DNA of 64,000 nt from a virus: positions 33,425 to 97,424 of the IMG/VR virus record IMGVR_UViG_3300024344_003321. The stretch is one strand, 5' to 3'. Shown here in pieces: positions 1 through 64,000 of the stretch; the first letter of the stretch is position 1, and every line of letters starts with the position of its first letter. Both the position numbers and the translations under genes were made by a program. The notes under the pieces were generated by a model, which did no database searches, was not told where the DNA came from, and was given only the letters and a program-made list of their open reading frames with translations.

Positions 1-2
1 AA

Positions 3-236
3 TTTCCAAAGGGTAAAGATTGGGTTCAACCGACACCAAATCCTCATGGATTTTGTGGATTAAATCCTGATTCATATCATGGGATGGAAACGGTAGCTAT
101 TGATATAGAAAAATATAACAAATTAATGAGAGATTTCAGTCGAGTGGTGGTTGCATTGAACCAATTATTACAAGAAAATCCAGAAGATGGTTATATAAAA
201 ACGGTGCTCCAAGATGTTGGAGTTCACCCTAAATAA
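3..236 (+). CDS. Partial CDS (3' end), hypothetical protein
   Basis: Open frame from the window edge (FPKGKDWVQPTPNPHG...) to TAA at 234-236, 10 nt before the polymerase start. Confidence 0.55.
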   Translation, partial: FPKGKDWVQPTPNPHGFCGLNPDSYHGMETVAIDIEKYNKLMRDFSRVVVALNQLLQENPEDGYIKTVLQDVGVHPK

Positions 237-246
237 AAGGTTATAG

Positions 247-2778
247 ATGTATCAAAATATATGGGTTAATAGAAAACAAAAGAGTATAGAAGTACATTTA
301 TGGGACGATGTTGCTGGCTATAGTAAATTTCAACATAAAACTTATGCATATAAAAAATCACCTGCAGGCACATATCAATCATTTTATGGTGATAAATTAA
401 AAAAAGTTAATTTTTGGACACAAGACGATTTAGAGCAGAATTTAATGTTTGAATCGGATGTTCCACTGGAAACCCGCCTCTTAATTGATAATTACTATGA
501 TTCAGATGAAGTATCAACGGGGCACAGGGAACTGATATTTGATATAGAGGTTGAAGTAACAGATGGGTTTCCAGACCCACATGCTGCTACCAATAAAATC
601 ACGGCTATAGCAATGTATGATAAAGTTATGGATAGTTATACATGTTTAGTATTGGGTAATGTTGATGCGTATGGAGATGGTAACACGAGCATTGAATCGT
701 TTGAAAGTGAAGAGGAATTATTGCAGCGGTTTTATCAAAAATACCTTGAAATATCTCCTACAATAATTAGTGGTTGGAACACTGACTTTTTTGATGTTCC
801 GTATTTATATAATAGAAGTACCAGAGTAGTTGGTCAGCATGTAGCAGATATGTTATCCCCAATTGGTCAAGTATTTTGGTCCGAGCATAAAAATAGATAC
901 AAAATAGCAGGTGTATCTCAATTGGATTATTTACCTTTATATCGATTATTTACTTATTCACAACAATCATCATATAGATTAGATTTTATTGGGCAACTTG
1001 AAGTCGGTATAGGTAAAATTGAATATGAAGGTACATTACAGAGTTTATATGAAACTGATTTAGAAAAGTATATAGAATACAATTTGAATGATGTGAAAAT
1101 TGTAAAAGCACTTGATGATAAATTAAAATTTATTGATTTAGCTAAAGGTGTAGCACATTTAGGTCATATTCCATATGAAGAGGTATTTTTAAGTAGTAGA
1201 TATTTAGAGGGTGCTATCCTTGTTTATATGAAAAATATAGGAGTAGTTGCACCAAATAAAATACTTGGTAATTCATATGGTGATGATTTGAAATTTAGTG
1301 GGGCGTATGTAAAAACTCCAATCCCAGGTAGATATGACTGGGTTTATGATTTGGATTTAACATCAATGTATCCATCCACTATTATGACATTGAATATATC
1401 GCCGGAAATGAAGCTTGGTAAATTAGATGGTTGGGATGCAGAGGAATTCATTAAAAATACAGATAAAACTTATACATTTACTAAAAATAGTCGTATAAAA
1501 ACAAAACTACCTGAATCCTTTAATAATGAAGAATTACAAATGGTATTCGATAATAATAATATTTCAGTAGCAGCAAATGGGGTATTATATAGAAATGACA
1601 AAAAGGGGTTAATCCCATCTATATTGTCAAAGTGGTTTACTGAACGGTTAGAGTATAAGAGGTTAGCTAAAAAATATAATGACGATGGTGATACTGACCA
1701 ATTTGGTTATTTTAATAGACGGCAACATGTACAGAAAATTTTGTTAAATTCTATGTATGGTGTATTAGGTTCACCAACTTTTAGATTTTATGACATTGAT
1801 AATGCAGAAGCTGTAACAACCACTGGAGTGTCATTGATAAAATATACTCAGCGAATGGCTAATTATTATTACAATAATGAATTGGGTGATGATAAGGATT
1901 ATGTTATATATACTGATACGGATTCCATATTTTGCTCAGCTGTTCCATTAGTAAAACATAGGAAGCCAAACATTGATGTTACAGATAATGATATAATGAC
2001 AGCAGAAATATTAACTATAGCATCCGAAGTGCAAGACTTTTTAAATAAATCGTATGATGTGTTTGCTCTACGCTTACTAAATGTAAAGGGTGACCATAGG
2101 TTCGATATAAAACAAGAAGTGATTGCTAAGAGTGGGTTTTGGGTCACAAAGAAACGATACGGTCAGTGGATTATAAATGATGGTGGTTTTGCATGTGATA
2201 AATTAGATGTTAAGGGGTTGGATATAGTTAGAAGTAATTTTCCACCAGCATTCAGAGATTTAATGACTTTTGTTTTAAAGAATATTTTGAACAAAGCCGA
2301 TAAGGATATTATTGATAACAAAATACTGACCTTTAAAAAACAAATGAAAAACAAACCTATTATTGATATTGCATTACCAACTGGTGTAAAGGGATTAAAA
2401 AAATATATTGATAGGCGCGCCAGAGGTTTTAAATCTACGCAACAGTTTGTTAAGATAAAAAAAGGGTGTCCAGCTCATGTAAGGGCAGCTATTCGGTATA
2501 ATGATTTATTGAAATATTATGGGAAAACAAATTATGAACCAATTAGGAATTCAGATAAAATAAAATGGACATATTTGAAGCAAAACCCATTTAATTTGGA
2601 TAAAATAGCATTTAAAGGTTATGATGACCCCCCTGAAATAATGGAGTTTATTGAACAATATATAGATTACAATCAATTATTCGAGGGACAATTAAAAAAG
2701 AAAATATCAATGTTCTATGATGCATTAAAATGGTCACTGCCAGTAGATAAAAAAAATACATTAGAAAGGTTTTTTTAA
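247..2778 (+). CDS. Family B DNA polymerase (T4 gp43-like) with 3'-5' exonuclease
   Basis: ExoI DIEVE, ExoII NTDFFD, ExoIII YNLND; polymerase motifs DLDLTSMYPS, KILLNSMYG, YTDTDS; C-terminal TLERFF clamp-binding-like tail. Confidence 0.97.
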   Translation: MYQNIWVNRKQKSIEVHLWDDVAGYSKFQHKTYAYKKSPAGTYQSFYGDKLKKVNFWTQDDLEQNLMFESDVPLETRLLIDNYYDSDEVSTGHRELIFDIEVEVTDGFPDPHAATNKITAIAMYDKVMDSYTCLVLGNVDAYGDGNTSIESFESEEELLQRFYQKYLEISPTIISGWNTDFFDVPYLYNRSTRVVGQHVADMLSPIGQVFWSEHKNRYKIAGVSQLDYLPLYRLFTYSQQSSYRLDFIGQLEVGIGKIEYEGTLQSLYETDLEKYIEYNLNDVKIVKALDDKLKFIDLAKGVAHLGHIPYEEVFLSSRYLEGAILVYMKNIGVVAPNKILGNSYGDDLKFSGAYVKTPIPGRYDWVYDLDLTSMYPSTIMTLNISPEMKLGKLDGWDAEEFIKNTDKTYTFTKNSRIKTKLPESFNNEELQMVFDNNNISVAANGVLYRNDKKGLIPSILSKWFTERLEYKRLAKKYNDDGDTDQFGYFNRRQHVQKILLNSMYGVLGSPTFRFYDIDNAEAVTTTGVSLIKYTQRMANYYYNNELGDDKDYVIYTDTDSIFCSAVPLVKHRKPNIDVTDNDIMTAEILTIASEVQDFLNKSYDVFALRLLNVKGDHRFDIKQEVIAKSGFWVTKKRYGQWIINDGGFACDKLDVKGLDIVRSNFPPAFRDLMTFVLKNILNKADKDIIDNKILTFKKQMKNKPIIDIALPTGVKGLKKYIDRRARGFKSTQQFVKIKKGCPAHVRAAIRYNDLLKYYGKTNYEPIRNSDKIKWTYLKQNPFNLDKIAFKGYDDPPEIMEFIEQYIDYNQLFEGQLKKKISMFYDALKWSLPVDKKNTLERFF

Positions 2779-2779
2779 C

Positions 2780-2816
2780 TTGGTTTGTATTGGTTATTTT
2801 TCGTATATTATAAATA
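2780..2816 (+). promoter_or_regulatory. Putative promoter(s) of the deazaguanine operon
   Basis: TTGGTT-N18-TATATT sigma70-like arrangement overlapping a TATAAATA (T4 late consensus, 2809-2816), in the gap before queD; GAGG RBS follows. Confidence 0.45.
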
Positions 2817-2835
2817 TTAGAAACGAGGTAAAAAT

Positions 2836-3384
2836 ATGCAGTATATAACACGCTCCGGTACATTTGATTCTGGACATCGAGTAATGAATGAGGCAATGAA
2901 ATGTTTTAATCTACATGGTCACACTTATTTGTATGATTTGACTTTCTCATTCAATTCTATGAAGGATATAGGTTATCAGATAGATTTCAAGGAAATTAAA
3001 AGAGTAGCATGTCAATGGATAGATGATAAATTAGACCACGGGTTCATAGCTAACTCAAAAGATGTAAATTATATCGAAGTGGCTCTAAAAGAAGGTAGTA
3101 AAGTGTGGGAGATGTCATTAGAAGGAATTGGTAAGTATTGCAATCCATCTGCTGAAAATGTAGTTAAAGAAATATTTTTAGCTATGGAAATTCTATTTGA
3201 AGGATATGATGATTTAAATATCTATGAAATTAAATTAAATGAAACACCCAAATGTTATACTATTTGTAATTCAGAATCTATAAGCGATAGTGATAGAAGT
3301 AATTTTAAAAATGTTAGGTACAAGGAAATAAAACAATATGCAGATGATAAGGGGATTGTAGAATACGATGACAGACTACAATAA
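2836..3384 (+). CDS. queD: 6-carboxy-5,6,7,8-tetrahydropterin synthase
   Basis: FDSGHRV...CFNLHGHTY (CxxxHGH), IDF, LDH, NPSAEN and ETP motifs; adjacent to queE and folE. Confidence 0.92.
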   Translation: MQYITRSGTFDSGHRVMNEAMKCFNLHGHTYLYDLTFSFNSMKDIGYQIDFKEIKRVACQWIDDKLDHGFIANSKDVNYIEVALKEGSKVWEMSLEGIGKYCNPSAENVVKEIFLAMEILFEGYDDLNIYEIKLNETPKCYTICNSESISDSDRSNFKNVRYKEIKQYADDKGIVEYDDRLQ

Positions 3385-4120
3385 AAATCAACCATTAGGA
3401 GAAACATACGCTTGTTTACAGGGTGAGGGTAAATATATGGGTATTCCTCATATTTTGATACGAGTCACTGGATGTCGGCTAAGATGTCAATTTTCAGATT
3501 CGTTTTGTGATACACCGTACGCTTCGTGGACACCTGAAAAAGGTAAATATACTTTAAATGATGTTGTTGAATTTTATGAAAATAATAAACATATAAGCCA
3601 CACCATGATAACGGGGGGCGGGCCAACATTACACGCTGAATTGTTAAAAGAGTTATGCATTATAGGTAAGACATATAACCATACAATTACAATAGAAACA
3701 GAAGGTTCGGAGTTTGTTCAAACTGTGGCTGATTGTATTTCACTATCACCGAAATTAAGTAATTCAACACCACAGCCGGGTTCTTGGATGGAATATGCCA
3801 ATAGAGCAGTCACTAAAAAGGATAAACAGCAACATGAAAAGTGGAGATGTAATTATAAAGCTATGAAACAATTAATTACAAAACATCCAGATTATCAGTT
3901 AAAACCTGTTATATCAAATGAAAAAGATTTAGATGAAGTAAAAGAGTTACAACATATATTAGATATACCGAACAATAAAGTTTGGTTAATGCCTGAGGGT
4001 TTGGTAGAAGAACAATTAAATGAACGAAGGAGATGGTTGATGGAATTGTGTACACAAAATGGATACAATTATACAGATAGATTACACATAATAGCTTATG
4101 GAGATACACGCGGGGTATGA
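3368..4120 (+). CDS. queE: 7-carboxy-7-deazaguanine synthase (radical SAM)
   Basis: [14 protein letters not shown]...CDT, ITGGGP, IETEG, SLSPK, LMPEG, RLHI motifs. Confidence 0.92.
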
Positions 4121-4758
4121 AAATATTACAAAAATTAGGGTATGCCAATGGTAATATACCATTGACAGGTGAAGAAAAACAAGAAATGATTAGAGAAGCA
4201 GCTGAACACTATGGTCGGTATATGAATGCTTTACGAATCGATTGGAGAAACGACCCAAATTCATCTGATACTCCTATGAGAGTTGCGAAGGCCTTTGTTA
4301 ATGATTTGGCTGAGGGTTGTTATAACGAAGAACCTAAGGTAACAGCATTCGATAATTTAGATAAATATGATGGTATGGTATTTCAAGGTAACATTACAGT
4401 AAATTCATTTTGTTCACATCATCATTTACCGTTTGTAGGTGTAGCTCATGTAGCTTATATTCCAAGTATTGATGGTAAAATAATTGGGTTAAGTAAATTA
4501 AATAGAATTGTTGAACATTATGCAAGACGACCTCAAGTACAGGAAAATTTGACAATGCAAATTCATAACCACATCGATTCTGTATGTGATGGTAATTTAG
4601 GTGTAGCAGTGATGGTATCAGCCAATCACATGTGTGCTTGCGTTCGTGGTGTTAGACATGATGCTACAATGAAAACATCTAAATTGAGTAAGGAGTTTTT
4701 AAACGGTGAGAGCAGGTCAAGCTCAGAATTTTATAGTTTTATTAACGGATTAAAATAG
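4117..4758 (+). CDS. folE: GTP cyclohydrolase I
   Basis: [38 protein letters not shown]. Confidence 0.95.
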
Positions 4759-4766
4759 GATAATAT

Positions 4767-6110
4767 ATGATAGATTTACCATTACCTGAAGGGGTAAAAA
4801 TAAAAGATTGGTACCCTGTGTTTGGTAACAAAACTGTTAGGTGTAAGAAATTTAATAGGAGGACATGTTGGGAAAAATCAGATTTTCAAAAATGGTTGGT
4901 AGCATTAGGTAGGGGGCATGTTATAAACCCATTGATTTATGTTCATATTGATAGTTGTGTAAATTCTTGTTTAAGAGAAGGTAAACTTGATGATGTAAAA
5001 TATTTTGAGGATTATAAAAAACAAGGTTATGATTATATTACCCTCGAAGGTGGTAATAGGCATGATTCTACTGAGAAAATATATGAGGTAACTCCTGAAT
5101 TCCATAATAAAAGAATTAATATAGCATTAGTTGATGGTATAGACAGAGAAGAAATGCACGAGCTTTATTTGAATTTAGCAAGTGGTAAATCTCCAAATGA
5201 CCAAGAAAGACGAACTGGTATATATGGGGTAGTATCTGATGTTGTGCGAAAAGTATCTGAGCGATTAATCTCCATGTGGGATAAAGTTAATGGGATAACA
5301 CGACCAAGAATGAAGGATGATGAAATGGTGGCAATGATAATGAATTATGTTACTAATAATAGTTTCGGGACACACCCGCTTACAGGAAAAACTCGTACAG
5401 AAACCCTTGATTCTTTATATGAAACAAATGAATATAATTCTAAATTATTTAATTATGTTACTGAAAGTCTAAAAGCTTTTTGGGAGAGGGTGCGGGATGA
5501 CGAAATTGTCACTAAAAAACAACCAAAAGTAGTAATTTATTTATTAACGATATTATTTTCTCATTTTAAAAATAAATATAAAATAGTTAATGAGAAAAAA
5601 TTTATTAAAGAATTTTTTGATTATTTTAATGATATATATAATTTTGATTATAAGGAGGGTACAACAGAAACACGGGTTAGGTTAAAATTAAGTGGGACAC
5701 ATTATACATATAAGAATTTATTAGGTAATATGTTAAAAAACTTAGGTGTACTTAATGAGGTGGAATATTTAGTTAGGTCAGAACTTATACCAAAATTAGA
5801 AACTGCTAGTGTTATTAAACCAATTAATATGGAAGAATTTACATTTAAACACCGTAAAGAATATATAGGATTGCATAAATTTGACAAGCATGGTAATATA
5901 TATGTCAAAGTTAGAACTAATAATCCAAAGTTAGATTGGTTTCCTGGGCAACCAGAGTTTACAGATATTAGTTTAACGGAATCATTTTCAAATAAATATG
6001 AATTAGACCATATTATTCCTAAATCAAAAAATGGGCCTACTTCAATAGAAAATGCAGAATTAACATCTAAAGAGTATAACAGAAAAAAATATAATATAGA
6101 GGTAAAATGA
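4767..6110 (+). CDS. DUF262/ParB-like plus C-terminal HNH nuclease (GmrSD-like architecture)
   Basis: N-terminal FNRRTCW...LGRG..INPL, EGGNR (DGQQR-like), YLNLASG; C-terminal ELDHIIPKSKNG..SIENA...YNRKK HNH. Confidence 0.65.
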   Translation: MIDLPLPEGVKIKDWYPVFGNKTVRCKKFNRRTCWEKSDFQKWLVALGRGHVINPLIYVHIDSCVNSCLREGKLDDVKYFEDYKKQGYDYITLEGGNRHDSTEKIYEVTPEFHNKRINIALVDGIDREEMHELYLNLASGKSPNDQERRTGIYGVVSDVVRKVSERLISMWDKVNGITRPRMKDDEMVAMIMNYVTNNSFGTHPLTGKTRTETLDSLYETNEYNSKLFNYVTESLKAFWERVRDDEIVTKKQPKVVIYLLTILFSHFKNKYKIVNEKKFIKEFFDYFNDIYNFDYKEGTTETRVRLKLSGTHYTYKNLLGNMLKNLGVLNEVEYLVRSELIPKLETASVIKPINMEEFTFKHRKEYIGLHKFDKHGNIYVKVRTNNPKLDWFPGQPEFTDISLTESFSNKYELDHIIPKSKNGPTSIENAELTSKEYNRKKYNIEVK

Positions 6111-6454
6111 AAACAAACATAATAGTTACATTACAAGTTGAGGGAGTACATAATTGGCCAAACGCTAAGAATGTATTTCCAGAAGTGGCTTTTTTATCGA
6201 GAGCACATAGGCATATATTTCATATAACAGCTAAAAAAAGAGTAAATCACGATGATAGGGATGTTGAATTTATCATGTTCAAACGGGATATATTAGATTA
6301 TATGAAAAATAAATATTGGAGAGAGGTCATACGAGCTTATGACTTTAAATCAAAAAGTTGTGAAATGATAGCTAAAGAAATAGTCAATCGATTTAATTTA
6401 GAATATTGCTCAGTATTTGAAGATAACGAAAATGGAGCTGAGGTCTATGTCTAA
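6107..6454 (+). CDS. dpdL: QueD-like T-fold protein, DpdL-type (predicted CDG decarboxylase)
   Basis: LSRAHRHIF (LxxxHRHxF in place of QueD CxxxHGH), DRDVEF, SCEMIA, EDNENG; second QueD-like gene in a dpdA cluster. Confidence 0.7.
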   Translation: MKTNIIVTLQVEGVHNWPNAKNVFPEVAFLSRAHRHIFHITAKKRVNHDDRDVEFIMFKRDILDYMKNKYWREVIRAYDFKSKSCEMIAKEIVNRFNLEYCSVFEDNENGAEVYV

Positions 6455-6854
6455 TAGAAAATATTTACCAACATTAGCTGAATTAGTGGATAGATTATCG
6501 ATTATCCAATTAAAGGAAGTTTTTATTGTAGAACATAAAGATGAATATGCAAAAGAGATAGCTGCTATTGTCCATGATATTGATGTGATATTAGATGATG
6601 AGAATGTAAAGTTAAGTGGCAAAGATGTTAGAGCTATTATAGTGTTATCGCAAATGAATTTACATATATGGCATAATGAAACACAATATCGTGCAGGAAC
6701 AGGTGATGGGAATCTCGGATTAACACATGGACTAAATGGTATCAGAAATACTGCAAAGAATATAATACAGGATAATATTGGTGGTAGGAAAGATTATAAA
6801 ATTGATTGTATTGCTGCAGAATTTAAAGATTGGGAGATAAGCTGGAGTGAGTAA
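6447..6854 (+). CDS. Helical protein of unknown function (DUF4254/DUF6165-like)
   Basis: TLAELVDRLSIIQLK...NLHIWHNE; start moved to ATG 6447, overlapping the previous stop. Confidence 0.5.
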   Translation: MSNRKYLPTLAELVDRLSIIQLKEVFIVEHKDEYAKEIAAIVHDIDVILDDENVKLSGKDVRAIIVLSQMNLHIWHNETQYRAGTGDGNLGLTHGLNGIRNTAKNIIQDNIGGRKDYKIDCIAAEFKDWEISWSE

Positions 6855-7593
6855 AGTTTTAGTTATAGGTGACAGCTGTAGAGATATTTTTATATATGGG
6901 GATATAGAAAGAGTTTCACCTGAAGCTCCAATTCCTGTATTTAAACCAACGCATGAATCTGAAAATGATGGTATGTCGGCAAATGTAGTTAAGAACTTAG
7001 AGGCATTAGGGTGTACAGCTGAGATATTGACAAATGAAAACGATATAAAAAAGATTAGGTATGTCCATACAGCATCAAATCAAATGGTTCTCCGAGTTGA
7101 TGAACATGATTATTGCAGAAGGATACATGAACAAGAGCTTAAGTATGTCAATGATTGGGCTGATACTTTTGATGCAATCATAATATCAGATTATTGTAAA
7201 GGGTTTTTAACTGAGGATGACATAGAATTTATATGTTCTAAGTCAGATAATGTTTTCATTGATACTAAAAAATTGTTAGGTGATTGGATTATTAACGCAA
7301 AATTTATAAAAATAAATGATTTGGAGCATAAAAAAAATTATGAGCGGATACCAAATTATCCACACCTCAATGATAAATTAATTGTTACTCGTGGTGGTAA
7401 TGGATGTGATTATAAAAATACGAATTATCCAGTCCCAGAGGTATCAGTAAAAGATGTATCTGGTGCAGGTGATACATTTTTATCTGGGTTAGTATCTGAA
7501 TATATTAAAACAAAGGATATCGTCCAATCGATAAAATTTGCACAAAAATGTACAACTGCAGTAGTACAAAAACATGGAGTTTCAACTATATGA
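6847..7593 (+). CDS. HldE/RfaE-type heptose-7-phosphate kinase domain (PfkB family)
   Basis: LVIGD, RVSPEAPIPV, ANV..NL, LRVD, ISDYCKG, DVSGAGDTF. Confidence 0.85.
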   Translation: MSKVLVIGDSCRDIFIYGDIERVSPEAPIPVFKPTHESENDGMSANVVKNLEALGCTAEILTNENDIKKIRYVHTASNQMVLRVDEHDYCRRIHEQELKYVNDWADTFDAIIISDYCKGFLTEDDIEFICSKSDNVFIDTKKLLGDWIINAKFIKINDLEHKKNYERIPNYPHLNDKLIVTRGGNGCDYKNTNYPVPEVSVKDVSGAGDTFLSGLVSEYIKTKDIVQSIKFAQKCTTAVVQKHGVSTI

Positions 7594-7883
7594 TAATATA
7601 TGTGGATATTGATGGTACAATCTGTCATACTGAAAATTCGGATTATGATAATTCAAAGCCAAGATATAATCAAATTTTAAAAATAAATGAATTATATAGT
7701 GATGGACATGAAATAGTATATTGGACTGCTCGTGGGGGCACGACTGGTATAGATTGGAGTAAACATACAAAAAAACAGATAGATGAATGGGGCTGTAAAT
7801 ATACACGGATAGAAACGCAGAAAAAACCATCATTTGATTTGTTTATAGATGATAAATCAAAACGAATAGAGGAGTTAGCTTGA
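7590..7883 (+). CDS. Small HAD-family phosphatase
   Basis: YVDIDGTIC, WTARG, KP..DLFIDDK; ATG 7590 overlaps the upstream stop. Confidence 0.8.
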   Translation: MIIYVDIDGTICHTENSDYDNSKPRYNQILKINELYSDGHEIVYWTARGGTTGIDWSKHTKKQIDEWGCKYTRIETQKKPSFDLFIDDKSKRIEELA

Positions 7884-8257
7884 GTCATAAAATAAAACCA
7901 ACAGTATGTGAGGGGTGCACAGTCCCAAAAGGTTGGGGAGAAGAGCTTATCATAGAAAATAATGAAATGTATTGTGGTAAGATATTGAAATTTAAAAAAG
8001 GGTGTAAGTTTTCAATGCATTACCATCTAATTAAGGATGAAACTTGGTATGTCCAAGAAGGTGAATTTAGATATAGATGGATTGATACTGAAACTGCAGA
8101 ACTACATGGCATTAAACTTAAAGAAGGTGATGTAGTTAGACAACGAATCGGGCAACCACATCAATTGATAGCTGAAACAGATGGAACTATATTTGAAGTT
8201 TCAACACAGCATTTTGATGATGACAGCTACAGAATTTTACCGGGAGATAGTCAGTGA
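7880..8257 (+). CDS. Cupin, sugar-phosphate isomerase-like
   Basis: VPKGWGEE, SMHYHLIKDETWYV, PHQL, EVST. Confidence 0.8.
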   Translation: MSHKIKPTVCEGCTVPKGWGEELIIENNEMYCGKILKFKKGCKFSMHYHLIKDETWYVQEGEFRYRWIDTETAELHGIKLKEGDVVRQRIGQPHQLIAETDGTIFEVSTQHFDDDSYRILPGDSQ

Positions 8258-8643
8258 TGAGAATTTGGACAAACGGTTGTTTTGATGTGTTGCATAGAGG
8301 ACATATAGAATTATTTAAATATGCTAGGTCGCTGGGAGATGAATTGATAGTAGGGGTGGATACAGATAGTAAGGTCAAAAAAGATAAAGGAGTAGATAGA
8401 CCATTCAATACTTTGGCTGATAGGATGGCAGTTTTAAATTCCCTTATTTATGTGGATAAAGTGATTCCATTTGATACCACAGATGAATTAAAAGATACAA
8501 TAAAATGGCTGAAACCACATATTATGGTTATAGGTTCTGATTGGAAAGGTAAGGATGTGATTGGAAGACGGTATGCCGAAAAGGTAATATTTTTTGATAG
8601 AATTAGTGGATATTCAACAACTATGATTTTGGAGAATAAATGA
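8254..8643 (+). CDS. HldE/RfaE domain II-type sugar-1-phosphate nucleotidyltransferase
   Basis: NGCFDVLHRGH (HxGH), GVDTD..V...KG..RP, GSDW, YSTT. Confidence 0.88.
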   Translation: MMRIWTNGCFDVLHRGHIELFKYARSLGDELIVGVDTDSKVKKDKGVDRPFNTLADRMAVLNSLIYVDKVIPFDTTDELKDTIKWLKPHIMVIGSDWKGKDVIGRRYAEKVIFFDRISGYSTTMILENK

Positions 8644-9647
8644 GTAAAATAATTTATTTACCAGTTGAACATCCGGGTGGGGCAGACGATGTTAGGAATA
8701 ATAGCACATACGATACATATATAACAGATTATTTAACTCAGAATGATAAGGAATATATTAGGATATATCCAAATATTCCACACCCAACAAGTTTAAAGGC
8801 TGGAAGTTTTCTTGATGCAGAGTTTACTATTAGATTTAAGAGTGCACAACTCGCAGAAATAGCAAGATTATATCGTGATGATGTGATTGTTTCTGGTGAT
8901 ATAATATGGAGTGCTGATTTGTGGCACCCAGGTATTGAAAGTATTGCTTACATGAATTATTTTGCTAAGAAGGATGTTAAAATTAGAGGTATGTTACATG
9001 CCGGTAGCTTCACTGATACGGATTTTGTACGGGATTTAGAGAGGTGGGCTAAAAACTTTGAGGATATAGTTTTTGATATATCAGATAAAATTTATGTTGG
9101 TAGTGAATTTATTAAAAATGATGTTATTAAGAAGAGGATAGTTGACCCAAATAAAATGCAAGTTACTGGGTTCCCTCTCGATATAGATAAATTAAGTAAA
9201 TTTCATAACAATAATAAGGAAGATATTGTTTTATTTAGTGCAAGGAATGTAGATGAAAAGCAGCCTTGGTTATTTGAAGAATTATCTAAAAGATTAAAAG
9301 GTAAAGCTAAATTCATAAATACATTAGAGCATAATTTTAGTAAAGAAGAATATTATGAATTGTTATCTAAGTCAAAGATTATAGTGAGTTATGCTTTACA
9401 AGAAAATTTTGGAGTATCAGTACAAGAAGCTGCATATTTAAATTGTGTGCCTGTTCTACCTAATAGGTTAGTTTATCCAGAATTTTTTAGTAAAAAGCAT
9501 TTATATAATACTTTTGAGGAAAGTGTTTCTATGGTAGAACATATTTTAAATAATTGGAATTTTACTGATGTGCATTGGCCAATAGAACAGATTGGCGTGA
9601 GTTGTAATTCAAATAAAAATATAATGGAGGAATGGTTTAATGCGTAA
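8640..9647 (+). CDS. GT-B (GT4-like) glycosyltransferase
   Basis: LHAGSF, FSARNVDEKQP, QENFGVSVQEA..CVPVLP; overlaps the dpdA start. Confidence 0.8.
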   Translation: MSKIIYLPVEHPGGADDVRNNSTYDTYITDYLTQNDKEYIRIYPNIPHPTSLKAGSFLDAEFTIRFKSAQLAEIARLYRDDVIVSGDIIWSADLWHPGIESIAYMNYFAKKDVKIRGMLHAGSFTDTDFVRDLERWAKNFEDIVFDISDKIYVGSEFIKNDVIKKRIVDPNKMQVTGFPLDIDKLSKFHNNNKEDIVLFSARNVDEKQPWLFEELSKRLKGKAKFINTLEHNFSKEEYYELLSKSKIIVSYALQENFGVSVQEAAYLNCVPVLPNRLVYPEFFSKKHLYNTFEESVSMVEHILNNWNFTDVHWPIEQIGVSCNSNKNIMEEWFNA

Positions 9648-10839
9648 ATTTATTTATTTCCCATCATTTTCTGCAGGAGAATATGGTGATAAATTAAAAA
9701 AAGATTATAAGTTTAAAAATGGGCACTCGTGCCGATTTTATTCGGATGATTTTCCTGAACAATATAGACATAATCAAGTTTTAATAACAGCGGGAGCTCA
9801 TTTTAAAACTGATGGTTATCGTAATTTGTTAGGACTATCTAAGGATAATTTAGTGATGGGTGACTCTGGTGGATATCAAATAGCATCTGGTGCTATGAAG
9901 TGGGATATAAAACATAGAGATAGAATTTTTAAATGGTTAGAAGAAAATGCTGATGTTGCTATGAATTTAGATATTCCACCAAGATTGAAATATCAAGGTA
10001 AATATAGAGAATGTTTAGATATTAGCATTGATAATTTTAAATATTTTGATAAACATCAGGATGGTAGCACTAAATTTCTAAATGTAGTACAGGGTGATGA
10101 TGATGTTACATACCAGAATTGGTATGACCAAGTAAAAGATTTTGAATTTTCTGGTTGGGGTGTAGGTGGTGCCGGTGGGAGTATGTATCGGTTCATGTCA
10201 GGTGTTTTAGCATTAATAAATGGTAAAGAACACCTAAAACCTAATAATGAATATTTTCATATTTTGGGAACATCGAAGATTAGAGATTTTTTAATGTTAA
10301 TACAATTGCAGAAGTCACTTGAAGAGGTTGGGAGTAAAGTAACTGTTACTACGGATAGTTCGTCACCAGATAGAGCTGTAGTATTTGGGACATTCTATAC
10401 TAATTTTAGTATTAAGCGGGGTACATTTGAGTCGGTTAATTTTCCCAATGCTAAGCATCAAGGGGATATAATTGATGATTTTTTAACACTTGAAAATATG
10501 AATTGGCCAAACTTGACTAAATTTGATGATAATTTATCAAAATTTGTAGGTTGGAAAGACACAGCAGAATGGAATTCTGATTGTACAATTGGTATGAGAT
10601 TACATAATTTTTTTGTATTCAAGGATGCAATACAGCAGATAACTGATTATGTATATGGTCACAATTATATTTTAGAACAAGTTGTGGATAAAGAAGTATA
10701 TACTGTTTTAATGTCAATTGATGAAATGGTCAAAAGTGATGACCCGAAGCGTGTATTTGAGAAATATAAACCATTGTATTCTAAATTTAGTAATATGAAA
10801 AAAACAATAATAAATAACAGTGCGGGGTTTTGGGAATGA
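9640..10839 (+). CDS. dpdA: DNA-guanine transglycosylase (TGT fold)
   Basis: GDSGGYQI, MNLDIPP, NVVQG, GVGG, HILG, TTDSSS motifs; located in a folE/queD/queE cluster. Confidence 0.85.
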   Translation: MRKFIYFPSFSAGEYGDKLKKDYKFKNGHSCRFYSDDFPEQYRHNQVLITAGAHFKTDGYRNLLGLSKDNLVMGDSGGYQIASGAMKWDIKHRDRIFKWLEENADVAMNLDIPPRLKYQGKYRECLDISIDNFKYFDKHQDGSTKFLNVVQGDDDVTYQNWYDQVKDFEFSGWGVGGAGGSMYRFMSGVLALINGKEHLKPNNEYFHILGTSKIRDFLMLIQLQKSLEEVGSKVTVTTDSSSPDRAVVFGTFYTNFSIKRGTFESVNFPNAKHQGDIIDDFLTLENMNWPNLTKFDDNLSKFVGWKDTAEWNSDCTIGMRLHNFFVFKDAIQQITDYVYGHNYILEQVVDKEVYTVLMSIDEMVKSDDPKRVFEKYKPLYSKFSNMKKTIINNSAGFWE

Positions 10840-10916
10840 TGGATCCAATGTCAATAATGGATCCAATAATGCATCCAGAGCGCCGAATTAATAATATAAA
10901 ACAAGGAAATAATAGT

Positions 10917-11639
10917 ATGGATAAAAATAAAATAGATAGATTTATAACAAAATATTCTTTAGCTGGTAACGCTAATTCAGTTAAATGGAAATTTACTGAT
11001 AATAGGTTAGTAACATCATTTGTAACTGAGGATAGAAGTTTATTGGGTCAAGTAACAGTTGATAATTTTGACTTTGAGGAATGTGAATTGGGGGTTTATG
11101 CAACAGACCAATTGCAAAAATTATTAAGTGTACTTAGTGACAGCGTAAAACTATCTTTAAATAAATTTGGTGATAAGCCACTTTCATTAGGAATTAAAAA
11201 TGATTTTGTCGCAGTGGACTTTGTGTTATCAGATTTATCGGTTATACCAGAACCACCTAAAATGAAAAAAATACCAGACTTTAAAACTAAAATTAAAATG
11301 GATACTGCTTTTATATCTGCATTTATTAAAGGTAAATCTGCATTACCAGATTCAACATCATTTACAGTAACAGGTACCAATGATGGTGATTGTAAAATAG
11401 TTATAGGGTATTCCAATACAACTACAAATAGAGTTAGCTTAGATGTAGAATGTTCAAACTGTGATTTAGATGAAAATGTATCATTTAATGCAGATTTATT
11501 TAAGGAAATTTTAAGTGCAAATAAAGAATGTACTGATGCTGTTCTTGAAGTTTCAAATGATGGTCTTGCTAAGATAAATTTTAAAATAGACGATTTTGAT
11601 GCAGTTTATTATATGGTAGCTAACCAAGAGGATGAGTAA
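10917..11639 (+). CDS. DNA polymerase sliding clamp (gp45/PCNA-like)
   Basis: ~240 aa, beta-rich; LGVYATDQL, FNADLFKEIL, GLAKINF...YYMVA; directly upstream of the clamp loader; RBS favours ATG 10917. Confidence 0.8.
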   Translation: MDKNKIDRFITKYSLAGNANSVKWKFTDNRLVTSFVTEDRSLLGQVTVDNFDFEECELGVYATDQLQKLLSVLSDSVKLSLNKFGDKPLSLGIKNDFVAVDFVLSDLSVIPEPPKMKKIPDFKTKIKMDTAFISAFIKGKSALPDSTSFTVTGTNDGDCKIVIGYSNTTTNRVSLDVECSNCDLDENVSFNADLFKEILSANKECTDAVLEVSNDGLAKINFKIDDFDAVYYMVANQEDE

Positions 11640-12550
11640 TGAGTGTAACGCATTCACTTTGGGTTGAAAAGTATAGGCCTAATAAATTAGATAATTATAT
11701 AGGTAATGAACATTTAAAGACAAAAGTGCAGCGGTATATAGATGACCAAGATGTCCCTCACCTATTATTATATGGTAGAGCAGGTACAGGCAAAACTACT
11801 TTGGCTAAATTAGTCGTTAAGAATATTGAATGTGATTATCTTTATATAAATGCATCAGATGAAAATAATATAGATACTGTACGGTTTAAAATAAGAGCAT
11901 TTGCATCAACTGTTGGGTTTAAGGATTTAAAAGTTGTGATATTAGATGAGTGCGACTATTTAACGCCAAATGCACAGGCTGCATTAAGAAATGTAATGGA
12001 AACATTTTCAAAACATTGTAGGTTCATATTAACTTGTAATTATGTTGAACGGGTCATCGACCCAATACAATCAAGATGCCAATCATATAAGATTGTACCA
12101 CCTAAAAAATCAGATGTTGCTAGGCACATAGTAACTATATTAAACGCTGAAAAAGTCACCTATGATTTAGATGATGTAGCTACTTTGATAACTGCCGGGT
12201 ACCCTGATATTAGACGAGTGTTAAACTCTATGCAAAGACAGGTAGTCGATGGAAAATTGAAGGTGGATGTTGATACTATAATACAAAATGACTATAAAAT
12301 GAAATTGTTAGAATTATTAACTACTAATGCTAGTTTAAATGATATACGACAATTAATTGCCAACAATTCTATTAGTGATTATTCTGAATTATATAGGTTA
12401 TTATATGATGAGGTTGATAATTATTCTAAGGGGAATGTTGCAGAATGTATATTAGCAATAGCAGAAGGTCAATATCAAGACGTGAATGTGGTTGATAAGG
12501 AAATTAATTTTATGAGTACTATATTAAAAATACAGGAAAAAATAAGATGA
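11639..12550 (+). CDS. Clamp loader AAA+ subunit (gp44/RFC-like)
   Basis: LWVEKYRP, GRAGTGKTT, INASD, LDECD, AQAALR, SRC. Confidence 0.95.
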   Translation: MSVTHSLWVEKYRPNKLDNYIGNEHLKTKVQRYIDDQDVPHLLLYGRAGTGKTTLAKLVVKNIECDYLYINASDENNIDTVRFKIRAFASTVGFKDLKVVILDECDYLTPNAQAALRNVMETFSKHCRFILTCNYVERVIDPIQSRCQSYKIVPPKKSDVARHIVTILNAEKVTYDLDDVATLITAGYPDIRRVLNSMQRQVVDGKLKVDVDTIIQNDYKMKLLELLTTNASLNDIRQLIANNSISDYSELYRLLYDEVDNYSKGNVAECILAIAEGQYQDVNVVDKEINFMSTILKIQEKIR

Positions 12551-12732
12551 GAACTTTTGAAGTTGTAAATAATAATGATTGTGCGGACAATACTTGGGGT
12601 GATACTGATTGTAGAAAAATTATAGTTACCTTACCCGAAGGACCATATACGGATGAGCGAATTTTAAATAAAACAGGTTATAATCCCGAAAATGTTACAA
12701 TACGGGATATAACATTGGAGGAGATATTATGA
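12547..12732 (+). CDS. Hypothetical protein
   Basis: ORF coupled to neighbours by overlapping start/stop. Confidence 0.55.
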   Translation: MRTFEVVNNNDCADNTWGDTDCRKIIVTLPEGPYTDERILNKTGYNPENVTIRDITLEEIL

Positions 12733-12953
12733 GTAATGACTTTCAAGATTCAATGGGAATGGATATGACAAAGACCGTTGAATATACATGTGAAAAATGT
12801 AATTTTGATGTGTTTGAGGCAAAATGTAAAATAAGAAAATTGCCTGCAGATATATCACCATCTGGTGAGGATGCTATAATACCTATGCAGGTATTTGCAT
12901 GTGGTAAATGTGGCCATATTAACCAAGAATTTCAACAGGGTGAGTTTGAATAG
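12729..12953 (+). CDS. Small zinc-ribbon protein
   Basis: CEKC...CGKCGH; GGAGG RBS. Confidence 0.65.
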   Translation: MSNDFQDSMGMDMTKTVEYTCEKCNFDVFEAKCKIRKLPADISPSGEDAIIPMQVFACGKCGHINQEFQQGEFE

Positions 12954-13136
12954 ATGCCGATATACACTTTTAGATGTAAATGTGGAAATGAAAAAGACAT
13001 TATATGCAAGAGCTGTGATACAGAATTACGGATGTGTACTAAATGTGGATGTGGTATGAAGCGGGTAGTGAGTAAGGGTGGTTCATTTAAATTAAAGGGC
13101 AGTGGATTTTACGAAACTGACTATAAGGATAAATGA
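12954..13136 (+). CDS. FmdB-family zinc-ribbon protein
   Basis: MPIYTFRCKCG...CTKCG...FKLKGSGFYETDY. Confidence 0.8.
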   Translation: MPIYTFRCKCGNEKDIICKSCDTELRMCTKCGCGMKRVVSKGGSFKLKGSGFYETDYKDK

Positions 13137-13564
13137 TGACAATATTTAATTGGATAGACCAGATATTGGTTAATAAAAAATCATGGGAAAAGTTTGATGA
13201 ATCTGACCATAAAACTTTCAGTCCATTTATCATAAATAGATGGTTATCAATGGATGTGGATTTTCTTGAAATAGTTAATTTTTTTCAAAAATATTCTATT
13301 GGATTGTTAAAACCTAAAGAAGTATATAAATGGTATTGTGATGTATTGCCAAAAGGTAAGAGATTTAATAAATATATCAAGGGGAAAAAACAAGTGAAAT
13401 ATAATAACGATTTGATAGAAATTACATGCAAACATTTTGAAACAAGTAAAAAAGAATGTATGGAGTATATTGAATTAATGAATAAAGAACAATTAACATC
13501 ATTATTAGAATTGTTTGGTAAAAATCCAAAAGAAATTAAAACATTATTAAAGGGCAAAAAGTGA
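13133..13564 (+). CDS. Clamp loader small subunit (gp62-like)
   Basis: FSPFIINRWLSMD...VLPKGKRFNKYIK pattern and position near gp44/gp45 homologues. Confidence 0.65.
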   Translation: MMTIFNWIDQILVNKKSWEKFDESDHKTFSPFIINRWLSMDVDFLEIVNFFQKYSIGLLKPKEVYKWYCDVLPKGKRFNKYIKGKKQVKYNNDLIEITCKHFETSKKECMEYIELMNKEQLTSLLELFGKNPKEIKTLLKGKK

Positions 13565-14001
13565 AACCAAAAATAAAAGTTACAAATGAAAAAGGCGAAG
13601 ATGTTACTATGGACCGACTAAATATCATAGGGCAAAATGGAAATAGTGGGTTACATTATGACAAGATAGAAGATGCTATTTCATTTATAACAAAAAAATA
13701 TCCAGAAACCACAAAAATGTTTCAAGATACACAATTTGAGCAATGGGAGTTATTCTGTAAAAAACAAAAAGATTATGGGCCAAAAAATATATCAGTTGGA
13801 ACTAATTTAGAAACGGATGAAGAAGTTAAATTGGCTCTAACGGGATTGTGGTTTAGAATGAATGACAAAATGCAAAGATTTCAACAAATAGTTATGAATA
13901 ATCAAGAACCTGAAAATGAATCTTTAATGGATACATTTACAGATTTAGCTAATTACGCAATAATAGCACAATTAGTACAAGAAAAAATATGGGGGAAATA
14001 A
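13561..14001 (+). CDS. DUF1599 / nucleotide-modification-associated domain 1 protein
   Basis: KKQKDYG..NI, RMNDKMQR, ESLMDTFTDLANYAII. Confidence 0.75.
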   Translation: MKPKIKVTNEKGEDVTMDRLNIIGQNGNSGLHYDKIEDAISFITKKYPETTKMFQDTQFEQWELFCKKQKDYGPKNISVGTNLETDEEVKLALTGLWFRMNDKMQRFQQIVMNNQEPENESLMDTFTDLANYAIIAQLVQEKIWGK

Positions 14002-14198
14002 TGGATGAAGAAACAAGGTATCACACAGGTGATGTCGTTACAATAAATAATATAGATTGGATTATTGAATCTGTTACAATGAGATTTGGTAAGATAATGA
14101 ATTACGCGTTAAAATACAAAGATGAAAATGGTGATAGGGAATTTGTTAATATTGAAACGGGTTCACTTGAAACATTAATTAAATTAGGAGAGAGTTAA
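13989..14198 (+). CDS. Hypothetical protein
   Basis: Packed ORF; no recognised motif. Confidence 0.5.
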   Translation: MGEIMDEETRYHTGDVVTINNIDWIIESVTMRFGKIMNYALKYKDENGDREFVNIETGSLETLIKLGES

Positions 14199-15031
14199 TG
14201 AAAGATATGTTCGCATATGATGCGGTAGTATATAAAATGAGGCAGTATTTTAGAGAAGCAAAAGGATTTGTCGAAGTACCGGCACAATCCCGACAGTCAA
14301 TATTAGCAGCGTGTGAGGACCCAAAAACAATCAGCCAGTATGTTTTTAGTGGAACGAATTGGCCACTACCACAAACAGGACAAATGTGGTTGGAACACGA
14401 GCTGTTGAAAAACCCAACGATAAAGGGTGTATTTTGTGTAACTACATCATACAGAAATGAGCCAAATCCAATACCAGGGAGACACGATAAAATATTTCCA
14501 ATGTTTGAATTTGAATCACATGGTAATATGGATGATTTGATAACCATTGAAGAAGAATTATTATCATTTTTAGGGTTTGGTAGTGTGTTAGATTTCAGCA
14601 CTGTAAAATATGAAGATGCTTCTACAAAATATGGTGTATCTGAATTAGATGTTGATGAAGAAGAAAAACTATGTAAGGATTTCAGTACTTGTACATTCTT
14701 AACAGACTTTCCTCAAAGAACACATCCATTTTGGAATATGAAACAAAATGAAGTGGATAAAAATCTATTTAATAAAGTAGATGTCATAATGCATGGAATG
14801 GAAACAATAGGAAGTGCTGAACGGAGTACAAATGTTGAAGAAATGCGACATCAATTTCATACAATTTCAGATGGTGAATATGCGGGATTGTTATTTAATC
14901 ATTTTGGAAAAGAACGAGTTGAAGCTGAATTAGAGGAATATTTATCCCATGATATGTTTCCAAGATTTGGAGCAGGAATTGGCGTTACTCGTATGGTACG
15001 GGCAATGGAATTATCAGGATTATTAAATTAA
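14198..15031 (+). CDS. Class IIb (Asn/Asp/Lys) aminoacyl-tRNA synthetase-like catalytic domain lacking the anticodon-binding domain
   Basis: Motif 1 MRQYF..KGFVEV, LPQTGQ, motif 2 YRNE...RH..FPMFEFE, ETIGSAER, motif 3 PRFGAGIGVTRM; only 277 aa. Confidence 0.85.
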   Translation: MKDMFAYDAVVYKMRQYFREAKGFVEVPAQSRQSILAACEDPKTISQYVFSGTNWPLPQTGQMWLEHELLKNPTIKGVFCVTTSYRNEPNPIPGRHDKIFPMFEFESHGNMDDLITIEEELLSFLGFGSVLDFSTVKYEDASTKYGVSELDVDEEEKLCKDFSTCTFLTDFPQRTHPFWNMKQNEVDKNLFNKVDVIMHGMETIGSAERSTNVEEMRHQFHTISDGEYAGLLFNHFGKERVEAELEEYLSHDMFPRFGAGIGVTRMVRAMELSGLLN

Positions 15032-15050
15032 ACAATAGGAGAATAAGGTT

Positions 15051-15260
15051 ATGGCACATTATTACGAAGCAAATGTAGTATTTGAGGAAACGGTTGATAC
15101 AAAAAATGGACCGAAAACTAAAAAGACAAAAGAAAACTATTTGGTAGAAGGTGATTCAGTTACTTATGTTGAAGCAAAAGTAAATGAACATCTACAAGAT
15201 AGTGTTCACCCATTTGAAGTAAAATCAGTTAGAGAATCTAAAATAGTAGAAGTTGTTTGA
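15051..15260 (+). CDS. DUF4494-like protein
   Basis: YEANV.FE...KKTKENYLVEGDSVTYVEAKV...FEVKSVRESKIVEV; AGGAG upstream. Confidence 0.65.
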   Translation: MAHYYEANVVFEETVDTKNGPKTKKTKENYLVEGDSVTYVEAKVNEHLQDSVHPFEVKSVRESKIVEVV

Positions 15261-15625
15261 AATTCCTAACACGAAAACTCGTTACACCAGCAGACTTAAA
15301 CCCTCGTGGAACTTTACATGGGGGTATTCTGCTGAAATGGATTGACGAAGAAGCAGGTGTACACGCAGCATTAGAACTCAATACAGGTTTATTAGTCACT
15401 AAATATATGTCAGAGATAGAATTTGTATCTCCAGTGTTACCAGGCGATATAGTTGAAATTGGAATGGAAACTTTAAAGGTTGGGACAACATCAATTACAT
15501 TAAAATGCGATGTTAGGTCTAAACAAATGGATGCTGTTATATTACGAATTGAAAAGATTATATTTGTCAGAGTGAATAAATATGGTCAACCAAAAGCACA
15601 CGGTGCGAGTTGGGATGAAGATTAA
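15257..15625 (+). CDS. Hotdog-fold acyl-CoA thioesterase (YciA-like)
   Basis: PADLNPRGTLHGGILLKWIDE, F.SPV..GD, VGTTSI, FVRV. Confidence 0.85.
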   Translation: MKFLTRKLVTPADLNPRGTLHGGILLKWIDEEAGVHAALELNTGLLVTKYMSEIEFVSPVLPGDIVEIGMETLKVGTTSITLKCDVRSKQMDAVILRIEKIIFVRVNKYGQPKAHGASWDED

Positions 15626-15627
15626 AT

Positions 15628-15711
15628 TGGAGTATGGTGGAATTGGCAGACACGCTATCCTGTTTAGATGGTGATATTTATATCGTGGGGGTTCGATTCC
15701 TTCTGCTCCAG
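15628..15711 (+). tRNA. Atypical tRNA, anticodon GTT (Asn), long variable arm, no encoded CCA
   Basis: Acceptor TGGAGTA/TGCTCCA; D arm GTG-GAATTGGCAGA-CAC; anticodon stem CTATC/GATGG with loop CTGTTTA; variable hairpin GATA-TTTA-TATC; T arm GGGGG-TTCGATT-CCTTC; discriminator G. Confidence 0.8.
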
Positions 15712-15737
15712 CAAAAATAAAAAAAAGAGGTTATAGT

Positions 15738-16598
15738 ATGAGTAGAATATCATATTCACAATTATCATTATATACTAATTGCCCTAAGCAATGGCAATTA
15801 AGGTATATAGACAAAATAACAGAATCCGAATCAAATATATATTTAGTATTCGGTACTGCAATGCATGAAACATTACAACATTATCTTGATGTGATGTACA
15901 AACATACAGTCAAAAAGGCCGATGAAATAAACTTACCAAAATTCTTACAAAAGGCTTTAATAACAGAATTTAAAAAAGCTGAAGAAGCTGATGGCAAACT
16001 ACCTTGCACGAAGGAAGAACTATATGAGTTTTTTCAAGATGGTTGTGATATACTTGATTTTTTCAAAAAACGGCGAAGTGAGTATTTTAGTAAAAACGGG
16101 TGGGAGTTAGTTGGTATAGAAAAACCAATAAATGTCGAGCTAAAAGGGAAATTGAGAATAGTTGGTTTTCTTGATGTGGTGATGTATGATAAAATAGCTA
16201 ATAGAATAAAGATAATTGATATTAAAACATCTACAATGGGTTGGAACAAGTGGCAGAAAAAAGATGAGAACAAAACAGCACAATTATTATTATATAAACA
16301 ATTTTATGCCAAACAATACGGATTTCCGATAGAAAATATAGATGTTGAATATTTTATAGTAAAACGGAAATTATATGAAAATGCACAATTTCCGCAAAAA
16401 AGAGTTCAAAAGTTTTCACCTGCAAGTGGGACGGTATCAATGAATAAAGTTGCTAAAAAAATGAAAATTTTTATGGATGATGCATTTGATGATGATGGTC
16501 AGCATATAATAAAAGAATATCAAACTAACCCATCTAAAAAGGCGTGTAGGTGGTGTGAATTTAATAAAACAGAACATTGTTCGGATGGTGTAAAATGA
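15738..16598 (+). CDS. PD-(D/E)XK exonuclease, RecB/Cas4-like with Fe-S cysteines
   Basis: SYSQ...CP, GTAMHE, GFLDVV, IIDIKTS, QLLLY, CRWCEF...C. Confidence 0.85.
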   Translation: MSRISYSQLSLYTNCPKQWQLRYIDKITESESNIYLVFGTAMHETLQHYLDVMYKHTVKKADEINLPKFLQKALITEFKKAEEADGKLPCTKEELYEFFQDGCDILDFFKKRRSEYFSKNGWELVGIEKPINVELKGKLRIVGFLDVVMYDKIANRIKIIDIKTSTMGWNKWQKKDENKTAQLLLYKQFYAKQYGFPIENIDVEYFIVKRKLYENAQFPQKRVQKFSPASGTVSMNKVAKKMKIFMDDAFDDDGQHIIKEYQTNPSKKACRWCEFNKTEHCSDGVK

Positions 16599-17509
16599 AA
16601 TGTTTAGTAACAGGTGGTGCAGGATTCATAGGAAGTAATCTTGTAGATAGACTAATTAAAGACAATCATGAAGTAATAATAATAGATGATTTGTCAACTG
16701 GTAAAGAAAAAAATATAAACCCAAAAGCTGAGTTTATGAAGGTTGATATATCAGATAATGATGATATGTTGAGTGGAGCACTTAAAGGTGTTGATGTTGT
16801 ATTTCATTTAGCAGCCAAGGCTCGTGTTCAACCATCAATTGAAAATCCAATTGAATTTCATAATACAAATGTTAATGGAACACTTAATTTATTAAAGGCG
16901 TGTGTAGATAACAATGTCAAACGATTTGTATTTAGTTCATCATCATCTGTTTATGGTGATGTTGAAAAGTTACCAACACCTGAATATCATCCACTTGACC
17001 CAATAAGTCCATACGCATTACAGAAATTAATTGGCGAACAATATTGTAAATTATTTTCAGAACTATATGATATAGAAACTGTATGTTTAAGATATTTCAA
17101 TGTGTATGGTGATGGTATGGATTTGACTAGCACATATAAATTAGTTATACCAATATTTACAGAACAGATACAAAATGGCAAACCAATGACTATTAGAGGT
17201 GACGGTGAACAAAGACGAGATTTTACACATATCGATGATGTAGTTGAAGCAAATATATTAGCAGGCTTTAATTCAAAGATACCTATTTTCAAATGTAAAG
17301 GTGATACTTTTAATATTGGGAATGGTGATAATAGGTCAGTCAATCAAATTGCAGATTTACTTGGTGATAATAAAATCAATGTTGAACCTGTAATTGAACC
17401 AATAGAAACATTGGCTGATAATAGTAAAGCGTTTATGGTGTTGGGTTGGAAACCAAAATTAATGATAAACGATTGGATACAGAAATGGAAGAAGGAGATG
17501 GGTATATGA
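16595..17509 (+). CDS. NAD-dependent nucleotide-sugar epimerase/dehydratase
   Basis: VTGGAGFIGS, HLAA, SSSSVYG, SPYALQK (YxxxK), RYFNVYG, RDFTHIDD. Confidence 0.93.
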   Translation: MKCLVTGGAGFIGSNLVDRLIKDNHEVIIIDDLSTGKEKNINPKAEFMKVDISDNDDMLSGALKGVDVVFHLAAKARVQPSIENPIEFHNTNVNGTLNLLKACVDNNVKRFVFSSSSSVYGDVEKLPTPEYHPLDPISPYALQKLIGEQYCKLFSELYDIETVCLRYFNVYGDGMDLTSTYKLVIPIFTEQIQNGKPMTIRGDGEQRRDFTHIDDVVEANILAGFNSKIPIFKCKGDTFNIGNGDNRSVNQIADLLGDNKINVEPVIEPIETLADNSKAFMVLGWKPKLMINDWIQKWKKEMGI

Positions 17510-17907
17510 AAATTGGTATAGTTGGTAGTCGAATATATGAGAATAAAAAAAAGATAAAAGATTTTATATTTAAATTAAAACAAGAAAAGGGTGAGAATGT
17601 AATAATCGTAAGTGGTGGTTGTCCAGATGGTGCCGATAGGTATGCTAAGAAATACGCATTGGAATTTGGATTGCAGTATGAAGAATATCCACCATTTCAT
17701 GCACAGCATAATTTATATTGTGCATTACCTGAAACTTGTTATGGAAAGCAATATAGTGTTAGATATTTCTTTGCGAGGAATAAATTAATTGCTAAGAACA
17801 GTGATTATATAGTTGGTTTTATCCCAGAGGGTCATACTTCAAATGGTACAAATTCTACATTGAAGTATGCTCAGAAATTTGGAAAAAAAACTTTAATAAT
17901 TGATTAA
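17506..17907 (+). CDS. SLOG-family (DUF2493/YspA-like) protein
   Basis: IGIVGSR, IVSGGCPDGAD, ARNKLIA, GT..T. Confidence 0.75.
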   Translation: MKIGIVGSRIYENKKKIKDFIFKLKQEKGENVIIVSGGCPDGADRYAKKYALEFGLQYEEYPPFHAQHNLYCALPETCYGKQYSVRYFFARNKLIAKNSDYIVGFIPEGHTSNGTNSTLKYAQKFGKKTLIID

Positions 17908-17971
17908 AAAATCGTTGTTTAGTGTGCTTGTGTTATATATATATACATATATACTAAATTAGGAGTAGGTT

Positions 17972-18166
17972 ATGGATAAAATGAAACTCACCTCAGTTAA
18001 GATTTTAAAATCGTTATATGATAAATTTAAACTTAAAACGGTTAATAGTAAAATGACATTACAAAAAATTACAAATAGGTCTTTATATATGTATCTCAAT
18101 GATGCTAAATTTAATGATGATGTAAATACAATGGATAAGTTAATAGTAAGTGGTAGTAATCTATAA
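17972..18166 (+). CDS. Small putative ribbon-helix-helix DNA-binding protein
   Basis: LTSVKI strand followed by two helices; AGGAG RBS; AT-alternating tract upstream. Confidence 0.5.
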   Translation: MDKMKLTSVKILKSLYDKFKLKTVNSKMTLQKITNRSLYMYLNDAKFNDDVNTMDKLIVSGSNL

Positions 18167-19558
18167 ATGGGAAAACAGATGAATAAAAAGAAAAAAATAC
18201 TATTTTTATCGGATGATATGCGAATGTTTAGTGGTGTTGCAGTCGTAAGTAAAGAATTGATTTTAGGGACAGTAGATACATTTGATTGGGTTCAAGTTGG
18301 GGCTGCAATAAAACATCCGGAAGAAAATAAAAAAATAGATATGTCGGATGTCATACGGGATATAACAGGTGTTCGAGATGCATCAGTAATGATTTATCCA
18401 ACAAGTGGTTATGGTAACCCAAATATGTTGCGTGAATTAATAAAAATAGAACAACCTGATGCTATTTTACACTTTACAGACCCTAGGTTTTGGATATGGT
18501 TATATGAAATGGAACATGAAGTTAGAACCAACATTCCTATATTTTATTATAATATATGGGACGATTTGCCAGACCCACATTATAATAGAGATTATTACAG
18601 GAGTTCTGATTTATTGATGTCAATATCAAAACAAACTTATGGTATTAATAAGCGAGTATTATCTGAGTATGGTTATAAAGATTGGCAACTTAAATATGTA
18701 CCACATGGTATCGACCATAAAAAATTTAATATAGTTGATAAAAATGACACAAAATTTAAAAAATTCCAAAATAAATTTGGGATAGATAAATACAAGTTTA
18801 AAGTATTATACTTGAATAGAAATATAAGACGAAAAAATCCAGGTGATGTGATTTTAGCGTATAAACACTTTATCGATTCATTACCAAAGGAAAAACGGGA
18901 TGAATGTGTTTTAATGTTTCACACTAACCCCGTTGATGACAATGGGACTGATTTAAAGGCAGTGCATACGGCATTAGCTAAGGACTGTAATGTTATTTTT
19001 ACTATGGATTATGACGGTACGGCATTCGATGACCAACAGATGAATTTTATATATAACTCGGCTGATGTGTATATAAATTTAGCATCAAATGAAGGGTTTG
19101 GATTAGGTTCGGCCGAATCATTGATGACAGGAACACCAATTGTTGTAAATGTTACAGGTGGGTTACAAGACCAATGTGGGTTCAAGGATGATAGTGGAAA
19201 TTATCTTACAGAAGATGATTATATATCATTGGGTTCAAATCATAGAGGCCAATATAAAGAACACGGTGAATGGGTAAAACCTGTGTTTCCAAGTAATATA
19301 AGTTTACAAGGGTCACCACTAACACCTTACATATTTGACGATAGAGCAAGTTATGAAGATGCTGGTGATGCATTGAAATACTGGTACGATGTTGGGTCAG
19401 ATAAACGAGGTCAATATGGTAAGTTGGGCCGTGAATATGTGTTGGATAATAGAATAGGTATGTCTGCAGAAAATATGTGTGGTAGGTTAGTTGAATCGAT
19501 AGAGCATTTATTTGAAAATTGGGTACCAAAAGATAAATTTATTTTGGAGGTTGTATGA
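18167..19558 (+). CDS. Glycosyltransferase, GT4-like
   Basis: VPHGID, NRNIRRK, SNEGFGLG..ESL..GTP. Confidence 0.9.
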   Translation: MGKQMNKKKKILFLSDDMRMFSGVAVVSKELILGTVDTFDWVQVGAAIKHPEENKKIDMSDVIRDITGVRDASVMIYPTSGYGNPNMLRELIKIEQPDAILHFTDPRFWIWLYEMEHEVRTNIPIFYYNIWDDLPDPHYNRDYYRSSDLLMSISKQTYGINKRVLSEYGYKDWQLKYVPHGIDHKKFNIVDKNDTKFKKFQNKFGIDKYKFKVLYLNRNIRRKNPGDVILAYKHFIDSLPKEKRDECVLMFHTNPVDDNGTDLKAVHTALAKDCNVIFTMDYDGTAFDDQQMNFIYNSADVYINLASNEGFGLGSAESLMTGTPIVVNVTGGLQDQCGFKDDSGNYLTEDDYISLGSNHRGQYKEHGEWVKPVFPSNISLQGSPLTPYIFDDRASYEDAGDALKYWYDVGSDKRGQYGKLGREYVLDNRIGMSAENMCGRLVESIEHLFENWVPKDKFILEVV

Positions 19559-20910
19559 TAAAAAAACAATTACTTTTATGTGCTCCAGTATCAACTAGGA
19601 GTGGTTATGGTAGTCATTCACGCGATGTATTTCATGCATTACATTTAGTGGATAAATATGATATTAAAATATTAGATGTACCGTGGGGCGACTGTCCACG
19701 CAATGCACTCGATGTTAACAATGAGAATGACAAATTGGTAATTGACAATATTATGGTAGAACCTGTTTTAAAAAGTCAACCAGATATTTATATTGATTTA
19801 AGAATACCAAATGAATTTCAAACTTATGGTAAGATAAATATCGGGTTTACTGCTGGGATAGAAACAAACGCAGTATCAGTTAAATGGATTGATGGGTGCA
19901 ATAAAATGGATTTGAATATTGTACCATCTGAGCATTCAAGGAGGTCATTTATGGATACTAAATTTGATAAAATGGAAGAACATCAAGGTCAAGGTAGTGT
20001 AAAAGTAGGTGAAATATCATTGGAAAAACCAATGGAAGTTGTATTTGAAGGTGTACATGATGACATATATAAAAAAATTAATGTAAGTGACATTGATAAA
20101 AATATTTTAGATAAAATAAATAATACGGTTAAAGAAGATTTTGCATTTTTATTCGTAGGGCAATGGGTCAAAGGTAATTATGGTGAGGATAGAAAGGATA
20201 TTTTTAAATTGATTAAATTATTCCTTGAGTCGTTTGCTAATAAAAAGAAACGGCCTGCACTTGTATTAAAAACAAGTGGAGCTTCATTTTCAATAATGGA
20301 TTATGAACGGACCATTGAAAATATAAAAAGCGTGAAATCGAAGTTTCCAAATGATTGGGAATTACCAAATATCTATTTGATGCATGGTGAATTATCAGAT
20401 GTAGAAATGAATTGTTTATATAATCATCCAAAAATAAAATCGTTGGTGACATTTACCCATGGTGAGGGTTTTGGGAGGCCACTACTCGAAGCTTCGATGG
20501 TAGGGTTGCCAGTCATAGCTTCAGGTTGGAGTGGTCAAATGGATTTTTTAGATAGCGATAGGTCATTGTTATTGCAAGGGAAATTAGAACAGATACCGAA
20601 GTCTGCTAGATGGAAGGATATATTGATAGATGAGAGTAAATGGTTTGTGATTGATGAAAATCATGCATATGATGCGTTAATAGATATGCATCAAAATTAC
20701 TTTGAATATAAGCGAAAAGCTGATGCTTTAATGAATATAAATAGAGAAAAATATACATTGAAAAAAATGTCTATATTACTTGATTCAATTATAACTAAAG
20801 CAACAGAGGGTGTTCCATCTGAAACAAAGTTAAAATTGCCTAAATTGAAAAAATTAAAAACAAATAACGATGAGAAATCATTGAAATTACCTAAATTAAA
20901 GAGAGTGTAA
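19555..20910 (+). CDS. Glycosyltransferase, GT4-like
   Basis: SGYG, FLFVG, DRK, GEGFGRPLLEA..GLPVI. Confidence 0.9.
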   Translation: MIKKQLLLCAPVSTRSGYGSHSRDVFHALHLVDKYDIKILDVPWGDCPRNALDVNNENDKLVIDNIMVEPVLKSQPDIYIDLRIPNEFQTYGKINIGFTAGIETNAVSVKWIDGCNKMDLNIVPSEHSRRSFMDTKFDKMEEHQGQGSVKVGEISLEKPMEVVFEGVHDDIYKKINVSDIDKNILDKINNTVKEDFAFLFVGQWVKGNYGEDRKDIFKLIKLFLESFANKKKRPALVLKTSGASFSIMDYERTIENIKSVKSKFPNDWELPNIYLMHGELSDVEMNCLYNHPKIKSLVTFTHGEGFGRPLLEASMVGLPVIASGWSGQMDFLDSDRSLLLQGKLEQIPKSARWKDILIDESKWFVIDENHAYDALIDMHQNYFEYKRKADALMNINREKYTLKKMSILLDSIITKATEGVPSETKLKLPKLKKLKTNNDEKSLKLPKLKRV

Positions 20911-20912
20911 GT

Positions 20913-21371
20913 ATGGAAATAAAAATAGATTGTACATTATGTAAAAGTAAACGGAGTATATTTTTACTACCAGAGGATAAATTAAAGACAATGCAATGTC
21001 TAAGTTGTGGGTATGCAAGTTCCGATAGATACTTAGGTGAGCAGGCAGAAAATGAAGTTTATAATTCATTGACATCTGAAATGAAGAAGATGGCTATATT
21101 TGAATCCAATCGAACTTGGGTACCATCTTTATTAACTTTGCCTGGAGGTGTATTGGCTCCAATCTATGTTGAGGATGTATTGTTCTGGTCAGTTGTTCCA
21201 GCAGTAGATATTCCTGAAGATGAACAAAAAAATTACCCTGATGGAAATGGTGGTTATTATGAACGAAAATATGATAATAACAATACACAATTATTTAATA
21301 AATTCGCTGAAGCATTAAAGGAAGTTACTACCAATACAGCTTCTGAACCAAAATTAAATTTACCCGATTAA
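20913..21371 (+). CDS. Hypothetical protein with N-terminal zinc ribbon
   Basis: CTLC...CLSCGY. Confidence 0.6.
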   Translation: MEIKIDCTLCKSKRSIFLLPEDKLKTMQCLSCGYASSDRYLGEQAENEVYNSLTSEMKKMAIFESNRTWVPSLLTLPGGVLAPIYVEDVLFWSVVPAVDIPEDEQKNYPDGNGGYYERKYDNNNTQLFNKFAEALKEVTTNTASEPKLNLPD

Positions 21372-21376
21372 TACTG

Positions 21377-21973
21377 ATGGCAAATAAAAAATTAAATCAT
21401 AATCGTAGGATATTGGGTAGAGAAGGTATTGCTAAATATGATTTAGTCCCAGGTATGATTATAAATTTTAATTATTCTAAACCAAATGTGCAAGATAAAA
21501 ATCCACTCGTATTATTGTTGGGTGTGGATAATACAACTAATTCAATACATTGCATTAATTTTAATTATTTATATGAGGCCGATGTCCAACATTTATTTGA
21601 TGCAATAAGTAAGCGAGTTAATGTGCAGGTCAGTGATGTGAGTGGTCAAATGAAGTCCACGATTACTGATGGTGGTGTAGCTCATATAGATTATTCTAAT
21701 AAAGTTGATACATATAAATTATATGAACTCGTTATAAAACCTACATTGATGATTAAACCAAGGACAAAAAATTGCTATAGGACATATAAAATATCCAATA
21801 TTCGTAATTTATCGTTAATTAATTATAGATTTGATGTTATAGAGAAAAAAGCCCGTAAAGATGCTAACCTCACTAATTATGCATTAAAATCTGCAGAATT
21901 ATTTAAAGCGTTAATTGAACAGGAAATGGAAGTGCAGACGGATAATGTTCCTCCATCATATAAGGATAAATAA
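21377..21973 (+). CDS. Hypothetical protein, possibly DNA end-protector (gp2)-like
   Basis: GMIINFNY..DKNPLV..INFNYL..CYRTY pattern, weakly reminiscent of T4 gp2. Confidence 0.35.
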   Translation: MANKKLNHNRRILGREGIAKYDLVPGMIINFNYSKPNVQDKNPLVLLLGVDNTTNSIHCINFNYLYEADVQHLFDAISKRVNVQVSDVSGQMKSTITDGGVAHIDYSNKVDTYKLYELVIKPTLMIKPRTKNCYRTYKISNIRNLSLINYRFDVIEKKARKDANLTNYALKSAELFKALIEQEMEVQTDNVPPSYKDK

Positions 21974-21975
21974 AA

Positions 21976-22494
21976 ATGAAAATATCATACGCTATATTAA
22001 CACATAATGAAACACAATCCTTAATGGATTTAATTAATTTCCTTGTGGAATATAAGGATGATGAGGATGAAATTATAATACTCGATGATTATTCGGATAA
22101 TGAAGAAACGAAAAAAATATTGGACGCTACAGTTTCAGTTTATGATATTATATTTGAACAACGGCATTTATTAGGTGATTTTGCGGGTCAAAAAAATCAT
22201 TTAAAAAATATGTGTTCTGGTGATTATATTTTTAATTTAGATGCTGATGAACTCCCACATAAAAAACTTATAAAATCATTAAAACCAATATTAGAAGCAA
22301 ATCCGGCAGTTGATTTATACTGGGTACCGAGAATTAATACAGTAGAGGGTATAACACAAGAACATATACTTGCATGGCATTGGAGTATAGGACATTTAGA
22401 TAGTATGAAACATACTAAAGTATTAGACACAAATTCGGATGAATATAAATTATTGGAAAAATATAATTTAATTATTGAAGAAAAAGATGTTTAA
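21976..22494 (+). CDS. GT2 glycosyltransferase, N-terminal fragment of a split gene
   Basis: ISYAILTHNE, LDDYS, DFAGQKN, FNLDADE (DxD), VPRINTV; stops before the usual C-terminal motifs. Confidence 0.85.
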   Translation: MKISYAILTHNETQSLMDLINFLVEYKDDEDEIIILDDYSDNEETKKILDATVSVYDIIFEQRHLLGDFAGQKNHLKNMCSGDYIFNLDADELPHKKLIKSLKPILEANPAVDLYWVPRINTVEGITQEHILAWHWSIGHLDSMKHTKVLDTNSDEYKLLEKYNLIIEEKDV

Positions 22495-22537
22495 TTCTAT
22501 ATTTATATTAGGTACTAATTGTCAGGGAAGGATTTAT

Positions 22538-23353
22538 ATGAATAGACAATGGAAAAGAAATTGTCCAGAATGTAATAAAGAAATTACTTATACTCAAAAA
22601 TATAGTAGAGATGATGCTGAACAAAAAAACAGAAAATGTCAGAAATGTGGATGTGGTTGGTCTAAAGGATTAACCAAAGATACTTCACCTTCATTGATGG
22701 GAATGAGTAAAAAAGTTTCTAAAGCTATGGTAGAATATAGAAAAACGGCACCACCGTGGAATAAAGGATTGACTCGTGAAACTAATGAAATATTAGCTAA
22801 AATGGGTGACAATCATAAAGGATTTGTACATACTGAAAATACGAAAAAACTAATATCTAAAGCTTCTATTGAGCATTGGAAAGATACTGAATATAGGGAA
22901 AAAGTTATAAAAAACGCTACAATAGGAATAAGAAAAGCATATGCTGAGGGTAGAGTAAAATATCCTATAAATAGAGATACTAAACCAGAATTAGCAGTGA
23001 TGGGAGTGTTGGATGATATGGAAATAAAATATATAAAACAATATCCTATTTGGTCATCTTATCCCAGAACTGAAAAGACTGTTAGATTTTACGATTTTTA
23101 TTTAACAGATTATAATAAAATAATTGAAGTACATGGTGATTACTGGCACGCTAATCCAACTAAATATTTAGATAGAAATAATTTATCACAAATACAAAAA
23201 GAAACGGTTGTAAATGATGCAGACAAAGTTAAAAGAGCTATGGATGTTGGAAAGGAAGTTTTTGTTATTTGGGAAGAACATACAAAAGATAAAGAGGTGT
23301 TATATGAAAAAATTAGTTACATTTTACAAACCACTAATAAATTGGCCACATGA
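22538..23353 (+). mobile_element. Free-standing homing endonuclease (zinc finger + NUMOD3-like repeats + Vsr/DUF559-like nuclease)
   Basis: CPEC..CQKC, PWNKGLT, HTENTKKLIS, YDFYL...IEVHGDYWH...D..K..A...IWE; own RBS (GGAAGG) before ATG 22538. Confidence 0.82.
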
Positions 23354-23546
23354 TTATCAGGGTAGGATTTGGAAAAACAGACCAAATATCAGATGGGAAA
23401 AACCAGTCCACGAAACTTTGGTTGGTTATAAAGAGTATTCACATTTACCAGCTCAAGATGAATTTGCAATATATCACCATAAGGACATAAAACGCCAAGA
23501 ACAGCAGAATGAAAAATATTATAACATTATAAATGATAAAAATTAA
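23304..23546 (+). CDS. GT2 glycosyltransferase, C-terminal fragment of a split gene
   Basis: INWP.DYQGRI, W..PVHE, IYH.K...RQ..QN..Y complete the GT2 fold; GAGGTG Shine-Dalgarno before ATG 23304. Confidence 0.75.
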   Translation: MKKLVTFYKPLINWPHDYQGRIWKNRPNIRWEKPVHETLVGYKEYSHLPAQDEFAIYHHKDIKRQEQQNEKYYNIINDKN

Positions 23547-24558
23547 ATTATTAGAAAAAAATATACATCGGAACGAAACTACATTTAGACCATTTATTTT
23601 TGCTCAAAATTATTTAAAGGAAATAGGGATTGAGTTTACAGATGGCGATTCGTATGATTATGCATGGGTCGGTCAAGCAAGCATTATAGATAAAAAAAAA
23701 TCACTTAAGGAATCAATAGACGGTGGGTTGGAATTTATTTCAAGGATAACTGGTGATTACATGATAATTGACGGGCAGGATTCTACATCTTTAATTGGAG
23801 CTATTGATGTGTTTAGGGAATCTAATGCTAAGCTATTTCTTAAAAATTCATATCTTAAAGATTTTGATTTGTATAAAAAAGGTTGGGCAAATGGTAGAAT
23901 GTATTGGGGTATAGGTGAATATTCAGTCCCTGATATTGATATGATGAAGTCAAAAATGAAGTTATCTGGATGCAATTGGTTATCAACAATTCAACCGAAT
24001 TGGTATGATTATAAACACATAGAAAAAAAATATGATATATCTTGTATGTTTGGATTTCCAACAAAAACCAAAGTATATGAACATGAATTATGCCAAACGG
24101 ATTATTATGATAAGCATAGAAAGGAATTACTGAACATATTAGGTGATAAATATAATATTGCAAAATTAGATGGTGGTAAGCGTGTATCGCAGAATGAGTA
24201 TTATAAAAAAATGTATAGCTCAAAAATAATAATGGCACCATATGGTTATGGTGAAATGGCACCAAGAGATTTAGAATCTGCTATGTTTGGTAGTGTATTA
24301 GTAAAACCAGATTTAAGTTATATAGAAACTGTACCAAATATTTATCTTGATTCATATAGCTATATTTCCGTAACTTATGATTGGTCGAATATTATAGAAA
24401 AAATTGATATGATATTAGCTGATTATGAAAATATAAGGGAACGATTAGTTAAAAATATGAGAAATGAATTTGATAGAGCAAATAATTATGAGAATTTTGC
24501 AGTACATCTGTATAATATATTTAGTCAATTAGAGGGGGTGAGTGTTGAATATGCGTAA
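23533..24558 (+). CDS. Putative glycosyltransferase (GT-B C-terminal motif)
   Basis: YYKKMYSSKIIMAPYGYGE..RDLESAMFGSVLV. Confidence 0.65.
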   Translation: MIKIKLLEKNIHRNETTFRPFIFAQNYLKEIGIEFTDGDSYDYAWVGQASIIDKKKSLKESIDGGLEFISRITGDYMIIDGQDSTSLIGAIDVFRESNAKLFLKNSYLKDFDLYKKGWANGRMYWGIGEYSVPDIDMMKSKMKLSGCNWLSTIQPNWYDYKHIEKKYDISCMFGFPTKTKVYEHELCQTDYYDKHRKELLNILGDKYNIAKLDGGKRVSQNEYYKKMYSSKIIMAPYGYGEMAPRDLESAMFGSVLVKPDLSYIETVPNIYLDSYSYISVTYDWSNIIEKIDMILADYENIRERLVKNMRNEFDRANNYENFAVHLYNIFSQLEGVSVEYA

Positions 24559-25561
24559 ATTAATAGTATTTGGGCCATGGTGTGGTGAGTTTTGTTATGA
24601 ATTAAGTTGGTGGATTCCTGAAATTAGAAAAATAAAGAATGATAATTATTCAGATTGGGATGCAATAGCTGTTGGTTTCAATGGTCGTCAAGTTTTATAT
24701 GAGGATTTTACTATTGGTTATATATCATATCCAAAAGATGTTGATGATAAATTATTATATCCTGCTACTTACGGTGAGCATATAGCGGGTGGTGGTGATG
24801 TAGTACCAGATTTTTTAATAGATTTTGTCAACGAAAAATTAAATTCTATTAAAGATAATTATGACCATATAGAAGTATATTATCCAGGGATTTATCCAAT
24901 AACAGCAGAGCGAACTTTATCAGAGCAACCATATGGGATTTATAAACATTATACTGCATCACCAAGAATATATAATAAAATAAGAACACAACTAAATGAT
25001 TATTTTGATAATGATAGGAAAACTATTGCAATAATGGCTCGTATTCGGACACGATATGGCAATACATGTAAACTCGATTGGAACCCAACTCATTGGGAAA
25101 CATTAGTGGATATGATTATAAATAAATTGCATGTTAATGTTGTGATGATAGGTATAGCTAGGAAGCCGGATAGTAGTGCAGGCGGGGGCTTGACATTGTC
25201 AGATACAGAGGTATATGAGAAAAATAAAGATTATATTATGCCAATATCATTTAGTGGAGCTGATTCAGTTGAAGAACAGATTGCTTTATTACAATTAACA
25301 GAATGTAGTATATATGGCTCATCAGGGACAGCAGTGTTCCCATTTTTTATAAAAGATGCACCTTCATTTACTCAGCAGACTGTTGAGGAAGGATATAGAT
25401 TAAAATTTAAATGGGAAAGAGAATTAACAAATAATTTAAAAAATATCAAAGTGTTTGATAAATATAATAATTTTGATATTTATGATTCCTCACCTGAGGA
25501 GTTATTCGATGAATTTAAACGGTTTTATGAAAAAATAGATGAAGGATTATGCTATGAATAA
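24551..25561 (+). CDS. Putative glycosyltransferase (GT9-like)
   Basis: GPWCGEF.YEL N-terminus, W..THW, EQIALL...YGSSG; glycan-island context. Confidence 0.45.
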   Translation: MRKLIVFGPWCGEFCYELSWWIPEIRKIKNDNYSDWDAIAVGFNGRQVLYEDFTIGYISYPKDVDDKLLYPATYGEHIAGGGDVVPDFLIDFVNEKLNSIKDNYDHIEVYYPGIYPITAERTLSEQPYGIYKHYTASPRIYNKIRTQLNDYFDNDRKTIAIMARIRTRYGNTCKLDWNPTHWETLVDMIINKLHVNVVMIGIARKPDSSAGGGLTLSDTEVYEKNKDYIMPISFSGADSVEEQIALLQLTECSIYGSSGTAVFPFFIKDAPSFTQQTVEEGYRLKFKWERELTNNLKNIKVFDKYNNFDIYDSSPEELFDEFKRFYEKIDEGLCYE

Positions 25562-26669
25562 GTTAGATATACGCGAAAATATGTTACCCGTATTAGGCCC
25601 CCAGGGCGGGTTAGAAGAAGTATCTGCTATACAGCAGGTGATTGAAAGTGGTTGGTGGGGTAAAGGGCCAAAAGTTGCTGAATTTGAAGAAAAGTTTGCT
25701 AAAATGGTTGGACATAAATATGCTATAGCTGTTACAAGTGCATCACACGGCCAAGATTTGGTTATGAAGGCAATGGGCTGGAAAGGAATTGATGTAATCA
25801 ATCCGGCAATATCATTTATTGCAACTGCTATTATACCTCTTTGGAATGGTTTTACTTCAAATATTGTTGATGTTAAACGAGATACATTATGTATAGACCC
25901 AGAAGATGTTAGAAAATATAAAAAACCAAATAGTGAATTATTAATAGCTGTAAATCAAGCAGGAGTCCCAGCTGATTACAGAGAATTACGAAAAGTATTT
26001 GATGGGTTTATACTTGAAGATACTGCACATAGCTGCTGGACACCTGGTGCAGGACTCGGTGGTGATTGTGCTGTTTGGTCATTTCAAGCAGTTAAGACTA
26101 TGCCAATGGGGGATGGTGGCATGATTACAACAGATGATAAACAGCTCGCTGATAAATGTAGGGAGATGACTTGGTTTGGTGTTTCATCGACATGGAGTAG
26201 AAGTCAAGGTGCAAGTGGGAAGCCTGGATACGCTTGGGATTATCAAGTTGATATTCTTGGGTATAAATATTATATGATTGACATATTAGCTGCTATTGGG
26301 TTAGAGCAGATGAAGAAATTACCTAAACATTTAGAATTTAGGAGACATATACAATCAAGATATAATAAAGAATTAAACCCATTAATTGAAAGACCACCAC
26401 ATTCAGAAACGGTGCAATACTATGTAGCAAGAGTCCCATCGGAGCATAGAGATAGTTTAATTGATTATTTGGGTAATAAAAAAATACATACTTCTGTTCA
26501 TTTCAAACCATTATATAAATATGGTCCAATTGTGCATGATAGGGAATACCCAGTATGTGAAACTGAATGGACAAAATTAATATCATTACCATGCCATAAC
26601 AGAATGAAGGAAGAAGATATTGATTATGTTGTGTATTGGGTGAATAAATATTTTGAGGATAAGGTTTAA
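25554..26669 (+). CDS. DegT/DnrJ/EryC1/StrS sugar aminotransferase
   Basis: GPKVAEFE, EDTAH, SFQAVK (catalytic Lys), GDGG, SLP. Confidence 0.92.
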   Translation: MNKLDIRENMLPVLGPQGGLEEVSAIQQVIESGWWGKGPKVAEFEEKFAKMVGHKYAIAVTSASHGQDLVMKAMGWKGIDVINPAISFIATAIIPLWNGFTSNIVDVKRDTLCIDPEDVRKYKKPNSELLIAVNQAGVPADYRELRKVFDGFILEDTAHSCWTPGAGLGGDCAVWSFQAVKTMPMGDGGMITTDDKQLADKCREMTWFGVSSTWSRSQGASGKPGYAWDYQVDILGYKYYMIDILAAIGLEQMKKLPKHLEFRRHIQSRYNKELNPLIERPPHSETVQYYVARVPSEHRDSLIDYLGNKKIHTSVHFKPLYKYGPIVHDREYPVCETEWTKLISLPCHNRMKEEDIDYVVYWVNKYFEDKV

Positions 26670-26673
26670 TAAT

Positions 26674-27525
26674 ATGTATTTAGACAAATATACAATACAG
26701 GGAACTATAAATAATGATGCAAATCCTTGTTTTCATAATCCTAATACTTTTCCTGATTTTCAAGTTAAATTAGAACAATTTAAAAATCATTTAACGGGGT
26801 TAGTTGATAATAAAGAATCTAAAACTTTTTATAAATTTGGTGATGGAGATTATTACTTTTTAAAGAGAGTGGGAGTGGGTAGTGCATCTCCTGGCAAACG
26901 AGCTTTAAGTAAGTCATATTCTGATATTAATCACAATGAATTTGTCGAAGGTTCAAAATTAAATGATTATTATACTTGTGAGATATATCCTGAAAATGTT
27001 AGTAAATTTAAAGAAATAATACCTAACACGAATATAGATTATCCTGCAGAATATGGTTATGGGTTGGTTGCTAATAAATGGTTTTTTGAAAAATTTAATG
27101 GTAAAATTGGATTAATTGGGGCCAGTGAAAAGTTATATTTAATTGAAGAACTACTGCAACATGATAGGTATAAAGAGTATTTGGGTTTGGACCGTTTTAA
27201 TGATTATATACATTTCCCTCAAAAATATGCTTGTGATGATATTAAAATGGTAGAAGAATTTGTTGGTAATCAATTAAAGCAATCTGATTCTAACATATTC
27301 TTATTGGGAATAGGTCATGCTAAATCAGCCATACTACACAAATTTAAAAAATACACGAACGCTGTTTTTATGGATGTTGGTGCAGGTATAGATATGATAG
27401 CTGGTTGTATCAATGTAAACAGACCTTATGCAGGTGACTGGACAAATTATAGACTTAACAATTACGATTATTCAAAAATCGATTATTTAAAATACATAGG
27501 TGCAGGTAAGGAGGTAGTTTTATAA
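26674..27525 (+). CDS. GT-D-fold-like putative glycosyltransferase
   Basis: YKFGDGDY (RFGDGE-like), LGIGHAK, MDVG. Confidence 0.5.
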   Translation: MYLDKYTIQGTINNDANPCFHNPNTFPDFQVKLEQFKNHLTGLVDNKESKTFYKFGDGDYYFLKRVGVGSASPGKRALSKSYSDINHNEFVEGSKLNDYYTCEIYPENVSKFKEIIPNTNIDYPAEYGYGLVANKWFFEKFNGKIGLIGASEKLYLIEELLQHDRYKEYLGLDRFNDYIHFPQKYACDDIKMVEEFVGNQLKQSDSNIFLLGIGHAKSAILHKFKKYTNAVFMDVGAGIDMIAGCINVNRPYAGDWTNYRLNNYDYSKIDYLKYIGAGKEVVL

Positions 27526-28226
27526 TGAATATATATATTTTAACATCAGATAAAAGTAATTTTGTGATAAAAGCTTTACAATATTGCATAAATAAATTTT
27601 GGAAACCCAATCCTAAAGTTTTTATATTGGGGTATAAAGAACCAGCTGTAAAACTTGAAAAAAACTTTACTTTTGTTTCATTAGGTGAGGATAGAGGTCC
27701 AGAACATGTTGGGGGTGACTTAATCAGATTTTTTTCAAAAATAAAAGATAAACATTTTATTTTTTCAGTTGATGATTTTTTACCTATTAGGAAAGTAAAT
27801 AAAAAAATGTTAACACATTTAAAACAAAAAATGAGGTTAGATTCAGTTGGTAGAATTTCTTTAACAGACCAAGTTAGTGATAAACAGCATAGTGTAGTTG
27901 AACAACTTGAGCAATATAATATAATAGAAATGGCTCAGAATGCGAATTACAGAAAATCAGCAGTATGGTCATTGTGGTCTAAAGAATATTTTTTAAAATA
28001 TCTTAATCCTAAGATGACATTATGGCAATGGGAATTGGATGAGAGGTGTAAAGGTGATGGTATTCGTATTTTAGGAACTAATACCACATTTATTATGCAA
28101 TCATGCCATTTATTTAAGCGGGGTAAGTTAAAAGCAGATTGGGTAACGGATAGCGAAAGTGATGATGTCATGTTTGAAAAAGACCAAAAAGTAGTTTCTG
28201 AAATAATAGGTATTGTGAATGAGTAA
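27525..28226 (+). CDS. Putative GT-A-like glycosyltransferase / hypothetical
   Basis: ILTSD, VDDFL, SLWSKEY, LWQWE; island context. Confidence 0.45.
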   Translation: MNIYILTSDKSNFVIKALQYCINKFWKPNPKVFILGYKEPAVKLEKNFTFVSLGEDRGPEHVGGDLIRFFSKIKDKHFIFSVDDFLPIRKVNKKMLTHLKQKMRLDSVGRISLTDQVSDKQHSVVEQLEQYNIIEMAQNANYRKSAVWSLWSKEYFLKYLNPKMTLWQWELDERCKGDGIRILGTNTTFIMQSCHLFKRGKLKADWVTDSESDDVMFEKDQKVVSEIIGIVNE

Positions 28227-29115
28227 AATATTAGTTACGGGTGGTAGTGGTTTGGTAGGTAAACACCTTAAAGATATTTTACCAGACGCTATTTATGTAT
28301 CATCCAAAAATTTTGATTTGATGGACATCAATCGTGTGGATGCAATGATTGACTTTTTCAGACCCAATATAGTTATTCACTTGGCAGCTAAAGTGGGTGG
28401 TATCATGGATAACATAACCTACCCAGTGGATTATTTAGAAGAAAACATTTTGATGAATACAAATATACTAAAAAAATGTCATGAATTTAAAGTGGATAGA
28501 GTTATAAGTATTTTAAGCACATGTATTTACCCAGACCATGTTGATACTTATCCGATGGTGGAAACAGATTTATTTAATGGACCACCAACACCAACTAATT
28601 TTTCATACGGGTTTGCAAAAAGATGCATGGCCACCCATATTGATTCTTATGTAAAACAATACAATAAAAAATGGTCTTATTTAATACCTTGTAATTTATA
28701 TGGAGAATATGATAAATATGAAGAACATAATAGTCATTTTGTATCTGCTTTAATTAAAAAAATATATGAGAATGATACTGAAATGACTCTATGGGGTACT
28801 GGTAAACCATTAAGGCAATTTATGCATGGTGGTGATTTGGCTAGAGTTATCAAATATATGATTGATAATAATATAGTTGGTAATTTTAATGTAGCTCCAC
28901 CAGAAGTGTATAGTATAGACGAAATTACAGAAATAGCAAAAAAAGCTTGTAATAAAGAAAATTTAGTTGTATATTATGATAATAATAAACCAGATGGACA
29001 ATTTAGAAAAGATGTTGATTCTTCCAAATTATTATCAATTCTAAAAGATTTTAAATTCACATCATTGGAAGATGGTATAAAAATTACTTATGATGCAGTA
29101 AAGGGTAAATTATGA
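28219..29115 (+). CDS. fcl: GDP-L-fucose synthase / ColC-like reductase
   Basis: TGGSGLVG, AAKVGGI, STCIYP, YGFAK, PCNLYG, GTGKPLRQF. Confidence 0.88.
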   Translation: MSKILVTGGSGLVGKHLKDILPDAIYVSSKNFDLMDINRVDAMIDFFRPNIVIHLAAKVGGIMDNITYPVDYLEENILMNTNILKKCHEFKVDRVISILSTCIYPDHVDTYPMVETDLFNGPPTPTNFSYGFAKRCMATHIDSYVKQYNKKWSYLIPCNLYGEYDKYEEHNSHFVSALIKKIYENDTEMTLWGTGKPLRQFMHGGDLARVIKYMIDNNIVGNFNVAPPEVYSIDEITEIAKKACNKENLVVYYDNNKPDGQFRKDVDSSKLLSILKDFKFTSLEDGIKITYDAVKGKL

Positions 29116-29687
29116 AGCATTTAAGATTACCAGAAAATTATTTAACTGACAGTAGTGTAGTATTTGACTTAGGTGGTTATAACGGCACTTATAGTGGACT
29201 AATACACAATATATGTGCATGTTCTATATTTTTATTTGAGCCAGTTGAAGGATATTATACTCATTGTGTTAATAGATTCAAGGGGAACGATAATATTAAA
29301 TGTTTTAATTATGGGTTAGGTAGTAATAATGAACTTATATCATTATATATTGGTGGTGATTCATCATCAATTTATAAAACAAAACAAAATACAGATGAAT
29401 TAGTATTATGCGAAATAAAACATTTTGGTGAGTTTATAAAACAAAATGAAATTAAACATATAGATTTGATTAAAATAAATATTGAAGGTGGTGAATATGA
29501 TTTATTAGAATATTTAATTGACGGTGGTGACATATTAAAAATAGGTAAACTCCAAATTCAATTTCATAACTTTGATAAAAATGCAGAAAAAAGAAAAAGA
29601 GAAATAGTAAAAAAATTAAAGGTAACCCATTCAATGGATTGGAAACAGGGTGAATGGACTTGGGAAGAATGGAGTTTAAAACAATGA
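29112..29687 (+). CDS. FkbM-family methyltransferase
   Basis: FDLGGYNG, FEPV, IDLIKINIEGGEY, QIQFH. Confidence 0.88.
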   Translation: MKHLRLPENYLTDSSVVFDLGGYNGTYSGLIHNICACSIFLFEPVEGYYTHCVNRFKGNDNIKCFNYGLGSNNELISLYIGGDSSSIYKTKQNTDELVLCEIKHFGEFIKQNEIKHIDLIKINIEGGEYDLLEYLIDGGDILKIGKLQIQFHNFDKNAEKRKREIVKKLKVTHSMDWKQGEWTWEEWSLKQ

Positions 29688-30838
29688 TAACTTTAGTAAA
29701 AGATACAATAGGTAATGATGATATTGACCAATTAATAGATTGGTTAAAAACTTATCCAAGATTAACAAAGGGTCCACTGACCATGGAGTTGGAAAAGAAG
29801 TGGTCTAAATGGTTAGGAAGAAAATATTCAGTATTTTGTAATTCAGGTTCATCTGCTAATCTTTTAATGTTGTCTGCATTAAAAGAAGGTCATTACATGA
29901 AAAACAATAAGGTGGTAGTCCCATCGGTTGCTTGGTCAACAGATTTAGCTCCCGTGATGCAATTAGGAATGGAACCTATTTTATGTGATTCTAACATAAA
30001 AGAGTTGTCAGTTGATTTAAATCATTTAGAACAATTATTTCAACTACACTCCCCATCAGCATTAATGTTTGTATCTGTATTGGGTTTAGTTCCTGATATG
30101 GAAAAAATTGTAAAGTTATGTTTGCAGTATAATGTAACATTGTTAGAAGATACTTGTGAATCAATGGGGTGTGAATATAAGAATAAGAAACTCGGGACTT
30201 TCAGTAAAATGTCAAGCTTTTCAACATATTTTGGACATCATATTTCAACAATTGAAGGTGGTTTTGTTACAACAGATGATGAAGAATTATATGAATTATT
30301 ATTATCATTGAGGAGTCATGGTTGGGATAGGGATTTAAGTAAAAGTTCACAAATTACTTTGCAACACGATTGGTCAGTATCAGAATTTGATGCTATGTAC
30401 ACTTTTTACCATCCTGGGTTTAATCTACGGTCCACAGATTTACAAGCATTTATTGGGATAAATCAAATAGACAAATTAGATGAATGGGGTGAAAAAAGAG
30501 AAAATAATTTTAAGTTATACCAAAAGTTAATAAAGAATGATTATTGGAAAGTGAATCCAACGCCCGATTCATTCATTTCCAATTTTGCTTATCCTATAAT
30601 TCATCCAAATAGAGATAAAATAGTAAAGAAATTACAAGACAATGATATTGAAGTTAGGCCAATGATATGTGGGTCAATGGGAACGCAGCCATTTTATATT
30701 AAGAAATATGGTAGATTAGAATTACCAAATGCATCTATAATCAATAAATACGGGTGCTATGTCCCCAACCATCCTCACTTGACTAATGATGAAATAAAGT
30801 TTATATGTAATATAATTAATGATGAGGTTACTGAGTGA
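29684..30838 (+). CDS. ColD-like GDP-4-keto-6-deoxymannose 3-dehydratase (DegT fold)
   Basis: NSGSSANLL, EDTCES, SFSTYFGHHISTIEGG (His at the usual Lys position), RSHGW, GFNLR. Confidence 0.78.
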   Translation: MITLVKDTIGNDDIDQLIDWLKTYPRLTKGPLTMELEKKWSKWLGRKYSVFCNSGSSANLLMLSALKEGHYMKNNKVVVPSVAWSTDLAPVMQLGMEPILCDSNIKELSVDLNHLEQLFQLHSPSALMFVSVLGLVPDMEKIVKLCLQYNVTLLEDTCESMGCEYKNKKLGTFSKMSSFSTYFGHHISTIEGGFVTTDDEELYELLLSLRSHGWDRDLSKSSQITLQHDWSVSEFDAMYTFYHPGFNLRSTDLQAFIGINQIDKLDEWGEKRENNFKLYQKLIKNDYWKVNPTPDSFISNFAYPIIHPNRDKIVKKLQDNDIEVRPMICGSMGTQPFYIKKYGRLELPNASIINKYGCYVPNHPHLTNDEIKFICNIINDEVTE

Positions 30839-31812
30839 AAACAGCTTTAATTACGGGAATAAACGGCCAAGACGGTTCTTATTTAGCAGAATTATTACTT
30901 GAAAAGGGGTACGAAGTCCACGGCATCTTAAAAAGAAATTCAGTAGCAGAGAATCAAACTGCGAGATTAGAAAATATATTTACACAATTGAATTTAGAAT
31001 ATGCGGATATGACAGACATGGCATCATTAATAAGTGTGTTACAGAAAGTCCAACCTGATGAAATATATAATTTAGCCGCACAGTCCCATGTTAGAATATC
31101 GTTTGACCAACCAATCTATACTACACAAACTATTGCAATTGGAACACTGAATTTATTAGAAGCTATACGGTTAGTGTGCCCAAAAACAAAAATGTATCAA
31201 GCATCATCATCTGAAATGTTTGGTAATAATATAGACATAGATGGGTATCAACGAGAAACAACACCAATGGATCCAGTGTCACCGTATGGGTGTGCTAAAG
31301 TATTTGGATACAACTTAGTTAGAAATTATAGAAATTCATATGGATTATTTTTAAGTAATGGTATTTTATTCAATCACGAATCGTCGCGCCGGGGTACTAA
31401 TTTTGTTACAAATAAGGTTGCAAAGGAGGCATGTAAAATAAAAATGGGGTTGTCAAATAGATTGACTTTAGGAAACTTAAATGCTAGTAGGGATTGGGGT
31501 CATGCTAAAGATTATGTTAAAGCCATGTGGTTGATATTACAACACGATACTCCAGATGATTTTGTATGTGCTACTGGGATATCTCATACTGTTAGAGATT
31601 TATGTGAATATGTGTTTGCCAGTTTGGATTTAGACTGGAAACAATATGTAAGTCAAGATGATAAATTTTACAGACCAGAAGAATTAGATATATTGAAAGG
31701 TGATTGTTCAAAAGCTAAAAAGATATTAGGATGGGAGCATAATTATACATTTAACACAATGTTGGATGAGATGATTAATTATTGGTTACATTATTATAGG
31801 AGTAAAGGGTGA
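30835..31812 (+). CDS. gmd: GDP-mannose 4,6-dehydratase
   Basis: ALITGINGQDGSYLA, AAQSHV, QASSSE, SPYGCAK, GILFNHES, RDWGHA. Confidence 0.96.
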   Translation: MKTALITGINGQDGSYLAELLLEKGYEVHGILKRNSVAENQTARLENIFTQLNLEYADMTDMASLISVLQKVQPDEIYNLAAQSHVRISFDQPIYTTQTIAIGTLNLLEAIRLVCPKTKMYQASSSEMFGNNIDIDGYQRETTPMDPVSPYGCAKVFGYNLVRNYRNSYGLFLSNGILFNHESSRRGTNFVTNKVAKEACKIKMGLSNRLTLGNLNASRDWGHAKDYVKAMWLILQHDTPDDFVCATGISHTVRDLCEYVFASLDLDWKQYVSQDDKFYRPEELDILKGDCSKAKKILGWEHNYTFNTMLDEMINYWLHYYRSKG

Positions 31813-32603
31813 ATAAAAAAAATGTAGTGTGGTGGGTAGGAATAAAAAATTCTGATTTATCTGATAAATATGGTGGGTTTGGATATTTTGAGTATTCAAG
31901 GAAATCATGGGAATATTGGTGTGAAAAAAATGATGTGTTATTTGTACCATTCGAGGAACCTACTGAGCAAGATTTAGTGAAATATAGAGTTAATTGGCAA
32001 AAGGCTATATTTGTGTTTGATGAATTAGATAAGCGAGATATAAATTATAATCAAATTGCATTAGTAGATAGTTCATCAATGATTAAATGGGATGCACCCA
32101 ATTTTTTCGATATGACTGGTGATAGGTTTACTGCATGGGTGGATAACGATAATTTAGGGTGGATAAATAATAGTATTGAGGGGTATAAATCTTATTTTGA
32201 CAATTTTGAGTTTGATATAGCTAAATATATCAGTTCGGGGTTTATGGTTTTTAACGAAAATCATCGAGAATTTTTTGAATCATTTAAGCAGTTGTATTTA
32301 AATAACATAGATGATTTTATAGAAGCACAAGACAATATTATAAAAAAAGGGACAGAACAAACCCCTATAAATTATTGGTTGCAAATTAAAAATATTGATG
32401 TTAATTTAGAGTTACCGATAGCGTTCAAATTAACACATTTGCATAGAAAAGAGATGTTTAGTTATAATTGGCAATTAAATGAAGATAAAACGCCATTTTT
32501 TATCAAATATGGGTATGTTTGGTTTTTTAATGGTATAGCTAAAAATGAGCGAACTAATTTAATGTCCCAAGTGTGGGCTGCAATAGGGAGTAAGTATGAG
32601 TAA
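31809..32603 (+). CDS. Putative GT-A glycosyltransferase (paralogue 1)
   Basis: SWEYWCEKND, VNWQK, LVDSS, APNFFD, YISSGF, TEQ. Confidence 0.65.
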   Translation: MNKKNVVWWVGIKNSDLSDKYGGFGYFEYSRKSWEYWCEKNDVLFVPFEEPTEQDLVKYRVNWQKAIFVFDELDKRDINYNQIALVDSSSMIKWDAPNFFDMTGDRFTAWVDNDNLGWINNSIEGYKSYFDNFEFDIAKYISSGFMVFNENHREFFESFKQLYLNNIDDFIEAQDNIIKKGTEQTPINYWLQIKNIDVNLELPIAFKLTHLHRKEMFSYNWQLNEDKTPFFIKYGYVWFFNGIAKNERTNLMSQVWAAIGSKYE

Positions 32604-33360
32604 AAATGTTGTTTTTGTATTAGCAGTTACAGTCCCAGAATATCCATGGCGAAGTAAACCATATGACTATGGGATAGCATCTTGGAAAAAATGGTGTGAA
32701 AAAAATGATTGTGAGTTATTTGTATTAGATAAACTAATACATCCAAATGAGCACATGAAGGTTAATTGGCAAAGATATTATGCATTTGATTTATTAGACC
32801 AAGAAGGTATCGATTATAACCAAATATTAGTGGTAGATGTGGATAGTATAATCCATCCAGATACACCTAACTTTTTTGATATGAGTGATGGTAAATTTTG
32901 TGCAACTCATTGTGATGGTAGTTATGATTGGACCCTCAGAAGTATGGAAAATTATTCCAAATATCTATTCAATAATAAAATGTTTCCATTTTGGAAGTAT
33001 ATTAATGCAGGGTTTCAAATAATAAATAAAACTCATAGACCGTTATATAAATCTATGATTGAATTTTATAATAACAATAGGGAAGCTATAATTGAGATGC
33101 AAAATACTTTTCATACTGGGACAGACCAACCTGTTTTGAATTTTATATTAAATTTATCTGATTTTGAAACTAAATTATTCCCATATCAATATAGTATGGT
33201 TGATATGTTTAGGAAGGAAATTTTAGATGAACAAATGACATTTGTAAAATGTGGTTGGATATACCAATTTAATGCTATACCTGATAATTCTAACGCTGAC
33301 AAAACGCTGTATTGGATGAAGAAAACTTATGAGTATTTTTATGGGGAGTTAAATGATTAA
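32596..33360 (+). CDS. Putative GT-A glycosyltransferase (paralogue 2)
   Basis: SWKKWCEKND, VNWQR, VDVD (DxD), TPNFFD, YINAGF, TDQ; tandem paralogue of the upstream ORF. Confidence 0.7.
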   Translation: MSKNVVFVLAVTVPEYPWRSKPYDYGIASWKKWCEKNDCELFVLDKLIHPNEHMKVNWQRYYAFDLLDQEGIDYNQILVVDVDSIIHPDTPNFFDMSDGKFCATHCDGSYDWTLRSMENYSKYLFNNKMFPFWKYINAGFQIINKTHRPLYKSMIEFYNNNREAIIEMQNTFHTGTDQPVLNFILNLSDFETKLFPYQYSMVDMFRKEILDEQMTFVKCGWIYQFNAIPDNSNADKTLYWMKKTYEYFYGELND

Positions 33361-34378
33361 AATTAAACATAAATTTGCTATTGGTTGCTTAGTTCAATGG
33401 TATGAAATCGAATTGATAGAGGAATATTTACAGAGCGTTAAGGCCGCAGTCGATGTGATTGAAAATAAAAAAAATATAGTAATTGATTTATATTTTAATT
33501 GCTCCCAATCATTGGAAAAGATTGATGATGAACAAATCACTATGGTGTCTATAAAAAATAAATATAAGAAAATATTGAATGATATTTTTAACTATGATGT
33601 TGATTGTGATTTAGCATTAGGATGTGAATATAACTTAAATTTAATCATCAATGATGAGAATATTATTTATACGATAGCAGACTATCGTAGGGATTTTAAT
33701 AACAACTATTGTGAAAAAGTAGATGTTTTGATGTGGGGTGAAACTGATTCATTGATACCAAAACAGACATTTCAAGTATTGGATTCCTTACATAATTCGG
33801 CTCGTGATAGTGAAATTTATAAATATGTAGCCTTTTTTGGGACTTGTAAGATGTGGGATAAAAGCTGGGAACCAGTTGAGCATACAGAGTTCACCATCAA
33901 AGAACATAAAGAAGATTTACAGGGAGCCCCAGTACCTTGGTGGGATGTCAGGCATAATTCTACACTTGATGAAATGAATGCTATTAATGATAAGGTGGAT
34001 GATATAGATATAAGAATATTAAAACAGCCAAAATTTAATGGTTGTGGGTTAGTTATATCAGCCGATTTGATTAGAGCTGGAGTAAATATACCAAAGTCAG
34101 TGTTTTTTGTACATGAAGATACAGCATTCCAAAATATATTTACTAAGTTAATGGGAGACCATACCATCCAATTTGTGATAAAAAATATATTTTTAGTTCA
34201 TAATAGACGGCACCCTAAAAAACGAATGTATGTTTTAGGTGAAAGTGGTGAAACTGTAAATAGACAGAGAATGAGCAACGATTGGTATGCTAAAGGAAAT
34301 AAATGGTGTGAATATAATGCTTATAATATGTTCAACCAAGTGAAGGAATACACATGGGAAGATATATTTAATGAATAA
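33353..34378 (+). CDS. Putative GT2-like glycosyltransferase
   Basis: WGETD, FNGCGL, VHEDTAF, LVHNR. Confidence 0.5.
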   Translation: MIKIKHKFAIGCLVQWYEIELIEEYLQSVKAAVDVIENKKNIVIDLYFNCSQSLEKIDDEQITMVSIKNKYKKILNDIFNYDVDCDLALGCEYNLNLIINDENIIYTIADYRRDFNNNYCEKVDVLMWGETDSLIPKQTFQVLDSLHNSARDSEIYKYVAFFGTCKMWDKSWEPVEHTEFTIKEHKEDLQGAPVPWWDVRHNSTLDEMNAINDKVDDIDIRILKQPKFNGCGLVISADLIRAGVNIPKSVFFVHEDTAFQNIFTKLMGDHTIQFVIKNIFLVHNRRHPKKRMYVLGESGETVNRQRMSNDWYAKGNKWCEYNAYNMFNQVKEYTWEDIFNE

Positions 34379-35213
34379 TTTTAAATTGGGTAATAATAGT
34401 AAAATTTCTTGTCCTCAAATGGAGATAGATGATTCTGTTGTAATAGGTAACAATGTACATATAAAATGTGAAACTATAAAAATTGGTAAATTTTCAGTGA
34501 TTGGTGACAATGTTCAAATAACATGTAACCGTTTTGAAGCTGATGATTGGTTATATATGTGTGATGGAGTCGAAGTTGGTAGAGGTGGTTGTAATGGGCC
34601 AAATTCAAATGTCAAAATAGGTAAACATGTAGGGATATTTGAAAACACAATTATCAACCCATCAGAATCAGTTGAAATAGGTGATGATGTTGGTATAGGT
34701 GCTGAAGTTATGATTTGGACACATGGGGCGTGGTTAGATGTATTACAGGGGTTCCCCTCAGATTTTGGGCCAGTTAAAATTGGAAATAATGTGTGGTTGC
34801 CAGCAAGAAATATAGTTTTACCTAATGTAACTATTGGTGATAATTCAGTCATTGGGATTGGTTCAATAATAAATAAAGATATTCCGGCCGGCTCTTTAGC
34901 AGTAGGGTCACCATGTAAAGTCATAAAAGAAAATTATTACCCAAAAAAGATAAGTGAAGTTGAACAAAGCCAGATAATACAAGGTATTATATCTGATTGG
35001 AATAAATTACATGAAATAAAAAAAATAACAGATACAATAACAAAATATGAAAATGGAAAAATAATACTTGTTCAGCAAAATATGTACACTATTTATTATA
35101 TAGATGATAGAAAAATCGATGGATACATTAATGATGTTTCGGAAGATTTACGAGATTATTTAAGAAGAAGAGGTATAAAAATTTATACTGATAGGTTATT
35201 TAAATCAATTTAA
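34371..35213 (+). CDS. Hexapeptide-repeat (left-handed beta-helix) acyltransferase
   Basis: Repeated VxIG units, IWTH, PVKIGNNVW, VTIGDNSVIG. Confidence 0.88.
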   Translation: MNNFKLGNNSKISCPQMEIDDSVVIGNNVHIKCETIKIGKFSVIGDNVQITCNRFEADDWLYMCDGVEVGRGGCNGPNSNVKIGKHVGIFENTIINPSESVEIGDDVGIGAEVMIWTHGAWLDVLQGFPSDFGPVKIGNNVWLPARNIVLPNVTIGDNSVIGIGSIINKDIPAGSLAVGSPCKVIKENYYPKKISEVEQSQIIQGIISDWNKLHEIKKITDTITKYENGKIILVQQNMYTIYYIDDRKIDGYINDVSEDLRDYLRRRGIKIYTDRLFKSI

Positions 35214-35225
35214 AAGAGGTTATAT

Positions 35226-35924
35226 ATGCCACCATATCCAATAGTTTTAAACGATAAAGAATTTAGATTATTAGATTTTAGTAAAGTGTTATGTTTGTCT
35301 CCACACCCAGATGATATTGAATATGCAATGCTGGGTTCGATGATAAAATTTAAAAATACACAATTTGATATTATAGTAACATCGCAGGGTGGTGATTTTG
35401 ATGATACCTCTGCAGTTAATAGACATGATGAATGTAGTTCGATATGGGAATTATATTCTAATATTTCAGGTAAATTTTTAGATGTGAAGTATGTAAAAGA
35501 TGTTGGTGAAGATGAATTAATTAATAAAATAGAAAGTTTAGTAACGGTATCTGATTATGATGCTATATTCGTACCACCTGCTGAAGATGCACACTTTGAA
35601 CATAGGTTTATAAACACAATATCGGATGCATTAGTTCGTAGAAAGTCATGTGGTATAATAAATTATAAAACACCAAGTACATTGGAAAAATGGGAACCAA
35701 ATTTTTTCGTTGACTTAGATTTAGATGTCCGTCGCAGTGATGTTAAAACTCCATATAATATAGTATGGTATAAAAAATTAAGTGGTTTAAAAAAGTTTAT
35801 ATCACAGCAGCATAAGTCATTTTTTAATGAGGATGTATTAACAGATTTTCATAGAGTGTATCAATGTTCAATGCGAGGGTTGTCACATGTCGAATCATTT
35901 AAATTAATCAAAGGATATTTTTAA
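35226..35924 (+). CDS. PIG-L/LmbE-family deacetylase
   Basis: LSPHPDDIE, R.DE, DAHFEH. Confidence 0.82.
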   Translation: MPPYPIVLNDKEFRLLDFSKVLCLSPHPDDIEYAMLGSMIKFKNTQFDIIVTSQGGDFDDTSAVNRHDECSSIWELYSNISGKFLDVKYVKDVGEDELINKIESLVTVSDYDAIFVPPAEDAHFEHRFINTISDALVRRKSCGIINYKTPSTLEKWEPNFFVDLDLDVRRSDVKTPYNIVWYKKLSGLKKFISQQHKSFFNEDVLTDFHRVYQCSMRGLSHVESFKLIKGYF

Positions 35925-36859
35925 TGAAAATAGGTTTTTTTACTGAAGGTGGATATACAGGAAAAGTTCCAAGAGAAAATCCTAATATGCGAACTGATAT
36001 GGCCTGGATACATGCACTTGGTGCAGTTCATCACCCATTAACTGCATTAAATGGGTTACCCGATAATTTATATGACATTGGTATTGTAATAATACCTAAA
36101 AAGCGACAGCATTTAATCGAATATCCATTAGTTGAAACATTAAAACGGATATGTAATAAAGTTATATCTATGCAAGAAAGTACATATTGGTATTGGCAAG
36201 ATGACCCTATAGCAGAACAAATTTGGTATTTCAATGTATTAGCTGATATGGATATGATTTTATGTCATAATGATTTGGATTTACAATATTATAGAGGTAT
36301 AGTTGGTGATAAATGCCATTTGATGCAATCATTGATGATAACCGATAATATAAAAGTTAGTGATACTAAAACTAATAGTGTCATGATAGGTGGTAACTTT
36401 GTTAGTATTTATAGGGGGTTCGACTCGTATATGGTAGCACGCGAGCTCGCTGATGATATATGGGCACCGACAACTGGTAGAATGAAAAAAGATGAAACGG
36501 GATTAGACATCAATCATTTACCTTGGGTAACTTGGCGCGATTGGATATTTGAATTATCTAAGCATAAATATGGTGTACAATTAGGGACTCCATCTGCAGG
36601 TACATTTAATTTAAATTGCTCATATCTTGGGATACCGTGTATCGGATATGATAATGTAAATACTCAAAGTATATTACATCCTGCATTATCTGTTTCAGAT
36701 GGTGATATATATAGTGCTAAAAAGTTAGCTAAAAGATTAAAAACAGATATAAAATTTTATGAGCGGTGTTCAAACCAAACTAAGGATTTATATAAAAAAC
36801 ATTATTCAGAACAAATATTTTTAAACAAAATGATAGGAATTTTCAATGAGACCAATTAG
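35924..36859 (+). CDS. Putative GT-B glycosyltransferase
   Basis: W..WIFELS, SAGTFNLNCSYLGIPCIG. Confidence 0.55.
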   Translation: MKIGFFTEGGYTGKVPRENPNMRTDMAWIHALGAVHHPLTALNGLPDNLYDIGIVIIPKKRQHLIEYPLVETLKRICNKVISMQESTYWYWQDDPIAEQIWYFNVLADMDMILCHNDLDLQYYRGIVGDKCHLMQSLMITDNIKVSDTKTNSVMIGGNFVSIYRGFDSYMVARELADDIWAPTTGRMKKDETGLDINHLPWVTWRDWIFELSKHKYGVQLGTPSAGTFNLNCSYLGIPCIGYDNVNTQSILHPALSVSDGDIYSAKKLAKRLKTDIKFYERCSNQTKDLYKKHYSEQIFLNKMIGIFNETN

Positions 36860-38042
36860 TTTTATCCAACCATCACGGAACAATCTAAAATACCTACAAT
36901 GGTCATACAATTCTATAAGAAAGAATTTAGACCCAATGCACGAAATATGTATGGCAGATGATTTTTCAGATGATGGAACTTGGGAATGGATGCAAGAAAT
37001 TACTAAAAAAGATAAAAATGTAAAGATACATAGAAACGAAGGTCCAACAAGATTGGGTCATACAATTCTATATGATACATTGATTAACGATTATGCTACA
37101 AACGATATTGTTATGATTTGGCATGCGGACATGTACGCATCTCCAGGGTTAGATAGGGAGATAAATGTACATATAGCTCCTGGTAAAGTAGTTAGTGCTA
37201 CAAGAATAGAACCACCATTACATCCTCCAGGGCCTGAAAAGATACTTAAAGATTTTGGTATAGAACCTGAGGAATTTGATGAGGTTGGTTTCATGAAATT
37301 TGCGAATAAGAATGCAGACGAAAATAGTTATAAATGTACTCGAGGTGTATTTGCTCCATGGGCTATCTATAAATCAGACTTTCAGAAGATTGGTGGACAC
37401 GACCCATTATATGCTCCTCAATCAAAAGAAGATTCCGATATATTCAATAGATTTGTGTTGGCTGAATATGAACTAATTCAAACTTGGGCTGGCACCGTTT
37501 ATCACATGACTTGTAGAGGGAGTAGATTTGCTGATGGGGCTAAACGAAATCCAGATGGTGAGGTATTTATGAAGAACAGAGAAACGAGTGAATGGTTAAT
37601 ACAGAATGAGCGGAGCACACGAAACTTTATCCGTAAATGGGGTCACTTTGTACAGCACGATGAATATCTAAAACCAATCATACCACCAAAATACAATATC
37701 GGGTTTGTTATAAAGAATTGTAATCGTCAGATATTAGAAACACTTGAACCTTGGTGTTCAACAATCTATACAGATTTTGCATGGGAAGATTATAAACAGC
37801 GAGAACAAGTAAATACATTATACAATTTGAATGACCGTGTATATTCAATCCACGCTGAAAAGAATAATGATATACTTGTTAGGTTTGATGGTAAACAATT
37901 AACAAATGAAAGCTTTAACTTTCTAACATCATTACCTGATATAATACGGGATAGTGGTGAATTAGGTGAATTTGAGTTAGATATATTTGAAATAACAATA
38001 AATAGTTTAAAAACTTATGAGGAGGAATTAATACATGTATAA
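36846..38042 (+). CDS. GT2 glycosyltransferase
   Basis: ISFIQPSRN, ADDFSDDGT, WHADM, IGGHD, EDSD, YH. Confidence 0.88.
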   Translation: MRPISFIQPSRNNLKYLQWSYNSIRKNLDPMHEICMADDFSDDGTWEWMQEITKKDKNVKIHRNEGPTRLGHTILYDTLINDYATNDIVMIWHADMYASPGLDREINVHIAPGKVVSATRIEPPLHPPGPEKILKDFGIEPEEFDEVGFMKFANKNADENSYKCTRGVFAPWAIYKSDFQKIGGHDPLYAPQSKEDSDIFNRFVLAEYELIQTWAGTVYHMTCRGSRFADGAKRNPDGEVFMKNRETSEWLIQNERSTRNFIRKWGHFVQHDEYLKPIIPPKYNIGFVIKNCNRQILETLEPWCSTIYTDFAWEDYKQREQVNTLYNLNDRVYSIHAEKNNDILVRFDGKQLTNESFNFLTSLPDIIRDSGELGEFELDIFEITINSLKTYEEELIHV

Positions 38043-38883
38043 AATAGGTATAGTAGGTAAAGGTTTTGTGGGTTCAGCAGTACAGTTCGGATTTTCACCA
38101 AATGTTGGGTGTGATGCTGAAGTTCGTATATATGATAAAGACCCAGATAAATCGACACATTCATTATATGAAACTGTGAATGAATCAGATTTTATTTTTG
38201 TTTCAGTACCAACTCCAGCTAATCCAGATGGTTCAATGAATTTGAGTATAGTACATAGTGTATTTTCTGACATATCAAGGGTTAATCGTAGAACAGATAA
38301 TATAATGCTATTAAGGTCAACTGTGGTACCGGGCTCAACGGCATCTATACAGGAAAAATTTAAAGGTATTAACATTGTATTTAACCCAGAATTTCTTACA
38401 GAAAGGTCAGCTAAATTTGATTTTATTAACCAATCGAGGATTATCTTGGGTGGTAAAAATTCTCATACTTTGAAAGTGTCTAAATTATTTAAACAACGGT
38501 TTGGTGAAACTATACCAGTTATACGAACTAATTTTGAAACTGCCGAGATTATAAAGTATATGACTAATTGTTATTTAGCTACAAAGGTTTCTTTTTTAAA
38601 TGATATGAAACGGATATCGGATAATTCTAATGTAGATTGGGATATGGCTATAGAAGGATTTGTCAGAGATGGTAGAGTAGGGCACACCCATTTATCAGTT
38701 CCAGGACCAGATGGTAAATTGGGTTTCGGGGGGTCATGTTTTCCAAAAGATGTTCAAGCAATGATAACTTATGCTGAAAGTATTGGGGTTGATGCAAATG
38801 TATTAAAGGGTGCTTGGGAAACAAATTTACAAGTAAGGCCAGAAGAAGATTGGAAGGATTTAAAGGGTAGAGCAGTTGTATAA
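38035..38883 (+). CDS. UDP-glucose/GDP-mannose dehydrogenase family (short form)
   Basis: GKGFVG, VPTP, RSTVVPG, NPEFL, AEIIK, GFGGSCFPKD; lacks the C-terminal UDP-binding domain. Confidence 0.9.
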   Translation: MYKIGIVGKGFVGSAVQFGFSPNVGCDAEVRIYDKDPDKSTHSLYETVNESDFIFVSVPTPANPDGSMNLSIVHSVFSDISRVNRRTDNIMLLRSTVVPGSTASIQEKFKGINIVFNPEFLTERSAKFDFINQSRIILGGKNSHTLKVSKLFKQRFGETIPVIRTNFETAEIIKYMTNCYLATKVSFLNDMKRISDNSNVDWDMAIEGFVRDGRVGHTHLSVPGPDGKLGFGGSCFPKDVQAMITYAESIGVDANVLKGAWETNLQVRPEEDWKDLKGRAVV

Positions 38884-38891
38884 AAAAAGAC

Positions 38892-38921
38892 TTGTTTTAT
38901 ATATATATTTTGTTGTAAATT
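38892..38921 (+). promoter_or_regulatory. Putative sigma70-like promoter
   Basis: TTGTTT-N18-TAAATT in an intergenic gap, followed by AGGAGG RBS. Confidence 0.4.
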
Positions 38922-38943
38922 ATATCATGGTAGGAGGATTATA

Positions 38944-39099
38944 ATGCCAAAAGTTGACATCCGAGATTTAGAAATGTATGATGAATCAGATGATTGCATT
39001 AAATTTGAAAAGATGAGAAAAAATAATAAACACAAAAAGGAACAGAATGATGAGAAAAAATCAATTAAAACTAAAAAAAAACCTGATAAAATTATATAG
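38944..39099 (+). CDS. Small charged hypothetical protein (51 aa, not in the ORF track)
   Basis: AGGAGG RBS; MPKVDIRDLEMYDE...KKPDKII. Confidence 0.6.
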   Translation: MPKVDIRDLEMYDESDDCIKFEKMRKNNKHKKEQNDEKKSIKTKKKPDKII

Positions 39100-39499
39100 T
39101 TGTATATTTATATATATACTATGTATTGGGTGTAATAATACTTTAATATGTGAATCCGATTGTTACTTGGAATTAGATGTACCATTAGCACATAACAACG
39201 GGTTTTATCACATAGAATTATTGAGTAATTATACACAAACATTTGCTACAATTGAAGCAAATACAGGTTCAGTTGGTTATAACGAAAAGGTTGCGTGGAT
39301 GTCTAATAAAGAAGTATATATCCAAGGTGAGTGGACGAATATAGTAAATAAAAATTCATATACAGATGAAATGGGTGTTGCAAAAACTGTGATAAGTATT
39401 TGGAATGAATTTGTAGGTGATACGATTATAGTTTATTCTGGGTATATTGACCAATGTGAAATACATCATACTGATTCGTTGAAAATTATAGTAAATTAG
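39047..39499 (+). CDS. Putative lipoprotein with Ig-like domain
   Basis: Hydrophobic stretch ending CIGC; SYTDEMGVA Big-1-like turn; start uncertain. Confidence 0.5.
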   Translation: MMRKNQLKLKKNLIKLYSCIFIYILCIGCNNTLICESDCYLELDVPLAHNNGFYHIELLSNYTQTFATIEANTGSVGYNEKVAWMSNKEVYIQGEWTNIVNKNSYTDEMGVAKTVISIWNEFVGDTIIVYSGYIDQCEIHHTDSLKIIVN

Positions 39500-39501
39500 G
39501 A

Positions 39502-39714
39502 GTGATAATGGAAGATAAATATGGGACATATATTCAAAAATTGATGTCAATTATTTTAGATGACAGCCAAGAGTATTTTGTAAGAAATATGGCTTGGAAA
39601 GATTTAAAATTTATAGGAGATGGATTAATGAGTTTTTTAAATAAAACTCAAATGAGTGATACATCTAAGAATGAAGAAAAACAAAAACACAAGCAGCAAT
39701 TGTTGTTTGATTAG
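39502..39714 (+). CDS. Hypothetical protein
   Basis: AGGAG RBS; ends QQLLFD. Confidence 0.6.
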   Translation: MIMEDKYGTYIQKLMSIILDDSQEYFVRNMAWKDLKFIGDGLMSFLNKTQMSDTSKNEEKQKHKQQLLFD

Positions 39715-39723
39715 GAGGTTACG

Positions 39724-39957
39724 ATGGTAATAGACAATGAAGGATTAGAAGTAGTTAATTATAAATTAAAGAATGCGTTAGAATCTGTTTATGATAAAAT
39801 AGATAAAGCTGGGAACGGCGGCATCGTTGATGAGGAATTTGATTTTATTTACAAATTGCTTGGTCAAATGGAAAATGAATGGTCACATGATGTAACCAAT
39901 GTTCCGTCTATGCCCGATGAATTAACCATTGATGGTAGAATTTACGCGAGGAGATAA
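39724..39957 (+). CDS. Hypothetical protein
   Basis: AGGAGG RBS; packed ORF. Confidence 0.6.
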   Translation: MVIDNEGLEVVNYKLKNALESVYDKIDKAGNGGIVDEEFDFIYKLLGQMENEWSHDVTNVPSMPDELTIDGRIYARR

Positions 39958-39959
39958 AT

Positions 39960-40184
39960 ATGAATGATTCCGTAGAAGATTTTTATAACCCACCATCAGC
40001 TGGGACAGAGTTTGAACAACTATATTTTTCAGAAATTGAAAATGATGATTTATTTTGGTTAAATACAATGCATAGTGATTCTAATGCACCACATAAAAAA
40101 ATTGAGGATAACAAGGGTGTTAATATGAGAACAGGTGATATTTCAGTGTTCAAACAAAATACTCATGTTTACCAAAAAAATTAA
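39960..40184 (+). CDS. Hypothetical protein
   Basis: GAGGAG RBS; packed ORF. Confidence 0.6.
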   Translation: MNDSVEDFYNPPSAGTEFEQLYFSEIENDDLFWLNTMHSDSNAPHKKIEDNKGVNMRTGDISVFKQNTHVYQKN

Positions 40185-40185
40185 T

Positions 40186-40689
40186 GTGAGTGGATTTAAT
40201 AAACCATTAAAATTACCTGGTAAACGGCGAATATTAACAAAGAAAATGATTGAGGATTCTCAATCACAATCAAAGTCAGCTGCAGGGGCAGCTCGATGGT
40301 TAGAAGTTTCTTATAATACTTATAAGAAATGGGCTAAATACTATGGTGTATTTGAACAACATAAAAACCCAAAAGGTTTTGGTATCAAAAAAGGTTGGGC
40401 TACTCATAAAATACCTTTAGAGAGGTTATTTTCAGGTGGCCCTATCCCAAGGAATTGGTCCAGAGCAGTCATAAAAAAACGATTAATCAATGAGGGATAT
40501 TTGGAAGAAGAATGTGCTCAATGTGGATATAATGAAACGAATTTAAATACAGATTTAATTTGTTTAGCGATTGATTTTATAGATGGTGATACTAAAAATT
40601 GGTCACAAGATAATATACGATTATTATGCCCTAATTGTCATTATTCATTTAATGCATTCTTTAATAAATCAAAAGTATTTTGTAAATAG
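40186..40689 (+). CDS. HTH plus degenerate HNH zinc-finger protein
   Basis: AARWLEVSYNTYKK HTH; CAQC...DFIDGD..N...NIRLLCPNCH; GTG start assumed. Confidence 0.7.
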   Translation: MSGFNKPLKLPGKRRILTKKMIEDSQSQSKSAAGAARWLEVSYNTYKKWAKYYGVFEQHKNPKGFGIKKGWATHKIPLERLFSGGPIPRNWSRAVIKKRLINEGYLEEECAQCGYNETNLNTDLICLAIDFIDGDTKNWSQDNIRLLCPNCHYSFNAFFNKSKVFCK

Positions 40690-40697
40690 GAGACGAT

Positions 40698-40844
40698 ATG
40701 GCACAATCAAACGAAGGTAAAAGAGTTAAAAAAACTAAACAAGGTAATGGTATAAACACCAAACGAAGTCACAAAGGTGGTGGGCCAAATGGTTCAACTA
40801 AGGGTAAGTATTATAAAAAACAAAACCGTGGACAGGGTAAGTGA
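40698..40844 (+). CDS. Small basic Gly/Lys-rich peptide (48 aa, not in the ORF track)
   Basis: AGGAG RBS; MAQSNEGKRVKK...YKKQNRGQGK. Confidence 0.65.
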   Translation: MAQSNEGKRVKKTKQGNGINTKRSHKGGGPNGSTKGKYYKKQNRGQGK

Positions 40845-41035
40845 CGATGATTGAGATGTTGAAAATAGGCCAAAAAGTTATTATACAGAAAGATATACCG
40901 TCCGTGGATGGTATGTTATATAAAGATACTGAGGTTACAATAGATGAAGTTGCATTCCCAGATAAGGATTTACGAGTCAAAGATGATTTGGGAAAAATAT
41001 GGTATATAAATCTATCTGATATACAAATGAGTTGA
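40841..41035 (+). CDS. Small SH3-like beta-barrel hypothetical protein
   Basis: KIGQKV..., LRVKDDLGKIWYI. Confidence 0.55.
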   Translation: MTMIEMLKIGQKVIIQKDIPSVDGMLYKDTEVTIDEVAFPDKDLRVKDDLGKIWYINLSDIQMS

Positions 41036-41050
41036 ATTGGGATAATATAA

Positions 41051-44000
41051 ATGGCATCCAGGGGTAAATATTTAATTATATTAGCTGATTTGAGTTGGTT
41101 TTATACTTTGATTGAAGAGCATAAACCACCACGCAGTTATATATTAAAAAATGAATGGGACGAATATGTGTCATCGTGTACAGATACAGATGATTGTGGG
41201 AAATTCATGGAACCTACATGGTATCACAATTGTGTGTGTGAAAATGCTAATGGGTGCTGCGAATCTCCTGGGTGCACCGATGAGATGTGGCAACAAGGAA
41301 TGACCCCAGAGTGGATTTGTGAAAATCCCCATGACTTCATGGAGTGGGAAACTGCTAATTTTATAAAATTTAAAAGAACACACGGTTATGAAGTTGAAGT
41401 AGCATATTTAAGAAATAATTATAATGTTTCTATACCAAGTGGTGAGCCTGAAACTAGCCATATAACAGCATTAGATTGGAGTGAGCACTGCAATGATTCT
41501 CCATTTGTCGTTGATGGTCAGGAATGCAACCCTGTATCTGCTGTAATGGAATATTTTTCAGAAAACCCTGATTTAAAATTTGTTTTATTGGTGGGAACAG
41601 TTAGCCACGGTGCTGTCAGAAAAGAAGGGCAGATAGGGGCCATACCTCATGAGGACATATGGCTTACTCCATATGTAGGTATAGAAAGTGGTCAAACGGC
41701 ACCAACTGACGAGGCACGACACAACATGACAGACCAAGATTATTATATAGAAAAACATATAAATCCGGGTTATGGAATCGATTTTGACGCATGTGATATG
41801 AGGGGGGATTATTTCAGTAAAAACCCAAGTTATTCAGTTGGGAGATGGAGTGTTGTAGGTACAGAACCTCTGCGGCGCATGAAATTAAAAACGATTCAAT
41901 ATACAAGACTCGAAATAGTTGATAAATATTACAGAACATTAAGCAGAATAGTGAATAGTGTGGGGGTGGGTAGTGACACATTCTCCGCTATCTCACCCGA
42001 AAATGATTGCATACCAGGGAAAAAATATTTAGATAGAGTTCAACTTCTGGCGTCCACAGCTCATGCGAGTTCAGCGGGCAGGAATATGATTTATATTGGA
42101 GAAAAATTGTATGAGAGTGGAGTATGGGACACTTATACATGCGACCAAACAAGTGACGCTAAAGAAAATATTCAATATAATATGGGGGACTTATCACTTA
42201 AACTACCATTTTCCAGTACTATGAATCCAGCAATCGGAGCCCATTATCTGTATTGGCCATCCCATTTTTGGTTTTACAGAGGTTGGTCAGGTAGTGATGG
42301 TTTTTCAGAACCGTACTGGAGGTCAAACGATATTTGTAGTGAATCTGAAGATTTTAAATATGCTTATGATGGTATGGATGGTGCCCAATCTGGTATTCCT
42401 ATAGAGGCAGGCAATTTTCGACTATATTGCACTAATAATGGAGTACTTACCGATGTCAATGGTATCAGCTCCAGTGTAGCAAATCCGTGGATGCCAACCA
42501 TAAACTTTTTTTGTACTTGTGACTTGGGGGATTCAGATTCTTGGGGGTGGTGGGTTGACAACTGGTTAAACTTAGGGCATCCTACATTGGCTGGAAGTTT
42601 AATCACTGGACCAGATGGTGATGACATGTTCAATTACATTAACCCAGCTGGGGCAGTGGCTCACATAGGTCCTAGTGATTTTCATTTAAGAACAAGATAT
42701 AACAATCCACTTTGCGATGGGTTTGCTAATGCTATATTAGATAATAATATTGAATTTATCGGTGAAGTTATTAATTATGGTAAGAGGCAGTTATTCGAGA
42801 TTTATAATTCCATTGTAATAGACTCTGATATAATTATTGGTGGTTATAATGCAGTCAAGTGTTACGATGCTTGGTATAATTTATTTGGCGACCCAGGTCT
42901 CCCAATATGGAGAGTTCAACCTGATATTATTACAGAACCAAATGATTTCATATTAGATAATAATGAAACTCCAATTACAAATTTATTATCAGCTCAAACT
43001 ACAATAAATGCTACCCCTTTGATGACTTCGAGTTTCAGGATTAAACCAACTGGTGAAGATGTTGATGAAATAGTACATGGCACATATGCAACAATAATGT
43101 ATGCTGACCAATTAATAGATACAGTTTTTGCAGATGAGGGAAGTGGTTTATTACACTTCGATTTAATTAACTATACAGAGTGGCAAAACAATAATGAATA
43201 TTGTAATCAATATTTAGAAGTTCCTGAAGTTGAGGGTGGACCATATTGTGATGCAGTTGATGGGTGTGCATATTCTACATCATTCCCTCCAAGTGAAACT
43301 GACGGTTGTAAGCCTGTATTTGATGTTTGGATAAATAAATTTACACTACCTCAATATGAACAAAAGCATGTACAGATACTAATAGATTATATTTATGTAC
43401 AGGGCTGCACAGACGAATTAGACCAAAATTATAATCCTGACGCTGTGGTTTACAGCTCTGAATTTTGTAGTAACATGAGTATATATGAAAATAGTATAGT
43501 CATTACAGAAATTAATGATAGGTATGTAGGAACTGAATTTATTGAAATATTTAATAATAGTAATAGTCCCATAAATCTTGGTGGATTTAGAATTTATGCA
43601 ATTGGATTTACTAATACTGATGAGATGCCAAATATAACCATACCCCCACATGAATTCATAGTATTGGGTAGTCCCGAGTCAACTATTCAGTTAGATTTAT
43701 TTAATGACCATTTAGTTTCAGGTGTCAATCTATTCAGGTGGCCTGAAGGAAACTCTATATGGAACCAAGGTGAATTAATAAGAATTACAGACCCAAATAA
43801 TAATGAAGTTGATTCTGTTGATACGAGTTTATTATTAGAGTGGCACGCATCACCACAGAATTCGTCATGGGAATTAACTACATTAACACAGGAAAATGGT
43901 GGAAATGCATACCCTGACCATTGGATTGAAAGTGAGTTTTTTGGTGGTACACCTGGTAAACGGTATTTAGATTGGCGAGAAAATGCATGGAACCATATGC

Positions 44001-44209
44001 TAACTGAGTGTAGAGGCATAGCACAATGTCATGACCAGTCACCTACTATATGTCAATTGATTTGGGAAAGCAGTGATGGTATATGTATGCCGCAGTATGA
44101 TGCTGATGAAGTTTTTTCGTGTGTACGAGTTCTTGAACTTCAACCCTTGGTTTGTGAATATTGGGTAATTGAGTTTGGTGTTTGTTTGGAGGGGTGTGAA
44201 CTTGGATAG
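41051..44209 (+). CDS. Gingipain (peptidase C25)-like protein with a GCTD repeat and a lamin-tail domain
   Basis: KYLII, K...GYEV, FVLLVG, VGRW, YRG, CTC, GAVAHIG, YNLFGDP; LTD motifs IVITEIN, EFIEIFN, INLGGF, GTPG. Confidence 0.75.
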   Translation: MASRGKYLIILADLSWFYTLIEEHKPPRSYILKNEWDEYVSSCTDTDDCGKFMEPTWYHNCVCENANGCCESPGCTDEMWQQGMTPEWICENPHDFMEWETANFIKFKRTHGYEVEVAYLRNNYNVSIPSGEPETSHITALDWSEHCNDSPFVVDGQECNPVSAVMEYFSENPDLKFVLLVGTVSHGAVRKEGQIGAIPHEDIWLTPYVGIESGQTAPTDEARHNMTDQDYYIEKHINPGYGIDFDACDMRGDYFSKNPSYSVGRWSVVGTEPLRRMKLKTIQYTRLEIVDKYYRTLSRIVNSVGVGSDTFSAISPENDCIPGKKYLDRVQLLASTAHASSAGRNMIYIGEKLYESGVWDTYTCDQTSDAKENIQYNMGDLSLKLPFSSTMNPAIGAHYLYWPSHFWFYRGWSGSDGFSEPYWRSNDICSESEDFKYAYDGMDGAQSGIPIEAGNFRLYCTNNGVLTDVNGISSSVANPWMPTINFFCTCDLGDSDSWGWWVDNWLNLGHPTLAGSLITGPDGDDMFNYINPAGAVAHIGPSDFHLRTRYNNPLCDGFANAILDNNIEFIGEVINYGKRQLFEIYNSIVIDSDIIIGGYNAVKCYDAWYNLFGDPGLPIWRVQPDIITEPNDFILDNNETPITNLLSAQTTINATPLMTSSFRIKPTGEDVDEIVHGTYATIMYADQLIDTVFADEGSGLLHFDLINYTEWQNNNEYCNQYLEVPEVEGGPYCDAVDGCAYSTSFPPSETDGCKPVFDVWINKFTLPQYEQKHVQILIDYIYVQGCTDELDQNYNPDAVVYSSEFCSNMSIYENSIVITEINDRYVGTEFIEIFNNSNSPINLGGFRIYAIGFTNTDEMPNITIPPHEFIVLGSPESTIQLDLFNDHLVSGVNLFRWPEGNSIWNQGELIRITDPNNNEVDSVDTSLLLEWHASPQNSSWELTTLTQENGGNAYPDHWIESEFFGGTPGKRYLDWRENAWNHMLTECRGIAQCHDQSPTICQLIWESSDGICMPQYDADEVFSCVRVLELQPLVCEYWVIEFGVCLEGCELG

Positions 44210-44369
44210 GAGCGGTTTAACAAAAGAACAACAGCAAGAACTATTTAAAATAACAGAAGAAATTTTAAATGCAGCCGAAAATGTGGTTGATGATTATAAT
44301 ACACACCCATCTGAAGCCAGTGGTAGTATAATACAAATTCATCAAAATTCTCCCCTTTTAAATAATTAA
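44169..44369 (+). CDS. Hypothetical protein
   Basis: Short ORF between the two large genes; start uncertain. Confidence 0.4.
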   Translation: MSLVFVWRGVNLDRSGLTKEQQQELFKITEEILNAAENVVDDYNTHPSEASGSIIQIHQNSPLLNN

Positions 44370-44403
44370 TAGTATATTTTTTTATATTTATATTTGATGA
44401 TGA

Positions 44404-44411
44404 TATAAATA
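44404..44411 (+). promoter_or_regulatory. T4-type late promoter consensus TATAAATA
   Basis: Exact match in an AT-rich gap upstream of the GGAGA RBS and TTG start of the giant gene. Confidence 0.4.
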
Positions 44412-44430
44412 TTTATAGGAGATAGTTACA

Positions 44431-47400
44431 TTGGCAATAACATTCCAGCAACCTGATATAATATATGGATTACTATACCCTGATGCAAATCAAAGCGCTC
44501 AACCATTTGGTGGTGCAAACGAAGCGCAAATTAATAATACTGCAAATGAGATTTGTAATGGTCTTGGCTATGATTTATATGAGTATGAAACTATCGATAC
44601 GCAAAGTAGTTTATACTCTGGTGTAAATCAAGATAATGTATGGATACGGAGTTGGAGTACAAATAACGATACATGGGTTGGGCAAAACGGGATTGGTACA
44701 AGTCAAAGCCCCGGGTGTGAATTGGGCCAATTATGTTCGCACCTATTCGCTAGTTTAACATGTTATAATGAAAGTGAAGTTCCTCCTGAACCAATACTCG
44801 GTTGCACAGATTTAACAGCAGATAATTATAACCCACTTGCTACAGAAGATGATGGTAGTTGTGACTTTTCTAGCGGATTTTCTATTACATATTATAGTGG
44901 TATGTGTAGGTACTGTACATTACTACCTAGCTTATCAGGTAATGTTATTGGGAGTGGCATGACACCCGAAGAATGTTGCACGGCCGCTTTTGGAATGAAT
45001 ACTGCAACCCTAAGTTCGGACTGTAATTCTGGGTCATGGCTTGGATATTATTGTTCGTGGACAAGTATCGTATCAGGTTGTATGGATGTTAATGCTTGTA
45101 ATTACAATTCTGAGGCAACAGAAGATGATAATAGTTGCCTATATGGAATTGATGAATGTGGTGTATGTGGAGGTGATAATTCAACTTGTGCTGATTGTGC
45201 AGGTGTTCCGTACGGGAGTTCATCATTAGATGACTGTGGTGTATGTGATGGTGGTAACGATTCTATGGATGAATGTGGAGTATGTAATGGTGATAATTCA
45301 AGTTGTATGGGTTGTACAGAACCATCTGCGTATAACTATGACCCTTATGCAATAATAGATGATGGTTCATGTTATGCTGATAAATGGGGTTGTATAGATA
45401 CGAACGCGTTAAATTATGATGCTGCTGCTACATATCAAACTTCATTTGAATTTCCAAGAACTGCTGATGCTGGACATTATCAGCGATATGAATATATTAT
45501 CAATGATACACCATGTATATACTCGAATAGTAGTCATTCAATCGGTATGACGGACCCACAAACAACAACGGTGCCCGATATATCATCTCTATATATAACA
45601 AATAGAAATGTTAATATTCAGTTTCAATCAGATGAAAGTCCAGTTTATGAGGAATGGAATGGTATTGATTTATACTTCCCAACATGTCATGTAGGCTATA
45701 GTAATTGTATAAACAGTTTTGGTTACACTAAATCTCAAGCAGTACCATATAAACTAGCATGGGATAACGGTGATAATACATGGTTTGGACACGGGGCAGC
45801 AAATAGTTATTGCCAACAATTGGGTTTACCAGCAAAATGGGACGAAGGTGAAGTAAGTAATCAAACATACGATTTTGGTTTAATTCATTACGATTATGAA
45901 AATGACCAATTGTCATTCGATAATCTTATGGGCATGCACGGGTATCGAGGGTTGTATGATGGTGTTGGGTGCCAAGGTCCTGTTACTGCTAACTCACCAT
46001 GGTGTGATGCCTGGGTTTATTACGCAAGGACAATAGAATGCTTTATATCAGTACCGGGTTGTACAGACCCAACGGCTGATAATTATGACGATACAGCAAA
46101 TTATGATGATGGTTCATGCCAATGGGTGGGTTGTTCGGATTTAGTTGCCGAAAATCATTATTGTGAATCATATGCACCAACTATTTTATATTCTTCACCA
46201 TATATTTGCACAAAGTGGTTTAGTAATAACGAATTTAATCTTAGGACATTCCCATCAAGCTCACCGACTGGTGCATGGTATTCTACTGAATTAAACAAAC
46301 CACATATATTAAATGATACGAATACTAACCAAGAAGTTTTATATTTACCTGGCACCATAAAATTTACAGGAAATTCTTCATTTTATAGTTTAGATTCTAA
46401 TTTAAATGACGATGGTTCATGTGAGTATATAGTGGGTTGTACTGACATTGAGGCAGCAAATTATAATTCCGAAACGACTATGGTATGCGATGGTGAAAAT
46501 CACAATATATCTACTATTGGAGTCGATGACTGCACAGCACCGGGTGTTAACTGCTGTTGTATATATGATACTGACGCTCCAATTGGTAGTATTGACTTAT
46601 ATTATGACGGCGAAATACAAGTATCACCTCAGAATAATATTAATGTTTATGATATTCAAGTTTGGAATGATGATGAACCACAATTAATGTTAATGATAGG
46701 AGCTACGGATGACTTTGAAGGTGATATTTCATTTACGGGTACACTAACTGAATCTGCAATAAATACTATTCCAGGTGGTGATACGGGTAACCTTAATATA
46801 TACGGTAATCTTGCTGCATCAAATATAATCACAACATCTAATTTTTCAGGGACACTTGATAATGGTTCTGCTGCTATAAATATTTTTCCGTATATATCTG
46901 TTGATAAATATACTATCCCAGGTGACTATGGGGTTATAATTAATGTACAAGTTTCAGATAATTTTAATAATGTATTATCTATGCAACAGGAAGTGACATT
47001 TTCAATATTATCGCCAAGAAAATTAGTATGTATGTATAATACGACTTTACCAGACACCTCGGAGACATTATATTGGTATCAAGGTATTTATACAGCAGAT
47101 GGTGATAGATTAAACGATTGTGGTAATAATAGTAAATGTAAAAATTCTTGGGATGGCCACAGCCACACTGGCTCAGGTGGGTGGCAATATAGCCAAAATA
47201 ATCTAACATGGGTTAATTCAAACTACACATTACCATTACCGACTGATTATGATTCTTGTAATACTTTTTGTTTTTTCTTTTACGGTAGGTATTGTGATAT
47301 TATTGCTCCAAATCAAATGTGCGGTGTTTCTTTTGCTGGACAGCAATGGACAGATAAATTAAATGAACTTAATGGGGGTGCAAACTCACCATTTTATGTT

Positions 47401-50400
47401 CCAAATGCATATTCATATTCGAGTGGTTTAGATAGTGGGTTTACACATGAATTTTGTCAAAATGTATTAGGGTATGATTCATATATTAGTGACACATTAA
47501 TTGACGATAATCTATCGCATTCGGGGTGGACAAGTAATTTAGCGACAGTCACTGGAGGTACTTGGGGTAATTCAACGAATATGTTACCATATTATGAGGG
47601 TATGGATAGCTGTGTAAGTGGGTTCATGAGTTCTCAGCAAACATGGAGCTGGGCTGTTACATTTGAATGTACTCGTGATGAAAATATTCAGTTAGGTTGT
47701 ACGAATATATTATCTCCAAATTATAATATTAATGCAGCAATAGATGATGGTAGTTGTCAAATTGAAGGGTGTTTAGACCCCCAATCATGTAATTATAAAC
47801 GAGAGGTAACAATACATAACCAAGATTTATGTAGATATCCAATCCATGAAAAATTATTTACTGTGGGTTATAATTCAGAAAATATCAATTCATTCACTAA
47901 TTTACCAGAATGGGTTCCAATACAAGAAATAGTTACACTTGGGGAATATGACACTAATGAGTTGTATTGTTGTGATAATAATACTGATAATATGGAAGGT
48001 AGGATGGATGATTCCTCTATAATATTATGTTGTAGGGATTCTAACAATAATGGTATATGTGACCCATTAATTGTACCATCTACTCCAGGTTCAGATAATT
48101 GGAGGTCAAATATAAGACCTGCATGCTTTAGTTGTGAAACTCTAAATACAGATGGTAATACATGGCTCCCATTAGAATATTCAACTATTGAAATATCTGG
48201 GTGTACAGATTATTTGGCTGTAAATTATATGTCATCTGCTACAATTGAGGGTGGTACTTGTTATTATGAAGGTTGTATGGATGATACTGCATGTACATAT
48301 TTTTGTGACTTAAATCCAGATACTTATCCATGCCAAGGTAGTGAAATGCACGGGTATGAATATAATATTTCTCATGTAGTGAATAACCCTACTATGTGTA
48401 AATACAAAGGAATTTCAGAAGATTATCCTTGTTCATGTGATATGTCGGATGTACCCGTGGTATATTACAGTGATTCGGATAATGATGGGATTGGGTGTTG
48501 TGATGACTCAATATTAGCTTGTTCAGCAGATAAACCTATAAAATTCGTTACTACTTGTGATGAAAGTAGCTCTAGCTGCACATGTTTTGGTATTGTCGAT
48601 GATTGTGGTGTATGTGATGGTAACAATGAATGCATAGGATGTACAGATGTTGGAGAGTATGATTTTGAATGGTTTAATACTACCATCGTATCTGATTTTG
48701 GAACTTATAGTCAATTGACAGGTTACCCCTTTTATCCACCGGCACAATTCCCCGCGGGTGATTATGATTATTTAGATAATACGGCAGGTGCAAATAATGC
48801 ACTTCTATCTTCTGCAAACATAATAACTATTGATGATGGTTCATGTGATTATTGTAGATTTGGGTTAAAAGATGTATCGTGGTATATTAATAGCGATTCT
48901 GGTCAATTAGATTGTTTAAATGACAGTTCATGTTATAGTGAAACTCCAACGGGTTACAATCGCATAAATTATACATGTGATATTGGGTTTCCTTTTAATG
49001 TAGATAATATATATTCGGGGACTGTGATATATAGTGATGGTCAAATTATTGAGGGTGGTTCTCTTGATGCAAGCACGCCAAGGAAATGTTGCGAACGAGC
49101 AACAAATTTGTTGGCGGAAAGTATGGGTAATTCTTATAGTTTAGGTTCAACTCCACATTTACAGGGTTATATTAAATCCTCTGCTGGATTAAATGGTAGA
49201 GTAGGTCAATTTTGTTGTGGAGATGTAGAGGGTGCAAACACTGGAATTGGTGGGTGTACTGATAATCATGCTGATAATTTTAATCCTAATGCTATACACG
49301 ATAACGGGTTATGTATTTATTATGGGTGTAACAATCCGATTGCAGATAATTATAATGAAGATGCTACTCATGATGATGGGACTTGTATTTATACAGGTTG
49401 TATGGAACAAGAATTTTGTAACTATGACCCGATTTATAATAAACCGTGTAAAAAATGTTGTATTTCACCAAATCCAAATGGTTGTGGTGATGGTATTATT
49501 CCTGGATGTGATAGCGACGGGACAATAGGCCCACCTAAAGTTGCGTATTATCAAGATACAGATGGTGATTGTTATTGGAATACACTTGATAATAGTATAA
49601 ATGGTACTCCGATTTTATGTGATGAAGTATGCCCAGGTGATGTTGTTCCAACTTATAATGGATTCGATTGTGTTTTAATATCAAATGGTTGTGGTCCAGA
49701 TTTATACCCAGATGTTCCTGTAGGTGAAGAAATATTTGGTTGTATGGATAACACTGCTTGGAATTATAATGCTTTAGCCAACGCAGATAGTGGAGATTGT
49801 ATATATACCCATTCGGGTGTCGGTGAAGAGTGTATTTGTAATGATGCACCTGATATTGATATTGAATTTTATTATTTTGGGTCAGACACAGCCGACCCAT
49901 GGGTTCATTGTACTGGCTGGGGTGGCACAGGTGATTCTCTGGGTTGGGTACCACCTGTATATTCGTATGATATAAGTGATATGCCACTAACAAATGTTGG
50001 TTATATAAATACTGCAGAAAGTTGTTGTGCATACCAATATGGTGGTAATGAGTTTTATTATAATGCAGTAGTACAATCACCATTCAGATATTGTTGTTGT
50101 TTTAACACTTTAACGGGGTGCACAGATACTGTTGCTTCAAATTATAATCCATATGCTCAAGAGGATGATAATAGTTGCGAATATCATATATGGGTAGATG
50201 TTGCAACAACAATTGGTGGTCAAGGGGCCCCACCTGATTTTGATTGGGATGGCTCAAAGAATTGTAATGATTTATGTGTATTGTATGGTGCTATCAATGG
50301 AGTTGAATCAACTTGTTCAAATCAAGGGTGTGCAGGATTCCATGATAATGTAGCTTTAGATGAAGATTACTCGGAAGTGGTTATGGGTGATGTTTGGCAA

Positions 50401-53400
50401 GATGTGAGTAATTATTGTCCATTTGTTATTTACTTTGGTCAGCAATGCGATACTTGTGATGATATTGGTGGTACATGGAATATATCTAGCAGTGCATTTG
50501 ATTCACCATTAGAAACATGTCAAGCAGTAGGTGGGGGAGAAGGTCCTGCAATATGGGTCGGTCAAGTCCCAGATTATCAGATGAATGGCCAAACTCCATA
50601 TCATAATCAAGATACAGGTGAGGGATTTGGTATTTATTGTTGTAACCCACCAGCAGAGTTGGTAAAAGGGTATCATACAGGTGGTACTAAATACATGTCA
50701 CATTTCGGGGGAAACATAAATGAATTTTGTGAATTAGACAGTGATAACATTATAGATTTATTTTTATGGTTTTCGGGATATGACCCATGTCCAGGGTTGA
50801 CTGACCCAATGTCTTGTGATAATTATTCTACTTTGTATGGTGACCATATATGTAAATGGACTACTGAAATAGGTAGCCCGTTGCAGATGTATTATAATTG
50901 GGATACATGTAATGGGCAAACATTTGAACCGTTAAATCACCCGTTGGCTCTACAAGAAGATTGGGTAGGTGCACCTGTTTGGCCTACATCTGTTCAATGT
51001 TGTTGTTCTTGGGACGAACCAATATTAGGTTGTATGGATGAAATTGCATATAATTACGATTCGGATGTAAATTTCCCATGTGGTGCACCATTCTATGAAT
51101 GTGGTGTTGATTGTGATTGCTGTCAATATTCGGGTTGTATGGATTCAGATGCAACAAATTTTAATATTAATGCTACACTTGATTGTAATGATGAATTAAT
51201 GGGTAATGATAATTCTTGTTGTGAATATGAAATGGGGTGTATGGATTCATCTGCTTTAAATTATAATCCAGATGCAACATATAATAATGGTATCGATTGT
51301 ATTTATGGGACAATAGGGTGTATGGACCCAATTGCATCAAATTATAATCCTAATGCTACACATGACTATTGTTATCCAATGACTGGGATTTATTATGCAG
51401 GATATCCCGCAGGAACAGCATGGGCTGATGTTATCCCAGAGTGGGTGGGTAGTGCACTCGATGGAGCATTATGTCAATGTGGTAGTGGGTTAGATGATAT
51501 TATTGACCCAGGGGAATTGGGGTGCGATATATGTATTATTCCTGATAGGGACCATGACCCTGGTGATATTGGTATAACTGGGTTTCCAAATAATAATTTT
51601 CCGGGTCAATGTAGGTCAAGTTGTACATTTTTACCTGAAATAGAGGTGGGTTATTTTCTGAATGGGCAAAATATGGCGACATCGGGCTTAGATGAAATAT
51701 ACAATGTTCATTATGTGTCCGAAGAACAAATTGCTACTTTGGGGGCTATCGTTACTTTAACTGGAATTACTAATGAAGTTATGTGGATAGAGTGGGGTTA
51801 TGAGTGCAGTCCAGTTGTCCCAGTCACACCGACATGTGAAGAACAAGTGGTTTGTAATCCTAATACTAACAATGCGTTAGCTAATTTACAAATTTCTATT
51901 GATGAAGCTAATAATTCGTATGAACCACAATTGATGTTACCATCATTTGAGTCTGCTAATTTATTTCCGAGTTATTTAACGGTACATGCAACTGTATATG
52001 ATTCAAATAATCAATCATCTTCAGGTGAAATTGTATTATTAATACATGGTTCAGATGATAATTATACTTATTGTGAACCAGAAGATGATGGGGGATATTG
52101 GAATCATTGGGATTATGACCCATCAAACGGCGCACCTTTACCTGACACTCCACCACCTATAACCGTTTATCTATCTGATATCCCTGGTCTTGCAGAAGCT
52201 TTTGAAGATTTGAACCACGGTGTTTCAAATTGTTATTTACCTATTGTAGATTTCATTAACAATAATATGAATGAGCAACCACCATATGGTGGAGATTCAA
52301 TCGGGCCGTTTCAGGGTTGTCCTGCATTTTGTCCTATGGATAGAGGAGTATCAGATTTTGACTGTTGTGGTGACAGTAATGAAATGACATGTATGTGTGG
52401 GCAATATGGTGATTGCAACCATTTAAACAGTTATAAATATAATTTATGTCCACCAGACATACAAGCAATCCAAGAGTTATGGCCATTTGCCATAGATGAT
52501 ATAGGTATAGGTGGTGCATCTCCAGGTAGTCTTGTACAGATACCTCCTTGTTATTATTCTTGTAGTTTAACACCGATTGATATAAGGTGGGCTACATTTT
52601 TTAGAGGTAATGATTCTTGTAATTGGTCAACGAGTGTGTCATGGGATGGGGGCTCATTTGATGGTGAGGATTATGGTTGGCCAAATTTAGCTTGTACAGT
52701 TTGGGATTGGGATGGGGAAGATTGTATCCCAAATTCTGTTCCAAGTGTTATAACTCACTTTAATCAGTTTGGTAATCCATGTGGTTGGACATATAGTGGG
52801 TGGAGAGGGTGCTGGAATTTACCTGAACAAGAATTTGGAGACCAGGCATATCAAGATGCTTTAATTAGTTTCATAGGATTGTTGGGAGAAGATAATTGGA
52901 CTATTACTGATATTCAAGACCAATTGCCCTGGGGTTTTGCTTTGGAGGGTGGATTGGAAGGTGATTTTGCCGAACCTTTGGATGAAATTCTACAAGAAGA
53001 AGCACCATTTAGGCCTGATGTTCCTTTTGAATATGATATTGAATTTAATGACATTCCCATATCCATAGATACAGACTGGCCAGTAGAAGGGTATGACGAT
53101 GCATGGTTAGATGACCAAAATTGGTCTCAGCCCTCAGATGCTTATGCAGATGTCAGTGGTGGTTTCGATGGTGGTGTATATGACCAGAATGGAGAAGCGA
53201 TTGCATTTGAAGCTTCAGGGCTTGTACCAACTGAGTGGACGGGTGCGTGGGAAGATTTTTTCTCTTCGGATGTTTATGATGATTTTTTCGAGGCTCAATT
53301 GAATCTGTACACTTTGTTTGGTGAATTCCAAGAGTGGGCGGACACTATGCCACCAAGTTTTCAAATGCTGCTTGATATGGCTGAAGTTGATTTTTTCGGG

Positions 53401-53634
53401 GGGACACCTTCAACATTTGGGATGCCTGAAGGTTATGAGGCTGAATTTCAACCAGGTATAGTTTCTGAATTATTAGATGATATTCAGAATGGTACCCTCA
53501 CGGGAGATGAGGCGTTAGAAACCCTTCATCAGCGAGCTCATGGGATTATGAGCTATTATTCAGCAGATTATCAAAATTGTTCAAATCCCACTACATGTAT
53601 TTTAAATGGTGGGCATGGGCCTTACCAGGAGTGA
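44431..53634 (+). CDS. Giant (3067 aa) Cys/Asp/Gly-rich repeat protein, putative virion fibre or adhesin
   Basis: About 20 copies of GC(T/M)DxxAxNYxxxAxxDDGSC, several D(E/D)CGVC.G repeats, acidic Cys-poor C-terminus, very few Lys. Confidence 0.85.
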
Positions 53635-53637
53635 TTA

Positions 53638-54426
53638 ATGAGTAAATTTAGAACTATGTATAGGAGAGTAGTAGATAAAATAAACTACCAAGACGGTAGT
53701 GGTTATCAATTGGGGAATTTAATTCAATTTAATGGGATGCTACATAGACCAACTAAATTGCGAGTGTCCAATTGGTGGTCATCTTTTTCTTCGACTCATA
53801 GTGAGTTGTTAGCAAGATATAATTTTTGGATTACAGGTAATTTTATTGCTAAAGGATTTTCAACTTGGGATATAGATATTGTGTTGACACCTAAAAGTGA
53901 TAATTATGTTGATGAATTTAGTAATGATGTTATTTTAGCTGGATTGAAAGATGATTTACAGACAATTATACAGTCATCATTCGCTCAACCAGAACCTTTT
54001 TTAGTTGATGTGTTTTATTCAAATAATTGGGAACCATGGCCAGATGGGTTGAGCCATCAACAATTTGAAAGTTATGCAGATGAAACTCTAACAGGATTTA
54101 CAATAATAAATGAAGTTAGTCAGCATGGTACAATTACCCATGATTACGCCAATATGAGTCCAGCACCCGAACTGATAATCCAAGATTTATTTAAAAGAAC
54201 AACAACCAGATTGTCAGCAAAACATATACTAAAATATCAAAATGAAGGTAAATTTTGGGAAGACCCTATATTAATGAATACACAGGCCCCATCACCTGGT
54301 GTGATTAAACCTGATAAAATTCCAATAATATCAAAAAATAAATTTACAGATAATGCTAAGTTTATGGGTAATACTACATCAATAAATAAAAATCAGGGGA
54401 AGGTTAAACATGTTAAAAGCAAGTAA
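53638..54426 (+). CDS. Hypothetical protein with nucleotidyltransferase-like motif
   Basis: WITGNF......WDIDIVL ... LVDVF resembles the Pol-beta superfamily hG-x-DxD...D signature. Confidence 0.45.
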   Translation: MSKFRTMYRRVVDKINYQDGSGYQLGNLIQFNGMLHRPTKLRVSNWWSSFSSTHSELLARYNFWITGNFIAKGFSTWDIDIVLTPKSDNYVDEFSNDVILAGLKDDLQTIIQSSFAQPEPFLVDVFYSNNWEPWPDGLSHQQFESYADETLTGFTIINEVSQHGTITHDYANMSPAPELIIQDLFKRTTTRLSAKHILKYQNEGKFWEDPILMNTQAPSPGVIKPDKIPIISKNKFTDNAKFMGNTTSINKNQGKVKHVKSK

Positions 54427-54607
54427 AAATAAAAACTTATATACAAAAAATAAACATCAACTTGATAAAAAAAACACAATTCGGAAACAAAATAAAAGGA
54501 TTAGTGTATCATCAATGAACTATGAAATTAAACAGGTGATTGACACTAACCTAAGACGAAAAACTTTTACACCAGTGTTAAAACGGTTGACGCCTATACC
54601 AAAATAG
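54410..54607 (+). CDS. Small basic hypothetical protein
   Basis: GGAAGG RBS; Lys-rich. Confidence 0.4.
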   Translation: MLKASKNKNLYTKNKHQLDKKNTIRKQNKRISVSSMNYEIKQVIDTNLRRKTFTPVLKRLTPIPK

Positions 54608-54697
54608 TTGTATATTATGATATGTTACATAATAGGACTTATAACTGGTTTTACTATATCTTATATAATCTTGCATTATTATACAGACCACGATTAA

Positions 54698-54785
54698 TTG
54701 TTACAATTTGTTACAATTTAATTGCCGATTTTGTTTGGTTCCAATGGGTACCGCATCGTATATTACAATGTAAGATAAATGATAA
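54698..54785 (+). promoter_or_regulatory. Repeated promoter/operator element, copy 1
   Basis: (TTGTTACAA)x2...GTTTGG...CGTATATT...TAAGATAAATGATAAA; near-identical to 56252-56327. Confidence 0.7.
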
Positions 54786-54802
54786 ACATAAGGGAAATAG
54801 AT

Positions 54803-55021
54803 ATGGCAATAATAAATAAAGATACAACAAAAAAAATGACAATAGATTTGACAGGTCCTGATGGAAATGCATTTATATTGTTAGGAACTGCTAAGAGATT
54901 AGCTAAAGCATTAGGTTTAGACCCATTAGTAGTTACAACAGAAATGACAATGGGTGATTATGACAATTTAATCAATACATTTGATGGTTATTTTGGCGCA
55001 ATAGTAGATTTAGAACGATAA
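54803..55021 (+). CDS. Phage hypothetical protein
   Basis: IDLTGPDGNAF motif; first gene after promoter copy 1. Confidence 0.7.
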   Translation: MAIINKDTTKKMTIDLTGPDGNAFILLGTAKRLAKALGLDPLVVTTEMTMGDYDNLINTFDGYFGAIVDLER

Positions 55022-55036
55022 ATAAAGGAATACAAT

Positions 55037-55345
55037 ATGTTAGAAACAACAATATTAACAAGTGTAAATTCATCAATAACAAGTGAAGGTATGGTTTATC
55101 CACTTAATAAAAGTAATGAACCTGAAATACATAATGGTATTCATATATCAGATTGTACAGATGAATGGATAGAATCATTATCAGAAAATGATTATAACAG
55201 AGCAATCAATCGTGGGTTTGAAACTTGTATGCATGGTAACTCGTGGAACTCTGAATGTGATGAATGTGATATAGATGAATATTCAGATGATATGTCAGAT
55301 TTTGATGATAGTGCCTTAGTAGATGTAGATGGGTATTTACTTTGA
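55037..55345 (+). CDS. Acidic hypothetical protein
   Basis: AAGGA RBS; CMH...CDEC. Confidence 0.6.
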   Translation: MLETTILTSVNSSITSEGMVYPLNKSNEPEIHNGIHISDCTDEWIESLSENDYNRAINRGFETCMHGNSWNSECDECDIDEYSDDMSDFDDSALVDVDGYLL

Positions 55346-55872
55346 GCTTCGGAATGGTGGGAAATAATAACAGTTATTTTAATAATAATTCTAGCAATAA
55401 TAAAAAATCTAAATTAAGTACAAACGCTGCGCGCAAGGATGAATTTGCTACTAAATATAAGGTTGAAATTGAATGGTTGGTTGGAAATAAAATAGCTCTC
55501 AATGAAAAGTTTCTACGGGATATGCTTGATGTGTTACAAACTGGGAATAGACAGTTTACGGAAAAGATGCATACGGCTGTATTGAAATCAATGAAAAATC
55601 CAAAGTATGATGAATTTGCTATGATTGAACGCAAAGATAAAATGAAACCTATACTTGAAAAAATTAATCGAGTGTGGGAGATAGTTGCTAAATTGGATGG
55701 TGAAAAAGATGATTACTATTTACAAAACTATTCAGCACTTCCATTTGTTAATTCTCTTAAAGAACAATTTGAAAAGAATTATCATTTATCCGAAAAACAG
55801 ATGACTGCCTTAAATAAAGTCTATGCCAAATACAAAAAAAGATGGGATAAGATTCAGAATGACAAAAGCTAA
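55342..55872 (+). CDS. Hypothetical protein
   Basis: FVNSLKEQF...LSEKQ motif. Confidence 0.6.
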   Translation: MSFGMVGNNNSYFNNNSSNNKKSKLSTNAARKDEFATKYKVEIEWLVGNKIALNEKFLRDMLDVLQTGNRQFTEKMHTAVLKSMKNPKYDEFAMIERKDKMKPILEKINRVWEIVAKLDGEKDDYYLQNYSALPFVNSLKEQFEKNYHLSEKQMTALNKVYAKYKKRWDKIQNDKS

Positions 55873-56230
55873 TGATTGGTTAATTGAAAGATTTAATAAA
55901 CTTAAATATAGGATTACATTTGCCACTGCCGACTCACGCACATCCAGAGAATTAACAGATGTCGAGTGGGTGAAACGACAGCTTGAAGATTTAGATGATG
56001 GTGTTGTTTTGTCAGACTTGGAGTTAGTCAAGGCTAATAATCTGTGTAAAGAATATTCAGGTGAAAAACATACATTGGATGACCGGAAATATATTGATAT
56101 GTGTTTAGAAAGAGATTTTAAAATAAAAGCAATCAAAGAATATAGACGATTGGTTAATTGTAGTTTACGAGAAGCCAAAAATGTGATTGATAAAAGGTAT
56201 ATAGCCATAAAAAATGTATCATCAGTTTAA
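55859..56230 (+). CDS. Protein with ribosomal L7/L12 C-terminal-like motif
   Basis: KIKAIKEYRRLVNCSLREAKNVID. Confidence 0.6.
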   Translation: MTKANDWLIERFNKLKYRITFATADSRTSRELTDVEWVKRQLEDLDDGVVLSDLELVKANNLCKEYSGEKHTLDDRKYIDMCLERDFKIKAIKEYRRLVNCSLREAKNVIDKRYIAIKNVSSV

Positions 56231-56251
56231 GAAAAAAGTTATCAACACTGG

Positions 56252-56327
56252 TTGTTACAAATTGTTACAATTTAATTGCCGATTTTGTTTGGAACCAATG
56301 GGTGCCGCATCGTATATTACTATGTAA
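56252..56327 (+). promoter_or_regulatory. Repeated promoter/operator element, copy 2
   Basis: ~75 bp near-identical to 54698-54773. Confidence 0.7.
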
Positions 56328-56365
56328 TGAGAATTGAAAAAAAACAACAAATAAAGGAATATTAT

Positions 56366-56995
56366 ATGAATATTAAAAACTTAACACCAATCGCATTCTT
56401 AATTATGGGTGTGATTATGTTCACATTAGGTAAACTATCTACACCAACAAATTCATCAGTAGTTATAGATGAACCAATGACTTTCGATTATACTATTGAA
56501 AGTAATTATGTAATACACGATATTGATTTTGAAAGTGATGCTGAATATATAAAAACAAATTTCAGACCATCTATGAGTATATCAAAGATAAAACATTTAT
56601 TGATTTATATAGATGGTATGTGTGAACATTATAATCTGAATTATAATTTAGTTAAATCTGTTATATCAACCGAATCAAATTGGAATTATAAAGCCAAATC
56701 AAGCGCTGGCGCCGTTGGATTGATGCAGATAATGAAAGCATGTGCTACTGATTATAAAACACCACATAAAGAGATGTATGATCCGTATGTTAATATTACA
56801 ATTGGTATAAAGTATCTATCTAAATTGACAAAACGATTTGGTAATACACCAACTGCATTGGTGGGGTATAATGAAGGCCCAAGAAATGCTGAAAAATATA
56901 AATTTGATTATATCAATGATGCTAAGTATGTCCATAAAGTTATGGATTATATGTTAGCGTTTGAACCAATGAAAGGAATAGCACTCAATGAGTAA
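56366..56995 (+). CDS. Lytic transglycosylase (SLT domain) with N-terminal membrane anchor
   Basis: ISTESNW (catalytic Glu), AGAVGLMQI, NI..G..YL, ALVGYNEG; hydrophobic N-terminus. Confidence 0.9.
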   Translation: MNIKNLTPIAFLIMGVIMFTLGKLSTPTNSSVVIDEPMTFDYTIESNYVIHDIDFESDAEYIKTNFRPSMSISKIKHLLIYIDGMCEHYNLNYNLVKSVISTESNWNYKAKSSAGAVGLMQIMKACATDYKTPHKEMYDPYVNITIGIKYLSKLTKRFGNTPTALVGYNEGPRNAEKYKFDYINDAKYVHKVMDYMLAFEPMKGIALNE

Positions 56996-57185
56996 TAATG
57001 TTGATGATAATATACAAGACGACCAAAAAATAATAAGTGATGTTATGCATGATATGTTAGGTGGACTTTCAGACAAATATAATGCATTCACCAAAGATAT
57101 GCGAGATACAAAATCGATGGGTACTTCTGTTGCAATAATGTCAGCAGAATATTATCAACGATTAATAGATGGAACTTTAAATTAA
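56988..57185 (+). CDS. Hypothetical protein
   Basis: Packed ORF. Confidence 0.5.
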   Translation: MSNNVDDNIQDDQKIISDVMHDMLGGLSDKYNAFTKDMRDTKSMGTSVAIMSAEYYQRLIDGTLN

Positions 57186-57186
57186 T

Positions 57187-58572
57187 ATGACATATACAAC
57201 TACATCAAACGGAGCACTACAACACGAAACATCAGGAAACAAATGTTTAGATTTATTTTCTGTAATTGGCAACTTACGGAATTGTAGTCGTACTGATATA
57301 TTAAAACGATTTGAGGATGCATTCAATGAAAACCCAAAATTAGCTACACAAGTAGCGCATTGGGCAAGAGCAGCAAGACAAGGTTCAGGTGAACGAAATA
57401 CTTTCTATATTATATTAGACGAAATAGCAAAGTGTTCTCCTGAGTTTATAACTGATAACGCGATTACCTTGGCAGAATTGGGTTATTATAAAGACCTTTT
57501 ACGATATTTCAACATTCCAGGTGTTGTATCAGCTTTTGCCCGAAGTATTAAATCAAAAGATAGATTAGCGAATAAGTGGGCACCTCGAAAAGGTGTGAAT
57601 GCTCGTAAGTTAAGAGATGAATTACAATTTACCAACAAAGAATATCGCAAGTGGATTGGTAAATATTCAGATACGGTTGAGGATAAGATGAGCAGTAAAT
57701 TGTTTAATGATATTAATTATTCATCTGTTCCTGGTGGTGCTATGAGGAAATATAAAGAAGCTTTTATGAAAAGAGATTTGGGTAGATTTGATGAATGGAA
57801 GAATGATAAAAACACAACAGCTGCTGTATCAGCCACATATCCTCACCAAATCATGGAGGTAGCTGCTGGTGATGAAGCCTTAGCAGATAAGATGTGGAAT
57901 AGTTTAGAAGATTTTGTAACTGAAGGTGAAAACATTTTACCAATGATTGATACAAGTGGTTCAATGATAGGAACACCTTTACAAGTAGCTATATCACTTG
58001 GTATGTATTTGGCTGAAAAGAATAAATCAGAATTTAAAGATACATTTTTGACATTTAGTGAAAGTCCACAATTAGTTAGATTAGCAGGTGATACTGTCAA
58101 AGAACGAATGGGTAATATCAGTCAAGCTGATTGGGGAATGAATACAGATTTTACAAAGGCTTACGATTTAATTTTACAGAGTGCTATCACTTATAATGTA
58201 GATAAAAAGTCAATGCCGACTATGCTACTCGTACTATCAGATATGCAGTTTGATGAATCACAAGATAGTTGGAATACACGAGTACCAACAGTTCACTTTG
58301 ACGATATAAAGGATAAGTTTAATAAAAGTGGTTATGAAATGCCAAAATTAGTTTTTTGGAATCTTGACCAATATAGTGGAACTCAGGCTACAAATACTGA
58401 GGATGGTGTTTGTATGGTTTCGGGGTTTTCACCTAGCATTATGAAAGCAATTTTAGGTAGTGAAGATTTTAATCCAATGAGCGTGATGATGGAAGCACTT
58501 ACATTCATTGATTTAGATTTTACAAATTTACAAGACAAATTAGACATAAACTATAAGCAGGAGATATTTTGA
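57187..58572 (+). CDS. DUF2828-type TROVE-like/vWA protein (Ro60-related)
   Basis: TSNGA, R..R.GSGER, KWAPR, MIDAS DTSGSM, TFSESP, NTDF, LSDMQFD, VFWNL, VSGFS. Confidence 0.85.
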   Translation: MTYTTTSNGALQHETSGNKCLDLFSVIGNLRNCSRTDILKRFEDAFNENPKLATQVAHWARAARQGSGERNTFYIILDEIAKCSPEFITDNAITLAELGYYKDLLRYFNIPGVVSAFARSIKSKDRLANKWAPRKGVNARKLRDELQFTNKEYRKWIGKYSDTVEDKMSSKLFNDINYSSVPGGAMRKYKEAFMKRDLGRFDEWKNDKNTTAAVSATYPHQIMEVAAGDEALADKMWNSLEDFVTEGENILPMIDTSGSMIGTPLQVAISLGMYLAEKNKSEFKDTFLTFSESPQLVRLAGDTVKERMGNISQADWGMNTDFTKAYDLILQSAITYNVDKKSMPTMLLVLSDMQFDESQDSWNTRVPTVHFDDIKDKFNKSGYEMPKLVFWNLDQYSGTQATNTEDGVCMVSGFSPSIMKAILGSEDFNPMSVMMEALTFIDLDFTNLQDKLDINYKQEIF

Positions 58573-58713
58573 TGTTAACAATTTACATATCAGCAATAAT
58601 AGGATTTATATTTGGTTACTTTACAGCGTGCCTTATGATGATTGCTAAAGGTAACACACGAGCAGACATTGATTACGAATGTCATTCATTCAATAATAAA
58701 GATGAGGAATAAG

Positions 58714-58929
58714 ATGAAGAAGTTTTTAATATTAATACTAACAATGATAATATTCGGATGTTCAAATAATGTTCAACAATCTGATGAACAGAACTTTGAC
58801 ATAATTAGGTATGATGTAGGTGGATCAATAAACATATATGAAATTACTATTGATGGGTGTTCATATATGGCATATGAAGGATTTAAAAAAGGTGGTATCA
58901 CTCACAAAGCTAATTGTTCAAATCATTAG
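58714..58929 (+). CDS. Putative lipoprotein
   Basis: MKKFLILILTMIIFGC signal/lipobox; GAGGA RBS. Confidence 0.6.
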   Translation: MKKFLILILTMIIFGCSNNVQQSDEQNFDIIRYDVGGSINIYEITIDGCSYMAYEGFKKGGITHKANCSNH

Positions 58930-58949
58930 AATATAAGGAATAAATAGAA

Positions 58950-59483
58950 ATGTTTAATAAATCAAAAGAACCCTGGTATGAAACGGCGTGGGATTTTGTG
59001 TATTTACCTGTGTATATGTTTTTCAGATGGATATTATGGGAAAACATTAAACCATCAAATTTCAAGCATTGGTATCAAAGAGCAAGATACGGATATTCAT
59101 ACAGAGATGTTTGGAGTATTGATTGGTATTTAGCCGACACCATCCCAAAGATGATTAGAGATATGAAGAAAGACCTCAATGGTTGTCCAGGTGATATTGC
59201 AGAAAAATGGAATAATGGTGAAACTGATGATGATATGAAAATGGCAATGTATGACTGGGAAACGATATTAACTAAGATTGCTAATGGATTTGAATTACAA
59301 TATGAAATTATAAACAACACATTATTTGATTGTCCAAGTGAAGATGAAGAAAAAACAATGCGTGAATTAATGGAAGATAAAGATACATTCAAAGGTTGTA
59401 GGATTATGACTTCAAAAGAAAAAAAAGAATTAAATGAGGGGTGGGATTTATTCAGAAAACATTTTATGTCACTTTGGGATTAA
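58950..59483 (+). CDS. Phage hypothetical protein
   Basis: DVWSIDWYLA...W..IL..I..GF...G.DLF..HF..LWD. Confidence 0.7.
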   Translation: MFNKSKEPWYETAWDFVYLPVYMFFRWILWENIKPSNFKHWYQRARYGYSYRDVWSIDWYLADTIPKMIRDMKKDLNGCPGDIAEKWNNGETDDDMKMAMYDWETILTKIANGFELQYEIINNTLFDCPSEDEEKTMRELMEDKDTFKGCRIMTSKEKKELNEGWDLFRKHFMSLWD

Positions 59484-59486
59484 ATT

Positions 59487-60044
59487 ATGATAACATACAC
59501 AATAAAAGCAAAAGAAAAAAGTACCGGTAATTCACTAAAAACTACAATCAAGGCTGAAAATGAAATACAGGCTTGGGAATTGTTTTTAGCTGATTATAAA
59601 GATAGTTGGGATTTTGAATCAGATGATTTAGTCTTTGTCAAACCTACAAAGCGTTATTCTTATTCAATCGTTGGTATGGGTATATTCTCATTATTGTCAG
59701 AATTTTATGAAGCTGGTCGTGTAGAAATTTACGATAGAGAAGATGAAAGTGGATATGCAGTAGATGAGGCTTCGTATTTCTTTCCGAAGTCATCAATGAA
59801 AGAATTTTATGATTTTATAGATGATTTAGAAACAGACTTTCCAATAAATCTATCATTTGGCAATCTAAACCAATGTCAAAAAGCAGTTAGTGAAAAATTA
59901 GGTATTCCAGTTGATAAATTGAATCATAAAGAAACAATGAGTAAACGCCGTAAACAGAAGAACAACGAATATTTGGAATCACTTAACCCAAAAGAACGAA
60001 AACGATTAACAGAAAAGTTTGGTGAGTGGGGAGTTGAAGATTGA
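59487..60044 (+). CDS. Hypothetical protein
   Basis: Packed ORF. Confidence 0.6.
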   Translation: MITYTIKAKEKSTGNSLKTTIKAENEIQAWELFLADYKDSWDFESDDLVFVKPTKRYSYSIVGMGIFSLLSEFYEAGRVEIYDREDESGYAVDEASYFFPKSSMKEFYDFIDDLETDFPINLSFGNLNQCQKAVSEKLGIPVDKLNHKETMSKRRKQKNNEYLESLNPKERKRLTEKFGEWGVED

Positions 60045-60514
60045 ATACATCATCTGCAGAGGCAGGACTTGCACTTCTAAAAGAAATGGGTGTTATCACC
60101 GAATGGCATGTTGATTTACCCAATGCTGGATATAATTTAATACATCAATATTGGGATAAAAATAAAACACATCCAGTCACAACCAAAGGTTTTTTGAGTA
60201 TGAAAGTTATACAGGGAATTTCATTACCAACAGATTTAACTCACGCAGTTACAGAGATATTTAGTTTACAAAACAAAGCAATGAAAGAAGCAAACATAGA
60301 AAAAATGGTTGAAGGTAAGTTGCATAAGCTATTAGATAGATTACAGAAAATAGATAACGCACCTACATACACTTCATACACCATCAGACATCCAGAATTG
60401 ATTGGTGCTGAAATAGGTTGGGTAAAGGTAAGATTAAAGTTAATGGAAGAAGGAAAACGATTGACTAAAAAAGATATGTTATCGGCAAATAAACTATGGA
60501 GTAAATATAAGTAA
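60041..60514 (+). CDS. Hypothetical protein
   Basis: C-terminal LTKKDMLSANKLWSKY motif. Confidence 0.6.
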   Translation: MNTSSAEAGLALLKEMGVITEWHVDLPNAGYNLIHQYWDKNKTHPVTTKGFLSMKVIQGISLPTDLTHAVTEIFSLQNKAMKEANIEKMVEGKLHKLLDRLQKIDNAPTYTSYTIRHPELIGAEIGWVKVRLKLMEEGKRLTKKDMLSANKLWSKYK

Positions 60515-60515
60515 G

Positions 60516-60992
60516 ATGGATAGACATCAAGTAGAAGCAACATTTAATGAATGTGTAAATAAAGGTTATTGTGCTAAATGGGAACATCAATCTTGGCATC
60601 ATAGATATAGTTTAACAGATAAAGATGAAAATTATTTTTATTTGGATGCATCCGATGCACTGTCTTTTGATAAAGATGATTTAACACAAATAGTTAAAGA
60701 TATGTTCCTCATTGATGATGAACCAAAACCATCAATCAAAAGTGGAAAAGCTATATTTGTATCAACACCATCTGGTGAAAACCATTGGAAGGATTTAATG
60801 GAAAATAAACAAGGACTATATTACAGAGTCAAATCAAAATTAGAAAAACTGCATCGTAAAATGGAACATCCTATTGGACCAAATGGTAGAATGTTAGAAG
60901 GTATTATGATTAAGTTTGAACGGGATAATAAAATATCAGCTGATGATATGAAAGAGTGTAATAAACTGTGGAAGAAGTATGGTAGTAAATAA
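60516..60992 (+). CDS. Hypothetical protein
   Basis: C-terminal ISADDMKECNKLWKKY motif. Confidence 0.6.
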   Translation: MDRHQVEATFNECVNKGYCAKWEHQSWHHRYSLTDKDENYFYLDASDALSFDKDDLTQIVKDMFLIDDEPKPSIKSGKAIFVSTPSGENHWKDLMENKQGLYYRVKSKLEKLHRKMEHPIGPNGRMLEGIMIKFERDNKISADDMKECNKLWKKYGSK

Positions 60993-61034
60993 CTACGATG
61001 GAATACGCGAATAGATTATACAGGAGATATAAGA

Positions 61035-61283
61035 ATGATTAAAAAATACAAAAAGAAACCAGTAGTAATAGAAGCATTGCAGTGGACTGGTGATAACTTA
61101 ATTTCGATAGGACTATTTACTAATGGCTCCTTACGAGGTGGTCAGGTGAGTGATTTATATATTAAAACCTTAGAGGGAGACCATAAGGCAACTATCGGTG
61201 ACTACATTATAAAGGGTGTAAGAGGTGAATTTTATCCTTGCAAGGAGGATATATTTTTAGAAACTTATGAGGAAGTAAAATGA
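61035..61283 (+). CDS. Widespread phage hypothetical protein
   Basis: KYKKKPVVIEALQW...IKTLEG...GDYIIKGV.GEFYPCK.DIF..TYE. Confidence 0.8.
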   Translation: MIKKYKKKPVVIEALQWTGDNLISIGLFTNGSLRGGQVSDLYIKTLEGDHKATIGDYIIKGVRGEFYPCKEDIFLETYEEVK

Positions 61284-61717
61284 TTAAATTCATAATATCT
61301 ACAATACTATTCTACATAGGAGATTGGACTTGTAAACTATTACATACAAAACTATTCTTTAATGCTGAAAATAAGTTTACATTTTGGATGGTAGACTTTT
61401 ATCAAAAATGTATGGAATGGTCATTAGATTTCGATGATGGAAAAGTATGGAAATTAGATAAAACAAAAATACCACAGGGCCCATATTGTTATGATAAAAA
61501 TGGTGGGTGCCCTTATTATATCCATTCACATAATCACGATGATATATGTTCATTATTAAATATTGATATAATGGATGAAATAAAAGAGTGTAATTTTAAT
61601 AAAACACATTTAAAAGAAACAGCACCTGAATTGTTTGAAAAAAGAACTGGTATTAAATATCAGAATTGGATTCAAGCAATGGCGGTTACAAAAAAACAAA
61701 ATAAGAAAAAACAATAG
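61280..61717 (+). CDS. Hypothetical protein
   Basis: IPQGPYCY...CPY...C..L...IKEC Cys motif. Confidence 0.6.
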   Translation: MIKFIISTILFYIGDWTCKLLHTKLFFNAENKFTFWMVDFYQKCMEWSLDFDDGKVWKLDKTKIPQGPYCYDKNGGCPYYIHSHNHDDICSLLNIDIMDEIKECNFNKTHLKETAPELFEKRTGIKYQNWIQAMAVTKKQNKKKQ

Positions 61718-61796
61718 GAGAAACAATGTTAGAAGCAATAGGATTCGCAGTAGTATTTTTAGTTGTAGCATACATTTTTGGTAGTATGTTAGACTA

Positions 61797-62456
61797 ATGA
61801 AAATTTGTATAATATCAGATAATCATTCAAACTATGATTTTGAAGTCCCCGAAGCCGATGTATTGATACATTCGGGGGATTTCAGCTATCAGGGAAAACT
61901 TGATGAAATGATAAAGTTCAGGAGTTGGTTAGAAAAACAACCACATAAGCACAAGTTATTCATTTATGGTAATCACGAACGGATGGATAAGCAAGAATTA
62001 TATTGGCGAGATTTTTTAGAAGAAACAGGAGCCACTTGTTTACATAGCACGGAATTACAAATAGATGGATTAAAGTTTTACGGCAGCTCATACACACCAA
62101 CCTTTGGAAATTGGGCATTTATGATGGATGATGAACAAAGAAAACGATATTGGCAAAACGCACCATATGATGTGGATGTATTAGTGACGCATGGACCCCC
62201 ACATGGATTGTTAGATACAGTTGATGGACTTGAAATAGAACCAGGGAAACTTGAGCATTTAGGATGTATTCATTTAAGAAACTACATTGAACGAGTTAAA
62301 CCAAAGTTGGCTTGTTGGGGTCACATCCACGATAGCTATGGTCAGATGACTTTGAAAGCGTGGGAGCCAAATGAACAGAATACATTATGTGTAAATGCTT
62401 CATTATTAGATGAACAATATAAAATGGTGAATAAACCAATTGTAATTGAATTGTAA
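61797..62456 (+). CDS. Calcineurin-like metallophosphoesterase
   Basis: ISDNH, IHSGD, GNHE, VTHGPP, GHIH. Confidence 0.92.
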   Translation: MKICIISDNHSNYDFEVPEADVLIHSGDFSYQGKLDEMIKFRSWLEKQPHKHKLFIYGNHERMDKQELYWRDFLEETGATCLHSTELQIDGLKFYGSSYTPTFGNWAFMMDDEQRKRYWQNAPYDVDVLVTHGPPHGLLDTVDGLEIEPGKLEHLGCIHLRNYIERVKPKLACWGHIHDSYGQMTLKAWEPNEQNTLCVNASLLDEQYKMVNKPIVIEL

Positions 62457-62534
62457 CAATTTGTAACAATGTAAAATAATGTTAGGAACATATACCAAAA
62501 ATGTCTTATATTATAGTATAAGATAAATGATAAA
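62451..62534 (+). promoter_or_regulatory. Repeated promoter/operator element, divergent copy 3
   Basis: (TTGTAACAAT)x2...CTTATATT...TAAGATAAATGATAAA, the last block identical to copy 1. Confidence 0.6.
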
Positions 62535-62559
62535 TAAGAACGATTAAAGGAGAAATAAA

Positions 62560-62745
62560 ATGAAATATACAAATTTTTGGTTTTGGTTTGTTAAATGGTT
62601 TGTGCCGAAAACAGTGAAATACTATTGCTTTATGGATATTATGGTTCATTCTACAACTGGAAAATATGGAAAAACCATCGTCCCTGAATTGACAGGGATG
62701 GAAGCTATTGAAAGATACGCTAAAGATAAATTAAAGGAGAAATAA
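62560..62745 (+). CDS. Hypothetical protein
   Basis: AAGGAG RBS. Confidence 0.6.
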   Translation: MKYTNFWFWFVKWFVPKTVKYYCFMDIMVHSTTGKYGKTIVPELTGMEAIERYAKDKLKEK

Positions 62746-63039
62746 AATGAAATTATTAGACATAGCTATGATGTTCAATTTAATTGTATCAGTTATATAT
62801 GTACTGATAAATAAATATGATATAGCAACCTATCACCTTGTTTCTGTATCATTAATTATGAATTATAAGTTATTAAAGGAAAAATAAAATGAGTGATAGA
62901 CAAAAATTATTAGAAGATGCTATTGAGTTAATTGAAGATATTATTAGCTATGTGCCTGACTACTTTATGGACAAGTATAAGTACGAAGAAGATTATGATT
63001 CAATTATGAAGAGATATGAGGAGATAAGGGAGGAATAAA

Positions 63040-63393
63040 ATGAGCTACTCAATAGAAATGAGAAACGAAGATGGGAGCAAATGTCAAGTACCAAACCATA
63101 CAGAAGGTGGAAACATTGTAGCAGGTGGTACAACTGACGCAGATATGAGTGTTACATATAATTACTCTTGGTTTTATTACAAATATTTAGATAAAGACAA
63201 AGGATTAAGATGGTTATATGGAAAAACAGGACACGAAGCTACACATAGATTATCAGAAGCAGTCCAAGAGTTAGGTACTAATAGATATATGAAAGACTAT
63301 TGGGCAGATACACCTGGGAATGCTGGGTGGGCCCTAAATGTGTTATTGGACTGGGCTATCGTAAATCCCGATGGCTTTTTTCGAGGAGATTAA
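63040..63393 (+). CDS. Phage hypothetical protein
   Basis: GGAGG RBS; VTYNYS..., DYW..TPGNA motif. Confidence 0.7.
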   Translation: MSYSIEMRNEDGSKCQVPNHTEGGNIVAGGTTDADMSVTYNYSWFYYKYLDKDKGLRWLYGKTGHEATHRLSEAVQELGTNRYMKDYWADTPGNAGWALNVLLDWAIVNPDGFFRGD

Positions 63394-63497
63394 TTGAATG
63401 AGTGACTTAGGAATAGGAATGGTTTGTGCAACAATATGTTTTTGTGTGTTTTGGGTAGGTATAGTTGTCATAGATTACACTACGGAGAAATATAAAA

Positions 63498-63728
63498 ATG
63501 AATAAAAAAGTTAGAATAGTAAAACAAACAGATGTAGATGGTGAAGTCCTTTATATAATTCAACAAAAGCACTGGTTGTTTAGGTGGATGTGGGTTTCAG
63601 CAAGTATTAATAGTCCAGACTTTGTTTACCGTGTCGACTGTTTTACTACATTGGAAGAAGCTAAAAAACATTTATGTTATTTCGATGGAAGTAAAAGTAT
63701 GCATGAGGTGGTTTATGGCGATGAATAA
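63498..63728 (+). CDS. Hypothetical protein
   Basis: GGAG RBS; YIIQQKHWLF..W, FTTLEEAK. Confidence 0.6.
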   Translation: MNKKVRIVKQTDVDGEVLYIIQQKHWLFRWMWVSASINSPDFVYRVDCFTTLEEAKKHLCYFDGSKSMHEVVYGDE

Positions 63729-63936
63729 ACTAACAGAATTAGCTAACAATGGGTATGAAGATTTAAGTATGTCTGAAACTAAATTGATTGAATTTGTAAA
63801 AAAATATTCATTTGAATTTCCATTGTTGATTGATGGGAATAAAGTATGGATTCATATTCAAAACAATATCCCAAATGATGATATATTATTTGAAACAAAT
63901 ATTGGTGAAAATACAGAGGTTATTGAAAATGAATAA
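63721..63936 (+). CDS. Hypothetical protein
   Basis: In-frame ATG at 63721 (MNKLTELA...) after GAGGTGG; 3' part of track ORF 63622-63936. Confidence 0.45.
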   Translation: MNKLTELANNGYEDLSMSETKLIEFVKKYSFEFPLLIDGNKVWIHIQNNIPNDDILFETNIGENTEVIENE

Positions 63937-64000
63937 AGCAACACTCAAATTCAACAATGGAAATGGAGCATTACTTTGTAGTGGGTGTAGAGTTATACTT

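Follow-up and report, generated by a model that had tools for sequence, protein, structure and literature searches.

In a phage described as marine and T4-like, deazaguanine genes, a glycosyltransferase (GT) and a five-gene sugar cassette lie in one tightly coupled operon. Together these genes predict a sugar-bearing purine in DNA; no such base of the predicted kind was found in the literature. The explanation we prefer, and put forward tentatively from the gene content and modelled folds, is that a donor of the NDP-heptose/mannose type feeds a GT that would decorate a 7-deazaguanine destined for DNA, the chemistry being a prediction. The original prediction had the cassette make an NDP-sugar which the GT transfers to a modified base; its association of the GT with dpdL and dpdA held, whereas the cassette turned out to be a later insertion with relatives in glycan islands.

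Layout of the operon and its deazaguanine genes

The window is the whole 64,000-nucleotide stretch that was analysed, part of a 97-kb contig. Inspection of its ORFs places a single operon at 2836-10839 on the + strand, 3' of a PolB gene, in the order QueD-QueE-FolE, DUF262/HNH-like nuclease, DpdL, a protein of unknown family, PfkB kinase, HAD phosphatase, cupin, nucleotidyltransferase (NT), GT-B and DpdA:

247..2778, +, family B DNA polymerase (T4 gp43-like), the upstream neighbour of the operon; Pfam DNA_pol_B 6e-32, exonuclease domain 3e-21
2836..3384, +, QueD (CPH4 synthase, T-fold); Pfam PTPS 5e-25
3368..4120, +, QueE-like radical SAM enzyme (CDG synthase); Radical_SAM 5e-6, below cut-off
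4117..4758, +, FolE, GTP cyclohydrolase I; Pfam GTP_cyclohydroI 2e-45
4767..6110, +, 447-aa protein with a C-terminal HNH nuclease domain; HNH_4 5e-7, HNH 1.6e-4
6107..6454, +, DpdL, a QueD paralogue proposed as CDG decarboxylase; LSRAHRHIF
6447..6854, +, protein of 135-136 aa, first gene of the cassette; family searches gave no match
6847..7593, +, PfkB-family sugar-phosphate kinase; PfkB 6e-17, rfaE_dom_I 4.5e-37 (below equivalog cut-off), PDB 4e84 HldA 6e-13
7590..7883, +, small HAD phosphatase of the AfhF / "capsule biosynthesis phosphatase" family; PDB 9iqw 8e-9, 1xpj 8e-6, weak EcbF-BcbF and BT0820 matches
7880..8257, +, cupin, candidate sugar-phosphate isomerase or NDP-sugar epimerase; Cupin_2 1e-7, weak MannoseP_isomer 5e-4 and WbuC 5e-4
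8254..8643, +, cytidylyltransferase-like sugar-phosphate NT (HldE domain II-like); CTP_transf_like 1.6e-20, rfaE_dom_II 5.6e-34 (below cut-off), PDB 5x9q HldC 6e-18, TagD 1.5e-17
8640..9647, +, GT4-like GT-B glycosyltransferase, 335 aa, placed by fold, motifs and neighbourhoods
9640..10839, +, long-form DpdA (TGT-fold DNA/base transglycosylase), 399 aa

The unbroken chain of overlapping ORFs described earlier between DpdL and dpdA was borne out, with all seven overlaps re-found (6454/6447, 6854/6847, 7593/7590, 7883/7880, 8257/8254, 8643/8640 and 9647/9640), each a start/stop overlap of 4 or 8 nt. Most of the starts at these junctions are preceded by a GGAG-like Shine-Dalgarno sequence and several are GTG or TTG (kinase GTG 6847, cupin TTG 7880, NT GTG 8254). 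The cassette, GT and dpdA are, by their overlapping ORFs, translationally coupled.

The gene at 6107-6454, initially called DpdL-like, is a genuine DpdL: LSRAHRHIF exactly fits LxxxHRHxF, the DpdL signature (Cui et al. 2023, PMC10516641), whose L30, H34, H36 and F38 are invariant in the family alignment. Orthologues 70-80% identical to the QueE-like protein occupy the QueE position of related loci. The long DpdA gives weak TGT matches by sequence and a clear TGT/DpdA fold (AF2 pLDDT 87.5; Foldseek top matches bacterial TGT, archaeosine TGT and DpdA 7ui4); TGT/QTRT1 were the only matches of its profile in the PDB, and DSGGxQ and D239 are invariant in the family alignment. The 447-aa HNH protein, whose N-terminal part is DUF262-like as judged by eye only, has a 64% identical homologue upstream of DpdL in another locus (L022).

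Linkage of the glycosyltransferase and origin of the cassette

It is clear that the GT forms a core set with DpdL and long DpdA, the combination recurring in hundreds of phages and in many phage lineages. DpdL and/or DpdA lies beside it in 57/57 GT-seeded IMG/VR loci, and DpdL or DpdA likewise in the cultured phages ACP17, PA5oct and Phosso; seeding with DpdL places the GT within 5 kb in 31 of the 48 loci with enough flank. When 80 DpdL-seeded loci were scored for the GT and for the form of DpdA, the GT accompanied long DpdA in 36 and the short phiST-type DpdA3 in none, while 14 had short DpdA3 without a GT; the two with long DpdA and no GT are both contigs that end just before the GT position. 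The linkage by which the original prediction asked to be judged thus held decisively, with almost no exception among the loci inspected.

Among relatives of the GT, the nearest (61-69% identity) show DpdL-GT-DpdA with nothing in between and lack the cassette, so the GT needs no cassette. The nearest relatives of the cassette (58-73% identity) are found in glycan islands, beside genes for GMD-like dehydratase, transketolase, DegT, GLF and GT2; some are in phages without DpdL/GT, including one complete 216-kb contig that carries the kinase, and cyanophage homologues (45-52% identical for the cupin) are in LPS-like islands without dpdA. Since its relatives lie there and those of the GT lack it, the cassette is, on these sequence comparisons, a lineage-specific and mobile sugar-supply insertion rather than a component that the deazaguanine system had from the start. 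That its relatives are found with glycan islands counts in part against the original prediction. Its first protein, earlier described as a helical unknown, does belong to the overlapping chain but as a member of the sugar cassette, not as a deazaguanine gene; other phages also have it together with the cupin, NT and kinase, homologues 70-73% identical adjoining these genes in two glycan islands (L148, L160).

The window has a glycan island of its own at 18-38 kb (GMD-like 1e-119, two DegT, GT1/GT2), the start of which, at ~18.2 kb, is 7.3 kb past dpdA, where ~7 kb was first given. A search of the 97-kb contig found no NT belonging to this island; that at 8254..8643 is the sole sugar NT detected. 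The island could thus be the true client of the cassette, which counts against the reading we prefer. It may be that only the GT is part of the deazaguanine system and uses a host NDP-sugar, the cassette being cargo from a glycan island that mainly supplies the one in the window. The placements of the relatives and the missing island NT all speak for this, and yet we consider it unlikely. The inserted genes lie precisely between DpdL and the GT, and their translation is coupled to that of the GT. Furthermore, unrelated sugar-nucleotide genes abut the same GT in other lineages, in at least four architectures, such as a PMI-type cupin (5e-27) and an NT flanking the GT, an NT::PMI-cupin fusion, and a GDP-mannose-dehydratase-like SDR. 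These genes appear from sequence to have been recruited independently in separate lineages; the full cassette embedded in a GT-DpdL-DpdA module is the novel element here. In the GT of the window, moreover, the β1-α1 loop carries 10 private changes at residues 9-27, a 4-residue insertion among them, at positions that do not vary in 22 relatives; this remodelling is compatible with an altered substrate in the sole GT member with its own cassette. In any case the two uses are compatible, as one NDP-sugar pool can serve both island and GT.

Fold and acceptor of the glycosyltransferase

By sequence the GT falls below the cut-off of Pfam Glycos_transf_1; by fold it is clearly a GT4 GT-B enzyme (AF2 pLDDT 82; Foldseek top matches BshA, MshA and GlgM; structural neighbours VIA SPS, Z 24.8, and BshA, Z 24.5). 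The family has invariant EX7E (ENFGVSVQE), GRxxDEKQPWLF and HAGSFTDTDFVRDxERWAKNFED motifs, the invariance of EX7E and of the GRxxxEKQ donor-site motif being judged across 23 sequences of 52-69% identity. With this modelled fold and these motifs the enzyme looks catalytic.

An acceptor other than a DNA-bound or DNA-destined deazaguanine seems improbable; the candidates would be proteins, such as DpdA itself or one of the virion, and small pterin or deazapurine metabolites that stay out of DNA. Pteridine glycosides offer a parallel, as FolE and a PTPS-like enzyme act there together with BGluT, a GT4 enzyme. The best structural neighbours here are GT4 enzymes with small-molecule acceptors (BshA, MshA, GlgM, SPS), BGluT itself (5zer) scores Z 19.8, and DpdL is a PTPS/QueD paralogue with a proposed decarboxylase role. 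However, the DNA-acting arabinosyltransferases of RB69 and DLP3 share the top matches BshA, SPS and BGluT (PMC13326640), which means that neighbours in fold cannot tell one acceptor from another. The GT strictly covaries with the form of DpdA and occurs in replication modules adjoining the polymerase; moreover, DpdL is 63-66% identical between GT-type and phiST-type modules of related T4-like phages, and for this reason most likely has the same function in both. That the protein is no transferase at all but assists DpdA/DpdL structurally or as a regulator, with sugar genes nearby by coincidence, is very improbable: the Pfam score and the P-loop protein that fills the GT slot of phiST-type modules would suit it, but the donor-site motifs are invariant family-wide and sugar-nucleotide genes recur beside the GT.

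Proposed pathway and known systems

For a sugar-bearing deazaguanine, the operon would be a two-part DNA hypermodification system. In the first part, of a known kind, FolE, QueD and QueE would make 7-carboxy-7-deazaguanine, DpdL would convert it to 7-deazaguanine (DG), and the TGT-fold DpdA would put the deazaguanine in the place of guanine in the DNA of the phage. In the second, as yet undescribed, the retaining-type GT4 enzyme would attach a sugar, either to the free base before insertion by DpdA or to a DG residue already in the DNA, and the product would reach virion DNA. The inserted cassette would produce the donor in situ: the cupin would turn a ketose-phosphate into a manno-configured aldose-phosphate, the PfkB kinase would phosphorylate the anomeric position to give a bisphosphate, the AfhF-type HAD phosphatase would remove the distal phosphate, and the NT would form the NDP-sugar, most likely NDP-heptose or NDP-mannose. 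Two points of chemistry count against this scheme. On the major-groove side, DG presents no evident O or N atom that could serve as nucleophile, and retaining GT4 enzymes normally use α-linked donors, whereas HldE-type pathways yield β-linked ADP-heptose. In its favour, the modified DNA of PA5oct resists cutting at G-containing restriction sites (PMC12191111).

The first part closely resembles the module of Cellulophaga phage phiST (PMC10516641), which has FolE, QueD and QueE without QueC, a DpdL with the LxxxHRHxF motif (37.7% identity, E 1e-16), a TGT-superfamily DpdA and an adjoining replicative polymerase. The slots of the 335-aa GT4 enzyme and 399-aa DpdA are taken in phiST by a P-loop (AAA_18) protein of 165 aa and a DpdA3 of 259 aa, and the two pairs are never mixed in the 80 loci. 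phiST also has no GT or sugar genes and carries plain dDG; as the sole DpdL phage with measured DNA it counts against a sugar-bearing base, and the text of that paper has 0 occurrences of "glycosyl" and mentions no glycosyltransferase (PMC10516641).

The order kinase, phosphatase, NT is that of the ADP-heptose pathway of the LPS core (GmhA-HldE-GmhB), and the closest likeness of the kinase is to heptose-7-phosphate kinase (HldE domain I or HldA), that of the NT to HldE domain II. The family names first given stand as resemblances, but "HldE-type" denotes likeness and not orthology, as the scores of kinase and NT fall far short of the HldE equivalog cut-offs of NCBIfam. The two are encoded by separate genes, and the HAD is not GmhB-type. 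No SIS isomerase was found for the cassette of the window, where the cupin would occupy the isomerase slot. The transketolase genes beside relatives of the cassette are consistent with a C7 sugar.

The α- and β-glucosyltransferases of T4 share the GT-B fold, a T4-like phage and a modified DNA base as acceptor, but they are much weaker structural neighbours (AGT 1y6f, Z 16.8) than GT4 enzymes (Z 24-25), and they act on a 5-hydroxymethyl group on cytosine with host UDP-glucose. In huimycin/dapiramicin biosynthesis, likened here by description, a GT4-family GT-B enzyme, HuiG, accompanies FolE/QueD/QueE-type genes and glycosylates free 7-deazaguanine base (PMC7439116; 10.64898/2026.04.15.718813), which counts in favour of our reading; it differs as an actinomycete secondary metabolism that starts from preQ0, with QueC and without DpdA, whose product stays outside nucleic acid.

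The arabinosyl-5-hydroxycytosine pathway of RB69, DLP3 and HY126 (PMC13326640) concerns a pyrimidine, which a ThyA homologue, absent from the contig of the window, forms while it is still a nucleotide; its isomerase is SIS-type and not a cupin, its kinase and NT, a fused MurU-like NT with a kinase, are of other families, and the sugar is arabinose. Its isomerase-kinase-HAD-NT-GT logic is, however, experimentally established: the phages encode an isomerase, an anomeric kinase, the HAD phosphatase AfhF and an NT, and GT4-like GT-B transferases decorate the DNA base from a cluster adjoining the DNA polymerase. The HAD of the window is a sequence homologue of the AfhF family, which spans 381 phage records, and a homologue lies within the PolB-proximal arabinosyl-hydroxycytosine cluster of phage mobillu (PMC13326640). 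This precedent, and the sugar-nucleotide genes found independently beside the GT elsewhere, make it plausible that the cassette feeds the GT.

Organisation of the operon and its deazaguanine pathway

With a G+C content of about 31%, the 97-kb IMG/VR viral contig is estimated to be about 53% complete, and its 3' 64 kb make up the window; the + strand carries every gene and the replication genes are T4-like. The operon lies between a family B polymerase and, downstream of dpdA, a conserved unknown gene followed by the clamp loader.

Genes of the operon (window positions)
upstream of operon, +, family B polymerase
2836-3384, +, QueD
3368-4120, +, QueE-like radical SAM enzyme
4117-4758, +, FolE
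4767-6110, +, 447-aa protein with a C-terminal HNH domain
6107-6454, +, DpdL, 115 aa, with LSRAHRHIF motif
6447-6854, +, unknown 135-aa protein
6847-7593, +, PfkB kinase
7590-7883, +, small HAD phosphatase
7880-8257, +, cupin
8254-8643, +, cytidylyltransferase-like nucleotidyltransferase (NT)
8640-9647, +, GT-B glycosyltransferase (GT)
9640-10839, +, DpdA-like protein, 399 aa

The original prediction of an unbroken chain of overlapping reading frames proved right in every detail: all junctions from the nuclease gene to dpdA are start/stop overlaps of 4 or 8 nt, and a GGAG-like site precedes most of them. Among phage records, Megablast found nothing similar to the operon region. The 135-aa protein (6447-6854) has no match in Pfam, NCBIfam or PHROGs, nor by tblastn in cultured phages. 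The 447-aa HNH protein (4767-6110), between folE and dpdL, has an N-terminal part that looks DUF262-like (EGGNR) by eye only, and a 64% identical homologue lies before DpdL in locus L022; it may serve to attack DNA that lacks the modification, or may be a homing element.

DpdL is a paralogue of QueD with a proposed role as CDG (7-carboxy-7-deazaguanine) decarboxylase. Residues 30-38 of DpdL (LSRAHRHIF) fit exactly, in place of the CxxxHGH of QueD, the LxxxHRHxF signature separating DpdL from QueD (Cui, Hutinet et al., PMC10516641). All 19 aligned sequences, those of ACP17, PA5oct and Cellulophaga phage phiST among them, keep L30, H34, H36 and F38; identity to the phiST DpdL is 37.7%. FolE, QueD, QueE and a DpdA are co-encoded, and QueC was not found in the 97-kb contig (about 53% of the genome). 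The pathway is predicted to be QueC-less and DpdL-type, of the same kind as gives dDG (the 7-deazaguanine nucleoside in DNA) in phiST.

By sequence, the 399-aa DpdA gives only weak TGT matches. Its AF2 model (pLDDT 87.5) has the TGT (beta/alpha)8 fold, and the best 50 PDB matches found by Foldseek are all TGT, ArcTGT or the DNA preQ0 insertase DpdA 7ui4 (E 4.5e-9 to 3e-8). The motif D75-S-G-G-x-Q80 is invariant and lines up with LTDSGGFQ of QTRT1; D239 is also invariant and, by its position alone, would be equivalent to the TGT nucleophile. Alignment with the DpdA3 of phiST (CGPG_00065, 259 aa) by hhalign gave a probability of 50% and E 1.6e-4 over 148 columns, and the window protein groups with the long form of ACP17 and PA5oct. 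Pfam has no family for the DpdA of ACP17 or of locus L041.

The glycosyltransferase and its linkage to DpdL and long DpdA

The AF2 model of the GT (pLDDT 82) is a two-Rossmann GT-B fold nearest the GT4 retaining enzymes. The top Foldseek matches are BshA (8e-11), MshA and GlgM, and VIA gives sucrose-phosphate synthase (SPS; Z 24.8) and BshA (Z 24.5) over 301-313 residues. Pfam Glycos_transf_1 scores 21.8 bits, under its gathering cut-off of 26.4, and some relatives have a precomputed PF00534. The EX7E donor-site motif (E255-NFGVSVQ-E263) is invariant in 23/23 GT sequences (52-69% identity), as are GRxxDEKQPWLF and a long N-domain motif.

Among these 23, the window's GT alone has a remodelled beta1-alpha1 loop: residues 9-27, a stretch invariant in the other 22, hold 10 private differences, including a 4-residue insertion, and the loop exceeds that of the relatives by 12 nt. 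The loop, HPGGADDVRNNSTYDTY, is encoded by a G+C-rich patch at 8664-8720; at this position the 22 relatives have an invariant HI-ESRYTxHMDRD, and AF2 confidence is <50 within the window's loop. A frameshift artefact was rejected, an ESRYT-type loop sequence being present in neither other frame of 8640-8759; one possible reading is that the substrate has changed.

GT homologues were found by tblastn in just 23 cultured-phage records. IMG/VR holds at least 651 clusters of the family, essentially unnamed, and among cultured phages it occurs in PA5oct, ACP17, Xanthomonas X1/BUDD, Burkholderia BCSR5, Sinorhizobium Phosso and Synechococcus BUCT-ZZ01. In ACP17, PA5oct and Phosso the homologue lies among FolE, QueD, QueE, DpdL and DpdA, adjoining the polymerase. 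The linkage to dpdA and dpdL expected by the original prediction was borne out, with DpdL and/or DpdA adjoining the GT in 57/57 IMG/VR loci retrieved with the GT.

At least 600 IMG/VR loci were retrieved with DpdL, and the best 48 with enough flank were counted: the GT is within 5 kb in 31, the phiST arrangement of a P-loop protein and short DpdA3 is present in 7, and neither in 10. Counted as non-independent events, since related loci share labels by descent, the GT occurs with long DpdA in 36 loci and with short DpdA3 in none, while short DpdA3 occurs without the GT in 14; the two loci with long DpdA and no GT are both contigs that stop just short of the GT position. GT and DpdA form covary without exception, a pattern which covers at least four gene orders. 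Three T4-like marine phages in IMG/VR (L070, L072 and L085) have a DpdL 63-66% identical to that of the window together with the P-loop protein and short DpdA3. Near-related T4-like marine phages bear either module; DpdL is therefore what stays the same, and its partners are one of two alternative pairs, “P-loop + short DpdA3” or “GT + long DpdA”. The two pairs behave as exchangeable modules, and the GT is a core member of the DpdL/long-DpdA module.

A complex prediction for GT and DpdA from alignments A1 and A2 scored 0.00 and, standing without controls, weighs neither way on binding. No fusion of the GT to DpdL, DpdA or NT was found among proteins of at least 623 aa, which is weak evidence.

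Most GT-type modules also have a small phosphoribosyltransferase (PF00156), in one case exactly between DpdL and GT, and in the L049 type an IMPDH/GMP-reductase homologue lies downstream of the GT (coordinates for these genes: L022:1459-1850, L041:10000-10491, L027:3877-4266, L049:8960-10012). Such genes might serve to recycle guanine freed by DpdA to GTP, the pathway precursor; none was found in the window's 97-kb contig. Many GT-type loci (L041:6594-7100, L027:6740-7282, L004:6200-6598) and also ACP17 encode, between DpdA and DpdL, a conserved protein (u168/u180, 130-180 aa) that has no Pfam family and no counterpart in the window. In L041-type loci the stretch of about 326 nt that separates DpdL from GT (L041:7675-8000) holds no ORF of at least 70 aa.

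Origin of the sugar cassette, its user and its sugar

In the nearest relatives of the GT (61-69% identity, L007-L026) DpdL, GT and DpdA abut, with at most a phosphoribosyltransferase between DpdL and GT. Since these relatives lack the cassette, its five genes (6447-8643) were inserted at the DpdL/GT junction in this lineage. Locus L160 has the order GMD-like dehydratase, 135-aa unknown (70%), NT (61%), cupin (69%), phosphorylase-superfamily gene and kinase (58%), in an island with a split transketolase, a B12-radical SAM enzyme, DegT, UDP-galactopyranose mutase and a GT2; L148 is similar. A kinase homologue follows the clamp loader in L152-L158 and L161, and one complete 216-kb contig has the kinase with GT and DpdL both absent. 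Cyanomyoviruses (P-SSM2, S-SM2, S-CAM1 and others) have kinase, HAD, cupin and NT at 40-56% identity in LPS-like islands without dpdA. The original prediction would be contradicted by relatives with the heptose-type genes in a glycan island, and the relatives listed above contradict it in part. The cassette is a mobile module for NDP-sugar supply, non-ancestral to the deazaguanine system.

The glycan island of the window itself (18167-38042) has two GT1, two GT2, two DegT, a GDP-mannose 4,6-dehydratase (GMD, 1e-119), an SDR, an FkbM methyltransferase and a hexapeptide transferase. The 97-kb contig yielded no sugar nucleotidyltransferase belonging to this island, which could be a user of the cassette product.

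The cassette may nevertheless serve the GT, as suggested by the different sugar-nucleotide genes set directly beside the GT in other lineages, by the reaction logic of DNA arabinosylation and by the private GT loop. In the L027 type a PMI-type cupin (PF01050, 5e-27) lies upstream of the GT and an NT downstream, the L049 type has an NT::PMI-cupin fusion upstream, and the L041 type (17 loci) has a GDP-mannose-dehydratase-like SDR downstream; a sugar-nucleotide gene is within 4 kb of the GT in 26/40 loci retrieved with the GT and 16/35 GT loci retrieved with DpdL. The reaction logic of cassette and GT, from isomerase through anomeric kinase, HAD phosphatase and nucleotidyltransferase to GT4-like transferase, matches what is established for the arabinosyl-5-hydroxycytosine DNA of RB69, DLP3 and HY126 (PMC13326640). 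The best PDB matches of the window's HAD are 9iqw (8e-9) and 1xpj (8e-6), the latter being the match given for DLP3 gp81 and RB69 gp51 (PMC13326640). It has homologues in 381 phage records; phage mobillu has a 36.7% identical HAD in a polymerase-proximal cluster with an arabinose-5-P isomerase, an NT/kinase and a ThyA homologue. The window's HAD is a homologue of the AfhF-type phosphatase family of the phage DNA arabinosylation pathway.

The kinase is nearest to heptose-7-phosphate kinase (rfaE_dom_I 4.5e-37, HldA 4e84 6e-13) and the NT to HldE domain II (rfaE_dom_II 5.6e-34), but both best families score far under their equivalog cut-offs (127.8 against 345 bits and 117 against 181.5 bits). 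The ADP-heptose pathway has the sedoheptulose-7-phosphate isomerase GmhA, whereas the window cassette has a cupin in that slot; since no SIS-type isomerase (GmhA; SIS_2) was matched in the 97-kb contig, the cupin is a candidate isomerase. A B12-binding radical SAM enzyme and the split transketolase adjoin the cassette relatives at L160:971-4253, and in S-SM2 a transketolase-like gene is immediately upstream of the kinase; these are hints that such phages make their own C7 sugar phosphate. The adjoining transketolase genes favour a C7 sugar, and the PMI-type cupins of other GT lineages favour mannose. We conclude no more than that the sugar is probably a heptose or hexose of manno configuration in the activated form of an NDP-sugar.

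The cyanophage gene widely labelled “phosphoheptose isomerase” (T4-GC 306, phrog_1238; in P-SSM2 at L002:7722-8066) matches the window's HAD phosphatase and not a SIS isomerase, and the cyanophage “cysteine dioxygenase / nucleotidyltransferase” next to phrog_1238 is the cupin; both labels are probably misannotations.

The acceptor and comparison with known DNA modifications

The strict tie of the GT to DpdL and long DpdA points to 7-deazaguanine, as the free base or in DNA, as the acceptor; this is the weakest step of the argument. T4 and RB69 have GT-B enzymes that act on bases within DNA. Free 7-deazaguanine is glycosylated by HuiG, a GT4 enzyme of huimycin biosynthesis (PMC7439116). Fold neighbours were rejected as a guide to the acceptor, as the RB69 and DLP3 DNA arabinosyltransferases share BshA/SPS/BGluT neighbours (PMC13326640), and a pyrimidine target was rejected because no ThyA/hydroxymethylase homologue was found in the 97-kb contig.

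If the GT needs 7-deazaguanine and not its 7-carboxy form, the free C7 may matter, which would explain the linkage to DpdL; this is speculation. The DpdL requirement would suggest that attachment may need a free C7, possibly giving a C-glycoside, and a bulky glycosylated base would be what the long form of DpdA is adapted to. Our tentative proposal, to which we give a little less than an even chance, is that the virion DNA of this phage and of many GT-type DpdL phages contains a glycosylated 7-deazaguanine, here with a heptose/mannose-type sugar made by the cassette. The DNA of PA5oct, with a modification reported without chemical identification, is resistant to enzymes whose sites contain G (PMC12191111). 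ACP17 dpdL and dpdA in E. coli gave no dDG, and further enzymes were suggested as possibly needed (PMC10516641); the neighbouring GT is an obvious candidate for such an enzyme, and a sugar on 7-deazaguanine could explain the failure of the two genes alone.

The presence of the GT family in cultured phages makes this prediction directly accessible to mass spectrometry. The window offers a self-contained version convenient for heterologous reconstitution, since the genes for precursor, donor sugar, transferase and insertase take up about 8 kb, and its cassette also hints at the type of sugar. A sugar on 7-deazaguanine would unite the two best-studied anti-restriction chemistries in one base, and type IV restriction and DNA-glycosylase defences would face a new class of substrate.

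Literature searches found no paper on a glycosyltransferase in a deazaguanine DNA module, nor on a glycosylated deazaguanine in DNA. To our knowledge, the glycosylated DNA bases are all pyrimidines (glucosyl-hmC, arabinosyl-hoC/hmC and base J) and the DNA deazaguanines are all unglycosylated; the proposed base, if real, would be the first purine in DNA reported to bear a sugar. Deazaguanine insertion is known, and so is base glycosylation, but not the two combined; particular to the window are the full, translationally coupled cassette within the module, the evidence for its import from a glycan island, the link to the AfhF family, the covariation counts for GT and long DpdA, and the loop private to its GT.

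Follow-up and report, generated by a model that had tools for sequence, protein, structure and literature searches.

Several class II aminoacyl-tRNA synthetase cores have lost their anticodon domain and taken on non-translational jobs, among them EpmA/GenX, the EF-P lysyl ligase, and HisZ, a paralogue of HisRS. The archaeal asparagine synthetase AS-AR (PDB 3P8T/1NNH) and bacterial AsnA are catalytic-only class IIb paralogues of about 280–330 aa, and act on an Asx substrate with ATP but no tRNA. Pyrimidines are taught to be made de novo by a single six-step pathway that never varies. Here, we analyzed a 64,000-nt stretch (hereafter the window) of a 97,424-bp marine phage record, in which the gene of a further synthetase-like enzyme, here called X, lies upstream of a tRNA gene with a long variable arm. 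We conclude that X probably makes a nucleotide precursor, as an enzyme not described before and aided by the tRNA, rather than acting as a private tRNA charger. A full-text literature search retrieved no paper describing an X–tRNA system; a table in PMC3037559 carries a “tRNA ligase” entry (T4-GC 194), and that entry says nothing on function.

X is encoded by a 277-aa ORF at positions 14198–15031 on the plus strand. The original prediction described a class IIb core without an OB fold, and this description holds: the Pfam tRNA-synt_2 model (class II D/K/N core) matched residues 9–270 (E = 5e-19), and since the match begins at residue 9 of 277, there is no space for the N-terminal OB-fold anticodon-binding domain of AsnRS, which is absent across a family with lengths of about 270–300 aa throughout. 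X also matched phrog_29758 (E = 3e-96), while megablast of the region against phage records gave no match. The AlphaFold2 model of X (pLDDT 96.4) was closest to AsnRS structures in Foldseek (e.g., PDB 1X54, 9SH8, 2XGT/2XTI, and 8H53; E about 1e-19), and the best 49 matches listed were AsnRS, AspRS, and LysRS. Class II motifs 2 and 3 and Asx-type pocket residues were found in X, and an alignment to AsnRS, AspRS, and LysRS showed that X and AsnRS have in common the CE(G) motif, the RH in motif 2, the Arg of GSxxR, motif 3, and the Glu of QxxQxxxE, where AspRS carries Lys-Gln. Across the X family, the motif 2 Arg, the motif 3 Arg, and the acidic Mg ligands vary little or not at all, and the ATP-, Mg-, and amino-acid-binding residues in general are nearly invariant. 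These alignments show that X possesses an intact AsnRS-type active site, and because it retains every AsnRS catalytic residue, it could in principle still charge a tRNA.

Nevertheless, X is not simply a truncated AsnRS. Identity to AsnRS is only about 20%, the curated asnS model (TIGR00457, cut-off 342.6 bits) gave no X match at E ≤ 0.01, LysRS and AspRS models matched weakly (22–36 bits), and the X family stands apart in the tree as a tight clade at the end of a long branch. X resembles EpmA/GenX and HisZ as a class II core devoid of the anticodon domain, but the pocket of EpmA is LysRS-type and that of X is not (PQTGQMWLE in X vs RIAPELYLK in LysRS); the genX model did not match X, and the EpmA structure 3A5Z reached only 7.6e-5 with the X family profile.

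A single tRNA gene with an Asn anticodon had been noted some 600 bp downstream of X, and both its identity and its position were borne out, with 596 nt separating it from the X stop codon. ARAGORN placed it at 15628–15712 (anticodon GTT, 85 nt, long variable arm) as the only tRNA in the window, and it is the only one in the entire 97,424-bp record; we delimit this captive tRNA to 15628–15711 on the plus strand. The Rfam tRNA model RF00005 scored 36.7 bits in a narrow scan, against a gathering score of 29, although a whole-window scan at the gathering threshold did not pick it up, and our long-arm model R1 scored 89.6 bits. Across 12 homologues, 100% of the cloverleaf cells pair and 18 of 24 pairs show compensatory changes, i.e., pairing is far beyond chance. 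The body is class II and Leu-like, with a 3-bp D stem and a 14-nt variable region made of a 4–5-bp stem and its loop, and the next-best matches of the long-arm model were huge-phage tRNA-Leu genes. The T loop is canonical and CCA is not encoded.

The captive tRNA combines features of canonical bacterial tRNA-Asn with departures from it. The GUU anticodon, G73, and U1–A72 are all present, while the class I body and the purine at position 37 (the t6A site) are both absent: the anticodon loop reads CUGUUUA, with U37 and A38, and U37 occurs in all long-arm copies found via the enzyme. U37 is abnormal in tRNAs that read ANN codons. Within the family, position 1–72 is U–A or A–U in 60/60 copies and position 73 is G in 60/60, whereas the variable arm is anywhere between 11 and 77 nt long and shows no sequence conservation. 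AspRS/AsnRS and bacterial GatCAB rely on a GUU or GUC anticodon, G73, and a weak 1–72 pair.

Two ORFs lie between X and the tRNA, and their earlier description as a DUF4494-like ORF followed by a hotdog thioesterase agrees with the Pfam matches. The first (15051–15260, plus strand, 69 aa) matched the C-terminal half of PF14902 (E = 1.9e-9), and the second (15257–15625, plus strand, 122 aa) is a YciA-like 4HBT protein (PF03061, E = 2.4e-14; NCBIfam YciA, E = 8e-11), with its stop codon 2 nt upstream of the tRNA. We rejected both as parts of the system, since a homologue of each was found near X in just one of 85 related loci (L010 for DUF4494, L027 for the hotdog protein). The DUF4494-like ORF is thus a co-transcribed passenger outside the conserved module, and the thioesterase gene is likewise a passenger that does not belong to it.

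The original prediction proposed co-occurrence of X with the odd tRNA across phage genomes as a check, and the outcome was strongly positive from tRNA to enzyme: a search with the tRNA motif gave 79 viral loci, 71 of which have X immediately upstream, while the remaining eight offer <380 nt of sequence on that side. From the enzyme side, tRNA-Asn accompanied X in 18/85 loci, while none occurred within about 6 kb in the remaining 67, which indicates that X works without the tRNA. Overall, the dependence is one-way: the long-arm tRNA(GUU) is obligately tied to X. This tie holds in at least three separate enzyme clades, with tRNA-linked and tRNA-less X interleaved in the tree. No residues specific to tRNA-linked X relative to tRNA-less X were found, and so nothing here points to an RNA-binding adaptation; net charge was uninformative in this respect, as canonical synthetase cores are equally acidic. 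Five X-bearing huge phages (LR756501, LR756508, and three IMG/VR records) yielded no long-arm tRNA elsewhere in their sequences, the best model matches being ordinary tRNA-Leu. A GUC-anticodon tRNA was also considered as a second obligate partner and rejected, with X upstream in only 3 of 83 testable loci.

At 90% identity, relatives of X fall into more than 8,000 clusters, which come from marine phages, Coxiellaceae and other Gammaproteobacteria, Chlamydiota, Dependentiae, Patescibacteria, and DPANN archaea. A search run with a 10-row alignment recovered 430 cellular relatives, from bacteria and DPANN archaea, with 55–67% identity to the window X. In 33 of 80 cellular loci, X neighbors a phosphoribosyltransferase (PRTase) and OMP decarboxylase, optionally with dihydroorotate dehydrogenase (DHODH), and in none of the 80 was a tRNA-Asn found nearby. 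One cellular gene, from a gammaproteobacterium (L215, 66% identity), is followed by PRTase and OMP decarboxylase genes (pyrE-pyrF). In addition, we identified at least nine clusters of PyrD–X fusions and one X–PyrF fusion, 46–54% identical to the window protein, and the window X itself sits in a supported 76-row clade that includes 21 pyr-linked cellular rows. A GS II gene adjoins X in some relatives (L007).

The genomes that carry X often appear to lack the early pyrimidine steps, with the caveat that most are metagenome-assembled genomes (MAGs), in which gene absence is uncertain. Among ten X genomes from several phyla, eight lacked PyrB and PyrC, and both PyrD and PyrF were present in all five tested of these; the X genome G011 encodes PyrB and PyrC together. 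In one bacterial order of 86 genomes, 18 carried X and 53 carried PyrB/PyrC with no overlap (Fisher 7e-10, a value that overstates independence because the genomes are kin to each other), and PyrF was present in 18/18 X genomes. AsnB exceeded its cut-off more often in the X genomes of this order than in the rest, which we count toward a role of X in pyrimidine synthesis. Of all X genomes tested for CarB, 13 of 15 lacked it. Unlike AsnRS, then, X in cells is tied to pyrD/E/F through operons and fusions and excluded by PyrB/PyrC. Since its close bacterial relatives take the place of the first three pyrimidine enzymes, we reasoned that X is probably a nucleotide-precursor enzyme. An alternative account of the missing early steps is that symbionts import dihydroorotate.

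The picture in phages is less uniform. The window's phage encodes no pyrD/E/F in its 97,424 bp, and an X module would therefore have to feed the host pathway; such hosts presumably have PyrB/PyrC already, which counts against a role in dihydroorotate supply. Most phage copies of X are likewise without any pyr partner nearby, and some cyanophage loci show the order pyrD-like, X, tRNA or the order X, tRNA, pyrE.

Our preferred reading, held with moderate confidence, is that X is an AsnRS-derived, ATP-using putative supplier of dihydroorotate and not a charger for translation, and that the tRNA is a dedicated helper of Asn identity rather than an ordinary decoder. X would provide PyrD-PyrE-PyrF with dihydroorotate or the compound just before it, making a detour around carbamoyl-phosphate synthetase, aspartate transcarbamoylase, and dihydroorotase, and phages would carry it as a nucleotide-supply gene. 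More tentatively, the chemistry could be a single-enzyme route from asparagine, CO2, and ATP to dihydroorotate, with the phage tRNA loaded with asparagine by the host and feeding X off the ribosome. In this scheme, the substrate would perhaps be asparagine, from which X would form asparaginyl-adenylate as AsnRS does; reaction with CO2 may then give an N-carboxyanhydride, and attack of the side-chain amide nitrogen on the carbamate carbonyl would close the six-membered ureide ring of dihydroorotate (Asn + CO2 − H2O). With less confidence, we suggest that the tRNA may receive its asparagine from host AsnRS, or from AspRS together with GatCAB, via its anticodon, G73, and weak 1–72 pair, that it may deliver pre-activated asparagine to X, and that U37 and the long arm may keep it out of translation.

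Two alternatives concern the tRNA, and both are unlikely. The original prediction took X and the tRNA for an orthogonal pair, in which an anticodon-blind X could recognize the long variable arm and serve the tailoring of glycans, proteins, or DNA. More broadly, X might charge the tRNA through the variable arm or the acceptor end, either to translate AAY codons or to provide an aminoacyl donor for tailoring. The genomic linkage behind this idea stood, and the complete AsnRS-type active site, the obligate neighborhood, the tRNA-Asn acceptor features (G73 and U1–A72), and two loci where a normal tRNA-Asn abuts X at the same place are all consistent with it. However, the pairing itself was weakened by the cellular orthologues, which lack a nearby tRNA-Asn and are clustered with or fused to pyr genes, and by a full AsnRS alongside X in two of five genomes. 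It was weakened further by the interleaved tree, by the tRNA missing beside most phage X genes, by the lack of residues particular to tRNA-linked X, by the unconserved neighbors, and by a variable arm that is inconstant in length and sequence. Moreover, the positions kept in the tRNA (34–36, 38, and 73) are the nucleotides used by anticodon-reading host AsnRS/AspRS, and 34–36 and 38 would be needless to an enzyme with no anticodon-binding domain, which counts against X as the charger.

Equally doubtful is that the tRNA is an ordinary or defense-evading decoding tRNA-Asn, carried in a mobile cassette with X and functionally untied to it. Its canonical T loop, acceptor stem, and anticodon would allow it to decode AAY codons in a phage with 32.5% G+C and 6.6% Asn codons, X is located within tRNA clusters in some T4-like phages, and a sister family of long-arm tRNA(GUC) is widespread and mostly without X. 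Yet Asn codons are not the commonest in this phage, for which the captive gene is the sole tRNA, and neither the near-universal position of X upstream of it, nor the recurrence of this linkage in separate enzyme clades, nor the abnormal U37 would be expected of a decoder. In ten loci, furthermore, the long-arm GUC tRNA occurs together with a normal tRNA-Asp, so that the long-arm form is no mere substitute.

Two alternatives for the enzyme fare worse. An asparagine synthetase of AsnA or archaeal AS-AR type, which would convert Asp to free Asn with ATP and ammonia, had been offered as the simpler explanation, and X does share with these enzymes a catalytic-only class IIb core of similar size, while a GS II gene adjoins some relatives. 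We consider it very unlikely: AsnA models (PF03590, TIGR00669) did not match X, the X family profile was farther from AS-AR than from AsnRS (1.3e-7 for 3P8T vs 1e-14), the family is a tight clade of its own, its context and fusions point to pyrimidine rather than asparagine synthesis, and AsnB was already present above cut-off in 12 of the 18 X genomes of the 86-genome order (vs 22 of the 68 others). A non-enzymatic regulatory or scaffold subunit of the neighboring PRTase or DHODH, by analogy with HisZ and HisG, would fit the adjacency of X to PRTase in many cellular loci and its fusion to PyrD, but is hardly probable given that X retains the catalytic residues lost in HisZ with near-invariant ligand-binding positions, that phage X mostly has no pyr partner, and that a regulator leaves the missing PyrB, PyrC, and CarB unexplained.

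If X, as we propose, supplies dihydroorotate without CPSase, ATCase, or DHOase, then symbionts would have been wrongly called pyrimidine auxotrophs from their genomes, phages would hold a one-gene way round the feedback-controlled first steps of their host, and the synthetase fold would have gained a new kind of chemistry. Likewise, a tRNA whose gene occurs solely downstream of a metabolic enzyme gene would represent a novel role for tRNA, and X with its tRNA offers a directly testable case for the recruitment of synthetase paralogues and tRNAs outside translation.

For the proposed ring closure, the chemical precedent is BioD (dethiobiotin synthetase), which closes a ureido ring between two nitrogens with CO2 in an ATP-dependent reaction; its P-loop fold is unrelated, however, its intermediate is phosphoryl and not adenylyl, and it serves as an analogy only. 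For the tRNA, a likeness may be drawn to the transamidosome of ND-AspRS and GatCAB and to Glu-tRNA in haem synthesis, where a tRNA carries an activated amino acid for metabolism. Those systems use ordinary cell tRNAs, whereas the captive tRNA combines a Leu-like class II body with U37 and is firmly attached to a single enzyme gene.

The gene run around X, a 277-aa AsnRS-like class IIb catalytic core (14198–15031, + strand), lies in a 97,424-bp record of 32.5% G+C, of which the window covers bases 33425–97424. On the same strand, X is preceded by clamp-loader genes (11639–12550 and 13133–13564), a DUF1599 gene ("nucleotide modification associated domain 1", 13561–14001), and a 69-aa ORF, and followed by a 69-aa DUF4494-like ORF (15051–15260), a hotdog/YciA-like thioesterase gene (15257–15625), a tRNA (15628–15711), a PD-(D/E)XK nuclease gene (15738–16598), and, within 16577–19558, genes for an NAD-dependent epimerase/dehydratase, a SLOG/YspA-DprA-like protein (153 aa), and a GT1-family glycosyltransferase. 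The DUF1599, epimerase, SLOG, and glycosyltransferase genes may represent a sugar or nucleotide-modification neighborhood. The original description of X, the DUF4494-like ORF, the hotdog gene, and the tRNA held in all points, this tRNA being the only one in the 97,424-bp record, from which pyrD, pyrE, and pyrF are absent. The DUF4494-like and hotdog genes were rejected as conserved neighbors of X, as this neighborhood is not kept across related loci.

The class II D/K/N catalytic core, starting at residue 9, was the only domain matched in X, which belongs to phrog_29758 (E 3e-96), a family labeled "unknown function". A tree of 179 rows groups the X sequences tightly together (99% support), with a long branch separating them from AsnRS, AspRS, and LysRS. 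X and AsnRS have in common the CE(G) motif (ACEDP in X, DCEGAGE in AsnRS), the Glu of PQTGQMWLE (SGQLxxE in AsnRS), the RH of the motif 2 loop, the Arg of GSAER, and motif 3; at the PQTGQMWLE site, AspRS has QSPQLFKQ with its aspartate-binding Lys, and LysRS has IAPELYLK. An AlphaFold2 model of X (pLDDT 96.4) was closest to AsnRS structures with Asn-AMP or analogues bound, and the X family profile scored 1e-14 for AsnRS, 3.5e-14 for archaeal AspRS, 1.3e-7 for AS-AR, and 7.6e-5 for EpmA, with no match to AsnA. Taken together, these AsnRS-type residues, the structure model, and the profile scores make it most likely that X forms an adenylate from bound ATP and a bound substrate resembling asparagine.

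The X family is not restricted to phages. When prokaryotes were scanned at one genome per species, 430 cellular relatives were found, the best 80 of which were 55–67% identical to X and came from Coxiellaceae and other Gammaproteobacteria, Chlamydiota, Dependentiae, Patescibacteria, Bdellovibrionota, Saprospiraceae, and DPANN archaea, several of them on megabase contigs. Phosphoribosyltransferase and OMP decarboxylase genes, with or without dihydroorotate dehydrogenase (DHODH), flank X in 33 of these 80 loci, and no tRNA-Asn was found near X in any of the 80. At least nine clusters of PyrD-X fusions (584–661 aa, 51–54% identical to the window X) were detected, as well as one X-PyrF fusion among the long relatives of X. 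Another long relative, P0280 (498 aa), also contains Pfam PF14528 alongside its synthetase domain, possibly as an inserted element.

Next, we evaluated the distribution of X relative to pyrimidine genes. Aspartate transcarbamoylase (PyrB) and dihydroorotase (PyrC) were both absent from eight of ten X genomes from several phyla, while the same models were positive in 14/14 control genomes, and PyrD and PyrF were both present in all five tested of these eight. An order-wide test covered 86 genomes from an order holding one of the ten X genomes: X was found in 18 and PyrC and PyrB in 53 each, with no genome having X alongside PyrB or PyrC (Fisher 7e-10; 1e-13 in PyrF-positive genomes), although absences are uncertain because most tested genomes are MAGs, and p-values, including that for AsnB below, overstate independence because these genomes are related to each other. 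PyrF was present in 18/18 X genomes of this order, and most order genomes without X and without PyrB/PyrC had lost PyrF too. Of the 15 X genomes tested for carbamoyl-phosphate synthetase (CarB), 13 lacked it. A full AsnRS was present in two of five X genomes tested, indicating that X is not the housekeeping AsnRS, and AsnB exceeded the cut-off in 12/18 X genomes vs 22/68 others (p 0.014). Overall, X is associated with PyrD-PyrE-PyrF and occurs in place of CarB, PyrB, and PyrC.

From this pattern, we infer that X delivers dihydroorotate, which is formally asparagine plus CO2 minus water. Aminoacyl adenylates react with CO2 to form N-carboxyanhydrides. In the proposed route, X would make Asn-AMP, CO2 would turn it into the N-carboxyanhydride, and the side-chain amide nitrogen would then attack the carbamate carbonyl, closing the six-membered ring and freeing the alpha-carboxylate. 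This would need no change in AsnRS adenylation geometry, and would explain the AsnRS-type pocket, the dispensable carbamoyl phosphate, and the AsnB enrichment. Alternatively, X may cyclise imported N-carbamoyl-aspartate with ATP, or use aspartate and urea as substrates, or dihydroorotate may be imported with X doing something else. Confidence in this specific asparagine and CO2 mechanism combined with tRNA delivery is low.

The tRNA folds (ARAGORN) with a 7-bp acceptor stem with U1-A72 and G73, a 3-bp D stem in an arm near-identical to that of bacterial tRNA-Leu, the anticodon loop CUGUUUA (G34 U35 U36, U37, A38), a 14-nt variable region comprising a 4–5 bp stem and its loop, and a canonical T arm; CCA is not encoded. 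It scored 36.7 bits against the Rfam tRNA model in a narrow scan (gathering score 29), while a whole-window Rfam scan (1–64000) at gathering threshold reported zero RNA families, since speed filters lose such an atypical tRNA. Across 12 homologues, 100% of cells were paired and 18 of 24 pairs showed compensatory changes, compared to 2–4 pairs with slid partner columns. Among 63 distinct long-arm copies, the 1-72 pair was U-A in 51, A-U in nine, and never G-C, position 73 was G in 60/60, and the variable region spanned 11 to 77 nt. Loop composition in these copies is biased, as most came via a pattern fixing the anticodon loop; in the enzyme-first set, free of this bias, all long-arm copies had U37. 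tRNAs reading ANN codons carry A37.

Co-occurrence of X with this tRNA across phages, the check originally proposed, was strongly positive when starting from the tRNA. Three Prochlorococcus myophages (P-SSM2, P-SSM5, and P-SSM7) encode homologues of X (48–56% identity) labeled "tRNA ligase", and in each case a tRNA of this type begins no more than 10 nt downstream. Searching by tRNA (D arm plus CTGTTTA) matched at least 120 stretches, 79 of which were read: X lay directly upstream on the same strand (gap 0–373 nt) in 71, and the remaining eight had <380 nt of upstream sequence, i.e., the tRNA was never seen without X. At least 596 IMG/VR stretches encode an X relative, and our enzyme-first set comprised 85 loci (80 from IMG/VR and five phage records). 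Here, a long-arm tRNA lay downstream on the same strand within ~1.05 kb in 16 loci, and a normal 74-nt tRNA-Asn abutted the X stop codon in two more, so that with 18/85 X is usually seen without a tRNA. These canonical tRNAs (loop CUGUUAA, A37; L021:505–1393 and L025:5195–6083) overlap the last X codons, and several cyanophage loci have a long-arm tRNA that starts at the X stop codon, with a gap of 0; RNase P processing at such tRNAs would sever the X mRNA at or before the stop. In P-SSM2 (NC_006883.2), tRNA-Asn PSSM2_199 is annotated at 164094–164179, inside CDS PSSM2_205, while ARAGORN and R1, a model of the long-arm tRNA, place the only tRNA directly after "tRNA ligase" PSSM2_198 (locus 5786–5873, record ~162082–162169); the annotated coordinates look stale.

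In the 179-row tree, tRNA-linked phage X falls in at least three clades, namely 35 T4-like cyanophage rows, seven rows (one with too little downstream sequence to score), and the small group of the window with L007 and L006, beyond which the next 15 nearest relatives have no tRNA. These clades interleave with cellular pyr-linked and tRNA-less phage clades, and no alignment column separating tRNA-linked from tRNA-less X was found, indicating that both are the same enzyme. The pyrimidine link persists in tRNA-carrying phages: on some T4-like cyanophage contigs (L101:4466–6151, L111:7299–8263, L152:3019–4673), the X-tRNA pair has a pyrE-like gene immediately after it or a weak DHODH-like match (E 6e-8) before it.

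What the tRNA does is the least secure element of this reading. In at least 120 stretches, a pattern scan of viral contigs found long-arm tRNA-like genes that likewise have a Leu-type body and form a sister family (L300–L419; GUC, U37, C38, G73, U1-A72 or A1-U72). This family lies next to ordinary phage genes (PhoH, PD-(D/E)XK, HU-like) and co-occurs with a normal tRNA-Asp in ten loci. It was rejected as a second obligate partner of X, which lay upstream in only 3/83 testable loci. Both GUU and GUC versions match canonical Asn/Asp anticodon loops at 34–36 and 38 and differ solely at 37. Positions 34–36 and 38 are read by synthetases with an anticodon-binding domain, which X lacks, and a weak 1-72 pair is needed by bacterial GatCAB; together these features favor loading by host enzymes. 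The tRNA loaded in this way would then pass its activated Asn on to X; the X active site would be shaped to hold Asn on A76. Charging by X itself, the private aminoacylation pair of the original prediction, shares the genuine enzyme-tRNA linkage, but such a role is unlikely. A hitch-hiking or defence-evading decoder has also been considered; the obligate tie to X, the status as sole phage tRNA, U37, and the GUC sister family argue against a plain decoding tRNA.

A close relative of the window phage (L007:4113–10105, IMGVR_UViG_3300020477_001475; X 77% identical) encodes, in order, DUF1599, a short GS II-like glutamine synthetase, a 155-aa ORF, X, a cytidylyltransferase-like protein, a tRNA-like gene (loop UUGUCUC, i.e., GUC, U37, C38; ~78-nt variable arm), two Mom proteins, and a PD-(D/E)XK nuclease. 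Such a run may be a cassette for base modification or one concerned with amide nitrogen: the glutamine-supplying enzyme fits an amidation route, and the Mom genes also allow a base-modification role.

Overall, the best explanation, with about an even chance of being right, is that X is an undescribed enzyme making a pyrimidine precursor, with the tRNA as its captive helper. Full-text searches gave no description of X family function, the only mention found being a gene-table entry, "tRNA ligase, T4-GC 194" (PMC3037559). Among known systems, AsnA/AS-AR, i.e., the asparagine synthetase originally offered as the simpler alternative, and EpmA were rejected, the profile scores being among the reasons, and HisZ was rejected because X keeps the catalytic residues that HisZ has lost. 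AsnRS is the likeness, and X probably works like it at the first half-reaction, judging from sequence and model, but X lacks an anticodon domain, does not match the asnS model, and forms a separate clade.
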